Assembly (NCBI GenBank): GCA_963733375.1
Contig: CAVTDB010000013.1
Location: 1-64,000, forward strand
DNA length: 64,000 bases
Reading direction: 5' to 3'
Source: Nitrospirota bacterium
GTDB taxonomy: Bacteria; Nitrospirota; JACRHJ01
Shown here: one piece after another, positions 1 through 64,000 of the stretch
Numbering within the stretch: the first letter of the stretch is position 1
Layout: every line of letters starts with the position of its first letter
Notes under the pieces: generated by a model
Seen by the model: the letters and a program-made list of their open reading frames with translations, nothing else
Databases searched by the model: none
Told to the model about the DNA's origin: nothing
Made by a program: the position numbers and the translations under genes

Positions 1-1076
1 GAGCTGATCCAGTATACGCCGACGACGGAAACGGTCCATCAGGTTCCGCTGATGATCATCCCGCCCTGGATCAACAAATACTACATCATGGACATGCAGC
101 CCAAGAACAGCTTGGTGCGCTTCTTGGTCGGCCAGGGGTTTACGTTGTTCATGATGTCCTGGCGCAACCCGGATTCCTCGATGGAAGACAACACCATCGA
201 GGACTACATGGACCTCGGCCCGCTCGCGGCGAGCGATACGATCCACGAGATCACCGGCAGCCCGACCGTCAATGTGATCGGCTATTGCATCGGCGGCACC
301 TTGCTCGCGATGACGCTGGCATCGCTCGCGGCCAAGGCCGACGAGCGGTTCAGTTCAGCAACGTTCATGGTGTCACTACAGGACTTCACCAAGGTCGGCG
401 ACACGGCCATCTTTCTCGGTGAGCCGACCGTCGATTTCATCGAGCAGCAGATGATGGAGCGCGGATATCTGGATAGCCGCGAGATGTCCAACATGTTCAA
501 CCTGCTGCGCAGCAATGACCTGATCTGGTCCAACGTGGTGAACAACTACCTGCTCGGCCAGAAGCCGCCTGCCTTCGACCTGCTATACTGGAACAGCGAC
601 AGCACGCGTATGGCCCGCGCCGGGCACAGCTGGTATCTCCGTAACACCTACGTCGAGAACAATCTGGTCAAACCCGGCAAAATCCAGCTCAAAGGCGAAG
701 CGCTCGACCTCGGCCGCATCCGTCTGGACATCTACGCGGTGGGTGCGGAGAAGGACCACATCGTGCCCTGGGACGCGGCTTGGCGCATCACCCAGCTCAT
801 GGGCGGGCGCGTGCGCTTCGTCCTCGCCTCCAGCGGCCACGTTGCAGGCATAATCAACCCGCCCGGCGGCAAGGGCGTCTACTGGACAAACGAGGGTGCC
901 GCCGAAACGGCGGAGCAGTGGCGCAGGAATGCCGAGCGCCATGACGGCAGTTGGTGGACGGACTGGTCGCACTGGCTCGCCGCGCATGCCGGCGAATGCG
1001 CGAGCCGCCTTCCCTAGGCAACGCGGCGCATCCGCCGCTGCAGGACGCCCCGGGGAGCTACGTGCTGGAGAAGTAG
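1..1076 (+). CDS. phaC: Class I poly(R)-hydroxyalkanoate synthase, 5'-truncated by window edge; frameshift near 1005, true C-terminus ...LQDAPGSYVLEK* at 1076
   Basis: PPWINKYYIMD, lipase box GYCIGGT, FDLLYWNSD, catalytic D (KDHIVPW), catalytic H (SGHVAGIINPP), GSWWTDW. Confidence 0.95.
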
Positions 1077-1229
1077 CCGGGTATGCCTCGCGCCTGGGCG
1101 ATCAGTTGGCGCCGGCCGCTTCCGCCCGCGCCTTCGCCGGGGATTTTCAGGTTGCGCAGGTCGATCACGCCACGACACGCTTGAGCTCGCGGGTCTCGGC
1201 CTACTCGGGTGGGATACCAACCGGCTGTT

Positions 1230-1465
1230 GCAATTTCGCAGAGGCCGAGGCCGTTGACACAGCCGATCCCCTACCAATCGCGGACCCGCCCGTTATGGGG
1301 GGCCGCTTCATGACGACGAAGCCGCCGCGCTCCAAATGCTCCATAAGCCGCCTGGCCACGATCTTCCGCCATGATCTCGTCGGCGTTGTGGATGCACCTG
1401 CGTCCGTGAAACCGCAGCGCAAAGGCGAGCCCGCGGCGAGGTCTTCGGGCGTGGCGGCCGAACAT
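1230..1465 (-). CDS. Small hypothetical protein (frameshifted), of a type I associate with Hyphomicrobiales
   Basis: Joining frames gives EDLAA.LAFALRFHGRRCIHNADEIMAEIVARRLMEHLERGGFVVMKRPP; boundaries approximate. Confidence 0.45.
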
Positions 1466-1518
1466 AGACCTAATCCTAGAACGAAGAGAGACGACAATAG
1501 CCCGTCGAGCATTTCGCG

Positions 1519-1812
1519 ATGCGGGGCGAGGTGTCGTCCATTGCGCCGACCGCTGTGTTCGCCCTGAGGGTCCGCGAGCTTGGCATCATGCCCAGCGACT
1601 TCCGCCATGGGGTCTTTGTCGGCTACTATGCCTACTTCGGCACCTACGAGGTGGACGAGAAGCAAGGCGTCGTCCGCCACTACGTGCAAGCGAGCTTGTG
1701 GCCTGAAGAGGTAGGACGGCTGTATACACGAAGCATCGAGTTGTCCGACGATCGCCTGCGCTTGACAACGCCTCCATTCCTATGGGCCGGAGAGAGCGCG
1801 CCAACCGTCTGA
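1519..1812 (+). CDS. Lipocalin-like domain protein fragment
   Basis: GYYAYFGTYEVDE...VVRHYVQASLWP...R...LRLTT pattern of the lipocalin_5-like family; N-terminus appears missing. Confidence 0.55.
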   Translation: MRGEVSSIAPTAVFALRVRELGIMPSDFRHGVFVGYYAYFGTYEVDEKQGVVRHYVQASLWPEEVGRLYTRSIELSDDRLRLTTPPFLWAGESAPTV

Positions 1813-1935
1813 CATTTGAGCGCGTGAAGTAGGCTAAGGCGCGGTGGCGCCAATTCAGGGGATTCGGATTTCGCGGCCCGAGCTGGACCGTGCATTCTTC
1901 TGAACTGATGTCTCACCGTGTCGCGGAGTGGCGAG

Positions 1936-2530
1936 TATACTCCGCTCAGGTGAGAACCCGAAAATCCTTTGGGTCGAGAATGATCGGAAGTTGTCCGTGA
2001 CTCGGTCGCAAAAGGTGTCCCAGTTTTTCGGCACGTCGTCGCGCAGGAAGGTCAGCATCGCGCTGCTGAAATCCTTGAAGCTGCCGTAGCACTTGTTATG
2101 GGTGATGTGCTTGTGCATCAACCCCCATAGTCGTTCGATTGGGTTGAGGTGCGGGCAGTAGGCCGGGATGAAGTGAAGTTTGATCCGGCACTCGGGCCGC
2201 GCCAGCCATGCCTGAACCAATTTCGCATGATGGTATCTGGCATTGTCGAGGAACAAGTGAACCAGCCGCTTGCCCGGGTACATCGCTTCGATCGCCATCA
2301 ACAGCATAATCGTGCTCACGGCATCCACCGTCAGCACGTCCCGCATGGCGGTCCGGCCGGTCTCCAGGTCAATCGCGCCATGAACGTTCAGCCGTTGCCG
2401 CCCACTGGTCTGCGGCACAGCGATCTTGGTGTCCTTCGGCGCCCAGCAACCCACCGGCCGTACCGCATGCGTCGGATGGACCGCATCTGCGAACAACACC
2501 GCTTCGTCATCGGCCAGGTTGTTCAGCATG
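1936..2530 (-). mobile_element. IS630-family transposase, DDE domain only (5' part and left end missing); right end near TATA at 1936-1939
   Basis: VLFADAVHP, LFLDNARYHHAK, FIPAYCPHLNPIERLW (DDE_3); frameshift-corrected stop ~1946 followed by GCGGAGTATA, consistent with an IS630 end at a TA target. Confidence 0.88.
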
Positions 2531-2574
2531 TCCGGGACCCAGGGTTTAATTCCGCGGGAACGACGACCATTCTT

Positions 2575-5182
2575 TTATGGTGTCGGCAACGCCCGGAACA
2601 CGGCGGTTACTTTTTTAGCTTTCGTCTTCATCTCCATGAAAGCAGGGTTTTTGCTCCCGGTCAGGTCGCCCTCCCAGTGCGAAAACACATGTGACGAATC
2701 GGACGGCGTCGCGGTCAGCACCAACTCCTTGCCGCCCTCTTCCTGAAATACCGTGGAGTCCGCCGCGGCCGTTTGCGTGCCTTCCGCCTTGCTTTGCACG
2801 GTTACGCTGCCCATTGAACTATTATTTATGTTCACGGTGAGCGTGGCGATGTCCCTGCCGAACAGCACCGTCACCCCGCCGCCGCTGTCCGCAACGGCAA
2901 GGTCAGTCGCCCCGTCGCCGTTGAAGTCGTGCGCGGCGAGTGCGACCGGGTTTACGCCGGCGGAGAAATCCACCGGAAGATTAAAGCCCCCGGCGGCCTT
3001 GCCGGTAAGCAGGCTTATTGTGTTGTCGCTGGAGTTTGCGGTGACTATATCCGGCCTCCTGTCGTCCGTTACGTCCTGCGCAAGTATGCCCGCGGGGGAC
3101 GCGCCGACGGTAAAGCTTTTGCCCAGGCTGAAAATCCCCGAACCGTTATTCTTGAGGACTGTGGCCATGCCGTTCGTCTCGGAAATCACCAGGTCGCCGC
3201 CCGGGCCGGCCGCTATCGACGTAGGGTTGATAGTGCCCGCCAGCCTGGTTTTTGCCGTGCCGAACGTCCCGTCGCCCTTGCCAAAAAGGATGGAGACGCT
3301 GCCACTGCCGCTGCCAATGGCATTACCGTCGCTGCCTTTTCCGGAATTTGCCACGGCGATGTCCAGGATGCCGTCAGCATTGAAGTCTCCCACGGCCAGG
3401 GATACCGGCCCGTCTCCTACCGTATAAGGCACGTGTACGCTTGACCTGGATACGACCGTGCCTTTTCCATCGCCGAACGTACCGTCTCCGTTGCCCAGGA
3501 AGACGGTAACGGTCCCATCGTCCTGGTTGCAGACCGCGACGTCCGTATTGCCGCCCTTTTTGAAATTCGCCGTCTTTATCGCGGACGGATGGTTCCCGGC
3601 AATCAATAACTGGCGCGACTGGGCTGACTGGGGCAGTATGAACGTACCGTTACCGCCCGGCAGCAATATGGCCACGGTGCCATTCCCCGAGTTCGCCACG
3701 GCGAGGCCCGCCCTGTGGTCGGGCGCGGGGTTATTTGCGCTCGATAAGTTAGTAAAAACGCCTGATGCAATTCCACTGGGCGCGGAGATAGTGGAAAGCG
3801 AGGCGAAAGAGGCCGGAGCCCCCGGCGCGGGAGTGGTCACGGCCGAGCTGAAGTTGCCGAACATGCCGCTCATGTTGCCGAACCTGAACTTCCTGTTCAG
3901 CAAAACGGATATGTTGTTGCTCCCCCTGTTCGCCACCGCTATGTCCATTACCCCGTCATAGTCGAAGTCGTCCGCCAGGAGCGCTGACGGGTTCGTCCCG
4001 GCTATCAGGTTGACGGATGGTATGGTCGAATAGCTCCAGAAGCCGACGGAGGTGACGCGCGAGCGGTAAAGCGTCACACGTCCGCCCGAGTAGTCGCCGG
4101 TCGCCAGGTCGGGCAGGCCGTTTCTGTCGAAGTCACCCGAGGCGAGCGCCGCTGGAAAAGAGCCGCCCCGGAATCTCTTTGCGGCCCGGAAAGTCCCGTC
4201 GCCTCTGCCCAGGAAGACGGAGATGGAGTTGGCTGTGCTGTCGGCTACCGCGATGTCGATATTGCCGTCCCCCTCAAAATCCTTTAATACCAGCTCCTGC
4301 GGCCCGCCGCCCGACGCGAGACGGGCGGCTTTACCTGCGGGCGGTGTGCTGAAATTCCCAAAAGGCGTGCCGTGCAGTATTTTGATACGGTTACCTTTAA
4401 ACTCGCTGACGGCCAGGTCGAGGTTCCCGCCGCCGTTTAAGTCAGCCGCCTCCACCGCCAGCGGGTTCGCGCCGGTAGCGTACTTGACCGGGTCTTGAAA
4501 CGTTCCGTCACCGTTGCCCCGGAGCGTCGCCACCTTGTTATCGCCCCAGAGCGTCACGGCAATATCCGGCTTGCCGTCGTGGTCGAAGTCGGCTATGCAG
4601 ACGTGGCGCGGGTTGGTCCCGACGGGATAGGGGACGGCAGAGCCGAAGGTGCCGTCGCCGTTTCCTTGTGCCACATATATGTTTGTGGAATTAAAACACG
4701 CTACCACCAGGTCCTGGTGTCCGCTCGTGGTTAATTGCGCCGCGCGCAGGTGAACAGGGTTTGCGCCGAGCCCGGTTACTACCGGACGCGCCAATGTAAA
4801 CTTCCCGTCCCCTTTTCCCAGGTATATCCTGACCTCATTCGTCTGCCAGTCGGCCACGGCAAGGTCCATCTTGCCGTCTTCATTGAAATCGGCGGCAACT
4901 ATGGCTATCGGCTTGCCGCCGGCGCTTATGGTCCTAGCCGCCGCAAACCGGCCGCCGGGCTTCCCCAGGCGGACCACTACCTTGCCGTCTGTAATTTTGT
5001 CGGCCACCGCGACATCCGGTATGCCGTCTCCGTTGAAGTCCGCGACGGCCACCGAAGCGGGGTCCGTACCCGCGCTGAACCCCCCTGATTTGGCCATTGT
5101 CCATGAGACGGCCGACGCCCCGGTTGAGAGTCCAAAGGTGAAGTAATGCCAAAAGGGCGGTTATAAAGAGCCTTGATTTCAT
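2575..5182 (-). CDS. Secreted FG-GAP/VCBS-repeat beta-propeller protein with a C-terminal InlB-B-like repeat; signal peptide in another frame (frameshift ~5110-5140)
   Basis: More than 10 repeats of P.S/A.AVADFN.DG..D.AVA / V.V.LGNGDGTF; C-terminal LTATP...FSHWEGD....NP.......VTAVF; upstream MKSRLFITALLALL. Confidence 0.85.
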
Positions 5183-5234
5183 CTGGAAGACCTCCGCGTT
5201 CTCAAAAAAAGAGTGCATAACTTTATAATAATAC

Positions 5235-5264
5235 TTGAAGCAAAGTCAATCTTTAAGATATGAT
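5235..5264 (+). promoter_or_regulatory. Putative sigma70 promoter for the GNAT gene
   Basis: TTGAAG-N18-TATGAT. Confidence 0.4.
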
Positions 5265-5280
5265 ACACGGCAAAGAGCAT

Positions 5281-5355
5281 CCACCCTCATGCTCGGGCGC
5301 ATTGCATTTTTTCATCTTCGGAGCCTCCGGCTCCGTAATGTGGCCCACGGGTGGA
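5281..5355 (+). repeat. ~75-bp structured repeat, copy A (copy B inverted at 53716-53790)
   Basis: Ungapped alignment CC(A/G)CCCTCATGCTC(G/A)GGCGCATTGCAT...CATCTTCGG...GTGGCCCACGG. Confidence 0.85.
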
Positions 5356-5383
5356 GCGGGAACATGGAGGAAAGGCGCATCAA

Positions 5384-6504
5384 TGGAACCTGCTATATTT
5401 ACCGCCGACGGCGGACGCGAATTGTCCGACTTTATAAAGCTACCCTTCAAGCTGTACAAAAACAACCCTTACTGGGTGCCGCCGCTCATAATGGACGTGA
5501 AGTCCATCCTGAATAAAAAGAAGAACCCCTTCTTCCAGCACGGCGAGGCCCAGTATTTCATGGCCTACAACGGGCGGGAGCCGCTCGGGCGCATCGCCGC
5601 GATAATCGACCACAACTACAACAAGTACCACAACACGAAGGCCGGGTGGTTCGGGTTCTTCGAGTGCGTAAACGACAAGGATACCGCCAAGGCACTCTTG
5701 CGCACCGCCTGCGGCTGGCTGAAGGACAGGGGCATGGAGGTCGTTTACGGCCCGGCGTCGCCCACGTTAAACGACGAGGCGGGACTACTCTTGGAAGGAT
5801 ATGATAGTAGCCCCTATATAATGATGCCGTACAATCCGCCGTACTACCACGACCTTCTACTGGCGGCGGGCATGGAAAAGGCCAAGGATTTATACGCGTG
5901 GTACTTGAGCTCGTCCGTGCCGCCGCCGGAGAGGATATCCCGGATAGTGGAGCGGATAAAGAAGCGGGACAACATCACCATCCGGCCGCTTAACATGGGT
6001 GAGTTCCGCCGGGACCTGGAGATCGTTAAGTCGATATACAACACCGCCTGGGAACACAACTGGGATTTCGCGTCGATGACCGACGCGGAGCTTGATTACA
6101 CGGCGGAAAAATTAAAGCCAATCATCATGCCGGAGATGGTCCGGTTCCTGGAAATCGACGGCAAGACAGTCGCGGTATCCATTGTCGCGCCGGACATAAA
6201 CCGCGTCCTGAAGAAGATGAAAGGACACCTGTTCCCGTTCGGGATTTTCAAATTTTTCTACTACCGCAGAAAAATCACCGAAGTGCGGCTTATGATACTC
6301 GGCGTGCTCCCGGAGTACCGTGGCCGCGGCTTCGACGCGGTGCTGTACCACGAGATGCTCATGACGGCGAAAAAGGTAGGCGTAACCGGCGGCGAGCTTT
6401 CCTGGACCCTGGAGGACAACGACTCCATCAACAAGGGCATCGCGGCGATGGGGGCGAAGATTTACAAGAGGTACAGGGTTTACAAGAAGGATTTAACCGC
6501 CTGA
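5384..6504 (+). CDS. YghO-like GNAT-family N-acetyltransferase
   Basis: FIKLPFKLY..NPYWVPPL, GRIAAI, GWFGFFEC, MPYNPPYY, LGVLPEYRGRG, ELSWTLEDN; GGAGG upstream of MEPAIF. Confidence 0.85.
6310..6495 (+). repeat. GNAT 3'-end segment, copy 1 of a 186-bp direct repeat
   Basis: Codon-by-codon alignment with 8447-8632: 20 differences in 186 nt by hand count. Confidence 0.95.
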
Positions 6505-6549
6505 ATCGCGAGCGCAATTCACTCGCGCCCGCACAAAAGGGAGAAATTT

Positions 6550-8422
6550 ATGCACCGCAAAAGCTTGATGATTTTCTCATGTTTAATATTTATTTTTTCA
6601 TCCATCGCCGCTTTTGCCAATGAAAATTCTTCCTGGGAAGAAAAGTACAAAGGGGAGCCTTATATCGTTTTACTATCTGAAGAGACTGTTAACGTTAATA
6701 AAGATTTTTCCACTACCACCAATCTTCATATAATAAAAAAGGTCCAGAAGGAGGGCGCAAAGTCCCTGGGCGAGATTCCGGTTACTTACGATAAAGACTG
6801 CGAGGAGATCGAAAAAATAGAGGCGTATACCAGCACTCCGGATGGCAAGAAAATCAAATGCGAGAAAATCCAGGAACGTCAGCACTTCAGGCGAGTCAAG
6901 CATATACAGCGATGAGCGGGTAAAAATGATTACCATGCCCGAGGTTGTTATCGGAAGCACTATAGACTTGAAAATAACCAAAAAAAGAATCAAGCCGGTA
7001 ATAAAAGGAAATTTTTACGGCCATTTCTATTTCTCTTCTTCCGCCCCCATCAAGGAAGCCAGGTATGTCGTCACGGTCCCCAGGGATATGCATCTGGATA
7101 TAAAAGCCCTTAACTTTTCTCTCGAACCGAAGGTCGATGTCAGCGGCGATAATGTTACATATACATGGCTCCTGAATAACAGCGATAAAGTCGATAACGA
7201 AGAATATATGCCCTCTTATGAAGAAGTATATAAATCCATTTCGGTCTCGACATTAAAAGGTTGGAAGGAGATGGCGGACTGGAACTGGTCATTGTTTAAA
7301 AAGAATATCAGGGTTTCCCCTGAAATGAAAAAGAAAATCGCGGAAATCACAGCGGGTAAAACCTCCGTCGAGGATAAGGTCCAGGCAGTCATAGACTATA
7401 TAAGAGACGATTTCCGCTATGTCGCAATGAACATGAATTCGCATAATTATGAACCTCATCCCGCCGATGAAATCTTTAAAGATAAATACGGCGACTGCAA
7501 AGACCATACACTGCTTGCCATGTCGATGCTCTCTGAAATCGGCGTGAAAGCATGGCCCGTATTGCTCTCCAGCCGTTCCGAATTAAAACGCGATGACCTC
7601 CTGCCCATGCCGATCTATTTCGACCATGCCATCCTCGCGCTTGAAATAAAAGACAAGAAATATTATACGGATGTGCTTTACAGGGGTTACCGCTTTCAGG
7701 ACACGCCGGCGGCCTATGAAGGGAAAAAGATTTTTGTGCTTAACGATAACGGCGGCTACTTCACCGTCTTCCCCAGCCCGGATAAAGACGAAACGACAAA
7801 TATTTCCGAGGAGAATGTAAATATCAAGGATGACGGGACTGCCGTAATTGAAACCAAAATGATCTTTTCGAGGAATATGTCGGTAGAACTGCGGGAAGCC
7901 TTAAAGCGGCTGGCTCCCGACGATAAAGAAAAAATGTTCTCGATGATCGAAACAGAAGTCGTATCCGGCGGAAAACTCCTTGATAAAAAATGGGAAAATC
8001 TTGACGTCCCGTATACAAAGATAACCGGGACTATTCGCTACGAGAGCACCTGTTTTGTTCAGCGCATGGGGGATATGATGATGTTCGGAATGTCCCAGGA
8101 AAAGCGCGACCCGATGTTTACGGCTCCCAAAAGAACCTTTCCCGTCGTATTTCTCTCGCCGGTCGGGGAAGAGTCGCATGTTACTTACAAAATCCCCAAA
8201 GGATATGAAATCGAGGTACTTCCCAGGAAAATTTCCATGGATAAGCCGTATGCGGATTATCTGCGGGAATATAAAGAACAGGGCGGAGAGATTATCGGAG
8301 AAGAATTAAGAGGGTTCAAACAGTGCAGGATCCCCGTTAACCAGTATTCCGGGTTGCAGAATTTCCTCGATGAGATTGTCAGAAGTACAAATGAGAAGAT
8401 ATTAATTAAGAAAAAAATTTAG
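6550..8422 (+). CDS. Secreted DUF3857 + transglutaminase-like domain protein (frameshift ~6885)
   Basis: Signal peptide; IRYVA-like FRYVAM; YGDCKDHTLL (catalytic Cys); FDHAIL; YYTD; lower GC than flanks. Confidence 0.85.
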
Positions 8423-8446
8423 AAAAAATAAGTACTCTGCGTCCCG

Positions 8447-8635
8447 CCGGAGTACCGGGGCCTCGGCTTCGACGCCGTCCTATACCGCGAGATGCTTATG
8501 ACGGCGAAAAAAGTGGGGGTTACCGGCGGCGAACTTTCCTGGACCCTTGAGGACAACGACTCCATCAACAAGGGCATCGCGGCTATGGGGGCAAAGATTT
8601 ATAAGAGGTACCGGGTATACAAAAAGGATTTGTAA
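8447..8635 (+). pseudogene. Orphan 3' fragment (62 codons + stop) of the GNAT gene, copy 2 of the direct repeat
   Basis: PEYRGLGFDAVLYREMLMTAKKVGVTGGELSWTLEDNDSINKGIAAMGAKIYKRYRVYKKDL*; no start or RBS. Confidence 0.92.
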
Positions 8636-8646
8636 TTGGTTTTAGC

Positions 8647-9735
8647 TTAAGTTTCTTGTACAACTAAATTTCGCAACTCACTTTCATTTAAACCTATTTC
8701 AGCAGCAATCCTGCCTAAATCCCATCCTTCTGAATACATTAAACCGATTGCCTTTGGAATAAGATTTGGATATTCCATTGGAGGTTCAAACTTTTCACTT
8801 TTGCGCATGTTATTTTTGCTTAAATAAATATATGCTCGATGATACATTGCTTCGGAAATACAACTTACATCTTTTGCGCGCCGTATCAACGCGGCTAATG
8901 AAACTTTCCATCGACGTTTTAAGTCATAAAAGGGTTCCCAATTGCTCCAATTTATTTTTCTCGGACATTCAAGAATAAATGATTCATATGGTAAAAGAAA
9001 GGCACTGGCAAATGCGTTTGCTTGCCGCTCCAATTCTTTATTTCCTGGACTTATGTCGGCATGCATTAATAAATGCCCAAGTTCATGAGCTATATCAAAT
9101 CTAATTCGGCTTGCAGAATCTTTTTCCGAACTTAAAAAAATGCAAGGACGACCTTCAAACCATAAAGAAAAAGCATCTAACCGTGTAGAATGATTTGGGA
9201 TCCTGAAAACGAGAACTCCATGGTTTTCAACTAAATCTATCATGTTTTTTATTGGCCCCAAACCCCTTCCCCACTTACTTCTAAGACTCACAGCAAAATT
9301 TTCAATTTCCTCAATATTATTTATTGATTTATTTACAACTACTGATGACACATCTTCTTGAGGAAATTCAACGTACTGTTCTAAAAATGCTATTAATTCA
9401 ATTAAAATTGTGCCCGCGGAAAGCACTTTTCGTCTTTCAATTTGCGTTGCAGAGCGAAGGCTTCTGAAATGACACATATCCGTTGGGATAGTTTTAAGAT
9501 TATATTTACTACTCTTAAAAAATTCCAAAGGAATTCCGAGAGCTAAGCTTATCCTTGCCAATGTTTCTTTATTTGGACGTACTTTTCCTGTTTCAAATTG
9601 TGTAATTGCACTAGGAGAGAGATTGAGGCGTTCAGCTAGTTCCTTTTTTTGCAGGCCTTTAAATTCTCTCGCCAAAGTTAATCTTCCGGAATCAAATCGA
9701 TTCAGAATGGCTTGTACTTGTATATTATCTTTCAT
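8647..9735 (-). CDS. XRE HTH + ImmA/IrrE (COG2856) Zn metallopeptidase; RmrA-like antitoxin candidate
   Basis: RLTLARE..GL.KKELAE.L.LSPSAITQFETG HTH; FRSLR; RFDIAHELGHLLMH (HExxH); ERQANAFASAFLLP; WKVS; AT-rich. Confidence 0.92.
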   Translation of the reverse strand: MKDNIQVQAILNRFDSGRLTLAREFKGLQKKELAERLNLSPSAITQFETGKVRPNKETLARISLALGIPLEFFKSSKYNLKTIPTDMCHFRSLRSATQIERRKVLSAGTILIELIAFLEQYVEFPQEDVSSVVVNKSINNIEEIENFAVSLRSKWGRGLGPIKNMIDLVENHGVLVFRIPNHSTRLDAFSLWFEGRPCIFLSSEKDSASRIRFDIAHELGHLLMHADISPGNKELERQANAFASAFLLPYESFILECPRKINWSNWEPFYDLKRRWKVSLAALIRRAKDVSCISEAMYHRAYIYLSKNNMRKSEKFEPPMEYPNLIPKAIGLMYSEGWDLGRIAAEIGLNESELRNLVVQET

Positions 9736-10384
9736 TTGCTTTAATATCCTTTTTCTTTTTCAAAGTCACAGTGGCAGGCTCAATAGGAGCTTCCGGAAAA
9801 AGGTCCTCTACCAGGAGTCCGGAAGGATCATCTCCACCCCGTTTCCAAAGCAGATGGGTATGTTCCCACTGGGTTATTCTGCCGTTATCCTCGCTTATCG
9901 GGACGCAAAGGTAAATCGCACAGGCTCCGTCCTCATGGTTGCCGAGATGGGCAAGGACCAAGTTCAACACATCCGGCATGAGTTCTGCTATTTCAGGCTC
10001 ATCGGGTTCGAAACCTGGAATATATGGATGAGTATCGTTTGCCCGAGCCAACTCCCCAGCGGCACGATTATTACGAGGAAAACACTTATAAATATTTTCG
10101 CTGGCAAAACGGCCAACTCTATAGCATCCGATTTTACTGTATCCGACCTTCAGGCGAAAAGGCGTATCGCTCAGTATCTGGATTTTTTTCTGCACCAGAT
10201 TAGCCAGCTCAAATTTTATGAAATGATATATTTCGACGCCGAAGGTCGTGTTATTGCTTCCGGAAGTTTCATCATAGGCATCACACGCGCTGTTGTATCC
10301 TTCCCGTACTGCCTTAACGAAAGAATTTTTCACCTCTTTAGGGACGTCGCGCTCAATCAAAAGTTCGAACTCGTCTTTAGTCAT
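9725..10384 (-). CDS. Hypothetical protein overlapping the HTH-peptidase start; putative toxin partner
   Basis: 219-aa ORF with GGAGG RBS; 11-nt overlap with the downstream gene; acidic then basic C-terminal tail. Confidence 0.7.
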   Translation of the reverse strand: MTKDEFELLIERDVPKEVKNSFVKAVREGYNSACDAYDETSGSNNTTFGVEIYHFIKFELANLVQKKIQILSDTPFRLKVGYSKIGCYRVGRFASENIYKCFPRNNRAAGELARANDTHPYIPGFEPDEPEIAELMPDVLNLVLAHLGNHEDGACAIYLCVPISEDNGRITQWEHTHLLWKRGGDDPSGLLVEDLFPEAPIEPATVTLKKKKDIKANER

Positions 10385-11014
10385 TAAACCCTCCTGCTAC
10401 TATCAGCCCTGTTTATATCATCCGCACTGGTTACTCTAACCGTTACTTTATCCTACGTTCTGCTTAATTTCAACAAAAAAATGAAGTAGAAATGCTATTT
10501 CAGGAAGACGCAGACTAACACCATAATTAAAAAGTTCTATTTATCAATGATATACTAAAAAAATACCCCCTGAATAAAGAATATTTTTTGCCTTTATACT
10601 TAACTTTTCACCGCATATAGCGTGGTATGACTTAAAAAACAAGTCTGGCATGATGAACGACCGATGCTTTTAATAACCCTTCCTGCTCCGCGCGCCAACC
10701 TGTCATTTCTTGACGCTATTCACATATAAATGGCTTATTCGTCGAATTTTGATCCGGTATCATTTTCGCGCCATTTTGGCGGTCATCAGGGGGCTATTTG
10801 GGGGGTCTAGGGAGGGGTTTACGGAGGCTATGCGTTTTTAAATGGGCAGTGGCGGATTTTTCTATTATTATACAGATACTTAGGCCATAAAATCGACCAA
10901 TTTTGCGCCTTCACAAAAACTGCGGTTTGGGTTTTAGAAGTATCTGAAAATTAAGGATATTTTTTTGAGGAATCTCTGGATTCGCGAACCGGAGAGGAAA
11001 TATACCCTTTTTAT

Positions 11015-11729
11015 TTATTTAAAGATTGCCGCGATCCTTTTTTGAATCGCCTCCGCCGCGGCTTTCCTGTCCGGCGCATTTTTTATGGGCCTGCCGACGA
11101 CGATATAGTCCGCGCCGTTCTCGAAGGCCTCCTCTATATCCACCGTCCTTTTCTGGTCGTCGATATTCTTCACCGGGCGTATCCCCGGCGTGATAATATC
11201 AACTCATCGCCCACGTTTTCCCTTAAGGCCGGCGACTTCCAGGCCCGACGAGATTACTCCGTCGCAGCCGATTGCCAGCGCCCGCTTCGCCCTTGAAACC
11301 ACTACGGATTTCACGTCCGCCTTGAAGCCCAGGTCGTCTATGTCGTGTTGGTCGAGGCTGGTCAGCATGGTCACGGCGAGGATTTTCACGTCGTGCTTCT
11401 CCTCCACCGCCGCCTTTAAAATATTGTCGTTCCCGATGCACGGTGGCAAACGATATTCCCCTGCCTTTTAGCTGCTTGACGGCCGAGCGGACGGTTTCCG
11501 GGACGTCGAAGAATTTTAAATCCACGAAGATTTTCTTATCCCTCGCCCGCATCCAATCTATAAGCTCGTAATACCCGCCCGCCATGAATAATTCAAGACC
11601 CAGCTTGTAGAATTTGACTGAATTTCCCAGCTCTTCCACAAGCTTATGGGCATCTTCGACAGTCGGGACATCGAGGGCAAAGATTAGGCGCTCTTCCGGC
11701 GGAATATTTTTTTTGGACAGGTGGGCCAA
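11015..11729 (-). CDS. pyrF: Orotidine-5'-phosphate decarboxylase (frameshifted)
   Basis: [64 protein letters not shown]. Confidence 0.95.
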
Positions 11730-11839
11730 TTTTCCTCCAATCAGATTATCGGCCCTTTATAAGACATTAACGGAGATTAGTTGTCAAGAAATTTATGCCG
11801 GTCCGCGCGCTTTCGCGGCCTCCGTCCGGCCACTCCAAA

Positions 11840-13294
11840 TTATCCCTCCTGCTGTATCGTGACGTAAAATGGCCGGCCGTCCCTGATGACATCCACCAGG
11901 ATATTCCTTCCACGGCGCATCTTGGAGTATTCGCGGTAGAAATCGGAAACGGTATTGACCTCTACCCCTTCAATCTTGCGCACCACGTCTCCGAAACGAA
12001 GCCCTCCTTCAAATGCCGGACAGCCGGGGACGACTTTGAGCACAAGCAGACCCTTATTCTCCTTAAGCCCAAGTCTTGCCGCAATCTGCTCGGGTATCTG
12101 CTGAAGGGTTATCCCGCATTGCATAGCCACGCGCTCGGCCGCAAGCGAATGCGCCTCCAGTTCGCCTAACATTACCGGCAGGTGTAGCCTCCTGCCGTCC
12201 CGCAGAACAAGCAGGTCCACCTTTTGCCCGGCTTTCGAGCTGTAAATTTTTTCCTGGAACGAGCGGTCGTCATTTACCGGCTGGCCGTTAAACTCCAGCA
12301 CCACGTCCCTGGCCTGTATGCCCGCCGCCTGGGCCGGGCTTCCGTCAAGGACGTCCGAGACAAGCGAACCCGTGACTTCCTTCAACCCAAGCCTGTCCGC
12401 AAGCCCCTCGGTCAGGTCCTGCCCGATAAGCCCCAGAAATCCGCGGGATATCTTGCCGTTCTTTATAAGCTGGGTCATCACCTCTTTTGCCCTGTTGATG
12501 GGGATGGCGAAACCTATCATCGTGCCGGGGCCCAGGTATGCGTTGTTTATCCCGATTACCTGGCCCTGGTAGTTGACCATCGGGCCGCCGGAGTTGCCGG
12601 GTTCGATGTTCAAGTCGGCCTGGATGAAATCAAAAAAGCCTATGTAGTTGGGGCCCGGAGGGCCGAATCCGGAGATTATCCCCGCCGAGGAGAAAAATTC
12701 CAGTCCGAGGGGGTTCCCCAGCGCTACGACCCACTGACCCATCTTCAGCCGCGAGGAATCCCCCATCTCGACCGGGATGACATTGAAGTCAGGCTTTATC
12801 TTTATCACGGCGACGTCCGAGAGCGGGTCCGCCCCGACTACCTCCGCCTTGAATCTGCGCTTGTCTTTCGTCTCCACGCGAAGGACCTGGGCGCCCTCTA
12901 TCACGTGGTAGTTCGTCAGGATAAGGCCGCTCTTGTCCACGAAGAAGCCGGTCCCTTCCCTGGTCTGGGCTATCTCTATCTCGCCCTTGCCGTGGCCCAT
13001 CTGGCCGCCGCCGCCCATTTCACCGCCGCCACTGCCGCCACCCATTCGCCGGCGCCGCCCCGGTTGCTGTTGCCCTCCATGCCTATAAAGTCCGGATGCC
13101 CCGCCAGGCCCTCGTTCTCGACCTTGACGAGCGAAGGCATCACCTTCTCTATAACGCCGGAGAAGTCCGGCAGCGCCCCCTTTTCAGCGGTGTATGCGCA
13201 ACTGGGGCCGCTGTCTCTCTGGAAAAAGGCAAACGATATTACCGCCACGGCGGCGACGAGCGCACGCTATGAATAATGCAGGTCTTTTATTCAT
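11840..13294 (-). CDS. htrA: DegP/DegQ (HtrA) serine protease with two PDZ domains (frameshifted N-terminus)
   Basis: GTGF, ILTNYHVI, DVAVIK, ALGNPLGL, PGNSGGPM; PDZ motifs SPAQAAGI..DV and PAFEGGL..GDV. Confidence 0.9.
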
Positions 13295-13343
13295 TTAATC
13301 ACCTTTAGGTTCGCCCGATAAAACCGGGCATCTGCCATTTGCG

Positions 13344-13883
13344 TCAGGCAATCTTCCGCTTCCCGGTTTCCAGTCTGGACAGCTCCCGCATCACGCTCAC
13401 GACTTCCCTCATAAATGCGGGCAGGTCGTCCGGCTTGCGGGAGGATATGAGGTTGCCGTCCAGGACTACCTCCGTATCGTGATATCTTCCGCCCGCGGCG
13501 ATTATGTCGTCCTTTATCCCCTGCCAGCACGTGGCGCTCTTTCCGGCCATCTCCCCGGCGGATATGAGCACCTGCGGCCCGTGGCAGATACTGGCCACGT
13601 ACTTGTCGTCGGCGAAGAAGCTTTTCACTATCCTGAGCGCGTCTTTATTTAGCCGCACCTCTTCGGGCGCCTTGCCGCCCGGGATGACCAGCAGGTCGTA
13701 TTCGGCCGGGTTCACTTCCTGGAAGGTCTTGTCCACTGTGACCGAATAGCCGTGCTTTCCCGTTATCTGCCCCATCCTGGCCGCCGCCACGTCTACCGTC
13801 CAGCCTTCTTCCTTTATCCTGTAATACGGGTAGAGGAGCTCCGAGTCCTCGAAGTTGTCCGCGCTGATGATTATCGCCTTCAT
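13344..13883 (-). CDS. pfpI: PfpI/DJ-1 family type 1 glutamine amidotransferase-like protein
   Basis: FEDSELLYP, YDLLVIPGG, ASICHGPQVL, ISSRKPDDLPAF; GGAGG RBS. Confidence 0.92.
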   Translation of the reverse strand: MKAIIISADNFEDSELLYPYYRIKEEGWTVDVAAARMGQITGKHGYSVTVDKTFQEVNPAEYDLLVIPGGKAPEEVRLNKDALRIVKSFFADDKYVASICHGPQVLISAGEMAGKSATCWQGIKDDIIAAGGRYHDTEVVLDGNLISSRKPDDLPAFMREVVSVMRELSRLETGKRKIA

Positions 13884-13901
13884 ATCGCACCTCCAAAAAC
13901 C

Positions 13902-14002
13902 GTTACTTTCTTTTCGAGTGAAAAGAAAAGTAACCAAAAGAAAAGCTGAACTGTCCGGCTTTTCTTTGGTTACTTTTCTTTTCTCCTGAAAGAGAAAGTA
14001 AC
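13902..14002. repeat. Double-hairpin intergenic repeat family R1, copy 1 (H1+H1rc)
   Basis: GTTACTTTCTTTTC..GAAAAGAAAAGTAAC CAAAAGAAAAGC-spacer-GCTTTTCTTTG GTTACTTTTCTTTC..GAAAGAGAAAGTAAC. Confidence 0.92.
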
Positions 14003-14076
14003 AGATTATAGATTATTATACCACCGGATGGGACTTCTTGACAAAGCGGCTCCGCGCGTGCTAAACATAATCGGAT

Positions 14077-15462
14077 ATGGATATTTCTACCTTAAAGCCG
14101 CTCTTAACCGAGCTTGTCTCCGGGATGGAGAAGACCGTGCCGTACGCCTGCGCCCTGGCCATGGAGACCCTGGGCGAGCGTGTGGTGGTGATGACGAAAG
14201 AGTCCCGCGTGGAGCCGCTCGACCCTTCACGGGGCGCCGTGCTGACCGTCTTCACGGGAAGCGAGTTCCTTGAGCACTCCACTTCCGATCTGACCCCCGA
14301 CGGGCTTAAAAAAGCGGCCAGGGCGCTGACAAAGGCCGCCGAATTCGCGGGGATAGGCGGGGATATCAAGATAGACCCGGGAGAGAAGCTGGAGAAGGAT
14401 TTTAATATCAAAGAGGAAATCCCGAACGCCTCCGTACCCTTGCGGGACAAGGTCTCAAGGTGCGCCGAATACCGGGAAAAGCTTCAGGGGATGGACCCTC
14501 GCATAGTGAACGCGGTCTCCGTCTATGCCTATACCAGGAACCGCGAACTGTACGTGAACCGGAACAAGACCCTGTTCCAGGATGTAAAACGGGGGCAGGC
14601 GGTGATACAGGCGGTGATGCGCGACGGCGACAATACTGCCCAGCTCCATGAGGGTGACTCCTGGCAGGGCGGGTACGAGAACTCGGTCATCCCGAAGGCG
14701 AAGTTCGAAGCGCTGGTCCGGGACTCAGGGCGCATCCTGAAGGCCCCCAGGCTTACACCCGGCGTCTACGACTGCATATTCTCACCGGAGTTCGCGGGCA
14801 TAACGGCGCACGAGTGCTTCGGGCACGGCACCGAAACGGACATGTTCCTAAAAGGCCGATCCCGCGCCCAAGAGTTTCTAAATAAGCCCGTGGGTTCGCC
14901 GCTTGTCAATATGTTCGACTCCCCCGCGGAGCAGGGCGCGGCGGCAAGCTTCTTCTTCGACCACGAGGGGGAGCTTGCTTCCCGGACGCAGATTATAAAG
15001 GACGGAGTTTTAGTCTCCGGCATTACGGACCTTAACTCCGCCACGCGGCTTGGCGTAAAAAGAACGGCCAATGGCCGTCGCGAGTCCTACGAGAGGAAGG
15101 CCTACGCCCGGATGACCAACACGTTCTTCGGCCCAGGCGTTGATAAGTTCGAGGAAATGATCGGCAGCATAGATTCCGGGTATTACCTCACCCACCCGAG
15201 TAACGGCATGGAAGACCCGAAAGGCTGGGGCATCCAGCTTGAGGGCTATCTCGCGGAAGAGATACGGGGCGGCAAGCTGACGGGCAACGTCTTTACCCCG
15301 GTTATCGTCACGGGTTATCTCCCGGATATGCTGAATTCCATCAGCATGGTCGGCGATAAGTCTACACTATTCGGCCTCGGCTACTGCGGCAAGGGTCACA
15401 AGGAATGGGTGAAAGTGACCGACGGCGGCCCGTATTTAAAGCTCAAGGCGCGCCTGGCATAA
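14077..15462 (+). CDS. tldD: TldD-family metalloprotease
   Basis: HECFGHGTE (HExxGH), FFDHEG, TANGRRESY...ARMTNTFF, CGKG...VTDGGP. Confidence 0.88.
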   Translation: MDISTLKPLLTELVSGMEKTVPYACALAMETLGERVVVMTKESRVEPLDPSRGAVLTVFTGSEFLEHSTSDLTPDGLKKAARALTKAAEFAGIGGDIKIDPGEKLEKDFNIKEEIPNASVPLRDKVSRCAEYREKLQGMDPRIVNAVSVYAYTRNRELYVNRNKTLFQDVKRGQAVIQAVMRDGDNTAQLHEGDSWQGGYENSVIPKAKFEALVRDSGRILKAPRLTPGVYDCIFSPEFAGITAHECFGHGTETDMFLKGRSRAQEFLNKPVGSPLVNMFDSPAEQGAAASFFFDHEGELASRTQIIKDGVLVSGITDLNSATRLGVKRTANGRRESYERKAYARMTNTFFGPGVDKFEEMIGSIDSGYYLTHPSNGMEDPKGWGIQLEGYLAEEIRGGKLTGNVFTPVIVTGYLPDMLNSISMVGDKSTLFGLGYCGKGHKEWVKVTDGGPYLKLKARLA

Positions 15463-15497
15463 GTTCCTGAAGTGCCAAACTTTGGAGATGGCCGTTC

Positions 15498-16235
15498 TTA
15501 GCGACCTGAAGAGTCCGCCGCTTCGCCGCGGTAGCCGTATTTCCCGTTCTTTATGAGGCATCTCATCCTGCCCCGGAAGTTCCTGATCGATATCAGCGAG
15601 GAGATATGCAGGAGCTGGGTGGCGCGGTAAGGCCTGCTCACTACCTCCACCCTGCCCTCCTTTATGGCCGCGATTATCGCCTCCGGGTCTTTATCCTCCG
15701 CCTTCACTATCGAATAGGTCCGGCCCATCTGCCGGGTGACGTGCGCGTCCGAGTTGCCTATCAGGGGTTTTTGCAGGTCCAGGGCGCGGGAGACCGCCCA
15801 GTTGTTGAAGTTTAAATTCTTTACGTAATAATGGCAGTATTCCACGGCATCGAACACGTCCGGGTGCCTGTCCAGTAGCCTGCCGGATGCGGTAGGCATG
15901 GGGAAGTACGGGTGCGCGGCGATAACCAGGTTGTTATCCCGTTTCGCTTTTGCGATATCGCTTAAGGAGCGGTAGTCGCCCAGCTCGCCCCGGAAGTTTA
16001 TCAGCAGGATGTGCTTTCCCCTGACGGTGCGCTCGACCCCCCTGACAAGGATGACGCCTTTTTCCTTCGCGTAGTCCCGGAGCCTCTCCGACCAGGTGAA
16101 CCGGTTGTGGTTTGTAATGGCGATGGCGCCGAAGCCCCTGGCCGCCATCAAGTCGATTGTTTTGTATGCGTCGTGTGAAAGAAAGTCGTGCGGGTCTTCC
16201 TTGGTATGCAGGTGAAAGTCTATTTTAATGTCCAT
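15498..16235 (-). CDS. PHP-domain phosphoesterase
   Basis: IDFHLHT, AIAITNHN, GVE..GKHIL, AAHPY, GNSDAH. Confidence 0.88.
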   Translation of the reverse strand: MDIKIDFHLHTKEDPHDFLSHDAYKTIDLMAARGFGAIAITNHNRFTWSERLRDYAKEKGVILVRGVERTVRGKHILLINFRGELGDYRSLSDIAKAKRDNNLVIAAHPYFPMPTASGRLLDRHPDVFDAVEYCHYYVKNLNFNNWAVSRALDLQKPLIGNSDAHVTRQMGRTYSIVKAEDKDPEAIIAAIKEGRVEVVSRPYRATQLLHISSLISIRNFRGRMRCLIKNGKYGYRGEAADSSGR

Positions 16236-16353
16236 CAATTTAACCCTTCTCTTGCCTCGGGCAGCAATGATAGCTGGAAGCGGCGGCGGCAAGAAAATAA
16301 TAATTAATTTTATTTAACCGCTATCCCGTTGATTTTACTATAAAACTTAGGAC

Positions 16354-16382
16354 TTGACCAAAACACGAAAAAACACTATACT
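16354..16382 (+). promoter_or_regulatory. Putative sigma70 promoter
   Basis: TTGACC-N17-TATACT. Confidence 0.55.
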
Positions 16383-16671
16383 TGTGAAACGTTTTTGGGC
16401 AGTTCCTGGTCTTTGAAAGATACTCTGTCAATTATACTCCCTTAAAACCCCGGAATCAATATCCGGGCGTCCCATTTTATCAAATTTAAAAAGCACCACG
16501 CAATACCCGGCCAAAAGTTTTTGACCTTGCGGGCCTTGTTGTTTTTCAAGCCGGACAGTTTAAAAGTTTTTGGGCCGTACCGCCCCGCGCTAAGCTCCGA
16601 CACTACCGGAGCCAAGCGGTGGGGGCCCCACTTTACAAAAAGGCGGGACTTTAAAAAGAAAGGAGTCAACG

Positions 16672-17187
16672 ATGAAGTTTATCGTTTTTTTAATTTCGGT
16701 TTTGATTACGGCTTCCCTTGCCGCTCCCGCGCATGCGCAAGGCAGGTTCACAAGTCTTCTGGACGCGACGGATAAGGACTATCAGACGATAAAGACGGAA
16801 ATGCAGGACGTCCGTAACGGTTCTTCTCCCGGGATGGACCAGCGGGAGCTTAAAGCGGCGGCAAACAGGATTATGGCAAGGCGTGACGCTATCGCGAAAA
16901 TGAGGAAGGTAGGTCTTAAAGTGCTGGGCAGGGACCAGAGGGGGCTTTTCAGGCTCCTGATCCGGAACCTGGACCAGATAAACCTCTCGCTTCTCGCGAT
17001 GATAGGGGATGAAAAGGGATATAAAGCATCCGTCAACAGCGCGGGCGGCAGCCCGGCGGGGATGGAAAGCTGGCAGGCAGGCATCGGGATGATGATAGAT
17101 GAGACCAGGAGGTGCCTGTACATGGCCGGCAAGGTATCCGGTCCGTTCATCATGCAGGCGCGTCTCGCCCCGCTTCAGGCGCATTGA
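16672..17187 (+). CDS. Secreted helical hypothetical protein
   Basis: AAGGAG RBS; signal peptide MKFIVFLISVLITASLAAPAHA. Confidence 0.7.
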   Translation: MKFIVFLISVLITASLAAPAHAQGRFTSLLDATDKDYQTIKTEMQDVRNGSSPGMDQRELKAAANRIMARRDAIAKMRKVGLKVLGRDQRGLFRLLIRNLDQINLSLLAMIGDEKGYKASVNSAGGSPAGMESWQAGIGMMIDETRRCLYMAGKVSGPFIMQARLAPLQAH

Positions 17188-17513
17188 TAAAGTAGCGCGG
17201 CTCCGAGATCCTCTCGGACTTGCAGACAGGACAGCGGCCGGGCCTTCCCGGCCGTTTTCTTTTTGCAAAAGATAAACCCGCAGGAGTGACACTCCGACGG
17301 GATAATTTCAAACCTTCCGTGACCCTTCGCGCCACTTGCCCCTTTCGCCCCCCCAGCGCCGCCTGCCCCCTTTGCACCGCCTGCCGCCGCGATGTGGCGG
17401 AGGTGGTCCAGGACCTCCTTCTCGGAAAGCCTTACCTCCTGGGAAATCTCACGCACCGTCCTTGGCCCCTGACTGATAAATTCCCGTATCCTCTGTCGGA
17501 GCGTCTCTGGCAT
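17175..17513 (-). CDS. HTH + Zn-ribbon predicted transcription regulator (COG3357-like), C-terminal frameshift
   Basis: TLRQRI...TVREISQEV..SEKEVLDHL.HI; C..CGFIF and PGRCPVCKSERISEPRY in an adjacent frame. Confidence 0.8.
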   Translation of the reverse strand: MPETLRQRIREFISQGPRTVREISQEVRLSEKEVLDHLRHIAAAGGAKGAGGAGGAKGASGAKGHGRFEIIPSECHSCGFIFCKKKTAGKARPLSCLQVREDLGAALLYQCA

Positions 17514-17522
17514 AAATCTACT

Positions 17523-18209
17523 TTATTCGGGCGGGCTTGACGGGGCATTCTGCTCGATAGGCTCTTTTCGCGGGATGACTACTCCCTGTCTCGCAAGCTC
17601 CAGGCGTATCTCCTCGCGCCGCTTCGCCTGCTCCTGCGGCGGGAGGCCCTTCAGCGCCCGAAGCTGGGCGCGTATTTCTTCCTTCTTCTCAGGCGGCAGG
17701 GCATTGAACTTCGCAATTCCGTCCCTGTAAGCCTGTCTCTGCTGGGGGGTCAGTTTCCGCCAGCGCGACATCCGGCTCATTACCTTCGCTCGCTCATCCG
17801 GCGGGAGGTCCTTCACCTGCTTGTATTTATCACGGAGTTCCTGCCTCTTGGCCGGGGGTAGCGAGTTGAAGATGCGATAAGCCCTCTTCAGGCGCTCGCG
17901 CCTCTCCGGAGGCATGGTCTTCCATATCTCGTAATTTTCAAGCAACTCCTGCTGCTCGCTCGGGGAGAGGGATTCCCAGCGGTTCCTGATTGTCTTTTTC
18001 GGCGCCGCCTGCCGGGTTTTGACCGGACGCTTTACGGGCGCGGGGGGTATGCCGGGGGCTGTGGGCGGAGCCTTTTGCAATGCGTTCGGGTTCGGCGGCG
18101 GGGGCGGCTGGATTACGGGACCTTCATTCTCCGCCGACACGATCATCGCCGCAGTCAGCAGTATTCCCGCAAGCGAGACCGCGGTTATTATTTTTTTTAT
18201 ACGCATCAT
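17523..18209 (-). CDS. DUF3106-type periplasmic helical-repeat protein
   Basis: Signal peptide; repeated W..L.PE.R..L...Y..F..LPP units. Confidence 0.8.
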   Translation of the reverse strand: MMRIKKIITAVSLAGILLTAAMIVSAENEGPVIQPPPPPNPNALQKAPPTAPGIPPAPVKRPVKTRQAAPKKTIRNRWESLSPSEQQELLENYEIWKTMPPERRERLKRAYRIFNSLPPAKRQELRDKYKQVKDLPPDERAKVMSRMSRWRKLTPQQRQAYRDGIAKFNALPPEKKEEIRAQLRALKGLPPQEQAKRREEIRLELARQGVVIPRKEPIEQNAPSSPPE

Positions 18210-18249
18210 TACCAGTCGTCCCTTAGTCAAGTCCCCTTATCGGCCCCGG

Positions 18250-18726
18250 TCAGTCCCTTATCGGCCCGATCTCGTCCAGGCCGTTTCGGTCTATCTGCTG
18301 TATCACGTCCAGGTCGCCGATTACGTCCATATTCTCCAGGACCCCCCAGTCTCCCTGGGTGGTCGCCACCTGGACATTCTGCGGCTGAGGCTGGTTCCCC
18401 ATGTCCGGGAGGTAAGTGGCGAAGAATATCGCGGCTATCACCGCGGCGGCGGTCAGATAGAGCGGCAGGAGCTTTCCGATGGCGGCTGGCCTGTGGCGGA
18501 AGAGCCTGCGCATGACGCCCTGGGAAGCGGCATAGACCTCGCCGGAATTCAGTTTTTCGGGCCCCGGAACATTAGAGAGCATATGGGTTAAGCCTTCCAG
18601 CTCTTTCCTGCACGAGTCGCAGGAAAGGACGTGGACGGCGACCTCCGACGCCTGCTCCCTTGAGAGCTCCCCGTAGTGATATAGGACCAGCCTTTCGCTG
18701 AAATTACTGCAAGCCCTGTCATCCAT
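18250..18726 (-). CDS. Zinc-binding (zf-HC2) transmembrane anti-sigma factor
   Basis: C...LVLYHYGEL...HVLSCDSC (HxxxCxxC); one TM helix; overlaps the sigma stop codon. Confidence 0.88.
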   Translation of the reverse strand: MDDRACSNFSERLVLYHYGELSREQASEVAVHVLSCDSCRKELEGLTHMLSNVPGPEKLNSGEVYAASQGVMRRLFRHRPAAIGKLLPLYLTAAAVIAAIFFATYLPDMGNQPQPQNVQVATTQGDWGVLENMDVIGDLDVIQQIDRNGLDEIGPIRD

Positions 18727-19321
18727 GGTAATACCCTTTCATGCTCTTTTTAAGGGCGTCAATAGCCCTGAAAAGATGCGCCTTCACGGCGCCTTCGCTT
18801 ATCTTCAAGGCCACCGCTATCTCCGAGAGCTTCAGGTCTTCCTCGTGCTTCATCAGGAAAACCGCCCTCTGCCTCGGGGGCAGCGACAAAAGCGCTTTTT
18901 TAAGGGCCGCCCGGAGCTCTTTTTGCTCGAGCGGCATGTCCGGCCTCCCCGAACGGGATGTATCCGGCGCCTGCTCCACCGCGTCCAGGCCTTCATCGTC
19001 CTCATCCGGGGCGGCAAAAAAGAAAATCTTTTTAATGAACGTCTTTTTGCGTAAGAAATCCAGGCAGACGTTCGAAAGTATCCTTATAAACCATGTATAA
19101 AACGACGAGCCGCCCTTGAATGAATCAAGGGCCTTGTACGCCTTTATGAACGCGTCCTGGGCAAGGTCCTGGGCGTCGTCGGAGTTTCCGGTCATCTGCC
19201 GGGCAAACGCGAGCGCCCTCGGCATGTACTTCTTTACCAGGGCGCCGAACGCCTCGTGGTCGCCCTTCCTGGAAGCCTCCACCAGCTCCAGCTCGTTAAA
19301 CACCCTGGAACTGGCCGGCAC
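18719..19321 (-). CDS. ECF RNA polymerase sigma factor
   Basis: GD.EAF..LV..Y, DAQDLAQDAFIKAY, SFYTWFIRI..N.CLDFLRK, LPPRQRAVF...EIA..L.ISEGAVKAHLFRA; GTG start with AAGGA RBS. Confidence 0.93.
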   Translation of the reverse strand: MPASSRVFNELELVEASRKGDHEAFGALVKKYMPRALAFARQMTGNSDDAQDLAQDAFIKAYKALDSFKGGSSFYTWFIRILSNVCLDFLRKKTFIKKIFFFAAPDEDDEGLDAVEQAPDTSRSGRPDMPLEQKELRAALKKALLSLPPRQRAVFLMKHEEDLKLSEIAVALKISEGAVKAHLFRAIDALKKSMKGYYHG

Positions 19322-19550
19322 TGTTTCCTTCTTATTTATTGTAAAAACCGGCCCCAAGGCAAATACCGGCCAAAGAAAATCGTGGCCTCTTCCAAAATAT
19401 GCCGGCCCAAAACGTACCGGCCCCTTCAAGAACATATCGGCCCCCTGAATATAATGCTTGGCGGCTGATCCGAGAGCCCTGGATATAGTGCCAGGTCCAA
19501 TATAACGCCAGCCCCAAAAAGATAACGCCCGCTCCCTTTAAGCCCCTTGT

Positions 19551-19579
19551 ATTATACCTTTTTCGGACTTCGGACTCAA
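19551..19579 (-). promoter_or_regulatory. Putative sigma70 promoter for the ECF operon
   Basis: Minus strand TTGAGT-N17-TATAAT. Confidence 0.55.
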
Positions 19580-19605
19580 AGAAAACGTGCACGCAGGGCT
19601 GTTAC

Positions 19606-19636
19606 TTAGACGTATGGGGGATTGAGAAGGTTTACA
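19606..19636 (-). promoter_or_regulatory. ECF-type promoter (probable autoregulation)
   Basis: Minus strand TGTAAACC-N16-CGTCTAA; AAC/CGT pattern typical of ECF promoters; second copy at 20058-20087. Confidence 0.72.
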
Positions 19637-19655
19637 CCGGGAGGGGCGGGCCGGG

Positions 19656-19684
19656 GGCCGGGGCCTTTTTAAAGGGCCCCGGCC
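19656..19684 (-). terminator. GC hairpin downstream of the Lys-rich small gene
   Basis: GGCCGGGGCC...GGCCCCGGCC perfect 10-bp stem; no clear U-tract. Confidence 0.5.
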
Positions 19685-19761
19685 TTAACAACATCAAATC
19701 TGGCCGACCGCGCTTTTCTCGGGGACCGTCACGCGCTGGGAGGGTCCCCCCAAAAAGAGAG

Positions 19762-19990
19762 TTACTTCTTCTCCGTGGAGGACATGTTCTTCATGCCCTT
19801 CTTGGACTTCTTGGCCTTCTTGGCTCTTCTTGGCTTTCTTGGCATGCTTCTTCGCGGGCGCCTTCTCGGCGGGGGCCTTCTCGGTAGAGGCGGCCGGGGC
19901 AGTCGTGTCAGTCGTGGCGGCTTCCGCTGCGAACGCCATCGGGGCGGCCAGGAGCATCACCATTATTGCTGCTGCGAGTATCTTCTTCAT
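19762..19990 (-). CDS. Small secreted Ala/Lys-rich protein (frameshift ~19825)
   Basis: Signal peptide MKKILAAAIMVMLLAAPMAFA; AEKAPAEKAPAKKHAKKAKK..KKAKKSKKGMKNMSSTEKK*. Confidence 0.75.
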
Positions 19991-20057
19991 CTGTTCTTCT
20001 TCCTTTTCCGGCCCGGTGGGCCATTAAAAAATTTTGGGTTTAATCCCAGCGCGACTT

Positions 20058-20087
20058 TTAGACGGCTGGCCACAGGAAAGGTTTACA
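20058..20087 (-). promoter_or_regulatory. ECF-type promoter upstream of the Lys-rich gene
   Basis: Minus strand TGTAAACC-N15-CGTCTAA; both boxes identical to 19606-19636. Confidence 0.68.
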
Positions 20088-20095
20088 AAAAAATT

Positions 20096-21417
20096 TCACT
20101 TTATCAATATAATACTTAAATCCATCACGTTCGTGCCGGTCGGGCCGGGCGAGAAAAGCCCCCCGGCCTCCTTGAAAAAATGATTGGAATCGTTATTTTT
20201 CAAGTACTTGACCGCTTCCAGGCCTTTGGTCTCGGCACCCCTGACAGTCTCCCCGTCCGCGAATGCGCCCGCGGCGTCCGTGGGGCCGTCGGTCCCGTCC
20301 GTACCCGCGAAAAGGGCGGACAGCCGCCTGTCCCCGTTAATCTCTATCGCGAACGCCAGCGCCATTTCCTGGTTCCGGCCGCCCAGCCCTTCCCCGCGGA
20401 CGGTGACGGTCGTCTCCCCGCCCGCGAGCAGACATGCCGGCACCGGGCGCCTCGCCCTCTCGTGCTGGGCGGCCTCGGCCGCCAGCCTCTTTGCGGCATC
20501 TCTCGCCTCGCCGGTCATCGACCCGTCCAGGATGTACGGCCTGTAGCCCAGGTAGCTCGCCACTTCGGACGCCTTGGCCAACGCGGCGGCGTTCGAGGCC
20601 ACCACGAAATTTACCGTCTCCCTGAAAACTTCGTCACCCGGCTTCGGGGTCTCCGGGCAGAAGTCCCGACGCCCCCTTCTGCAGGTGTACCCGGACGGCG
20701 GACGGGACCCGGTCGTATACCCCCCTTATCTTCAGTATCTCCATGGCCTGGAGGTATGTCGTCTCGTCGGGGGCGGTCGGGCCGGACGCTATCACGCCCA
20801 GGTCGTCCCCCACCACGTCCGAGATTATAAGGCTGACTACCTTCGCTGGAAAGGCCGCCTCGGCAAGCCTGCCGCCCTTGACGGCGGAGAGGTGTTTCCG
20901 TACGCAGTTTATCTCCCCTATGTCCGCGCCGGACAGCAGCAGAAGCCCAGTCACCTCCTGCTTGTCCTTCAGGCTTATCCCCTCGGCCGGGAGGACCATC
21001 AGCGAGGACGCCCCGCCGGACAGAAGGCACAGGACAAGGTCGTCCTCCGATGCGCTTTTTGCCAGCTCCATCACCCGGCTCGGCCGCAAGCACCCCCCTG
21101 CCGTCCGGGAGCGGATGCGACGCCTCGAATATCTTCGCGCGGGAAAGCTTCCCGCCGTGCCCGTCCTTGGTTACGGCGATACCGTCTTTAATAAGGCCGC
21201 CCAGCACGTCTTCGGCAGCCCTGGCCATGCCGTAAGCGGCTTTTCCGGCGGCGATTAGATATATATTATTTATATCGGGAAGCGAGTAGCGGGAGCCGCC
21301 AATAACGAGGGCGGCGGTATCGAGGACGAGGTTTTCCTTTACGCATGAATAGGGGTCTGCCGCGGCGACCGCGGCCCGGTATATCTGAATAAGAAGTTCT
21401 TTCGTCTCCTTATCCAT
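20096..21417 (-). CDS. Glycerate 2-kinase (MOFRL/GckA/TtuD family), frameshifted
   Basis: AAGKAAYGMA, EASHPLPD, LLSGGASSL, VRKHLSAVKGGRLA, ISDVVGDD, GGETTVTV, GGRNQE, GTDGTDG, TGTNVMD. Confidence 0.92.
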
Positions 21418-22810
21418 CAGCTCCGGGTCCTGGCCCTCATCTCCCGGACGGAACGGATGCGCCCTATCACCGCTTCCTTCGCCGTCCCGCCGGTATGGCG
21501 CCTGGCTGCCACGGAATTTTCCACTTTAAGGGCTTCGAGCGCCGAGCCGTCAGCCTCCGGATAGAACTCCTTCAGTTCGGCCAGGGTAAGGTCTTCCATC
21601 CCGCGCCCGGACTCAACCAACTTCCTCACGATTTTGCCGACTATCTCGTGGGCGCTCCTGAAAGGGACCCCGCGCTTTGCCAGCCAGTCCGCGAGGTCTG
21701 TCGCCGTGGAGTAACTCTCGCCGGCGGCGGCCTCCATCTTTTCTTTCCTTGGCTCCATGCCCCGGATTATATCCGTCATCGCACGAAGGCACCCGCGTAC
21801 GGTATCGGCGGCGTCGAACACCGGCTCCTTGTCTTCCTGCATGTCTTTATTATACGCAAGCGGCAGGCCCTTCATCACCGTGAGGAGCGCCATCAGGTCG
21901 CCATATACCCTGCCGGTCTTGCCGCGCACCAGTTCCGGGACGTCCGGGTTCTTCTTCTGGGGCATGATGGACGAGCCGGTGCAGTACCTGTCCGGCAGGT
22001 CGATGAAGCCGAACTCCCCGGTGGACCACAGGACCAGTCTCCTCGGAGAGGCGTGAGAGGTGCATCATTAAAATCGAAGACGCGGCCAGGAACTCGAGGT
22101 TAAAGTCGCGGTCGGAGACGGAGTCCATGCTGTTGTGCGTCGGCTCCTGGAAGCGGAGCATCAGCGCGACGAAGGCACGGTCTATCGGGATAGCCCGTCC
22201 CGGCCAGTGCGCCGGAGCCGAGCGGCATCCTGTCCCCCCTTTTGAGGGCGTCCGAGAACCTCCCGGAGTCCCTCTCCAGCATCTCGTAATATGCCATCAT
22301 GTGGTGGGAGAAGAGTACCGGCTGGGCGCGCTGGAGGTGGGTATATCCGGGCATGACGAGGTCTATATACCCCTCAGCCTTTTCCAGCAGCGCTTCCTGC
22401 ATCGCATCTATGAGGTTCACCACCCGCGCGCACTCGTCCTTCAGGTAAAGCTTTATATCGAGCGCCACCTGGTCGTTTCTGCTTCTGGCGGTGTGGAGCT
22501 TGCGTCCGGCGTCGCCGATCTTCTCAACTAGGCGGGCCTCGATGTTCATGTGCACGTCTTCAAGCTCCGTGCGCCATTTGAACTCCCCGGCCTCGATCTC
22601 GTCCAAGACCTCTTCAAGCCCGTGGACGATTTTATCCGCGTCCGCAGGCGATATTATCCCCTGCCTCCCCAGCATCCTGGCGTGGGCGAGGCTCCCGGCT
22701 ATGTCGTAGCGGTACAGACGCCTGTCGAAAGGAAGCGAGGCGGTGAACTCCTCGACGAACTTGTCCGTCGGGCCCTCAAACCTCCCGCCCCATGGTTTAT
22801 CTTCGGCCAT
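21417..22810 (-). CDS. argH: Argininosuccinate lyase (frameshifted)
   Basis: [65 protein letters not shown]. Confidence 0.96.
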
Positions 22811-24040
22811 TAAATTTTACTCCCCCGCCAATTACATCCTTCGCCGAGCAGCGCCCGGATGCGGAGCCTGAGCGCGCTTATCTTGATGAAGCCTTCCGCG
22901 TCGCTCTGGTCGTAAACCGCCTCTTCTCCAAACGTGGCGAATTCCGGGTGGTAGAGCGAACAGGGCGACTTCCTGCCCACGGCGTCGCAGTTGCCCTTAT
23001 ACAGCTTCACCCGCGCCGTACCCGTGACGTTTTTCTGGGTATCGTCTATCAGCTTCTGCATCAGCTCGCGCTCCGGCGCGTACCAGAACCCGTAATAGAC
23101 CAGCTCGGCGTACTTCGGCACGAGCGAGTCCCTTAGGTGCATGACCTCCCTGTCCAGCGTGATGGACTCCACCGCCCGGTGCGCCGCATGTAAAAGCGTC
23201 CCGCCCGGCGTCTCGTACACCCCGCGCGACTTCATCCCCACGAAGCGGTTCTCCACCAGGTCCACCCGGCCGACCCCGTTCTCTCCGGCCAGCCTGTTCG
23301 CCTCCGCCAGGAGTCTGCCCAGGGCTCATCCGCACGCCGTTAATGGCCACCGGGTCGCCCCTCTCATACTCCACTTCCACGTATGCGGGCCTGTCCGGGG
23401 CTTCCTCGGCCGGCACGGCCATGGTGTACATGTCCCTTGTGGACTCCATCCACGGGTCTTCCAGTATTCCCCCCTCGTAGCTTATGTGCAGGAGGTTCCT
23501 GTCCGTGGAGAACGGCTTGGATTTGGTCGCCGTGACGGGTATCCCGTGGCCCTCGGCATAGTCGATCAAGTCTTCGCGGGATTTGAAAGCCCACTCACGC
23601 CAGGGCGCGATCACCTTCACCTCGGGTTTAAGCGCATAGTACGTCAGCTCGAACCGGACCTGGTCGTTGCCCTTGCCGGTCGCGCCGTGAGAGACGGCGT
23701 CCGCGCCTTCCGCCTCGGCAATCTCTATCTGGCGTTTTGCGATAAGCGGGCGGGCGATGGAGGTGCCGAGAAGGTATCTGCACTCGTACAGCGCGTTCGC
23801 GCGGAGCATCGGGAAGACGAAATCCGATACGAACTCCTCCTTCAGGTCGTCGATATAAATCTTCGACGCGCCCGTCTTAAGCGCCTTTTCGTTCAGCGGA
23901 GCGAGCTCTTCCCCCTGCCCCAGATCCGCCGCGAACGCAATCACTTCGCACTGGTAATTCTCGATGAGCCATTTTATGATGACCGAGGTATCGAGCCCGC
24001 CTGAATACGCGAGGACTACCTTATTTACTTTCTTGTCCAC
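22810..24040 (-). CDS. argG: Argininosuccinate synthase (frameshifted ~23320)
   Basis: [55 protein letters not shown]. Confidence 0.96.
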
Positions 24041-24062
24041 GAAGTCTCCTTAGAACATAAGA

Positions 24063-24163
24063 CCGTACTTTTCTTTCACGGGAAAGAAAAGTACCAAAAG
24101 AAAGCGGGACTTTAAGCCCAGCTTTTCTTTGGTTACTTTCTTTTCCCGAAAAGAAAGTAACGG
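24063..24163. repeat. Repeat family R1, copy 2 (H1+H1rc)
   Basis: GTACTTTTCTTTC..GAAAGAAAAGTAC CAAAAGAAAGC GGGACTTTAAGCCCA GCTTTTCTTTG GTTACTTTCTTTTC.GAAAAGAAAGTAAC. Confidence 0.92.
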
Positions 24164-24164
24164 T

Positions 24165-24929
24165 TTATCTTACCCAGCCCGGCGGCGCGCCGGCTTTCCT
24201 GGCCTCTTCCGGGATGACCTGATTCATCATATTGTCCGCCTCGTCCATTTCCCTCTGCGCGTCGTCCATCCGGACTCTTGCCGAGCCCCGCAGGTCCTGG
24301 TACTGCGTCACCTGGTAATTGGAAACCGAAGGGTTCGCCCTGGTTGGCCGACGCCCCCCCGCCTACGCCCAGGAGCAGGCCGTTATAGCGGTTCCAGTCG
24401 TCGCTCGCGGCCTTGTAATTCGCCGCCGCTTCGTCGTATTTCTTCTTCCATTCCTCAATCCGCCTCGTCCACCAGTACTGGTTGTGGCCGTTGTTATCCG
24501 TAGTCTCGTGTGGAAAGACGGCGCGGGGGGGGCCACTAAATGCTCATCCCTGCGTTCGGGAGCCCTTTGGACATCGGCCCCTTTCGCGGGTAGAGGGAAA
24601 TTTTTCTGCACGGTCGCGTTCTCGTCGGCGACGACCTCCTGTATTTCCTTTATCTCGCTTTTCTGAAGGAGTATCGCGCCCGCGGGCAGCATTATCCGGA
24701 CGGAGTCTTTCATGATTTCATAGTTGTCGGTCTCTATCTTGCCGCCGCTTCTCAGCCTGATTATGTATTTTATTTTTTTCCTTGACGGGGCCGGCTGTCC
24801 GGTGGCGGGTTCGTCCTTCCCCTTGCCCAGGAGTTTGTCGACGAAACCCGCGATCTTGCCCTGTTCGGGATAAGCGGCGGCGGGGACCAGGACCGCAATC
24901 AACCCTAAAGCTACGATCAGTTTTTTCAT
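24165..24929 (-). CDS. Secreted hypothetical coiled-coil protein inside the arg operon (frameshifted)
   Basis: Signal peptide; joined frames give DNNGHNQYWWTRRIEEWKKKY... and end ...PEEARKAGAPPGWVR*. Confidence 0.7.
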
Positions 24930-24942
24930 AGAGCGTACCTCT

Positions 24943-25867
24943 TTAGCCGGTTATGAGCAGTTCCAAAAGCGCCTTCTGCACATGAAGGCGGTTTTCCGCC
25001 TGGTCGAAAACAGCCGAATTTTTCCCTTCCATCGCCTCGTCGGTTATCTCTTCCCCCCTGTGCGCGGGCAGGCAGTGCAGGACGATGGCGCCGGGCTTTG
25101 CCAGTCTAAGCAGCTCCGCGTTTATCTGAAAGCCCCTGAAATGTTTTTCCCTCGAGGCCTTCTCCGACTCCTGGCCCATCGACGCCCAGACGTCCGTGTA
25201 GAGCACGTCCGCGCCGGATGCCGCCGCACTCAGGGTCCCGGACAAGCTGAACCGACGGCCCCCGGCCCCGCCCTTTTCCTTCGCCCAGGCGAGTATACCT
25301 GGGTCCGGGTCGTAGCCTTCCGGGCATGCAAGCGCTATATCCATGCCCGCCTTGGCGCAGCCTTCTATCAGGGAATTTGCCATGTTGTTGCCGTCGCCGA
25401 TGTATGCGAGTTTCAGGCCCCGCAAGCCTCCCAGCTTCTCTTTTATGGTCAGGAGGTCCGCCAGCACCTGGCAGGGGTGGTGCATGTCCGTCAGGCCGTT
25501 AATGACCGGCACGGTCGCGTATTTCGCCAACTCAGCGACCGATTCCTGGGAGTACGTTCTTATCATTATAGCGTCCACGTACCGGGAGAGAACCCTGGCC
25601 GTGTCCCGGACCTCCTCGCCCCTTCCGATCTGGGTGTCGGCGGAGGACATGAATATCGCGTGGCCGCCAAGCTGGGATATCCCGGCTTCGAACGACACCC
25701 GCGTGCGGGTGGAGGACTTCTCGAATATCATGGCGAGCGTCCTGCCTTTCAGCGTACTGCGCTCCTCGCCCTTTAACCTGAGCGATTTAAGCCAGGCCGC
25801 CTCTCTCCAGGACTTTAAAGAAATCCTCGTCCGGAAAAGAGGCCAGTGTCAGAAGGTCCTTAGTCAT
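24943..25867 (-). CDS. argF: Ornithine carbamoyltransferase (frameshift near N-terminus)
   Basis: FEKSSTRTRVSFE, HPCQVLADL, GDGNNMA, YTDVWASMGQE, HCLPAHRGEE. Confidence 0.96.
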
Positions 25868-27065
25868 GGTGCAGCCTGCCTTCGAATATCCTGTCCAGCA
25901 TCTCAATCAGGGCGTCTATCTCCTCCTCGGTAACTATGAGGGGCGGCACGAACCGAAGCACGTTACCCATCGTGGCGTTGATGATAAACCCTTCGGAAAG
26001 CGCCTGGCGCACGATGGGCATGGCGTCGAAATCAAGCTCCATGCCGATTAAAAGGCCCTTGCCGCGCACCTCTTTTATGAAGTGATATTTTTCTTTAAGC
26101 TTCTCCAGCTCTTTTACGAAATAATCACCCATCCGGGAGCAGGAGCCGATAAGCCAGCCGTCCTCCAGGATAGCGTCCAGGGAGGCAAGCCCCGCCGCGC
26201 AGGCGAGCGGGTTTCCGCCGAAGGTAGAGGCATGGTCGCCCGGCACGAAAGACTCGGCGACCTTCTCCGTCGCCAGGCACGCCCCGATGGCCGTCCCGCC
26301 GCCCAGCGCCTTGGCCAGGGTCATGATGTCCGGCTTGATGCCGAAATGTTCATAGGCGAACAGCTGCCCGGTGCGGCCCATCCCGGTCTGCACCTCGTCC
26401 AGGATAAGCAGGAGCCCCTTTTCGCTAAGGAGCGCCCGGAGTTCCTTGAAGTATTCATCCGGCGGGACATTCACCCCGCCTTCCGCCTGAATAGGCTCCA
26501 TCATCACGGCGCAGGTCTTATCGGTTATGGCTTTCTCCACCGCCTTCACGTCTCCGAACGGGACGTAAGTAAAGCCCGGCAGAAGCGGGGTGAACGCCTT
26601 CTGGAACTTCTCCTGCCCGGTGGCGGTTATGGTGGCCATGGTCCTGCCGTGGAACGACTTCAGGGCGGTGATGATTTCGTACTTCTGCCCGCCCATGTTC
26701 TCTTTCGCGTACTTCCGGGCAAGCTTTATCGCCGCCTCGTTCGCCTCCGCGCCGGAGTTGCAGAAAAATACCCTGTCCGCGAACGAGTTCTGGCAAAGCG
26801 CCTTGGCAAGCTTTATCTGCGGCTCCATATGGAAGTAGTTCGAGGCATGGATAAGCTTCTGGGCCTGCTTCTGGAGCGCGATAACAATCTTGGGATGGCA
26901 ATGTCCAAGGTTATTGACCGCTATCCCCGCCAGGAAGTCCAGATACTCCTTGCCGTCGGAGTCCCAGAGCCTCATGCCGCGTCCGCGTACGAACACCACA
27001 GGGAACCGCCCATAGGTGTTCATCAGATATTTAGTCGATTCTTCTATCAGTTTGTCTGTTGACAT
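25860..27065 (-). CDS. argD: Acetylornithine aminotransferase
   Basis: YLDFLAGIAVNNLGH, FFCNSGAEANE, FHGRT, DEVQTGMGRTG, TLAKALGGG, HASTFGGNP. Confidence 0.95.
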   Translation of the reverse strand: MSTDKLIEESTKYLMNTYGRFPVVFVRGRGMRLWDSDGKEYLDFLAGIAVNNLGHCHPKIVIALQKQAQKLIHASNYFHMEPQIKLAKALCQNSFADRVFFCNSGAEANEAAIKLARKYAKENMGGQKYEIITALKSFHGRTMATITATGQEKFQKAFTPLLPGFTYVPFGDVKAVEKAITDKTCAVMMEPIQAEGGVNVPPDEYFKELRALLSEKGLLLILDEVQTGMGRTGQLFAYEHFGIKPDIMTLAKALGGGTAIGACLATEKVAESFVPGDHASTFGGNPLACAAGLASLDAILEDGWLIGSCSRMGDYFVKELEKLKEKYHFIKEVRGKGLLIGMELDFDAMPIVRQALSEGFIINATMGNVLRFVPPLIVTEEEIDALIEMLDRIFEGRLHHD

Positions 27066-27086
27066 AGTAGTTAATTTTCTTTAATT

Positions 27087-27181
27087 CGTTACTTTTCTTT
27101 CGGGTGAAAGAAAAGTAACCAAAAGAAAGCCGGGTTATTGTCCAAAAGTTTTTGGCTCCACCTTTTTCCCAAAAAGGTGGA
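27087..27181. repeat. Repeat family R1, copy 3 (H1+H2rc)
   Basis: GTTACTTTTCTTTC..GAAAGAAAAGTAAC CAAAAGAAAGC...AAAAGTTTTTGG.TCCACCTTTTT..AAAAAGGTGGA. Confidence 0.9.
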
Positions 27182-27261
27182 ATAGCCCTTTCAGGTAAAA
27201 CTAATTGATAACACAAGGGGTTATAAAAATCAACGGGAAAAGCATGGTCTTCCCGCCCGGC

Positions 27262-27290
27262 TTTACACAATTCGCCCTCGCTGTTACACT
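27262..27290 (+). promoter_or_regulatory. Putative sigma70 promoter
   Basis: TTTACA-N17-TACACT. Confidence 0.5.
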
Positions 27291-27316
27291 TTAATCAACA
27301 GCCAATCAGTCCGCTC

Positions 27317-27394
27317 CTGCAGGGCCGGTTTCTTCGCCGCGGTCTTAATTTTAAGGCCATCGCGGCCATGTAACCGCCCCTGCAGTTTTGTTTT
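27317..27394 (+). ncRNA. Unassigned long leader hairpin followed by a U-rich tract
   Basis: CTGCAGGGCCGGTT/AACCGCCCCTGCAG (13 of 14 paired), GCCGCG/CGCGGC, GTCTTA/TAAGGC, then TTTTGTTTT and GGAGG. Confidence 0.45.
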
Positions 27395-27407
27395 ATGGAG
27401 GTGCATC

Positions 27408-27710
27408 ATGATAGCTGAATTTTCGGTATGGCCGCTGGTCGGGGCGTCCGTCTCCGAGTATGTGGCGAAGGTGGTCAAGCTGGTGGACGAGTCCGGCCTG
27501 CCTTACAAGCTGAACGCGATGGGTACGGTAGTGGAAGGCGACTGGGACGAGGTGCTGGGTCTTATAAAGAAATGCCATCAGCTTCTTGCGGGCCAGACGG
27601 AGCGGGTAATCACGAATATAAGCATCGATGACCGGAAAGGGAAAACCCAGAGGATTACCGGGAAAGTCGAATCGATTGAGAGGATTCTCGGCAAGGAGAT
27701 GAAAAAGTAG
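27408..27710 (+). CDS. MTH1187-family thiamine-binding protein
   Basis: EFSVWPL...SVSEYVA, SGLPYKLNAMGTVVEG, RVITNISIDDR...KVESIE. Confidence 0.88.
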   Translation: MIAEFSVWPLVGASVSEYVAKVVKLVDESGLPYKLNAMGTVVEGDWDEVLGLIKKCHQLLAGQTERVITNISIDDRKGKTQRITGKVESIERILGKEMKK

Positions 27711-27758
27711 ACAATTTTATAGACATAGTTGACATTCAGGGTTAAAATTAGGTATATA
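27705..27758 (+). promoter_or_regulatory. nifS promoter with a possible IscR/Rrf2-type operator
   Basis: TTGACA-N18-TATATA; overlapping ATAGTTGAC half-site and repeated TAGACA. Confidence 0.45.
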
Positions 27759-27812
27759 TAAAGGCTCACGATTTAAGAGAGAGCTTTGTCCTTATTACAA
27801 AGGAGCGTCACG

Positions 27813-28995
27813 ATGGGCAGGATATACCTGGACAATAACGCCACAACCCCGGTGCGCCCGGAGGTGGCCGAGGCGCTTGCCAGGATGCTGAAAGGCTGTT
27901 ACGGCAACCCCTCCACTCTATACTGCATAGGCCAGGAAGCCCACGTCGAGATGGAGCACGCAAGGGACGTGATGGCGGAAATCCTGGGCTGCGACAGGGA
28001 AGAGGTGATATTCACAAGCGGCGGCACGGAGAGCGACAACTTAGCGATCTTCGGCGTCGCCCGCGCCCTCAAGAAAAAGGGCAACCACATCATCACCACC
28101 AAAATCGAACACCATGCGGTGCTGAACCCCTGCAAGGCCCTGGAGAAGGACGGCTGGTCGGTAACATATCTCCCGGTGGACAGCTACGGGATGGTGGACC
28201 CGGCCGACGTCGAGCGCGCTATCACCGACGGCACCGTCCTCATCAGCGTAATGCACGCGAATAATGAAGTGGGCACAATCCAGCCCATAGCGGAAATAGG
28301 CAAGCTTGCAAAGGCCAGGAAAATAACCTTCCACACCGACGCCGTCCAGAGCTTCGGGAAGTTGCCCGTGAACGTCAACGAGCTCGGCGTGGACCTCCTC
28401 TCCGCTTCGTCCCATAAAATTTACGGGCCGAAAGGCGTGGGGCTTCTGTACATCCGGAAGGGCACCAAGATTATGCCCATCATGTACGGCGGGCACCAGG
28501 AACGCTCACTCAGGCCGGGTACGGAGAACGTGCCGGGCGTCGTGGGCTTCGGCCGCGCCGCGGAGCTTATGGCGGCGGAAGGCGAGGCCGAGGACGCGCG
28601 CCTCATGAAGATGCGCGACCGGCTCTGGGAGGGGATAAAGGCCAGGGTGCCGCATGTGATACTGAACGGGCACCCGACTCAAGAGGCTGGCCGGGACGCT
28701 GAACGTGATATTCGAATACGTGGAAGGCGAATCCATAATCCTGAGCCTGGACGAATTCGGCATCTGCGCCGCGTCCGGCTCCGCATGCACCTCGGACGCC
28801 CTTGAGCCTTCGCACGTTTTATCGGCCATGGGGGTCCCGGTGGAGAAGACCCACGGGGCGCTTCGGATGTCGTTTGGCCGTGAGAATACGGAAGAGGACG
28901 TGGACAAAGTCCTGGAGGCGCTCCCGAAGGTGGTGGAGAACCTCCGGAGCTTCAGCCCGATTTACAAGGATTTTTTGAAAACGCAGTCGGCGTAA
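27813..28995 (+). CDS. nifS: Cysteine desulfurase NifS/IscS (frameshift ~28685)
   Basis: IYLDNNATT, GNPS, FTSGGTESDN, HTDAVQ, SSHKIYGPKG, SGSACTS, PSHVLSAMG. Confidence 0.94.
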
Positions 28996-29003
28996 GATAC
29001 TAA

Positions 29004-29103
29004 CCGTTACCTTTTTGGTAAAAAGGTAACACCAAAAACTTTTGGACTTAAAACCCCGCTTTTCTTTGTGTTACTTTCTTTTCCCGTGAAAAGAAAGTAA
29101 CGG
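29004..29103. repeat. Repeat family R1, copy 4 (H2+H1rc) between nifS and nifU
   Basis: GTTACCTTTTT..AAAAAGGTAAC ACCAAAAACTTTTGG...GCTTTTCTTTGT GTTACTTTCTTTTC..GAAAAGAAAGTAAC. Confidence 0.92.
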
Positions 29104-29129
29104 TTTTTTAACGAAAGGGTATTTAGAAC

Positions 29130-29507
29130 ATGGCATATTCCGAGAAAGTAATGGACCACTTCAGAAACCCCCGCAACGTAGGCGAAATGAAGGACGCTGA
29201 CGGTATAGGGAAGGTCGGCAACCCGGTCTGCGGCGATATAATGGAGCTTTATATTAAGGTGGAGGGCGATACCATCGTTGACGCCAAGTTCCAGACCCTG
29301 GGCTGCGGCGCGGCGATAGCCACGTCCTCGATGGTCACGGAAATGGTCAAGGGCAAGAAACTAGAAGACGCGCTTACCATATCCAACTCCATGGTGGCCG
29401 AGGCCCTGGGCGGGCTCCCGCCCGTGAAGATGCACTGCTCCGTGCTCGCGGAGGAGGCGCTCCAGAGCGCGATATCGGACTATAAAAAGAAAAAAGGCAT
29501 AGAATAA
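29130..29507 (+). CDS. iscU: Fe-S cluster scaffold, single U-type domain
   Basis: YSEKVMDHFRNPRNVG, GNPVCGD, GCGAAIATSS, LPPVKMHCS. Confidence 0.93.
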   Translation: MAYSEKVMDHFRNPRNVGEMKDADGIGKVGNPVCGDIMELYIKVEGDTIVDAKFQTLGCGAAIATSSMVTEMVKGKKLEDALTISNSMVAEALGGLPPVKMHCSVLAEEALQSAISDYKKKKGIE

Positions 29508-29512
29508 ATTCC

Positions 29513-29540
29513 AGGCCGGGGTCTCTCCCCGGCCTTTTTT
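29513..29540 (+). terminator. Rho-independent terminator
   Basis: AGGCCGGGG-tctct-CCCCGGCCT followed by a T-run. Confidence 0.8.
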
Positions 29541-29634
29541 ATTTTCCTTAAGTCTTGAAAAATATATACCTCTCTGCTAATCTGATAAGAGTTCCGCATA
29601 ACACCGGCCGATATCCTTTATCAAGAAAGAAAAG

Positions 29635-30159
29635 ATGGACAGTCCGAAGGAGGCGCTTTTAGTCATAGACATGCTTAACGACTTCTGCCGGGAAGGGGCG
29701 CCGCTATTTGTCCCCATGACCCGGGAGGTAATCCCGAATATACGGCGGGAGCTAAAAAGGGCGCGGGCGGAAGGGGTGCCGGTGGTATATGTCTGCGACG
29801 CGCATGACCCGGAGGATATAGAGTTCAAGAACTGGCCGCCGCACGCGGTCGCCGGTTCGGAGGGCGCGCAGGTAATAGACGAGCTTAAGCCCTCCGGGCG
29901 GGATATCGTTATCCATAAGAAGACGCTCCTGGGGTTCCATAAAACGGACCTGGAAGAAGAGCTTAAAGGCCTTGGCGCAGGCCTGGTAACTGTTACCGGC
30001 TGCGTCACGAACATCTGCGTGATGCTTGTCGCCATCGAGGCGGCGGTACGGGGGTTCAAGGTCCGCGTGCCGCGCGACTGCGTCGCCGGGCTGGACAAGG
30101 AGATGCACGAGTTCGCGCTCCGCGAGCTAAAGGAAGTTATCGGGGCTGAAATATATTGA
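29635..30159 (+). CDS. pncA: Nicotinamidase / isochorismatase-family cysteine hydrolase
   Basis: ALLVIDMLNDF, DAH, WPPHAV, GCVTNICV; adjacent to pncB. Confidence 0.85.
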   Translation: MDSPKEALLVIDMLNDFCREGAPLFVPMTREVIPNIRRELKRARAEGVPVVYVCDAHDPEDIEFKNWPPHAVAGSEGAQVIDELKPSGRDIVIHKKTLLGFHKTDLEEELKGLGAGLVTVTGCVTNICVMLVAIEAAVRGFKVRVPRDCVAGLDKEMHEFALRELKEVIGAEIY

Positions 30160-30165
30160 GGGCTG

Positions 30166-31331
30166 ATGTTCCATACCGCTAATCCTGAAGACGTCAAGGC
30201 CGGGAAAGTGACCGACGTCTATTTCGACCGCACGATGCGCATCCTGAAGGCGAAGGGTCTAGACGCGCGCGTCCGGATGGAGATCGTAGCCAAGGCCCTG
30301 CCGGACGGTTGGGACTGGGCGGTGCTGGCGGGGGTGGAGGAGGTCGCGGAGCTTTTATCGGGCCTGCCCGTAAACGTGCGCTCGATGCCGGAAGGGACGG
30401 TATTTTACCCTTACGAGCCGGTGCTGGAGGTGGAGGGCAACTACGGCGACTTCGGCCATTACGAGACCGCCATCCTCGGGCTTATCTGCCAGGCCTCCGG
30501 CATCGCCACGAAGGCCGCCAGGGTAAAGAAGCTTGCCGGGGACAGGCCCGTAATCTCTTTCGGCGCGCGCAGGATGCACCCCATACTGGCCCCGATGATA
30601 GAGAGGAACGCATACATCGGCGGCTGCGACGGGGTATCCGTGTTAAAGAGCGCGGAGCTTATCGGACAGGACCCGATGGGCACCATGCCGCATGCGCTGA
30701 TACTGATGTTCGGAGACACCGTCAAGGCGGTCAAGGCGTACGACGAAGTAATCGAGCAAGCCGCGAAGAGGACCGCCCTGATAGATACTTTCAACGACGA
30801 GAAGTTCGAGGCTATCCGGGTGGCGGAGGCGATGGGGAGCAAAATTTATGCCATGCGGCTGGATACGCCCGCCTCACGCAGGGGCAATTTCTACCGCATA
30901 CTGGAAGAAGTCCGGTGGGAACTGGACCTGCGCGGATACAAAGACATTAAGCTGTACGTCAGCGGCGGGATAAGCGAGAGCGACATCCGGGAGCTGAACC
31001 CGGTCGTGGACGGCTACGGCATCGGCACCTCCATCGCGAACGCGCCGGTGGTGGACTTCTCGATGGATATAGTGGAGATAGAGGGGAAACCCGTGGCCAA
31101 GCGGGGGAAGGCGTCCGGCGCGAAGAGCGTGCTCAGATGCCTCGGGTGTTTGACTGATATGGTAATTCCCTTTTCCGCGAATCACAGGCACTGCCAGTGC
31201 GGCCAGAGAGAAGGTCGAGATACTTCTTCCATTGATGGAAAACGGGAGAGCTGTTAACGGAGCTTCCGAAGCCGGAAATCATAAGGGAGAAGGTAATACA
31301 GGCTGTAAAAAGGCGGCCGGATATCTTCTAA
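30166..31331 (+). CDS. pncB: Nicotinate phosphoribosyltransferase (C-terminal frameshift)
   Basis: TDVYF, SFGARRMHP, GTMPHAL, RLDTP, VSGGI, GYGIGT, AKRGK. Confidence 0.92.
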
Positions 31332-31410
31332 ACTCCCCTCCCTTATTGTAGGGCACGACACCCTGGCGTGCCGAGGGCGTCACGCCCTACGAGGGGCAGA
31401 GGAGGGTGTT
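31331..31410. repeat. Nested repeat R2, copy 1: GTAG-type REP (31348-31390) inside a CCCCTC/GAGGGG stem
   Basis: GTAGGGCACGACACCCTGGCGTGCCGAGGGCGTCACGCCCTAC; inverted homologue at 61109-61189. Confidence 0.88.
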
Positions 31411-31431
31411 ACTAAAAAGGAGGCATTTGAC

Positions 31432-34400
31432 TTGGAAGGCATCGTCGGGATAGACCTTGGCTCCGTAAGCGTGAAGACGGTTACACTGGGGCCTGATGGA
31501 AATATTATCTCATCCAGGTACAAGAGGCATTACGGCCAGGCGCTGTCCGCGGCCCTGGAGTTCCTGGACGCCCTGCCGGAGGGTACGCCCCTGGTCGTTA
31601 CCGGCTCGGCTGGAAAACTACTGGCCAGCATCCTGGAGCTTACCCACGTAAACGAGGTCGTGGCGCTCTCCGCCGCCGTCGGGAAATATTATCCGGACGT
31701 GAGGACGGTAATCGAGATGGGCGGCGAGGACTCCAAGCTCGTCGTCATGGAGGATGCGAAACTTCGCGATTTCTCCATGAACTCCGCCTGCGCCGCGGGC
31801 ACCGGCTCATTCCTGGACCAGCAGGCCGAGCGGCTGAATATAAAGATAGAGGACGAGTTCGGAGAGCTGGCGCTTAAGTCCGAAAACCCGCCCCGCATTG
31901 CCGGGCGGTGCAGCGTGTTCGCCAAGTCGGACATGATACACCTCCAGCAGCTCGCCACGCCGGATTACGACATCGTCGCCGGCCTTTGCTTCGCCGTCGC
32001 CAGGAACTTCAAAAGTACCATCGGGCGCGGCAAAAAGATGCTGAAACCCCTGATGTTCGCGGGCGGCGTCGCGGCGAATGCCGGCATGGTCCGTGCCTTC
32101 AGGGAGGTCATGGACGCGGGCGAGAGCCTTGTAGTGCCCGAGCATTTCTCCGTCCTCCCGGCGGCTGGCGCGGCGCTCTACGCGGCGGCAAGGGGAGAGG
32201 CTGCGGAAATTCCAGGGCGCGGAAAAGCTGCTCGCGTACCTGAAGGTCGTCCAGTACATGGGCGAGGGCCTGGCCCCGCTTCTGGCCGACGAGAAATTCC
32301 TGATACGCTCCTCCCCGCTGTCCGAGGTCTATAAGGTTGAAGGGCCGGAGAAGGTCAACGCATACCTGGGCGTGGACATCGGCTCCATAAGCACTAACGT
32401 GGTCGTTATAGACGAGCAGAAGCGCGTGCTTTCCAAGCGCTACCTGATGACGGCGGGCAGGCCTATCGAGGCGGTGCGCCAGGGCCTTCGCGAAGTCGGC
32501 GCGGAGGTCGGAGACAAAGTGAGAATACTGGGCGCGGGCACGACCGGTTCGGGGCGGTACATGATAGCCGATTTCATCGGCGCGGATATCGTAAAAAACG
32601 AGATAACCGCGCAGGCCACCGCCGCCGCGGACATCGACCCGCTGGTGGACACCATATTCGAGATAGGCGGCCAGGATAGCAAGTTCATAAGCTTAAGGGG
32701 CGGCGTCGTGGTGGACTTCGAGATGAACAAGGTCTGCGCCGCGGGCACTGGCTCCTTTCTGGAGGAGCAGGCGGACAAGCTCGACATAAACATTAAAGTC
32801 CAGTTCGGCGAGATGTCTCTATCGTCCCGGTGTCCCATATCGCTTGGCGAGCGCTGCACCGTCTTCATGGAATCGGCGGTGGTCTCCCATCAGCAGAAGG
32901 GCGCGCCCACGGAAGACTTGGTTGCCGGGCTTGGCTACTCCATCGTCTATAACTATTTAAACAAGGTCGTCGGCGACAAGAAGGTCGGGGACAGAATATT
33001 CTTCCAGGGCGGCGTGGCTTTTAATAAGGGCGTCGCGGCGGCGTTCGAGCGCGTGACCGGCAAGCCCATCACCGTACCTCCGCACCACGACGTGACCGGC
33101 GCGATTGGCATGGCGTTAATCGCCAAAAAATACGCCGAGCAGACCGGCCTCAAAAAAAGCGGCTTCAAGGGCTTCGACCTGGGCAACCGTAAATACGCCG
33201 TAAAGTCCTTCGACTGCAAGGGCTGCTCCAACCAGTGCGAGATACGCCAGGTGACTATGGAAGGCGAGAGGGAAAAATTATTCTACGGCTCCCGTTGCGA
33301 AAAATACGACGTGAAGCGAAAGGCCGCGAAGGACGAGAACCAGCTCCCGCGCCTCTTCGCCCTCAGGGAGGAGCTTCTCCTCAAAGGCTACGATCCGTCC
33401 AAGAGCACCGATACATCGCGCGAAGCGGGTTTAAAAAAAAATAGGGATACCGTATGTGCTGTTCTTCCATGAGCAGTTCCCGTTCTGGCGCACTTTTTTA
33501 GAGACGCTTGGGTTTACCGTGGTGCTGTCCGACCGCTCCAACAAGCAGACCATACGCCGGGGGCTGGAGGCCGTAATCGCCGAGTCCTGCTTCCCCATAA
33601 AGATGGCGCACGGGCATATAATGGATTTAATCGATAAAGGGGTGGAGCGCATCTTCCTCCCGTCCTTTATCAACCTGGCCCAGGACGGAGACAAGATGGA
33701 GCGCGGGGTGGCATGCCCCTATGTCCAGACCATGCCGTACCTCGCGGCCGCGGCCATTCCGGGGCTGAGGCTAATCGCGCCGTCGATCGATTTCGGGCAG
33801 GGCATGGCCGAGATGGCCAGGGAGCTTAAAGGCTCGCTTTCGGATTATAAAATAAGCATAGGCCGGATAAGGGCCGCGCTGGTTGCTGGCGCGAAAGCCC
33901 AGAAGGAATTTTACGAGTCGACTAAAAAAGCGGGCAGGGAATTCCTGGAGAAGCTGGGTGAAAACGGCCGCGCCATCGTAATCATGAGCAGGCCGTACAA
34001 CGGCTGCGACGGCGGGCTGAACCTGGACCTGCCGGAGAAGCTTCGCGACCTGGGCATCGCCGCAATGCCGCTCGATTTCCTGCCGCTTGGCGATATAGAC
34101 ATAAGCAAAGATTGGCCGAACATGTACTGGCGGAGCGGCCAGAGGATACTGCAGGGCGCGGAGATAGTCCGGGGAGACAAGCGGCTTAACGCGCTATACA
34201 TAACGAACTACGGCTGCGGGCCGGACTCCTTCCTCACGAAGTATTTCAAGGAGGTGATGGTCGAGAAACCCTACCTCCAGCTCGAGGTGGACGAGCATTC
34301 GGCGGACGCGGGCGCGATAACCAGGTGCGAGGCGTTCCTCGATTCGCTTGAGAACGTCGGGATGCTTTCGACCGAGAGGCGGAGCTTCAGGACGGTCTCA

Positions 34401-35612
34401 TATTCCAAAATTGGCGGGAAGGGCCGGAAGATATTCATCCCCCGCATGTGCGACCACGCGTTCGTCCTTGCCTCCGCGTTCAAGCGCCACGGCATCGACG
34501 CGGCGCCGACTTCGCCCGCGGACTCGCTGACGCTCGAGCTTGGCCGGAAGCATACCTCCGGCAAGGAGTGCTACCCCTGCACCGTCACCACGGGCGACAT
34601 GGTAAAGATATGCGTGGCTGATGGGTTCGACCCCGCCGCTTCAGCGTTCTTCATGCCGTCCGGCACCGGCCCGTGCCGCTTCGGACAGTACAATATGCTG
34701 CACCGCCTAGTGCTGGACGAGATAGGTTTCCCGGACGTGCCCATCTATGCGCCGAACCAGGACGAGGGGCTGTATAAGGACCTCGGCATGGTCGGGAACA
34801 GTTTCGTGCGCTCCGCCTGGCAGGGCATCGTGGCTACGGACCTCCTGAATAAATGCCTGCACGAGACCCGTCCGCACGAGAAGGAAAAAGGGGCGGCCCA
34901 GGCCCTGCACAAGGAGTTCCTGGAGCGGGTATGCAACGTAATCGAAAAGGGCCTGCCAATGGAGCCCACGCTCCATGACATGAGAGACGCCTTCGAGGGC
35001 CTTCCGAAGGACGGCATTAAAAGGCCGCTCATCGGCATCGTCGGGGAGATCTATGTCCGGAGCAACGAGTTCTCCAACGAATCGGTCATCAAAAAAATCG
35101 AGGCCCTGGGCGGAGAGGTATGGCTTGCGCCGTTCGGGGAGTGGATACTCTACCAGAACCATACCAACATCGACGCCGCGAGAAGAAAGGGGAGCATATC
35201 GGAATATTTCTCCTGTCTCGCGACCCATTTAGTCCAGACCAGGATAGAACATAAATACAGCTCCATCTTCGAGGGCTTTTTGAATACCCTCCACGAGCCG
35301 CCGATAAAGGAGACCCTCGCGCTCGCCCTGCCGTACCTTAAACCCTCGTTCCAGGGCGAGGCGATCCTCTCGATGGGCAAGAGCGTGGACTTCACCCGCC
35401 ACGGCGTATCAGGCGTGGTGAACGCCATGCCGTTTAACTGCATGCCGGGTACCATCGTTACCGCGCTCCTGAAGAAATTCTCGGAGGACCACGGCGACTT
35501 CCCCTACATATCGATGTCCTACGACGGAAACGAGCAGGCAAACGGGATGACCCGCCTGGAGGCGTTCATACACCAGGCCATCCAGAGGATGAACGACAAC
35601 GTGCTGGTGTAG
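31432..35612 (+). CDS. Large 2-hydroxyacyl-CoA dehydratase activator-like protein (two BadF/BcrAD ASKHA domains + DUF2229), frameshifted
   Basis: GIDLGSVSVK / GVDIGSISTN; EMGGEDSK / EIGGQDSK; CAAGTGSFL twice; RCSVF / RCTVF; C..CSNQC; ESCFPIK; GCGPDSF; GPCRFGQY; PFNCMPG. Confidence 0.9.
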
Positions 35613-35623
35613 GTTGTTTTATC

Positions 35624-35652
35624 TTGACAGCCGTTGAATCCTTCGGTATAAG
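35624..35652 (+). promoter_or_regulatory. Sigma70 promoter, probably giving a leaderless transcript
   Basis: TTGACA-N17-TATAAG; GTG begins 7 nt after the -10 box; no RBS. Confidence 0.65.
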
Positions 35653-35658
35653 TGAAAT

Positions 35659-36054
35659 GTGAGAATATTTCTCAAAATATTCCTGACTGCGGCAATCGGC
35701 ATTAACCTCCTTTGCGCGGTCATGCCTCCCAGGACCTGCGGGATGCCCTGCTGTCAGGGGGCACGGGGGGCATAATGGGAGCGATGGCGGCATTCTTCCT
35801 GCTCCGACTACTCTCCCTTGCAGATGCACGCCCCCGAAACGCCGCCCTGCTGTAAAATTCAGGCCGCTCAAAACACAGACCCCGCTACTCTGAACACCGT
35901 CCGGCCGGAGCCGTCGATGGACTTGACGCCCATATCCGGCCCGGGCTTCGCAGTCAATACCTTCGCAAAAAAGGCCCCGCTTGTAGACGGCTCCCCGCCA
36001 GGGGCGCTAAATTCAGTACCCGTCTATAAACTGACCTCCGCATATCTCTGCTGA
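35659..36054 (+). CDS. Cys/His-rich small leader protein upstream of the cus operon (frameshifted)
   Basis: Joined frames: hydrophobic N-terminus, CGMPCC, GHGGH, PPCC, C-terminal SPP...PVYKLTSAYLC*. Confidence 0.6.
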
Positions 36055-36063
36055 CCCCCAAGC

Positions 36064-36112
36064 GGGGTGCGGGCATTTTGACATGCCTTTGCCCCCCATA
36101 GTCCCTTTTTTT
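36064..36112 (+). terminator. Imperfect hairpin with a downstream T-tract after the leader ORF
   Basis: GGGG..GGGCAT-tttgac-ATGCCT..CCCC, then TTTTTTT after a short gap. Confidence 0.4.
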
Positions 36113-36194
36113 CTTATTCGTAATCTAAAGCCGTAAACCGTGCGGAAGCTTCATTCTATGGCGTTAGTATCCGATTTTTAAGACAAAATAAGCG

Positions 36195-36872
36195 GTGTCT
36201 GGTAAATTTATGCGTATGCGCACAAAAGAGGTTTTACGTGTAACAGCCGCCGGGGTAGCCGGGGCCGTCATAGGGTATTTTATCCTGCACCCTTACAGCG
36301 CGGTCTTTTATAGCCTGTACCCCCTCCCGCACAGCCGGACGCCCGGAAGCAGTCTCAGCTTTCAAGAGGCGCTGGGCCAGTTCAGGCTCTTCCTGGATAC
36401 CTTCAACATGTGGTATGTCGGCATCCCGTACGCGTTAATCGGCGCGCTGGCCGGGATATCCATCGGTATCGCGGCGGAAGCCAGAAGGCGGCACGAGGAG
36501 ACCAAACGGCGGGAGGCGGCCAGGAAGGCGGCCCATGAAGCGCTCCAGGAGCTAATGGTGACGCTCTCCCACTATCTCCTGAACGCCTCGACCGTCATCG
36601 GCGGATATTCCAGGCTCCTGATTAAGAAAACGAAGGGCACGGACCTGGAGAAGCCTCTACAAGCAATCATGGAAGAGTCCGCGTACGTGGAGGCGGTCGT
36701 GAATTCGCTCCAGTCGCTTGAGGCCGTGAAGGAGGAGGAATATATTCCCGGCGGAAGTTCCCGGATGATAGATATAAAAGCGGAGCTTGAGCGCCGTATC
36801 GCGGAGTCGGCGGCGCGTAAGGACGCCGCAATAGAGAAAGAAGAAAAAAGTGAGACAACCTTCTTAAAATAA
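36195..36872 (+). CDS. Two-TM membrane protein with a HisKA-like helix pair and no ATPase domain
   Basis: Two hydrophobic segments; H-box-like TLSHYLLNASTVIGG; no N/G1/F/G2 boxes. Confidence 0.65.
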   Translation: MSGKFMRMRTKEVLRVTAAGVAGAVIGYFILHPYSAVFYSLYPLPHSRTPGSSLSFQEALGQFRLFLDTFNMWYVGIPYALIGALAGISIGIAAEARRRHEETKRREAARKAAHEALQELMVTLSHYLLNASTVIGGYSRLLIKKTKGTDLEKPLQAIMEESAYVEAVVNSLQSLEAVKEEEYIPGGSSRMIDIKAELERRIAESAARKDAAIEKEEKSETTFLK

Positions 36873-38141
36873 GCGCGGCGTGCGTCATGCTGGCCGCCTC
36901 ACTGCCCGCCTATGCGGGAGAGACGATAACGCTCTCAGACCTGCTCGGCGAAGCGAGGGCGAAAAACCCCGCACTCTCGGCGATGCAGTACAGGTACGAG
37001 GCGGGGCGGCAGCAGGTGTCCCAGGCCGGGGCGTTCCCGGACCCGATGCTGGAGTTTGGAATCCAGAACCTGCCGGTGAACTCGTTCTCTTTCAGCAAGG
37101 ACGATGATGACCTCGAAGATGGTCGGGCTGTCCCAGACGTTCCCGTTCTTCGGGAAGAGGGGGCTTAAGCGCGAGGCCGCGGCCTTCGAGGCACAGGCAC
37201 TGGAAGGGGACTACAAGGAAGTGGGCCTTCAGCTCGAAAAGGACGTGAAGACTGCCTATTTCGACCTCTATCTACTCAAAAAAAGCCGGGAGGTATTGGA
37301 TAAGACTGCTAATCTGCTCGACAACCTGCTGAAGATAACCCAGTCCCGCTACTCGGTCGGCCTGGGGAACTTCAAGGATATTATCAAAACGCAGGTTCAG
37401 CAGTCACTGTTAGTTGACAAAAGGCTTGCCCTGGAGAGGGACGAGCGGACAAAGAGGGCAGAGCTTGGGGCGCTGCTTGGACGGGGGGCGCCGGTCGCGG
37501 GCGAGGTAGAGGACGTGAAGCCCGCAGTCCTCACGCTGGACGAGAAGGCCCTGTCGGAATCGGCCGTGGCGAACCGGCCCGCGCTCAAGGCCGCGTCAGA
37601 GCGGATAAAAGAGGGGGAGGCCATGCTGGAGACGGCGAAGAGGGAATATTACCCGGACTTCACAGTCACCGCCCAGTACATGGAAAGGGACAGGCAGGAT
37701 ACAGGCGTAAAACCTTCCGACATGGTAACCGCGTGGTCTCCGTAAACCTGCCAATCTGGCGCAAATCGAAGCTTGCACCCGGCGTCCTTGAGGCGTCTCT
37801 TACGAAGAACGCAGCCGAGCAGGAGTAAAACGCAAAGGTGAACGAGATAAAGGCCCAGGTGGAGTCGCTTGTGGAGCAGGTGAATAAGGACGAATCTCAG
37901 ATTAAACTATACCGCGAAGTCGTCATACCGCAGGCCGGGGAGGACATAAACGCCGGGCTCGCGGGATACGAGGTGGGCAAGGTGCAGTATATGGACCTGC
38001 TGGACTCCATCCGGACGTTCCTCGACTACCAGACCGAATACTATAACCGGATAGCCGGAAGGGAGAAGGCCATAGCCGAGCTTGAGGCGGTTACGGGCAA
38101 AGAGTTAGGGCCGGCCCGGCCGGCGGCGGAGGTTCTAAATG
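36850..38141 (+). CDS. TolC-family outer-membrane efflux protein, CusC-like (several frameshifts; boundaries approximate)
   Basis: EARAKNPAL, FPDPML, LSQTFPFFGKR, EYYPDF, YEVGKVQYMDLL. Confidence 0.85.
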
Positions 38142-39619
38142 AAAAACAAAATAATCGCCCTGATTATACTGTTTGCGGCGGTCTTCGCCGCGAGCGCGTA
38201 TTTAAGCCGGAGCTTCTGGCTCCATTACATGCCCTGGGGTACGGGCGGGCAGGCCGGACATGCGGTCGGCGCGAAGGACGACCAATGCAAGACCGTATAT
38301 ACCTGTCCCATGCACCACCAGATAATCAGGGACAGCCCCGGCGACTGCCCCATCTGCGGCATGACGCTGGTCAAGAAAGAGGTCGGCGCTCGGCGGCTCC
38401 GGCAAAGGGGGAAACGGGGGGAACGGGGGACGGCAAAGGGGATGGGGGGCGTGGAAAATATGTCTTCAACTCCGGGGACGACGCCGGCGGAGCAGTCCCT
38501 TAAGACCGTGACGCTCGACCCGCGCGAGAGGATGCTTGCGAACGTGGCGACCACCGAGGCGCGTGAGGAATCTATTTCCCAGGAAGTCGATACAGTGGGC
38601 AAGATAGCCATGGACGAGCGAATATCCGGAAAGTCTCCTCGCGGTACGCCGGACGGATTGAAAGACTGGCGGTGAACTTCACCGGGCAGTACGTGAGAAA
38701 AGGCCAGGAGATTTTCTCCATATACAGCCCGGATATGGTGACGACCCAGAAAGAATATCTTATCGCCAAGGCATCGGCTGCGCGGCTTAAGTCTTCCGAT
38801 TTCCCGGAGATAGCGTCCGGGTCGGAGGGAGTGCTGGACGCGGCCAGGACGAGGATGAAGCTCTGGGGCTTAACCGACGCGCAGATACACAGGCTGGACG
38901 CGACCGGAGAGGTGAATAACACCGTCTCGGTTTACTCCCCCGTATCCGGGACAGTCACGGCCATAAAGGCGAGACAGGGCGATTACGTGACGGAGGGCAC
39001 CGAGGTCTTCACGGTATCCGACCTCTCCCGCGTATGGATGGAGGCGGAGGTTTACGAATACGAGTTCTCGAAAGTATCGCTCGGCTCGCGGGTGGAGGTC
39101 ACGGCGGAGGCATATCCGGGCAGGGTATTTTGGGGGACGGTGTCGTTCATAGACCCCACGGTGAACCCGGACAGCAGGACGGTGCGAGTCCGGGCGGACC
39201 TGCCTAACAAAAACGGGATGTTGAAGCCTGAGATGTTCGTGACGGCGCGGCTTCTGTCGAAGCCCGTCAGGGGAGTCGTGGTCCCGGCCTCGGCTGTCCT
39301 CTATACCGGCAAGGGCAACGTGGCGTGGGTGGAGGAAAAGCCGAACGTGTTCACCATGCGCAGCGTCACCACCGGCCTTCGCTCGGGAGATGACTTCCAG
39401 ATACTGGCCGGGCTGAAGCCGGGCGAGCGCGTCGTGACCCAGGGCGGGTTCCTGATCGATTCCGAAGCCCAGCTCGAGCAGAGCGCGGGCGGAGGGGGCG
39501 GTATGGCCAATATGCCGGGCATGGAAAAATCGGGACCCTCACCCCCGACCCCTCTCCCAGAGACGGGCGAGGGGAGCAAGGCAAGAGGGAAAAATTCCAT
39601 GCCGGGCATGAAGATGTAA
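38139..39619 (+). CDS. cusB: RND membrane-fusion protein with a heavy-metal-binding domain (frameshifted)
   Basis: YTCPMH...PGDCPICGMTLV; IYSPDMVTTQKEY; LKPEMF; FLIDSE; Met-rich MPGM tail. Confidence 0.88.
39536..39575 (+). repeat. CCCTCACCCC-type palindromic repeat in frame within cusB
   Basis: CCCTCACCCCCGACCCCTCTCCC-agagac-GGGCGAGGGG, read as PSPPTPLPETGEG. Confidence 0.6.
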
Positions 39620-39620
39620 T

Positions 39621-42600
39621 ATGATAAATAGAATAATAGAGTACTCCGCAAAAAACAGGCTCATCGTCCTGTCGCTTTTCGCTCTCGTAATAATCTGGGG
39701 CGTATGGGCGCTGTACAGGACGCCGCTCGACGCCATACCCGACCTCTCCGACAACCAGGTCATCGTCTATACCCAGTGGCCGGGCAGAAGCCCGCAGACT
39801 ATCGAGGACCAGATAACCTACCCGCTGGTAACCAGGCTTCAGGGCGTGCCGAAGGTCCGGGTGGTACGCGCGACGTCGGCGTTCGGCTTTTCCCTCATCT
39901 ACGTCATCTTCGACGACGACGCGGATATCTACTGGCCAGGACAAGGGTCCTGGAGAGGCTTAACTACGCTTCCTCGGAGCTGCCCGCAGGTGTAAAGCCC
40001 GCACTAGGTCCCGACGGCACGGGGGTCGGGCAGGTTTACTGGTACACCCTGAAAGGCGACGGCTACACCTGGCGAGCCTTCGGGCCATACAGGACTGGTA
40101 CGTCCGCTACCAGCTCAATGCCGTGCCGGGCGTGGCGGAAGTCGCCTCGATGGGCGGGTTCATGAAGCAGTACGAGGTGGACCTGGACCCGAACAAGGTG
40201 CAGGCCTACCACGTCAGCACCACGGACATCACGGACGCCATAAAAAAGAGCAACAGCGAGGTCGAGGGGAACCTCTTCGACAAAAGCTCTATGACATTCA
40301 TGGTGCGGGGGTTGGGATATATCAAGGGCATACATGACCTGGAAAACGTGCAGGTGGCCGTCCACGGCGGGACGCCGATATTCGTAAAAGACATAGGCCG
40401 GGTGCAGATGGGCGTGCAGACCAGGCGGGGCCTTATAGAGAAGGACGGAATGGGCGAGGCGGTCGGCGGCATCGTGGTGATGCGCTACGGAGAGAACGCC
40501 AGCCAGGTAATCGAACGCGTAAAGGCAAAAATAGCCGAGATACAGCCTGGGACTCCCCAAGGGGGTAAGGATCGTCGCCTCTTACGACCGCTCGGATCTG
40601 ATAGACCGCGCGGTGCATACCTTAAAGCGCGCGTTGACCGAGGAATCGGTAATCGTCTCTCTCGTGATGCTGGTGTTCCTCCTGCATTTCCCCAGCGCGA
40701 TAGTCATCGTCCTGACGCTGCCCATCGCGGTGCTGATCGCCTTCATAACCATGAAACAGATGGGCATCACCTCCAACATCATGTCCCTTGGCGGCATCGC
40801 GATAGCCATCGGCGTCCTGGTGGACGCGGGCGTTATCATGGTGGAGAACTGCTACCGCCACCTCTCCGAGATGACGCCGGAGGAGAGGGTCCCGGCGGCT
40901 GGAAGTGGTGATAATTTCGACCAAGCAGGTCGGTCGGGCGATATTTTTTTCCCTTGCCATCATAGTCCTCTCCTTTGTCCCGGTATTCATGCTGAAAGGA
41001 CAGGAAGGGAAACTATTCCATCCGCTGGCCTTCACCAAGACCTTCTCGATGACGGGTTCCGCCCTAATCGCCATTACCCTGGTGCCGGTACTGATGTACT
41101 ACTTAATCCGGGGAAAGATGCCGCCGGAATCCAGTAACCCGGTGTCGCAGTTCTTCATCTTACTGTACTCACCTGTCATCAGGTGGGCGCTCAAATACAA
41201 GAAGACGGTCATCCTCCTAAACGTCCTGGCGCTGGTGGTGGCGATATTCCTGTACGCGGGGCTGGGACGCGAGTTCATGCCATCTCTTGACGAGGGAAGC
41301 CTGCTCTACATGCCCACCACGCTGCCTCCGATATCGATGACGGAGGCGAAGCGGCTTATCACTGTGCAGGACTCGATTATAAAGTCCGTGCCGGAGGTGG
41401 ACCATGTGCTGGGGAAGGTCGGGCGCGCGGACAGCGCCACGGACCCGGCTCCGGTCAGCATGTTCGAGACACTGATACTGCTGAAGCCGAAGGATAAGTG
41501 GCGGCCCGGTCTTACCAAGGCGGACATTAACGACGAACTGTCCGGAAAACTTAAGATACCCGGCGTCTCCGAGGGCTGGACCCAGCCCATCATAAACCGG
41601 ATACAGATGCTGTCTTCCGGCGTACGGACGGACATCGGCGTGAAGATAATGGGGAATAACCTGGACGTCTTGAACTCGCTTGCCCTGCAGGCGCAGGGGA
41701 TACTGGAGAAGGTGCCCGGCGCCGTGGACCTCTACGCCGAGCGGGTAACGGGCGGAGAGTACCTGGACATAAAGGTAGACCGGGAGGCTGCGGCCCGCTA
41801 CGGGCTGAAGGTCTGGGACGCGCAGGAGATAATAGAGAGCGCGATAGGCGGGATGGACGTAACCAAGACAGTGGAGGGCAGGGAGCGTTTCCCCGTCGTA
41901 GTCCGGTACGCGCGCGACTTCCGGGATAACCTGGACGTGCTGGGGACGCGTGCAGGTACCCGTAAACATGGGTAAAACGCATATACCGCTGGCGCAGCTC
42001 GCCTCAATTAAGGTAGACCCCGGCCCGGATATGATCAACTCGGAGAACGGGCTGCTGCGCTCCGTGGTCTTCCTGAACGTGCGCGGGCGTGACATGGGCT
42101 CTTTCGTGGAAGAGGCGAAGGCGAAGCTTGACGCGGGGCTTAAACTCCCGCCGGGATATTACGTCAACTGGTCGGGCAACTGGGAGAACCAGGTACGCGC
42201 CGGCGAAGCGGCTTCGACATCCTGGTACCGTTAGGCCTGGCGATAATTTTCATCCTGCTCTATTTCACGTTCCATTCCGCCGTAAGGAGGCGGCGATGGT
42301 CATGCTGTCCGTGCCGTTCGCGCTGGTCGGCGGAATATATCTCGTCTCGGCTTTGGGTTACAACATGTCCGTCGCCGTGTGGGTCGGGTTTATCGCGCTC
42401 TACGGCGTGGCGGTGGAGACGGGCGTGGTGATGGTCATATACCTGCACGAGGCGCTCGACAAGAAAATCCTCGCCGGGGCTGTCACGGAGAAAGATATCT
42501 ACGATGCGACATTCGAAGGCGCGGTGCTTCGGCTCCGGCCTAAACTGATGACGGTATCGGTCGCGCTGATGGGACTACTGCCTATCATGTGGTCGTCCGG

Positions 42601-42766
42601 CACCGGGTCCGACGTCATGAAGCCGATCGCCGCGCCGATGATCGGCGGGATGATCACCTCCGCCGTGCACGTTTTGATAATGACCCCGGTAATATTCGTC
42701 CTGATGAAGTCGCGTGATTTGAAAAAAGGCAGGCTAAAGATGTCCGATATGAAGCCGGTAAGTTGA
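39621..42766 (+). CDS. cusA: CusA/CzcA heavy-metal RND permease (multiple frameshifts)
   Basis: [78 protein letters not shown]. Confidence 0.94.
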
Positions 42767-42819
42767 CTTTAAAACCTCGCTTTCTTTTGCTACTTTTCTT
42801 TCTCGCGAAAGAAAAGTAG
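42767..42819. repeat. Repeat family R1, copy 5 (single H1rc) between convergent genes
   Basis: GCTTTCTTTTG CTACTTTTCTTTC..GAAAGAAAAGTAG. Confidence 0.85.
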
Positions 42820-42824
42820 AGGTC

Positions 42825-43835
42825 TTATTTTAAAATAAACAAATAAAGAATAAACAGCGCGTAAAGCCCCCCACAGGCGAGCAGTACGTGCGGCTTTATC
42901 TCCTTCTTTAGCTTTAGCGTTAAATATAGGCCCGAGGCGGACAAAAGCGCGAGGACGGCGGATACCATAGTGGGGCCCCTCAGGTCCCAGTGCGTGAATG
43001 CGACGCCTATGGCAACCGGGAAGCTGGCCTGAAAGACCATCGCCCCGGTGATGTTCCCGACGGCAAGGGTATCTTTTTTGTCCCTTATCCAGAGCACGCT
43101 GTTCATTTTCTCCGGGAAGCTCCGTCGCGATGGGCGTGACCAGCAGGGAGAGTATAAGGGTCGGCACGGAAAGCATCCCTGCCACGTGCTGTACCGCGAC
43201 GACGAAATAATGCGCACCACAACTATCAGGCCAAGGGCGACGATTATCTGAAGCGAGATGAACCGCTTTTTTGCGCGCTTGCTGTTAAAGAGCTTCGAGA
43301 GGTACAGGATTTCCAGCTCGCCGTGGCCTTCTCCTTTATGCCTTAAAGAGACGTACAGATAGACGCCGTATGAGAGCATGAGGCAGGCCGCGATAACATT
43401 ATCTAATAACGCCGTGCGGCGCGAACGTCGCGAGGCAGGCGACCGAAGACATCCCTATGAAGAAGGCTAAATCCCTCTCTTTTACGGCCACGTCGAACTT
43501 CAGGGCTTTCCTGCGCCTGCCCTTTTTGTGGTAGTAAAAGACGGCCGCGCCCGTTACGGACATCGCAAGCGTCGCGAGCATGAACGGAGCGCCCGCGATG
43601 GCCCCAGCGGCCACGTCCATGCCTTCCCTGTTACCCGCGATAAGGGCCAGTACGGGGATGGAGGTCTCCGGGAGCGCCGTGCCCACCGCCGCCAGCACTT
43701 GGAGCCGGTCGCGCCCCGCGATAAGTCCATCTTCTTCCCGGCCCATTCGACCCCGTTCGTGAACAGCTCGCAGGCGAAAAGTATCAGCGCGAGGCTTACG
43801 ATTAAAAGCAGGGGATATAAAAAATATTGAGCCAT
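42825..43835 (-). CDS. Sodium/calcium exchanger (CaCA) family membrane protein (frameshifted)
   Basis: ELFTNGVEW, LAAVGTALPET, GAPFML, PIATELPEKMNS, AVGNITGAMVFQ alpha-repeats. Confidence 0.88.
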
Positions 43836-43845
43836 GATTTACATT

Positions 43846-43945
43846 CTACTTTTCTTTCACGTGAAAGAAAAGTAGCAAAAGAAAGCGGGGCCTTTAATTC
43901 CGGCTTTTCTTTGCCTACTTTCTTTTCACCCGAAAAGAAAGTAGG
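43846..43945. repeat. Repeat family R1, copy 6 (H1+H1rc, CTAC/GTAG variant)
   Basis: CTACTTTTCTTTC..GAAAGAAAAGTAG CAAAAGAAAGC...GCTTTTCTTTG.CTACTTTCTTTTC..GAAAAGAAAGTAG. Confidence 0.92.
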
Positions 43946-43975
43946 TTGACAAAAAGATAATTCTGGGGCTAAGAT
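43946..43975 (+). promoter_or_regulatory. Sigma70 promoter directly abutting repeat R1 copy 6
   Basis: TTGACA-N18-TAAGAT. Confidence 0.5.
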
Positions 43976-44025
43976 AGTCATGGTCGGAATTATCAACGTT
44001 GACTTGCGGAGAGGATTGGTTTTTC

Positions 44026-44220
44026 ATGGCGTGGGAATGGCATATGATCGAGGAGGAGAAGGCGCTCCGGGCGCTCAAGAAGATGGTGGAAGGCGCGGCG
44101 GTAAAGCTGAAAGAGCCGACTTTAAGCGAACTGGAGGCGGTACGGCTGATGGAGATTACCCGCACATGGGTATCGAAGGTATTCCCGGAGAAACTCCGGG
44201 CTTACGACGCGGCTGAATAA
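44026..44220 (+). CDS. Small hypothetical protein
   Basis: GAGGA upstream; helical ORF; C-terminus possibly frameshifted. Confidence 0.5.
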   Translation: MAWEWHMIEEEKALRALKKMVEGAAVKLKEPTLSELEAVRLMEITRTWVSKVFPEKLRAYDAAE

Positions 44221-44258
44221 GCCGCGCCTTGAGAACATCTATTACAGGAAGGCCGGCC

Positions 44259-44565
44259 ATGAAGGACGATAAGCTTGCGGAATCACTGGGAAGAATTGGC
44301 CGTCTCTCTCGGCGTTAAGGTCAATTACGAAAAGATTAAAAAACACACTGCGCGCCAGCCCAAAGGCGGCCTCTGCGTCGTAAATGGCGAGCCGCGCATC
44401 ATCGTGCACCGGCCCCTTGCCGCGTCCGAGAGGGTCCAGGTCCTAATCGAGTCCCTCCAGGGATACGACCTGGAAAACGTATACATGGCCCCTGAAGTCC
44501 GCCAGGCCATCGAAGGCGCCCTGCCGCTACTCCAAAGTGGAGGTAGTTATGAACAAAGACGCTGA
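44259..44565 (+). CDS. Small hypothetical protein (N-terminal frameshift)
   Basis: EELAVSLGVKV.YE...GGLC.V.GE..II.......DLENVY..P.VR pattern. Confidence 0.65.
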
Positions 44566-45378
44566 TATACGGGCATACAATCTCCGCGAAAACATTCCTT
44601 TTGGAAAAAGACACCCGAAATAGATGAAAAATTCCTCGACCATCATTATTTGAATCCATCAAATCCAGCTGATACGGATACCGGATCTCTTATCTCAGGC
44701 TTTTATCATCCGCTCAAAACGCAAACATGAAGGCGGGCGTCATTGGGGGATCAATTGGCGGTGTAGAAAAACTATCGAAAGTCCTTTTTAATTTTAATCC
44801 TGCTGCCGTAACACAACATTACGGAAAAGATGAAAGGGAATTACTTGGCACTATTAAAACAGAGCTAAAACCTAATGGCACAGTCAGTGAAAAACCTCGA
44901 AGCATATGGCTTAAATATTGTCGTACCATTTTAGAGGCTGCGGAGTTTTTTTTAGATTTCCATAATGACACCCGAGTTTTATGATTGGGTTAATCATTTA
45001 CTATAAAGATGAAAAATCATTAGATGCTTTGCCGATAGATTTCTTGAAAGAAAAAATTTATGGCATACGGATTTGCTCTCGCGTGTGATTTTCTTACAGG
45101 AACTTGGATTTGTTACAATATGGAAAGCCTGATGTTCAGCATAAAAGAAATATTTGAAGCATTATCTTTCGTTGAAACCAAAGTCATCGGACGACCCAGA
45201 TTTTAACAGCTGATACAACGTATTGCCAGGCAATGTCGGCGTGACTCCTTATAATGTTGATAATGCTGTTTTGGTTAATTGGAAGTGGCAAATTTTACAA
45301 ACACCCTAATATTGCGTGTAACGCGGACGCGTTGTGAGAAGGAAGGAAATATTTATCAATTATTGAGGGAAATATGAT
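44549..45378 (+). CDS. Low-GC hypothetical protein, heavily indel-disrupted, with an HhH-like segment
   Basis: GGAGG RBS; joined frames give ..GFALACDFL.ELG....GKPDV(H)IK.IF...VTPYNVD..FWLIGSGKFY. Confidence 0.5.
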
Positions 45379-45411
45379 ATCCAGGACAGCTTCAACTCTA
45401 GAAAAAGGTGG

Positions 45412-45628
45412 GATGCCACAGACATACTCGAAGAATTATAGATTTTGCTCAACTTGCGAATTATTGGGGCGGCAATAGAACCGTTGATAATTTTGGATTC
45501 AAAAGCATCATGTTGACTCTTTAGCTATTGAAGGAAAATGTTTATTGCAAGGCGGCCCGTGGAAAGGGCAAAACAGGCAAGCGAATATGTCCTGTAATAA
45601 ATGGGAAAAATGGGCTGCACTAAAATAA
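45412..45628 (+). CDS. Small Cys-rich hypothetical protein (frameshifted)
   Basis: Joined frames: FCSTC.YWGGNR...GKCL...MSCNKWEKWAALK*. Confidence 0.45.
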
Positions 45629-45746
45629 CTCGAAAACATAAAGGTCGAACAGCTCAAAGTAACTGCACAACCAGACGTAGGCAAATCCCGAAGGACAAAA
45701 TTACGCTTTCCACGCCTTTTTCCCCCTTTTCGGCTATAATTTAATA

Positions 45747-47278
45747 ATGGCCGAACTTCCACTCATACTCCCGTACGACCAGTACAACTATGAAACTGGT
45801 CGCCAACGTGCATCCGCTCGGACTGGAAAAACCCGGAACCGGCGCCGATGTATAACCTCGTGATAATCGGCGCGGGGACCGCGGGGCTTGTCACGGCGGC
45901 AATCGCGGCGGCGGTCGGGGCGAAGGTCGCGTTGATCGAGAAGCGGCTTATCGGCGGGGACTGCCTGAACCTCGGTTGTGTGCCCTCGAAGACCATAATC
46001 AGCTCGTCCAGGATTTCCCCCGAAGAGGTAAGAGAAGCCGCAAGTCACGGGGTGAATGTAATCTGCGGCGCGGAGGCGGATTTCCCGGCGGTGATGGAGC
46101 GGATGAGGCGGCTTCGGGCGCGCATAAGCCAGCACGATTCCGCCTCTCGCTTCCAGGAGATGGGCGTCGATATTTTCCTGGGCGCGGGGAAGTTCACGGG
46201 CCGCATTCGGCGTAGTGGGAGAGAGCGAATTAAAATTTAAAAAAGCGCTAATCGCGACAGGCGCGCGGCCTTTCGTGCCGCCGGTCGAGGGATTATCGGG
46301 CGTAGGATACTTAACGAACGAAAACATATTCAACCTGACCACCCGGCCCGCGCGGTTCGGGATACTGGGGGGCGGAGCTATGGGCTGCGAGATGGCGCAG
46401 GCGTTAGAGGCTGGGCTCCCAGGTGACCATCTTGCAAAATAAGAGACTGATGGAGAAGGAGGATTCCGAGGCCTCTGCCATTATCCATGGGGTTTTCCAC
46501 AAAGAAGGCGTCCGGATTGTGCTGGGAGACAAAAAAGTAACGAAGGTCGAAGTTCGCGGCAATGAAAAAATCATATTCTGGAGGGGCCGGAAGGGGCGGG
46601 AGACAGGACCGAGGAGCTTCACGTGGACGAGCTTTTAATATCAGTCGGCCGGACGCCGAACGTCAAAGGCCTGGGGCTGGAAGACGCGGGGGTGGAGTTC
46701 GACCTCCGCTCGGGGGTGAAGGTCGATGAGCATCTCCGGAGCACGAACCACGATATCTATGCCGCGGGCGACGTATGCCTGAAATATAAGTTCACCCATA
46801 CCGCCGACGCCGCCGCAAGGGTCGTTGCCGCGACGCCTTATTTTCCGCCCGCCGAAAATTCAGCACGACTTCCGTCCCCTGGTGCACGTTTACGGACCCG
46901 GAGGTGGCGCACGTCGGGCTTTGTCCGGAAGACAGCGCTTGCGATGCCGTGGAGATGGATACGTTCACGAAAGATTTCGGCGAGATCGACCGTACGGTTT
47001 TGAAGGCGAGGAAGAGGGGTTCGTCAAGATCCACGTGAAGAAGGGGACGGACAAGATCCTGGGCGCGACAATCGTGGCCAGAAACGCGGGCGACATGATA
47101 ACCGAGATCGCACTCGCCATGCACACGGAATCGGACTGAAGGAAATCTCCAGACCATCCACCCCTACCCCACCCGCGCCGAGGCCATAAAGCGCGCGGCT
47201 GACGAATATATGGCCTCAAGCCTCACTCCCGGCATGAAGAAGTGGCTCGGCAGGTGGATGGAAATGAAACGGAAGTAA
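45747..47278 (+). CDS. Pyridine nucleotide-disulfide oxidoreductase (MerA/Lpd-like, no C-terminal Cys pair), frameshifted
   Basis: IIGAGTAGL, GGDCLNLGCVPSK, IATGARP, GRTPN, IYAAGDV, FTDPEVAHVG, IHPYPT. Confidence 0.88.
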
Positions 47279-47289
47279 AATATGCCGCA

Positions 47290-47799
47290 TTAAAACAGGT
47301 TCAGAAGCTCCTCGACCGCCTTCGCCTTCCTCTGCACTTCCTCCGCCATGTTCTGCTTGTAGTCCACCAGTTTAATGGCCACTTCAGTGTCGAATGCGCC
47401 TATTATCTGCGCCGCGAGGATGCCCGCGTTCTTCGCCCCGGCCTTGCCGATCGCCATCGTCGCGACGGGTACGCCGCCCGGCATCTGCGCCGTGGAGAGG
47501 AGCGAGTCCAGGCCATTTAAAGAAGAGGAATCTATGGGCACGCCGATTACCGGCAGAGTCGTCGCAGCCGCGATAAAACCGGCCAGGTGCGCCGCCCCGC
47601 CCGCGCCCGCTATGATGACTTTTAGGCCTTTGCCAGCGGCCTCGACCGCGAATTTATGCGCCTTCTCCGGCGTCCTGTGCGCGGACGCCACCGTCACCAC
47701 GGAAGGTATCTTGAACTCGTCCAATACCCTCTTCGCCTCCTGCATAACGGATAAGTCCGAGTCCGACCCCATCACTATCCCAACTAGCGGCTGTGCCAT
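47290..47799 (-). CDS. purE: N5-carboxyaminoimidazole ribonucleotide mutase
   Basis: VGIVMGSDSD, SAHRTP, IAGAGGAAHLAG, PVIGVP, QMPGGVPVAT. Confidence 0.97.
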   Translation of the reverse strand: MAQPLVGIVMGSDSDLSVMQEAKRVLDEFKIPSVVTVASAHRTPEKAHKFAVEAAGKGLKVIIAGAGGAAHLAGFIAAATTLPVIGVPIDSSSLNGLDSLLSTAQMPGGVPVATMAIGKAGAKNAGILAAQIIGAFDTEVAIKLVDYKQNMAEEVQRKAKAVEELLNLF

Positions 47800-47921
47800 A
47801 TCGCCTCCTGTTTTTTCTTAAGTACAGCCCATATAGCAAATACGGCCGGTTTAATAAAGTATTTTTCTTGTGCGGGGGAGGGCAGAGGATTAAAATAAGA
47901 TTATTTTTGGAAATTGTGGGA

Positions 47922-47990
47922 CCAAAAACTTTTAGGTTTTTAACCCCCCGTTTTCTTTTGCTACTTTTCTTTCCCGTGAAAAAAGCGTAG
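47922..47990. repeat. Repeat family R1, copy 7 (partial H2 + degenerate H1rc)
   Basis: CCAAAAACTTTT...GTTTTCTTTTG CTACTTTTCTTTC..GAAAAAAGCGTAG. Confidence 0.75.
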
Positions 47991-47999
47991 GGACTTAAA

Positions 48000-50949
48000 A
48001 TGACACCTAATCTACATATCCTTCCCTTCGGGCCGCCCGCATGGGAGAAGCGAAAAGAAATACTTGCCGGGATTATCGCCTCGCGCCCTGGGCCCCCGTG
48101 GGATTTCCGCGATATGCTTTACCTCGTCCCGAACGAGCGCATGGTAAAGTCGGTACGCGCGCTGTTCCTTGACGCGCTCTTTGAAAAAACGGGGGCGGCC
48201 GGCTGTATCCCGCCCGGCGTCATGGCCTTGAACCGCTTCATCCAGTCACGGGTGGACGGCACTAAAACTATCTCTCCGCTGGCCAGAAAACTTCTGCTGG
48301 AGGAGGTTTGCCAGGGTATTGCCGGTGTCCCGGGGCTGGAAGACGAGGCCCTTCTGAGGTCGCTTTCAGGGCCGGTTTCAGAGGCGCTGGAAAAGGCGTA
48401 CCTTCATAATGCCGGGGACAGTCTTCTTCACGCAAGCGACAATCCGGCGCTCTTTGCCCTGGCACGCGCAAAGAAAGAGTACGAGAGGCGTCTTTCGGAA
48501 CTGGGCCTTTTGACCGGGCGCGTCTTTTGTCCCTGTGGGAGCCGAAGCCGGAAGGTTTTCCCGAATATCGCCTGATAATACTGGACGGTTTCTACGACGC
48601 CCTGCCGCACGAGCTTCGCCTTATGAAGGCGCTTTCAAGTGGCCGGACGCTCTATTTTATCCTCGAAGCGCCCGGGCTATCCGGCGGATTATCCGCCGAA
48701 AAAGGAAACCGGCGCCGCGCCCGGCGATGCCGCGACGTCAGAACTCGGTGGCGAAGGGATGCCGTACGCGGGTACAGAGCGGCTGATTAACGAGCTGTTC
48801 CCGGGCGTGGAAATAAGGCCGGATTATCCTCCCGCCGAAGAAGACGCTCAATTACTCTCCGGGGCGGTATTCCTGGGGAGGCCGCTTCGGGAGACGGTAA
48901 AGCTTTTAAAAGCCGGAAGTCCCAAGCCTCTCAATTGGCGGATTATCTCCGCCATGACTCTCGAAGACGAAGTCGCCTTTATCGCCCGCACTATAAAGGA
49001 ACGCGCACTGGCAGGAAATTTAAACCTGGATAAGACGCTGGTCATGTTCCCGGAGCCCATACGGTACCAGCACGCCTTCAAGAAAATCTTTGACGATTAC
49101 GGCATCCCGTACAGCTTCCAGGAGACGCGGCCGCTAATCGGCGAACCCCTGGCCCAGGTCTTCCTGGACCTTCTCTCCATCCCTGCCGGGGACTACCCGT
49201 TCCGCCTGATGAGGCGCGCGTTTTACTCGCCTTTAATCACGCTTGGAGAGGCGGGAAACAAGGCCCTGGAGTTCGACCGGTACGCCCGCATTGAGGGGAT
49301 TACCGGCGGGCGGCGGCGCTGGGAGGTTTTAGCCCGTGTCGCCAAATTACCTTTTACGGCCGAGCTTAGTGCGCTCCTTGATTTACTGAAGCCCCTGGAG
49401 GCGAGGGAACTGCATCCGGCAAAATGGGCGGAACTCGCATCAAGTCTGCTGGAGCGCTCCGGGATGGCATTGAAGGCATTGAATCCCCGGAACCTGTGCC
49501 GCCGATAGAGCAGCTTCAAGGGACCCTTTCCGAGCTTCGGGCGGCCCTTAAAAACCTGACCTTGCGGGTGACGCTCGGCCGCTTCATCGGGATATTAAAA
49601 GGGGCGCTTTCCGAGGTACAGGCGAAGAGGACAGCCGACGCCTTTTCAGGCGTGCGTGTGCTGGGCAGGCTGGAGGCGTTTTCGGAAGGGTTCGATACCG
49701 TCTTCATCGCCGGCCTGAACTCAGGCTCACTGCCATCGCCTGTGCGCCGTGATTTATTTTCCCTGGATGAAAAAGGGGCAGGGTCGGCATCCTTGGACGG
49801 CAAGACCCGCGACTGCCGCCTGTTCCTGGGGCTTGTCCTGGGGGCGCGGGAAGTTTACCTGTCGTACCCGAAAGAAAGCGGCGGGAAACCTTCGACCCCG
49901 TCGCCCTGGATCATGGCGCTAAGGCCGTTCGTTATCGCGGGCGCGGCGGAAGAAATTAACGATTACTGCCGCCCCTCCGGGCTGGAGGACGCGCTGGGAG
50001 AAGAAGAATTTATACGCGCGCTATCCATGAACGGATACGGGAGTGTTGCGGCCCCTGCCTCCCCCGTCCATCACCCCCGCCCCCCGTAATCCAAAAGCGG
50101 AGGTTCTCGGTTACGGAACTGGAAGATTACATCAAGTGCCCTTACAGGTACTATCACCGCTGGGTACTCCGGGATAATCCGCCGGAGGAACCGTCCGACG
50201 ACGCGGCTCCGGACGCTTCCGGCAGGGCGGTGCATGGCATACTGGCGAAGTTTTATGCGCGGCGCAGCGGGCCGGTGCGGAAAGATGAGATAGCATAGGC
50301 ATACAAGGAGCTGTCAAAGCTTGCCGATGAACAGTTTGCCGCGCTGGCCGATACCCTGGCGAACCGGGAGGCAAAACGCAAGTTCCTGGAAAAAATCGCG
50401 CCGAAGGTCCTGGCGGCGGACGCTGAACTGCCGCCCGGCACGGTAATAAAAGATGTGGAAAAGAAAATCGAGGGAGAGCTTCCCGTCAGCGACACGGAAA
50501 CAGTTACAGTCGTCGGGAAGATAGACCGTCTTGAGCTTAGCGCAGGCGGCTCGTTTGCGGTAGTGGACTACAAGACGGGCAAATATCCCGGAAAGGAAAT
50601 CCCGCTTGAGAAGGGTTTTCAGCTCCCGCTGTATGCGTACCTGCTCCGGCAATACCTGCCGGAACAAAGGCCGTCCGCATTCATTTATTACAACTTGGGC
50701 AAGGCAGGCGAGACCCGGGACATAGTATGCTACGACACCACCGCTTCACTCCGAAAAGCGGTAAACAGCAAGCAACGCAAGCGCGAAGGCGGCGGGGAAA
50801 TGGATGAGCATATCGACAGCATAGCCGAAAAAGCGTCAAAGGCCGTGCGCGGAATAATTGCCGGTGAATTTCCCAAGGCCAATAACGAGGACGAATGCAG
50901 GTACTGCGAAGTAGCAGACGCATGTCCCGGCGCGGAAGAAGAAGAGTGA
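48000..50949 (+). CDS. addB: AddB-like subunit with PD-(D/E)XK nuclease and Fe-S staple (multiple frameshifts)
   Basis: YLVPNER, ILDGF, DEVAFIA; SVTELEDYIKCPY; GKIDRLE, VVDYKTG, QLPLYA, CRYCEVADAC. Confidence 0.82.
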
Positions 50950-50954
50950 TAAAT

Positions 50955-51061
50955 CGTTACTTTTTTCGGGAAAAAGGTAACACCAAAAGACTTTTAAGTT
51001 TGTTTTTAAAGCCCACGCTTTCTTTTGCGTTACTTTTCTTTCTCGGAAAGAAAAGTAACGG
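50955..51061. repeat. Repeat family R1, copy 8 (H2+H1rc) between addB and addA
   Basis: GTTACTTTTTT..AAAAAGGTAAC ACCAAAAGACTTTT...GCTTTCTTTTGC GTTACTTTTCTTTC.GAAAGAAAAGTAAC. Confidence 0.9.
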
Positions 51062-51067
51062 TTTGGA

Positions 51068-54000
51068 GTGGAATCGATGAGGGTCGAAGGACAGGCAAGG
51101 GCCGCAAGGCCGGATAAATCGGCGCTGCTGAAGGCGCCGGCGGGCTCGGGCAAGACGGGCGCGCTGGTGGGGCGTCTTTTGCACCTTCTGTCCGCGGGCG
51201 CCGAGCCGCCTGATATTGCCGCCATAACTTTCACCGAGAAGGCTGCGGCGGAGATGAAGGAGCGGCTTTATAAAACCTTAAGCGACCCGGAGCTATGCCG
51301 GTTGACCGCGAAAGAGGCGCTCGAACTTCTGCCTGAAGACGCGCCATTTCCTTTGACCTTGACACTGGAAGAGATATTCTCGAAGTTAGTCCGCGAGCCG
51401 GACTCGCTTAAGGTAAGCACCATCCACGCGTTCCTGCTGGACCTGCTCAGGGCGCATCCTCTGGAGGCCGGCCTGCCGGCGGACTTCGAGGTCCTGCCGG
51501 AAACGGGCCTTCTGCTTCGGCGCGAGGCGGCGGTCGATGAAGTTATAAAGGCCCTTGAAAAAGGAGAACTGCCCCGCGAGTACAACGAGCTTTACCGCGC
51601 CGGATATGACGTAAGGAAACTCCGGGCTTTAATCTCCCTCTCGCTTGAGAAGCGGGGGGCGGTAATGCGGGCGCGCGCGAACTCTGGCGGGCTGACGCTT
51701 GAAATTGAAAGGGCCCATTCGCTGCTCCGGGAGATGACACAGTCGGGTGCCGCGCAGTCGCTGGCGATGCGGGCTTTGGAGCTTATACCGGAACTGCTGG
51801 AAGGGCCGTTTTTGGATGCGATTTCCAGGCTGTCGACGTTAAAAGACCCGGAGGAACTGCCGGACATATATGACGGACTAAAGGACCTGTTCTATAAAAA
51901 AACGGACGGCGAGCCTCTCGCCAAAATACCACCGTCAAAAAAGATTTCAAGGAGGTTTACGGCAATGAGGAGTGGGCGGCCAAGCGGGCGCGCTGGGAGG
52001 AAATATATCCGGAACTCAGGGAATCGTTCTCAGGCCTTCGCATACCTTTTCGACTCGTACGTACAGGCGGCGGCGAAGGACGCCTTCCTTAAGCTGTCCG
52101 CGCTCTCCGATAAGGTTTACAGGGCAATGTGTCTCCGGGACGGCTTCATAGACTTCGAGGACATAGAGCTTTACGCGCTGAAGCTTTTATCTTCCCGCTC
52201 CAGCGTCCGGGTCCCGAAACACCTGCTGGTGGACGAGTTCCAGGACACGTCCCAAATCCAGTGGGACCTGCTGTATAAGATGGCGGAGGAGCAGTTCTCG
52301 GGACAGGGCGTGGAAGGTCCCGGTAGCCCCACCTTCTTCGCCGTCGGAGACATTAACCAGTCCATCTACCGCTTCAGGAAGGCGGAGCCCCGGCTGATGA
52401 AAAGCTTAAGGCCGCTGATGGAGGAGCGTATTTTACCCGGAAGGCGGGATTTCCCGGAGCTCGATATTAATTTCCGCAGCGCGCCCGAGATAACCCGGTT
52501 CACGGACCAGACTTTCGCGCCGCTTCTCGGGGAGGATTACAAGGGGGGCCGGGCGGCAAGGCAAGGTTTCAAGGGAAGCGTCCGGCTCAGGGTTTCCGCC
52601 GACGAGCCGTGGGCGCTGGCGGATGAGGCGCTTCGGGCGCTCGACCTGGACGTTTGGGCGGGCGGAGGAATCCGCAAGGCTCATTTCGGGGATATGGCCG
52701 TGCTGATACAGTCCCGGACGCGGCTGAAGGAGTACGAGAGGGCGCTTCGGGAAAACGGCATCCCGTTTCAGGTATCCGGCGGCACCGGGTTTTTCCAGCA
52801 GGACGAGGTTTTAACCATCCTGTCCGTCCTCAAATTCCTGGAGAACCGTCTTGACGTCTTCTCTTTACGGCAGGCGCTTAAATCTCCGCTCTTCGGTATC
52901 CCGGAATGGATTATCCCGCCGCTAACCGGCAAAGACTTCCTGGCCGAAATCGCCGGAATTCAACCGGACGCCGCGGAGCTTTTCGAGATGTGGACCCAGG
53001 CGGCGAAGACCCTGCCGCTGTCCGAACTCGTGGACGAGGTAATAAAAACATCGTCGGCATATCCAAGGCTCGGGCGAATCGGCGGCGCGCAGGCGGTATT
53101 CAACATCGACAAGCTCTCCGGCCTCGCGCGGGAGTTCGAAGCCGGGGGGTCAAAAGGCGCGGGCGGCGGCGGGCGGCGGCCTGCATGATTTCATCCAGTG
53201 GGTGCGGGAGTACCGCCGGAGCGAGGACCTGCCCTCGGCAGGCATACGGACGGGGGACTCCAAATACCTGACGATTCTAACCGTACACTCGGCAAAGGGG
53301 CTCGAGTTTCCTATCGTGTTGCTGCCGGGCATGGGCGCGGGCACCAGGAACGGTACCGACGAAGTCCTGTTCGGCCCGCCCGGCGGGGACCTTCCTTTCG
53401 CCATAAAGACCGACTCGCTCCTGGAGCAGAACAGGGATTACCAGACGCTTAAGGACCGGGAGGCCGAAGAGCGGGCATGGGAGCGTAAAAGGCTTTTTTA
53501 CGTCGCGGTGACGAGGGCGCGCGACCATCTGGTGATGCTGTCGGATAAGCCGGAAGGAGCAAAGGATACCTTCCTGAGACTGCTTATAGACCCGGAAGCC
53601 CGTCAACTTGCCCCGCCGCCCGAATGCCTGTTCCCGGATGGCTTTTCAGCGGAGGTGCCTGAATATGATTACCCCGAATCGAGCCCTATGCAAGGGGTGA
53701 AGCAGATGCCCCTCTCCCATCCGTGGGCCACCTTGCGGCCGCGAAGGGGCCGAAGATGGAAAGATGCAATGCGCCTGAGCATGAGGGCGGGGAGAGGGGG
53801 AATATGAACGTGCCCCCGCCCGGGAACCTGGCCCCCCTGTCCGGCGGCAAAGGCGTCCGCTTCATATCGCCAAGCGCTCTTGCAGACCACGCCCTGATAA
53901 AAGCGGCGTCGCCGGAGGGCTCAATGGTTACGGGCAAGCTGGTGCACGAGGCGCTGGAATCCTTCGGCAGGACCGGCTTCTACAATTTAAGGCGGCTGAC

Positions 54001-54368
54001 CTCCTTCGGCCAGTCCTCCAGGCAGGAGGCCGCCGAGGCTGAAAAAATCCTGTCCAGCCTTCTGTCGAAGCCGCCTGATGAAAGAACTGCTCTCCGCGGG
54101 CGTCGGGAAGCATTTCGAGCTTCCGCTTCTTCTCCGGAATAAAGACGAAATAATTTACGGTTTCGCCGACCTGGTTATCGTGGCGGACGGTGTTGCTACG
54201 GTCATAGATTTCAAGACCGGCATGTCGGACGTCCCGGAAGAGCTGTGCCGCTTGGCGTACCGGCCCCAGCTTGAGGCGTACGCGGAGGCGGTACGGGAGG
54301 TTTTTGGCGTGCCGATCGTAGAGAAATACCTGCTGATTGCCGAAACCGGCAAGCTGTTAGCAGTCTAA
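51068..54368 (+). CDS. addA: AddA-like UvrD helicase-nuclease (frameshifted)
   Basis: APAGSGKT, AITFTEKAAAEM, VSTIHAF, LVDEFQDTS, VGDINQSIYRFR, NFRS, LTVHSAKGLEF, YVAVTRARD; nuclease GFADL..VIDFKTG, YRPQLEAY. Confidence 0.88.
53716..53790 (-). repeat. ~75-bp structured repeat, copy B, inside the addA linker, enclosed by CCCCTCTCCC/GGGAGAGGGG
   Basis: Reverse complement aligns without gaps to 5281-5355. Confidence 0.85.
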
Positions 54369-54436
54369 TTTCCTTTACCAAACCGGAATTTTCTGGTAAA
54401 GTTTTAGCTTTCTTGCCTTTTTTATCATCTTATCAT

Positions 54437-54533
54437 CTACTTTTCTTTCACGAAAAAGAAAAGTAGCAAAAGAAAACGGGACTTTAACCCCGGCTTTTCT
54501 TTGCTACTTTCTTTTCACCTGAAAAGAAAGTAG
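54437..54533. repeat. Repeat family R1, copy 9 (H1+H1rc) upstream of gap
   Basis: CTACTTTTCTTT..AAAGAAAAGTAG CAAAAGAAAAC GGGACTTTAACCCC GGCTTTTCTTTG CTACTTTCTTTTC..GAAAAGAAAGTAG. Confidence 0.92.
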
Positions 54534-54554
54534 GGTTTTTTTTAGTATAATTAA

Positions 54555-55601
<1,047 letters not shown>

Positions 55602-55605
55602 AATA

Positions 55606-55642
55606 CCCCCTCCCTTTGTCCCTCCCCCGCAGGCGGGGAGGG
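55606..55642. repeat. CCCTCCCC/GGGGAGGG palindromic repeat between gap and pgk
   Basis: CCCCCTCCCTTTGT CCCTCCCC-cgcaggc-GGGGAGGG. Confidence 0.55.
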
Positions 55643-55673
55643 TCAAAAGGCGGTGATATATCCGGAGGCGCCC

Positions 55674-56876
55674 ATGAACAAGCTGACCATAGAAGACCTC
55701 GACATTAAAAACAAGCGGCTCTTTATCCGCGTGGACTTCAACGTCCCGCTGGACGAGAACCAGAACATAACCGACGACACGCGCATCCGCTCCGCGCTGC
55801 CCACCATAAACTACGCCATCGACGGAGGGGCCAAGATAATCCTGGCCTCTCACCTGGGCCGCCCGAAGGGAAAGCCGGACGTAAAGTACAGCCTTCTCCC
55901 CGTGGCGAAAAGGCTCCAGCGCCTGTTAGACCGCGAGGTGACGTTCCTGAAGGACTGCGTAGGCCCTGAGACGGAGGATGCGGTAGCGAAGATGAAGCCC
56001 GGCGACGTGGTACTGCTGGAGAACCTCCGCTTCCACGCCGAAGAAGAAACAAACGACCCGGATTTCGCGCGCAAGCTCGCCTCCCTTTGCGATTTTTACG
56101 TCAACGACGCTTTCGGAACCGCGCACCGCGCCCACGCCTCGACCGAAGGCATCACGCATTACGTCCAAAAATCCGTTGCCGGTTTCCTCCTGAAGCGCGA
56201 GGTGGACTACCTTGTAGGGGCAGTCGCAAACCCCGTCCGTCCGTTCGTCGCAATCCTGGGCGGCGCGAAGGTGTCCGGCAAGATAGGCGTCATCGAGAAC
56301 CTCCAGGACAAGGTGGACAAGGTGATAATCGGCGGCGGCATGGCGTTCACCTTCATCAAGGCGATGGGTTACGAGGTCGGGGACTCGATGGTCGAGGAGG
56401 GGATGCTGGACGTCGCGCGCCAGATACGCCTCAAGGCCAAGGAACGCGGGGTGAAGTTTTACCTGCCGGTGGACTGCGTGGTAGCGCAGTCGATGGAGGC
56501 CGGCGCGGAGACGAAGATCGTCACCTCCCAGGAGATAAAGAAGAACTGGCGGGCGCTGGATATCGGCCCGGCGTCGGTAAAGCTTTTCTCCGAGGCGCTC
56601 GGCAACGCCAAGACCATCATCTGGAACGGCCCGATGGGCGTATTCGAGATGGACGCCTATTCCAGGGGCACCATAGCAGTGGCCCATGCCGTCGCGGACT
56701 CCTACGCGCTTTCCATAGTCGGCGGCGGGGACACGGACCTTGCCGTCCATAAGGCCGGAGAGTCGGAGAACATGTCCTTCATATCCACCGGCGGAGGCGC
56801 GTCTCTGGAACTGCTGGAGGGCAAGGAGCTTCCGGGGCTTGCTTCCCTTACGGACAAGCCAGAGAAGGCAAAATAA
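55674..56876 (+). CDS. pgk: Phosphoglycerate kinase
   Basis: [58 protein letters not shown]. Confidence 0.98.
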
Positions 56877-56882
56877 GAAAAG

Positions 56883-56982
56883 CCGTTACCTTTTTGGAAA
56901 AAGGTAACACCAAAAACTTTTGGGGTTAAACACCCCGGCTTTCTTTTGTGTTACTTTTCTTTCTCCCGAAAGAAAAGTAACG
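56883..56982. repeat. Repeat family R1, copy 10 (H2+H1rc)
   Basis: GTTACCTTTTT.AAAAAGGTAAC ACCAAAAACTTTTGG...GCTTTCTTTTGT GTTACTTTTCTTTC..GAAAGAAAAGTAAC. Confidence 0.92.
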
Positions 56983-57038
56983 AGTTTAAGCTTTTCGCCC
57001 CAGCAGACCTGGGGCATTTTTTTCTGGGGGACCTCGGA

Positions 57039-57635
57039 ATGGCCAATACCATAAAAGACGTTACCGGGCGCGACTCCAAGACCCGCCCCGACCCGTTCGC
57101 GATCATCGAAAAATATTACACGCCCGGCACGAAATCTTACGAATACATAATCCTGCGCGGCCGGATGGTGGCGGACAAGGCGCTTGCCATCGCAGAGAAC
57201 GTCACCTGGCTTCCGCCGGGGATGGCGTTCATCGAGGAGGCGTCCCTTCTGCACGACATCGGGATATTCATGTGCGACGCGCCTCATCTCGGCTGTACCG
57301 GAGATTACCCATACATCGCGCACGGATACCTGGGCAGGCAGATACTGGAGGACGAAGGCTGCCCACTGCACGCTCTGGTTTGCGAGCGGCACGTGGGGAT
57401 GGGCCTCACGAAGGCCGAGATAGTCGAAAAAAAGCTCCCCGTCCCGCACCGGGAGATGATGTCCATCACGCCGGAGGAGGAGATAATCTGCTTCGCGGAC
57501 AAGTTTTTCCCGGCGACGCCCGAGAGGATGCTGACCGAACAGAGTTTCGAGCAGACGCGTGCGACGATAGCGGAGCTTGGCGCGCGGCCCCTTCGCACAT
57601 TCGACAGGTGGGCGGCGAAGTTCGGGGTAAATTAG
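57039..57635 (+). CDS. HD-domain phosphohydrolase
   Basis: ASLLHDIG, HGYLG, CERHVG, ICFADKFF; the first His of the H..HD..D set reads as Arg here. Confidence 0.82.
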   Translation: MANTIKDVTGRDSKTRPDPFAIIEKYYTPGTKSYEYIILRGRMVADKALAIAENVTWLPPGMAFIEEASLLHDIGIFMCDAPHLGCTGDYPYIAHGYLGRQILEDEGCPLHALVCERHVGMGLTKAEIVEKKLPVPHREMMSITPEEEIICFADKFFPATPERMLTEQSFEQTRATIAELGARPLRTFDRWAAKFGVN

Positions 57636-57654
57636 ATTATTTAAACGAGGCAAC

Positions 57655-58272
57655 TTGTCAAAAATATTCCCCGCCATAAAACGCATAATCGCGCCTGATT
57701 ATTCAGAGCTGTCATTATTTGTCATGGGCTATACATGCGTTTTATTTTTTGTCGCAAATATTGCCTGGTTCAAGAATCTCGGTCCTCATTTTACGGGCGG
57801 TCAAGGCGAAGGCGTAATCATTTATATTATTTTTTTGGCTGGAATTTTACTTTCCCTTTTTCATGCATTTTCCAAAAGAAAAATAACTTCCGTTGAAAAA
57901 ATCATCCTGCTTTTCTTCGCGGTCTTATTGAACGGGTTTGCCGGACTGTGGGCAGGTACATACTATTTAGAACGAATGAAAAACATTTTTTTAATTTTCC
58001 CCATATGGAATATTTTCAGCAGCTACATGCTTATCGGCTCAATCAGGGAAGGATACGGCAGAGGAATTGACGAAAATCGTATTACCGACGGGAATGTAAA
58101 AATAATAGAGGTTGCGATAAGCGCCTTAATCGCCACGTCTGTTTTCGTCATAAGCAAATATATGTTTCATAATGTTTGGGCTGTTACTTTGTCTTTATGC
58201 ATTGTATATGCGACAAATTTGAATGCGCCGGTCGTTTCCTTAATTACCAGTAATTTAAAAAATCAATGTTAG
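57655..58272 (+). CDS. Low-GC multi-pass membrane hypothetical protein
   Basis: About six hydrophobic segments; AT-rich relative to flanks. Confidence 0.65.
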   Translation: MSKIFPAIKRIIAPDYSELSLFVMGYTCVLFFVANIAWFKNLGPHFTGGQGEGVIIYIIFLAGILLSLFHAFSKRKITSVEKIILLFFAVLLNGFAGLWAGTYYLERMKNIFLIFPIWNIFSSYMLIGSIREGYGRGIDENRITDGNVKIIEVAISALIATSVFVISKYMFHNVWAVTLSLCIVYATNLNAPVVSLITSNLKNQC

Positions 58273-58898
58273 CCCTGACTGGGTATATTAAGATTTTCAC
58301 CGCGCTTATCGCCATCGTGGACCCAATCGGCGCGGTGCCGATAGTCGTAAGCCTCACCGCCGGGATGAGCGAAAAGGAGCGGCGCAGTATCGCCCCCGTG
58401 ACCGGGTTTGCGGTCGGCGTTATCCTGGTAAGCTCGGCGCTCTTCGGCAAATTTATCCTGAGCTTCTTCGGCATCAGCATCGGCTCGTTCAAGGTCGGCG
58501 GCGGGATAATAATCCTTCTAATGGCGGTCGCCATGATGCAGGCGCATTTCGTCCCGGGCAGGCAGACTACGGAAGAGTACCAGGAGGCGGAGGAAAAAAA
58601 GAGCATCGCCGTGGTGCCCATCGCCATGCCGCTTCTGGCCGGCCCCGCCGCGATTTCGGCGGTAATCGTCTATTCCCAGGCCCCCTACGAGCCCCTGCAC
58701 ATAACCATCATCGCGCTGATCTGCATCCTGGTCGCGTTTTTGACATGGGCCCTGCTTCGGGCCGCAGGCACGATAAGCCGCGTGATGAGCAGGACGGCGA
58801 TCAACATCGTCACCCGCCTGATGGGGCTTCTGCTTGCGGCAATCTCCGTGGAACTGATTACCGGCGGCCTTGCCCAGATATTCCCGGCGCTGACGTAA
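58266..58898 (+). CDS. marC: MarC family membrane protein
   Basis: AIVDPIG, FGISIGSFKVGGG, AVVPIAMPLLAGP, TRLMGLLLAAI. Confidence 0.9.
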   Translation: MLALTGYIKIFTALIAIVDPIGAVPIVVSLTAGMSEKERRSIAPVTGFAVGVILVSSALFGKFILSFFGISIGSFKVGGGIIILLMAVAMMQAHFVPGRQTTEEYQEAEEKKSIAVVPIAMPLLAGPAAISAVIVYSQAPYEPLHITIIALICILVAFLTWALLRAAGTISRVMSRTAINIVTRLMGLLLAAISVELITGGLAQIFPALT

Positions 58899-58966
58899 GG
58901 TAAACGACTCTTCCTCTCATCATTTTCCCCCGGCGAAAATTATCACATTTGCTATACTTTAGCCTT

Positions 58967-59812
58967 ATGAAACCCCTCCTTCTCCCGGCCGTCCTGTTAA
59001 TAACCGCATCACTATGCGCCCTTTTCACCCTGCCCGCGCAGGCGCACGGGGTATTCCAGACCCAGGCGGAGCAGGACGAGGCCCTGAAATACTCCAAGGT
59101 GGACGAGAAGCTTGGGGCGGCTCTGCCGAAAGGCCTGATTTTCACCGACGAGACGGGCAGGCCTTTCAAGCTCGACGACTATCTCCGCGATAAACCCGTG
59201 CTCCTGACGCTCAACTACTACGAGTGCCCGATGCTCTGCCCGATAATATTGGGCAACCTGGCCGGTACGATGGGTAAAATGTCGGGCTTAACGCCGGGCA
59301 AGGATTTTAAACTTCTGACCGTCAGCATTAATTCCGAAGGCAGCCTTAAAAACGCTTCCGACCGGGCAAACGAGACTTACAAGATGGTCGCCAAATTCGG
59401 CGACGCCCGTCCCTGGTGGCCCTTCCTTCTGGGAACGGAGCCGACCATCCGGGCGTTGACGGACGCCGTCGGCTTTCACTACAAAAAGCTCGGGAAGGAT
59501 AACTTCGCCCATCCCTCGGTCCTTGTCGTGCTCTCCCCTGGCGGCAAGGTCTCCCGTTACCTGTACGGGATAGAGCAGGAGCCCCGGGACCTCCGGCTCG
59601 CGCTTACGGAGGCGGCGAAGGGGAAAATCGGGGCGTCCGCCACTTTGAACAGGCTGTTTCTGTTCTGCTACCACTACGACCCCGTGGGAAAGAAATACCA
59701 GCTTCTGGCGCTGAATGTGGCAAAGGTCATCGGCGGGTTTGTCGTGGTCAGCCTGGGGATCCTTTTCGGGTTCCTATGGCTTGCGGAACGCCGGAGAAAG
59801 ACCGATGCCTGA
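58967..59812 (+). CDS. SCO/SenC copper chaperone
   Basis: YYECPMLC (CxxxC), FAHPS, SRYLYG, LFCYHYDP. Confidence 0.9.
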   Translation: MKPLLLPAVLLITASLCALFTLPAQAHGVFQTQAEQDEALKYSKVDEKLGAALPKGLIFTDETGRPFKLDDYLRDKPVLLTLNYYECPMLCPIILGNLAGTMGKMSGLTPGKDFKLLTVSINSEGSLKNASDRANETYKMVAKFGDARPWWPFLLGTEPTIRALTDAVGFHYKKLGKDNFAHPSVLVVLSPGGKVSRYLYGIEQEPRDLRLALTEAAKGKIGASATLNRLFLFCYHYDPVGKKYQLLALNVAKVIGGFVVVSLGILFGFLWLAERRRKTDA

Positions 59813-61106
59813 AGTCCCGTTTCCTTACGGCGCCCCGTCGCACGTCGCCGCGGAAGTCGATTCCGTATTCATATTCATACTGGTCATCACGGCGTTCTTT
59901 TTCATCACGACTCAGGGCGCGCTGATATATTTCGCGCTCAAGTACCGGCACAGGAAGGGCCAGCCGGACGTAGCGACCTCCGTCCACCATATCGAACCGG
60001 ATACTCGAAGGCATATGGATAGGCGTCCCGAGCCTCGCCGTGGCCGCGATATTCTTCTACGGCTATACTGTGTGGGAGGACATCCGCACGGTGCCCCAGG
60101 GCGCCGAGGAGATAGCCGTCACGGCCCGGCAGTGGCTCTACCAGTTCGAGTACCCGGACGGGCGCAAGACCATTAACGAGGTTCGGGTGCCGGTGGGCGA
60201 GGCGGTGAAATTCAACCTGACGTCGGCGGACGTCATCCACGGTTTTTATCTTCCCGCCTTCCGCATAAAGCAGGACGCGGTGCCGGGCAGATATACTTAC
60301 GTATGGCTCAAGGCGGAGAAGGCGGGTGATTACGACATATACTGCACGCAGTACTGCGGCGTGGGCCACTCCCAGATGCGGGCGATCCTGAAGGTCATGC
60401 CGAAGGCCCAGTACCAGCAGTGGTACCAGCAGGAGATTGCCGCGGCAGAGAAGGTCCTGCCCGCTCGCGGATAAGGGAAAAGCGGTGGTGATGAAACTCG
60501 GATGCCTCGCCTGCCACTCAACCGACGGCAGCGTAAAGATCGGCCCTACCTGGAAAGACCTTTACGGGAGCAAGGTCACATTATCCGACGGCAGTACCGT
60601 AACCGCCGACGACAACTATATCAGGGAATCGATACTCGTTCCCGGAGCGAAGATAGTGAAAGGCTTCCCGAACGTGATGCCGACGTTCAAGGGCATCATA
60701 AAGGACGACGAGATAACCGCCGTGATAGCGTACCTGAAAACTCTTTCGACGACTGGGCCGGACACAGGAGAAGGCCGGAGAGAAGACAGCCGCCCCGGCG
60801 GCCCCGGCCCCGCGTCCTTCCGCGAAGACGGGCAAGGAGCTGGTGGAGAAAAACGGCTGTCTCGCGTGCCACACGACGGACGGGAGCGCCAAGGTCGGCC
60901 CGACTTGGAAAGGTCTTTACGGAAGCAAGGTCCCGCTGGCTGACGGCAAGGCGGTGACGGCCGACGACGCATATATCCGGGAGTCATATATTTGAGCCGG
61001 GCGAAGGTCGGTCAAGGGCTATCAGGCCATAATGCCGTCGTTCAAGGGGACGCTAACTGAGGACGACGTGAAGTCGATTACGGAATATATAAAGACATTG
61101 AAGTAA
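59805..61106 (+). CDS. coxB: Cytochrome c oxidase subunit II fused to two c-type cytochrome domains (frameshifted)
   Basis: ARQW.YQF.Y, DVIHGF, CuA motif CTQYCGVGHSQM; CLACH at ~60500 and again at ~60860. Confidence 0.9.
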
Positions 61107-61108
61107 CG

Positions 61109-61189
61109 AACCCCCTCTGTCCCGCTCGTAGGGCGTGACCCCTCGGCACGCCAGGGGTGTCGTGCCCTACAATAAGGGCTTGGGGAGTT
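61109..61189. repeat. Nested repeat R2, copy 2 (inverted relative to 31331-31410), between coxB and coxA
   Basis: GTAGGGCGTGACCCCTCGGCACGCCAGGGGTGTCGTGCCCTAC with homologous flanks. Confidence 0.88.
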
Positions 61190-61205
61190 ATGATTAGGAA
61201 AATCA

Positions 61206-62831
61206 ATGGACTGAGACTCTTTCGCATACGAAAAAAATTATTTAAACGAGACACGCGGCCTTTCCTCGTGGATATTCACGCTCGACCACAAGAGGATAGG
61301 CATTATGTACCTGTGCCTCATCATGTTCTTCTTTCTGGTCGGCGGGGTATTCGGCCTGCTGGTGCGCCTGGAGCTTCTGAAGCCGAACAACTGGCTGATG
61401 TCCAACCAGACATACAACGAAGTGTTCACCCTGCACGGCGCGATAATGATATTCCTGTTCGTGATCCCCGTCATACCTTCCGGGCTGGGGAATTTTTTCA
61501 TCCCGCTGATGATAGGCGCGCGTGACGTTGCGTTCCCGAAGCTCAATAACTTGAGCCTCTGGCTTTTCGGCGCGGGCGTCCTTGTCGTAATCGCCTCGCT
61601 TTCGCATCCGATAGACACCGGCTGGACGTTCTACACGCCCTACTCCGCTAAGACCGCCGCCGCCGTGACCGTGCTGGTCGGCGGCCTGTTCCTTATCGGG
61701 ATGTCCACCATACTCACCGGGCTCAATTTCATCGTCACGATACACAGGCTCCGCGCGCCGGGGATGACGTGGTTTCGGCTGCCGCTTTTCATCTGGGGCA
61801 TGTACGCGACCAGCATCATAAACGTCGTCGCCACCCCGGTTATCGGCATGACCTTCCTGATGCTCCTTGCCGAGAGGGTGTTCGGCGTCGGGTTCTTCGA
61901 CCCCGCGAAGGGCGGGGACCCGATCCTGTTCCAGCATTTCTTCTGGTTCTATTCGCACCCGGTGGTCTATGTGATGATACTTCCGGCGATGGGCATCATA
62001 AGCGAGGTGATACCGGTATTTGCCAGGAAGCCCATCTTCGGGTACAGGGCGATCGCGTATTCCTCGCTTGCCATCGCGTTCGCCGGGTTTCTGGTCTGGG
62101 GCCACCACATGTTCGTCGCCGGGATGTCCAACGCCGCGGACATCTTCTTCTCCTTCTTCACGTTTTTCGTCGCCGTGCCGACGGGCGTCAAGGTCTTCAA
62201 CTGGATAGTCACGCTCTACAAGGGCTCGATACACCTGGACTCGCCCATGTTATACGCGCTCACTTTCATATTCTCGTTCATCATCGGGGGGCTTACCGGG
62301 CTGTTTTTGGGTGCGCTGGCGACGAACGTCCACCTGCATGACACCTATTTCGTGGTCGCGCACTTCCATTACACGATGATGGGCGGGACGGTGATGGGGC
62401 TCTTCGCCGGACTGCACTACTGGTACCCGAAGATGACCGGCAGGATGCTGAACGAGAAGACCGCGAAGGCCGCGTGGGCGTTTGTTTTCGTCGGCTTCTT
62501 CGTGACCTTTTTCAACATGTTCATACTGGGTTTCCGGGGCATGCCGCGCCGCTGGGCGACCTATCCGCCGCAGTACCAGTTCCAGCACATCATATCCACG
62601 GTAGGCTCCTGGATACTTGCGGTCGGCATCATAATAATGTTCTATAACTTCATACGGTGCCTGAAGAAGGGCGAGAAGGCGCCGCCCAACCCCTGGAACG
62701 CCCTGACGTTAGAGTGGCAGGTGCCGTCGCCGCCGCCGACGGAGAACTTCGAGACGATACCGGTGATAACGGACTGGCCTTACGGATACCCGAAAAGGGA
62801 AGCCGGCAAGGGGACTGAATGGACGATCTGA
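61206..62831 (+). CDS. coxA: Cytochrome c oxidase subunit I, A2-type (N-terminal frameshift)
   Basis: [31 protein letters not shown] (YS motif), VWGHHM, VAHFHY, GMPRR. Confidence 0.96.
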
Positions 62832-63416
62832 AAAAAGAAGGCGTCAAGAGACAACCCGGTTTTCGTGCTGGAAACGTCCAAGCTCGGCATCTGGACGTTC
62901 CTCGCCACGGAGGTCCTGCTCTTCGGCGCGCTCTTCACGTCTACACGATGTTTCGGATCAAGTACCCGGACATGTTCTACGTCCAGCACTTAAGGCTTAA
63001 CCGCGTCATGGGGTTCGTCAATACGATAATCCTGATATGCAGCAGCTTAAGCGTCGCCATCGGCATCGCCGCTATAAGGAGAGGGAAGCAGAAGGTATTG
63101 AAAAACGCCCTTATCGTCACCCTTATCCTTGCCGGGGCGTTCCTGGTGGTAAAGGGTTTCGAGTACCGCGAGCATTTCCTGCGCGGGGAGCTGCCTGGCA
63201 CCAACATATTTTTTTCGCTATATTTTATCATGACGGCCATCCACGCCCTTCACGTCATAGCCGGGATGGGCGCGCTTAGTTACTGCCTCATCCGTACATC
63301 CAGGGGGCGATTTCTCGGCGGAGTACGCGGTCCCGGTGGAAATCTCGGGCATTTACTGGCATTTCGTGGACCTTGTCTGGATTTACCTTTTCCCGATGCT
63401 GTACCTGATGGGTTGA
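62819..63416 (+). CDS. coxC: Cytochrome c oxidase subunit III (frameshifted)
   Basis: [44 protein letters not shown]. Confidence 0.9.
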
Positions 63417-63421
63417 AATTT

Positions 63422-63685
63422 ATGGCCGCATACAGAACATATATCCTTGTCTGGGTGACGCTGCTTTGCCTCACGGTACTCACGTGGGCGGTCTCGTACG
63501 TCCATTTAGGGATCTTCAACGCGGTGGTGGCCTTGACGATAGCCTCGGTGAAGGCGTCGCTGGTCGCGCTTTTCTTCATGCACTTAAAGTCCGAGAAAGA
63601 GCTGGTCTGGGCTTTCGCGCTGTTCCCGCTCGGTTTCCTGGGGCTTTTGATTATCGGTACTTTCGTGGATTCGATGTTTAGATAA
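63422..63685 (+). CDS. coxD: Cytochrome c oxidase subunit IV
   Basis: YILVWVTLL.LT, IASVKASLVALFFMHLK. Confidence 0.88.
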   Translation: MAAYRTYILVWVTLLCLTVLTWAVSYVHLGIFNAVVALTIASVKASLVALFFMHLKSEKELVWAFALFPLGFLGLLIIGTFVDSMFR

Positions 63686-63687
63686 AA

Positions 63688-63784
63688 CCGTTACTTTTCT
63701 TTCGGGAAAGAAAAGTAACCAAAAGAAAGCCGGACAGTTTAAAGCCCAAAAGTTTTTGGCGCTACCTTTTTCCAAAAAGGTAGC
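63688..63784. repeat. Repeat family R1, copy 11 (H1+H2rc)
   Basis: GTTACTTTTCTTTC.GAAAGAAAAGTAAC CAAAAGAAAGCCGGACAGTT...AAAAGTTTTTGGC GCTACCTTTTT.AAAAAGGTAGC. Confidence 0.92.
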
Positions 63785-63806
63785 AAAGGTTTAAAGGGAG
63801 GAAACT

Positions 63807-64000
63807 ATGCTAGGGAAAGTTACGCTCGGCGCTTTTTTCCTGCTCCTGGTCTGGGGCAACCTCGTCGCCGGTATGAAGGCGGGGCTCGGTTGTCCGGACT
63901 GGCCGCTCTGCCACGGGCGGGTGGTGCCGCCGTTTCGGTGGGACATATACATGGAGTTCGGCCACCGGATAATCGCCGCCGTCTCCACGGCGTGTCTCGC
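63807..64000 (+). CDS. ctaA: Heme A synthase (COX15/CtaA), 3'-truncated by window edge
   Basis: AGLGCPDWPLCHG, EFGHR; GGAGG RBS. Confidence 0.88.
   Translation, partial: MLGKVTLGAFFLLLVWGNLVAGMKAGLGCPDWPLCHGRVVPPFRWDIYMEFGHRIIAAVSTACL

Follow-up and report, generated by a model that had tools for sequence, protein, structure and literature searches.

Why does the 3′ end of a GNAT gene occur a second time, 2.1 kb downstream of the intact gene and between stretches of lower-GC cargo, in this genome of a Nitrospirota bacterium? The earlier note on the window (the whole 64,000-nucleotide stretch of DNA analysed here) had proposed an undescribed, integrase-free stack of cassettes resembling Rhs/CDI orphan modules. 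The reading that we prefer, with a probability of roughly 0.6, is a scar left by displacement of a gene's 3′ end (its tail) at a chromosomal gene-exchange hotspot. The insertion scar is real, is of a kind already known, and lies at a spot of repeated gene swapping in relatives. From left to right, the locus consists of the GNAT gene ending in tip 1, a DUF3857/transglutaminase gene (cargo 1), tip 2, a RosmerTA pair, a non-coding element, and pyrF (Table 1).

Table 1. Features of the GNAT–pyrF locus, in positions of the window
Feature	Position	Strand	Basis or remark
Anchor gene, predicted tandem-GNAT-fold protein, 373 aa	5383..6504	+	start placed from relatives; ORF open from 5260
Tip 1, in-frame GNAT 3′ end, copy 1	6296..6495	+	spans C-terminal GNAT domain
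Terminator-like hairpin remnant after tip 1	6505..6535	.	comparison with G006 and G010
Cargo 1, secreted DUF3857 + transglutaminase-core protein	6550..8422	+	Pfam
Tip 2, orphan, probably displaced GNAT 3′ end, own TAA	8433..8635	+	repeat comparison
RmrA of putative RosmerTA pair, HTH + M78 zinc peptidase	8647..9735	−	PADLOC, Pfam
Putative RmrT partner, 219 aa	9725..10384	−	mainly position
Conserved non-coding element	10666..11014	+	right border of variable cargo
43-nt 5′ motif of the non-coding element	10666-10708		
pyrF, conserved right flank, convergent with GNAT gene	11015..11729	−	Pfam OMPdecase

The product of the anchor gene is predicted to have a tandem-GNAT fold. Its AlphaFold2 model, based on a 21-sequence alignment, reached a pLDDT of 90.6, and the top Foldseek match was the tandem-GNAT glucosamine N-acetyltransferase 5kf2 (E 1.7e-14). 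The label GNAT thus holds at the level of fold but not as a Pfam call, with Acetyltransf_1 scoring 20.2 bits against a cut-off of 20.7. Orthologues of the anchor are present in 10 of 11 family relatives at 60-92% identity.

An ungapped comparison at an offset of 2137 showed that 6296-6495 recurs on the same strand at 8433-8632, with ∼88% identity and no indels; repeat search and BLAST gave 199 nt at 88.4% (E 4e-69), and BLAST found these two copies and no others in the 2.39-Mb genome. Over the 62 codons at 6310-6495 and 8447-8632, the copies differ by 20 substitutions, 18 of them synonymous and two non-synonymous (R>L at 6325 and H>R at 6349), exactly as counted by hand in the earlier note. 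The true start of the repeat is 6296/8433, 14 nt before the 6310 given there; these 14 nt add four to five differences, and three codons in them change amino acid, G>C and L>P among them. The left boundary is sharp, with five identical bases. Copy 2 stops at its own TAA (8633-8635), and copy 1 is longer by two codons (T, A) before a TGA at 6502-6504.

The Nei-Gojobori method applied to the two tips (S = 41.3, N = 144.7) gave dS = 0.65, dN = 0.014, and dN/dS = 0.021; the encoded protein ends are ∼97% identical and contain no polymorphic domain. When 20 random substitutions per run were simulated with the observed transition share, synonymous changes averaged 4.9 with a maximum of 13, and 18 was reached in none of 100,000 runs (binomial P 1.2e-9). 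The 18:2 ratio, the dN/dS, and the simulation exclude drift after a local duplication. They support the earlier proposal that the two tips come from different lineages, in each of which the tip was a functional gene end and diverged under purifying selection. A tandem duplication of the gene end, with divergence in place and cargo inserted later, would yield two same-strand copies in direct orientation at a spacing of 2.1 kb, as seen, but this scenario is extremely improbable and is contradicted by the substitution pattern. An untranslated copy would be expected to acquire about three non-synonymous changes for every synonymous one, whereas the ratio observed is 18 synonymous to 2 non-synonymous (P ∼1e-9), and the dS between the copies is at least as high as that to other species of the genus (0.33-0.64).

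Tip 2 begins 10 nt past the stop of cargo 1, without a start codon or an upstream gene body. In comparison with relatives, it holds the unique state at most sites where the tips differ: four replacements (G>C, L>P, R>L, and H>R) fall at residues invariant in six relatives, and these, together with nine unique synonymous changes, fit a working past followed by relaxed constraint. The hairpin behind tip 1 is homologous to the native GNAT–pyrF intergenic hairpin of empty-site relatives (G006, G010); it is missing after tip 2 and also after the GNAT stop in two same-genus relatives, G001 and G002. Because the ancestral hairpin stands behind tip 1, and because tip 2 is followed directly by cargo, the arrangement of the GNAT end in G001 and G002, we favor a direction in which tip 1 would have arrived with cargo 1 and tip 2 would be the resident end. 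Displacement of a resident tip by an incoming tip and its cargo, as proposed before, is also the best reading of the locus.

Under tail displacement, the ancestral family order would have been FG-GAP, GNAT, hairpin, pyrF, HtrA, and the resident state in the genus GNAT, tip, cargo (here RosmerTA), conserved non-coding element, pyrF. DNA from a related lineage, bringing its own GNAT end, terminator hairpin, and DUF3857/transglutaminase gene, would have recombined by homology inside the GNAT gene on the left side. On the right, it would have been joined just upstream of the resident gene's last ∼67 codons, through either an illegitimate (homology-facilitated) joint or single-crossover insertion of a circular fragment with ∼200 nt of tip. 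The incoming tip would then complete the GNAT gene, leaving the resident tip 2.1 kb downstream, untranslated and decaying. Such a displacement would not require a dedicated recombinase, and probably none was present at the time of insertion. Our search found no donor or pre-insertion genome, the best metagenome relative being 71% identical in protein.

The mirror-image event is possible, though on the unlikely side. Here, the resident would be GNAT, tip 1, hairpin, and cargo 1, and orphan tip 2 would have come in from a same-genus donor, on a fragment running from the last ∼67 GNAT codons through RosmerTA and the element to pyrF. Homologous recombination would have joined this fragment at its pyrF end, and an illegitimate joint would have attached its other end directly behind cargo 1. 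It fits most of the data, since tip 1 is closest to G002 (dS 0.33), the closest genome overall, with which it has a two-codon C-terminal extension in common, and tip 2 is closest to G001 in dS. The order tip 2, RosmerTA, element, pyrF is the exact layout of G001 and G002, and identity to G002 climbs sharply only at ∼11840-12000, a possible right-hand crossover. However, in an independent soil run (X1), cargo 1 precedes a tip fragment and RosmerTA is missing at ≥85% identity, so the mirror-image event would need two separate right-anchored events, both landing no more than 10-25 nt from the stop codon of cargo 1. Moreover, vertical descent is not clear for tip 1 either, since tip 1 and the GNAT 5′ part match G002 at 89-92% identity where the background value is 94-97%.

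X1 is a set of contigs assembled in one study; when aligned at ≥85% identity, they leave RosmerTA uncovered. Their source is a relative 89% identical in the GNAT gene, and in them cargo 1 (95% identity) is separated by 25 nt from a tip-like piece that follows it, with the link between cargo 1 and tip contained in a single 2,015-nt contig at depth 16. The orphan in X1 is shorter, at most ∼84 nt, with an apparent start ∼116 nt later than in the window, and the right end of cargo 1 (8421) is identical in both. Cargo 1 is younger than its flanks. A younger cargo 1 and a shorter X1 orphan are expected if the right-hand join was not site-specific; the shared right end could also mark the end of a defined element or go back to one old event with a later deletion. 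Excision through recombination between the two tips would be plausible; no hybrid joint of this kind was present in X1.

The X1 arrangement also bears on the quality of the assembly. The genome of the window is an error-prone metagenome-assembled genome (81% complete, 5.2% contamination) with many frameshift-split genes and single-base indel errors, and the assembler could have concatenated two strain variants, carrying cargo 1 and RosmerTA respectively, and so created a false second tip. A chimeric contig of G002 indeed yields a very similar 207-nt FtsX "orphan tip"; that contig has an obvious chimeric join, with ∼600 nt of poly-A and poly-G and a 4.4-kb segment located elsewhere in the genome of the window and in G001, and was not counted as a second case. 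Nevertheless, we give an artefact at the GNAT locus only a small chance, because X1 holds cargo 1 followed by a tip fragment. For a chimeric join, the end of cargo 1 would have to overlap with a GNAT tip, the junction is free of homopolymers or other junk, and replacements at invariant residues are what a genuine pseudogene would show, not a functional gene of a second strain. Smaller errors are probable within genes. Cargo 1 is split over two frames (6550-6915 and 6842-8422), and the X1 copy has one base fewer at 6878, so this frameshift is probably an assembly error. Likewise, pyrF lies in three frames, with OMPdecase on three ORF pieces, and single-base indels against X1 at 11196, 11233, 11401, 11405, and 11436 suggest assembly errors there.

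The GNAT–pyrF gap is a chromosomal gene-exchange hotspot. The synteny of FG-GAP and GNAT on one side and pyrF/HtrA, DJ-1, and PmbA on the other is kept in nine relatives, and the DNA past the GNAT stop differs among them. Low-GC cargo is present in five: a type II methyltransferase with a restriction enzyme (G001), a membrane protein (G002), an unknown ORF with DUF4160/DUF2442 (G009), a radical-SAM/SPASM cluster (G003), and unknown ORFs (G005). One has IS3 (G006), and three have no cargo (G010, G007, G008). This variety supports the earlier view of the GNAT 3′ side as a recurrent site of cargo turnover that includes defence genes. Of the two features sought at orthologous loci, variable downstream cargo was found and orphan tips were not: none occurs in the nine family relatives or at 160 further loci, which confines the orphan to the window among 170 loci, and the window's locus has no third tip. 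The idea of a stack, or of an Rhs/CDI-like orphan-module system, is not supported by these counts, nor by tips that encode no polymorphic domain.

The genome of the window matches G002 at 94-97% identity beyond position 12000, but the value falls to 90% over the GNAT gene and to 83% over the element together with pyrF; this drop shows that the hotspot flanks were exchanged with more distant lineages. Defence islands and hotspots flanked by core genes hold changing sets of genes, often for defence, amid housekeeping genes and lack mobility genes. The locus resembles these in its variable, often defensive cargo and in the elevated divergence of its flanking genes, but a displaced gene end left in place and a dispersed non-coding border element are not usually part of their description.

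The drop in GC noted before was borne out (0.42-0.47 in 6400-8400 and 0.35-0.37 in 8600-9600; flanks, 0.55-0.63; whole genome, 0.554), and Pfam confirmed the cargo identities DUF3857 with Transglut_core and HTH_3 with Peptidase_M78. Intact homologues of cargo 1 (628-634 aa, 53-57% identical) occur in other lower-GC Nitrospirota; none was found in the 11 family relatives. The segment 8647..10384 is a putative RosmerTA defence or toxin–antitoxin pair. Its HTH and M78-peptidase protein fits the PADLOC models of RmrA (E 1.9e-94), with a match to the NCBIfam spr1629-family antitoxin that lies below cut-off. As in that system, a small overlapping partner lies upstream (by 11 nt of overlap), but here it matches RmrT only weakly in PADLOC (E 6e-4) and belongs to no Pfam family, and its function is a prediction.

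No tRNA or tmRNA was found within the window, no ORF of 5260-10384 has a recombinase domain in Pfam, and the closest integrase (PF00589) is at contig position 74037, ∼63 kb off. The statement that no integrase, transposase, or tRNA is nearby therefore stands for integrases and tRNAs but not for transposases, as an IS630 (DDE_3) fragment lies at 1855-2529, 3.8 kb upstream, past the conserved FG-GAP gene. A remnant of an e14-type integrative element is unlikely. It would have used a site-specific (tyrosine or serine) recombinase and an attP inside the captured GNAT 3′ end, with a core near 6296 and the tip replaced as by e14 and phage 21 at icd; its integrase and most genes would have been lost later, or it would be a non-autonomous element mobilised in trans. 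At icd, too, the last ∼55-67 codons form a direct repeat with one copy on either side of the inserted DNA; the copy in frame is a replacement that has diverged almost wholly by synonymous changes, and the orphan retains its stop codon. A passage in PMC13626634 describes how loss of e14 between the icd repeats rebuilds a chimeric gene. We measured icd/icdC of E. coli K-12 at 165 nt and 92.7% identity, with 10 synonymous and 2 non-synonymous changes, nearly the signature of the window (200 nt, 88%, 18:2). The left boundary is sharp in both, the icdC orphan lies at the far end of e14, and the common right end of cargo 1 would agree with such an element. In contrast to e14, a 15-kb prophage with intE, xisE, and 11 identical boundary bases, the window's insert measures 1.9 kb and comprises one gene; it has no recombinase, the nearest integrase is distant, and its boundary lacks a long identical core. 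The later orphan start in X1 also speaks against this origin. So do three further low-GC inserts in the same genome that are bordered by a diverged duplicate of a gene end, at an AMP-binding gene (144 nt), a PGM/PMM gene (107 nt), and a gene on contig 26 (149 nt), with no integrases found nearby; the differing lengths of the duplicates and the unrelated genes argue for a generic process.

C-terminal displacement and orphan arrays at Rhs loci were reportedly described by Jackson et al. in 2009. At Rhs, CdiA, and T6SS loci, as in the window, the incoming module is anchored on a conserved upstream gene part, the old 3′ part stays downstream, and there is no integrase. There, however, the tips are polymorphic toxin domains with immunity genes, in arrays that recur among strains, whereas the window's tips encode nearly the same protein end, its cargo is unrelated to the anchor, and its relatives lack orphans. 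Homology-facilitated illegitimate recombination in transformable bacteria is said to have been reported by de Vries and Wackernagel and by Prudhomme et al. in 2002 and by Meier and Wackernagel in 2003. As in the displacement predicted here, a single homologous anchor brings in the foreign DNA next to it, and the far end is joined without homology; but the descriptions come from laboratory crosses in which recipient DNA is usually lost, whereas the recipient tip would be retained here. This process in transformable bacteria is also the subject of PMC3240628; passages of Kirchberger et al. 2017 (PMC5361080) describe C-terminal displacement and orphan arrays at Vibrio T6SS effector-immunity loci and give it as the mechanism proposed for Rhs and T6SS loci. 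The match to e14 at icd/icdC and to Rhs/T6SS displacement points to a recombination scar and no new system, and the locus does not support the claim of an undescribed one.

The element left of pyrF belongs to a dispersed family of ∼270-350 nt, with 27 profile hits in the genome; the copy at this locus has no Rfam match. It is common to G001 and G002, with the motif alone in G009 and unrelated left flanks, and the fixed 5′ end of the family caps foreign, often defensive cargo.

We compared the window with itself without gaps and found that 8433-8632 repeats 6296-6495 at an offset of 2137 with no indels; a repeat search gave a size of 199 nt and 88% identity. Both copies found in a search of the whole genome (2.39 Mb, 26 contigs) lie in the window, one as the in-frame 3′ end of the GNAT gene (tip 1) and one as an orphan downstream (tip 2). 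The earlier note had described this repeat, its lack of indels, and 20 changes in the 62 codons at 6310-6495, 18 synonymous and 2 non-synonymous (R>L, H>R); we reproduced the description in full and the count exactly. Three further codons with non-synonymous changes lie in the 14 bases just upstream. Copy 2 has a TAA stop of its own, and copy 1 is two codons longer. The tips differ at dS 0.65 and dN 0.014 (dN/dS 0.021, Nei-Gojobori). When 20 substitutions were placed at random with the observed transition share, a mean of 4.9 and never more than 13 were synonymous in 100,000 trials. Given these statistics and this simulation, the tip repeat is real and lies far beyond chance. The same pattern indicates that purifying selection acted on both tips during their divergence. 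Tip 2 holds a unique state at ∼13 sites (nine synonymous changes and four replacements), and all four replacements hit residues that are invariant in six relatives, a distribution that would fit a working past followed by decay. A diversity-generating retroelement was considered as a source of the copy differences and rejected: the differences involve all four bases rather than being adenine-specific, and the local ORFs hold no reverse-transcriptase domain. No third tip or weak remnant beyond chance was found in 10385-11015 or in the relatives’ gaps (blastn, word size 7; tblastn, E up to 50).

The sequence signal of the anchor gene that carries tip 1 is marginal in Pfam and also in the PDB (phmmer E 0.34). 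Its AlphaFold2 model, built with 21 homologues (pLDDT 90.6), matches the tandem-GNAT structures 5kf2, 7q3a, and 2wpw at E 1e-13 to 1e-14. The model thus places the anchor in the GNAT superfamily with a tandem fold and a predicted acetyl-CoA–binding core in the C-terminal domain. The gene after tip 1, cargo 1, was not found in 11 family relatives, and lower-GC Nitrospirota hold intact homologues of it at 53-57% identity. The HTH/M78-peptidase protein encoded 3′ of tip 2 matches RmrA at E 1.9e-94 (PADLOC), and its 219-aa partner, whose gene overlaps that of RmrA by 11 nt, gives a weak RmrT match (E 6e-4); judged by these matches, the two genes are a probable RosmerTA pair. GC content is 0.55-0.63 in the flanks, 0.42-0.47 in cargo 1, and 0.35-0.37 in RmrA. 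Several genes of the window, among them cargo 1 and pyrF, are split by frameshifts into two or three frames. At the frameshift sites of pyrF and cargo 1, contigs of a related organism from an independent soil sequencing run, X1, depart from the window sequence by single-base indels, and the assembly is therefore indel-prone. The split genes are probably intact in reality, not pseudogenes, and the assembly probably has many errors of the homopolymer type.

Coordinates of features in the window, on other contigs of the same genome (G000), and in relatives (positions are in the window unless a contig or genome is named)
Feature	Location	Strand	Description
IS630-family (DDE_3) transposase fragment	1855-2529	(-)	224 aa; matches C-terminal half of NCBIfam model only
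Anchor gene	5383-6504		No Pfam match above cut-off (Acetyltransf_1 20.2 bits, cut-off 20.7)
Tip 1	6296-6495		In-frame GNAT 3′ end
Hairpin after tip 1	6505-6535
Cargo 1	6550-8422		Secreted DUF3857 + transglutaminase-core protein; frameshift-split
Tip 2	8433-8635		Orphan
Element	10666-11014		Non-coding; 43-nt motif at 10666-10708
pyrF	11015-11729		Frameshift-split
Glycerate kinase gene	20096-21417		Frameshift-split
argH	21417-22810		Frameshift-split
argG	22810-24040		Frameshift-split
∼105-nt repeat	13896-14009; 24059-24168; 43845-43945; 54436-54534; 56879-56994; 63679-63784		Intergenic
Nearest PF00589 integrase	Contig position 74037
AMP-binding enzyme gene end (L231)	Contig 17, 11945-12087 and 10538-10681		144 nt, 90% identity
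Duplication L228	Contig 26, 217661-217808 and 218433-218580		149 nt, 93% identity
Phosphoglucomutase/phosphomannomutase gene (L232)	Contig 1, 68505-68611 and 69054-69160		107-nt internal fragment, 92% identity
Further element copies (and others)	Contig 2, 49808-50076; contig 3, 276778-277047; contig 1, 59606-59877
Element copies, contig 26	70576-71138; 216907-217456
Tyrosine-recombinase genes	Contig 17, 49560-51914		Three in a row
∼160-nt repeat array	Contig 3, 132411-160025		At least seven copies
Tyrosine recombinase gene	Contig 3, 132685-133116		Beside start of ∼160-nt repeat array
Poly-A/poly-G run	G002 (L218), 13940-14559		∼600 A, then 17 G
Copy of FtsX gene end	G002 (L218), 19013-19220		207 nt, 94.7%
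Low-GC cluster	G003 (L028), 7463-9862		Radical-SAM/SPASM enzyme, DUF483-like protein, UPF0150 (HicB-like) protein; downstream of GNAT orthologue
After GNAT stop	G010		Nothing; 28 nt with shared terminator hairpin
After GNAT stop	G007		Nothing; HtrA 16 nt away
After GNAT stop	G008		pyrF of another type, directly
After GNAT stop	G006		IS3
After GNAT stop	G001		Type II methyltransferase fragment + restriction enzyme
After GNAT stop	G002		Membrane protein
After GNAT stop	G009		Unknown ORF + DUF4160/DUF2442 pair
After GNAT stop	G003		Radical-SAM/SPASM cluster
After GNAT stop	G005		Unknown low-GC ORFs

We examined the same site in relatives. Nine family genomes conserve the order FG-GAP, GNAT ... 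pyrF/HtrA, DJ-1, PmbA, PHP, and between GNAT and pyrF they carry five different cargos, one IS, and, in three cases, no cargo. The site downstream of GNAT is thus, as the earlier note had proposed, a place of cargo turnover that includes defence genes, and the GNAT-pyrF site is a chromosomal gene-exchange hotspot. Compared with the closest relative, the same-genus G002, the genome is 94-97% identical from 12000 onward, 90% identical in the GNAT gene, and 83% identical in pyrF-proximal DNA. The hotspot flanks, too, are thus products of exchange with more distant lineages. The orphan tip was found in none of the nine relatives. Of 170 loci (the window, the nine relatives, and 160 that two collection scans supplied, with some duplicates of the relatives), only the window gave a partial second C-terminal match, in a search with the G000 protein at E<=1e-3, which weak orphans in distant relatives could escape. 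Ten other loci with two matches are frameshift-split genes or full-length tandem paralogues. A metagenome scan for strain-level relatives returned proteins at most 71% identical, scans of genome contigs gave the family genomes already in use, and genome and metagenome comparisons found no donor or pre-insertion genome.

The direction of the displacement is best read from the sequence after each tip. The hairpin after tip 1 has its homologue in the native terminator between GNAT and pyrF at the empty sites of G006 and G010. Tip 2 abuts its cargo directly, as the GNAT gene does in the same-genus relatives G001 and G002, and the stretch from tip 2 through its cargo and the element to pyrF is colinear with both. 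The position of the hairpin and this colinearity argue for tip 2 and RosmerTA as resident and tip 1 as incoming. The resident state would then have been tip 2 with RosmerTA, and the incoming DNA would have brought a GNAT end, the hairpin, and cargo 1 from a lineage in which the hairpin had been retained; this incoming tip and cargo would have pushed the resident tip aside at a site of repeated cargo exchange. A mirror-image event, anchored at the pyrF side, is possible, because the relationships of the tips do not fix the direction: the nearest relative of tip 1 is G002 (dS 0.33) and that of tip 2 is G001 (dS 0.44), both tips and the whole GNAT gene are farther from G002 than the genome background, and identity profiles and dS, tried as means of telling the resident tip, gave no decision. 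The core inference of the earlier note, two once-functional tips with an incoming tip and cargo displacing a resident one, stands as the best explanation, with tip 1 as the incoming tip favoured but not proven. The ORFs of 5260-10384 hold no recombinase by Pfam, and the nearest PF00589 integrase in a whole-genome search is ∼63 kb off. No tRNA/tmRNA or Rfam family was found as an integration target, and the cassette borders carry no convincing inverted repeats.

The X1 contigs are 89% identical to the window in the GNAT gene, 91% across the junction from tip to cargo 1, and 95% in cargo 1. Between the two organisms, cargo 1 is more alike than the core genes. After 8421, X1 continues with 25 other letters, 59 that match the last part of the tip, and ∼92 unlike any window sequence. 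An independent assembly thus contains the link between cargo 1 and a GNAT tip. The orphan tip in X1 is shorter, ∼84 nt at most, a hint that its right-hand joint is not the same; the unequal orphan lengths in the two organisms would be consistent with homology-facilitated illegitimate recombination. X1 coverage is absent over 8544-10650, including RosmerTA, and hence uninformative on the presence of that pair there. The X1 contigs, with this stretch uncovered, show no joint that skips 2,137 bases. Of two further runs, X2 gave no match to the window, and X3 matched it only in short pieces within 4800-5061.

We next set the locus beside known systems. The likeness to the orphan arrays of Rhs, CDI, and T6SS loci is a displaced 3′ fragment (8433-8635, 88%) kept downstream of a full-length gene. 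However, the tips of Rhs/CDI/T6SS arrays are polymorphic toxins with immunity genes, whereas the tips here differ in 2 of 62 residues and precede a DUF3857/transglutaminase gene and RosmerTA. Those arrays also recur among related strains and species, whereas the orphan here occurs in none of nine relatives and one of 170 loci, plus the X1 fragment. With no orphan in the relatives and tips that are not polymorphic, the proposal of a new integrase-free cassette system like Rhs/CDI orphan stacks fails. According to PMC5361080, which cites Jackson (2009), incoming modules displace old 3′ parts at the Rhs, CdiA, and Vibrio T6SS loci, and the displacement is attributed to homology-facilitated illegitimate recombination. 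In Escherichia coli K-12, our direct comparison of icd with the icdC pseudogene, one at each end of prophage e14, gave 165 nt of common sequence (92.7% identity) with a sharp left boundary; 10 of the differences are synonymous and 2 non-synonymous. When e14 is lost from between the two, a chimeric icd is restored (PMC13626634). The e14/phage 21 case resembles ours in its in-frame, synonymously diverged replacement end, with the original end left at the far junction. It differs in having an integrase in the insert, where the insert here has none. At the left edge of the two repeats, 11 bases are identical in e14, and 5, then a mismatch, here; a core could have been lost here through later decay of the orphan. 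In contrast to an integron cassette array, the locus has no nearby integrase and no inverted-repeat sites at its cassette borders. The GNAT tip duplication is an already known kind of recombination scar, not a new system. It is a quantified case of foreign genes landing at the end of an ordinary housekeeping-type gene that has no integrase nearby, in an uncultured phylum from soil, and the orphan tip is a datable footprint that can be used to order insertion events.

When the genome was compared with itself, low-GC inserts bordered by diverged duplications of gene ends came to light at three further loci. In an AMP-binding enzyme gene, the last 33 codons and 45 nt downstream are duplicated, with four synonymous and two non-synonymous codons; between the copies lies a 1.26-kb insert with a GC content of 0.41 and a gene for a pentapeptide-repeat protein. 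On contig 26, the gene of an MNT-type nucleotidyltransferase lies between the copies, both of which end in the 43-nt motif that opens the element. In the phosphoglucomutase/phosphomannomutase gene, the fragment is stranded 443 nt downstream, ahead of low-GC genes that include a deoxynucleoside-kinase fusion. The variety of genes and lengths and the lack of integrases agree better with a generic homology-anchored process than with a dedicated one. The three tails suggest that displacement is a general, under-reported route of gene gain at defence hotspots, and thereby more than a peculiarity of toxin loci or prophages. The value of the case rests on its clean quantification, the recurrence of such scars in one genome, and the border element. 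A duplicated FtsX gene end in G002 (8 synonymous and 3 non-synonymous changes) was rejected as a second displaced-tail case: its contig holds a poly-A/poly-G run followed by a 4.4-kb segment that is sited elsewhere in G000 and G001, and a chimeric assembly of this kind can pass for a displaced tail. Directly before the poly-A run lies a diverged copy of the motif of 43 nt.

The right border of the variable cargo at the GNAT locus is the 43-nt motif, which is 93% conserved in G000, G001, G002, and G009 (two genera); the DNA to its left is unrelated among these genomes. In the three same-genus genomes, the motif opens a ∼350-nt non-coding stretch that reaches the pyrF stop, and the empty site of G010 has neither motif nor stretch. 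A profile built from nine copies gave 27 matches in G000 at E<1e-3, ∼20 of them near full length, defining an element family of ∼270-350 nt. The similarity starts at a shared 5′ point in 9 of 10 aligned copies, and GC falls below 0.45 in the kilobase upstream of the 5′ end for 15 of 27 matches and in the kilobase downstream for 2 of 27 (genome mean 0.554). The cargo abutting the 5′ end is often defensive. In G000 it includes genes for RosmerTA, VapB/VapC, an AIPR abortive-infection protein, a DUF4760 protein, and an MNT nucleotidyltransferase; that of relatives includes a restriction-modification pair, bSEFIR, and a methylase/HNH/Vsr set. The motif alone stands between cargo modules once in G009 (two modules) and twice on contig 26. 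In a species-representative genome collection, its exact 5′ pattern is confined to a small clade of G000. The element had no match in Rfam or in viral contigs, no integrase lies beside any copy, and where the cassettes of the GNAT locus begin on the left, a profile search (E up to 5) found no further copy of the motif. The consensus fold of the element is weak (RNAalifold on five copies: 398 columns, -21 kcal/mol, unfavourable covariation term), and one hairpin has a few compensatory pairs from two lineages only. Candidate identities for the element are a site of recombination or docking, the conserved terminus of a mobile unit, and a transposable element with a preference for AT-rich DNA; if it proves a recombination site, it could point to a new cassette-docking mechanism. 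We consider it unlikely that the GNAT locus is one docking site of a dispersed cassette platform, integrase-free or served in trans. On such a platform, the motif may set the right-hand cassette border and neighbouring gene-end homology the left-hand one, and displaced tails would be a by-product.

Other repeats and recombination genes occur in this genome. The IS630 fragment lies upstream of the FG-GAP gene, outside the hotspot. The ∼105-nt intergenic repeat occurs in both orientations with internal inverted symmetry, on many other contigs as well as in the window (208 BLAST matches genome-wide from one copy), and resembles a miniature transposable or REP-type element. Contig 17 carries the row of tyrosine-recombinase genes. 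On contig 3, the ∼160-nt repeat occurs in both orientations at 1- to 9-kb spacing, and this region may consist of stacked integrated elements.
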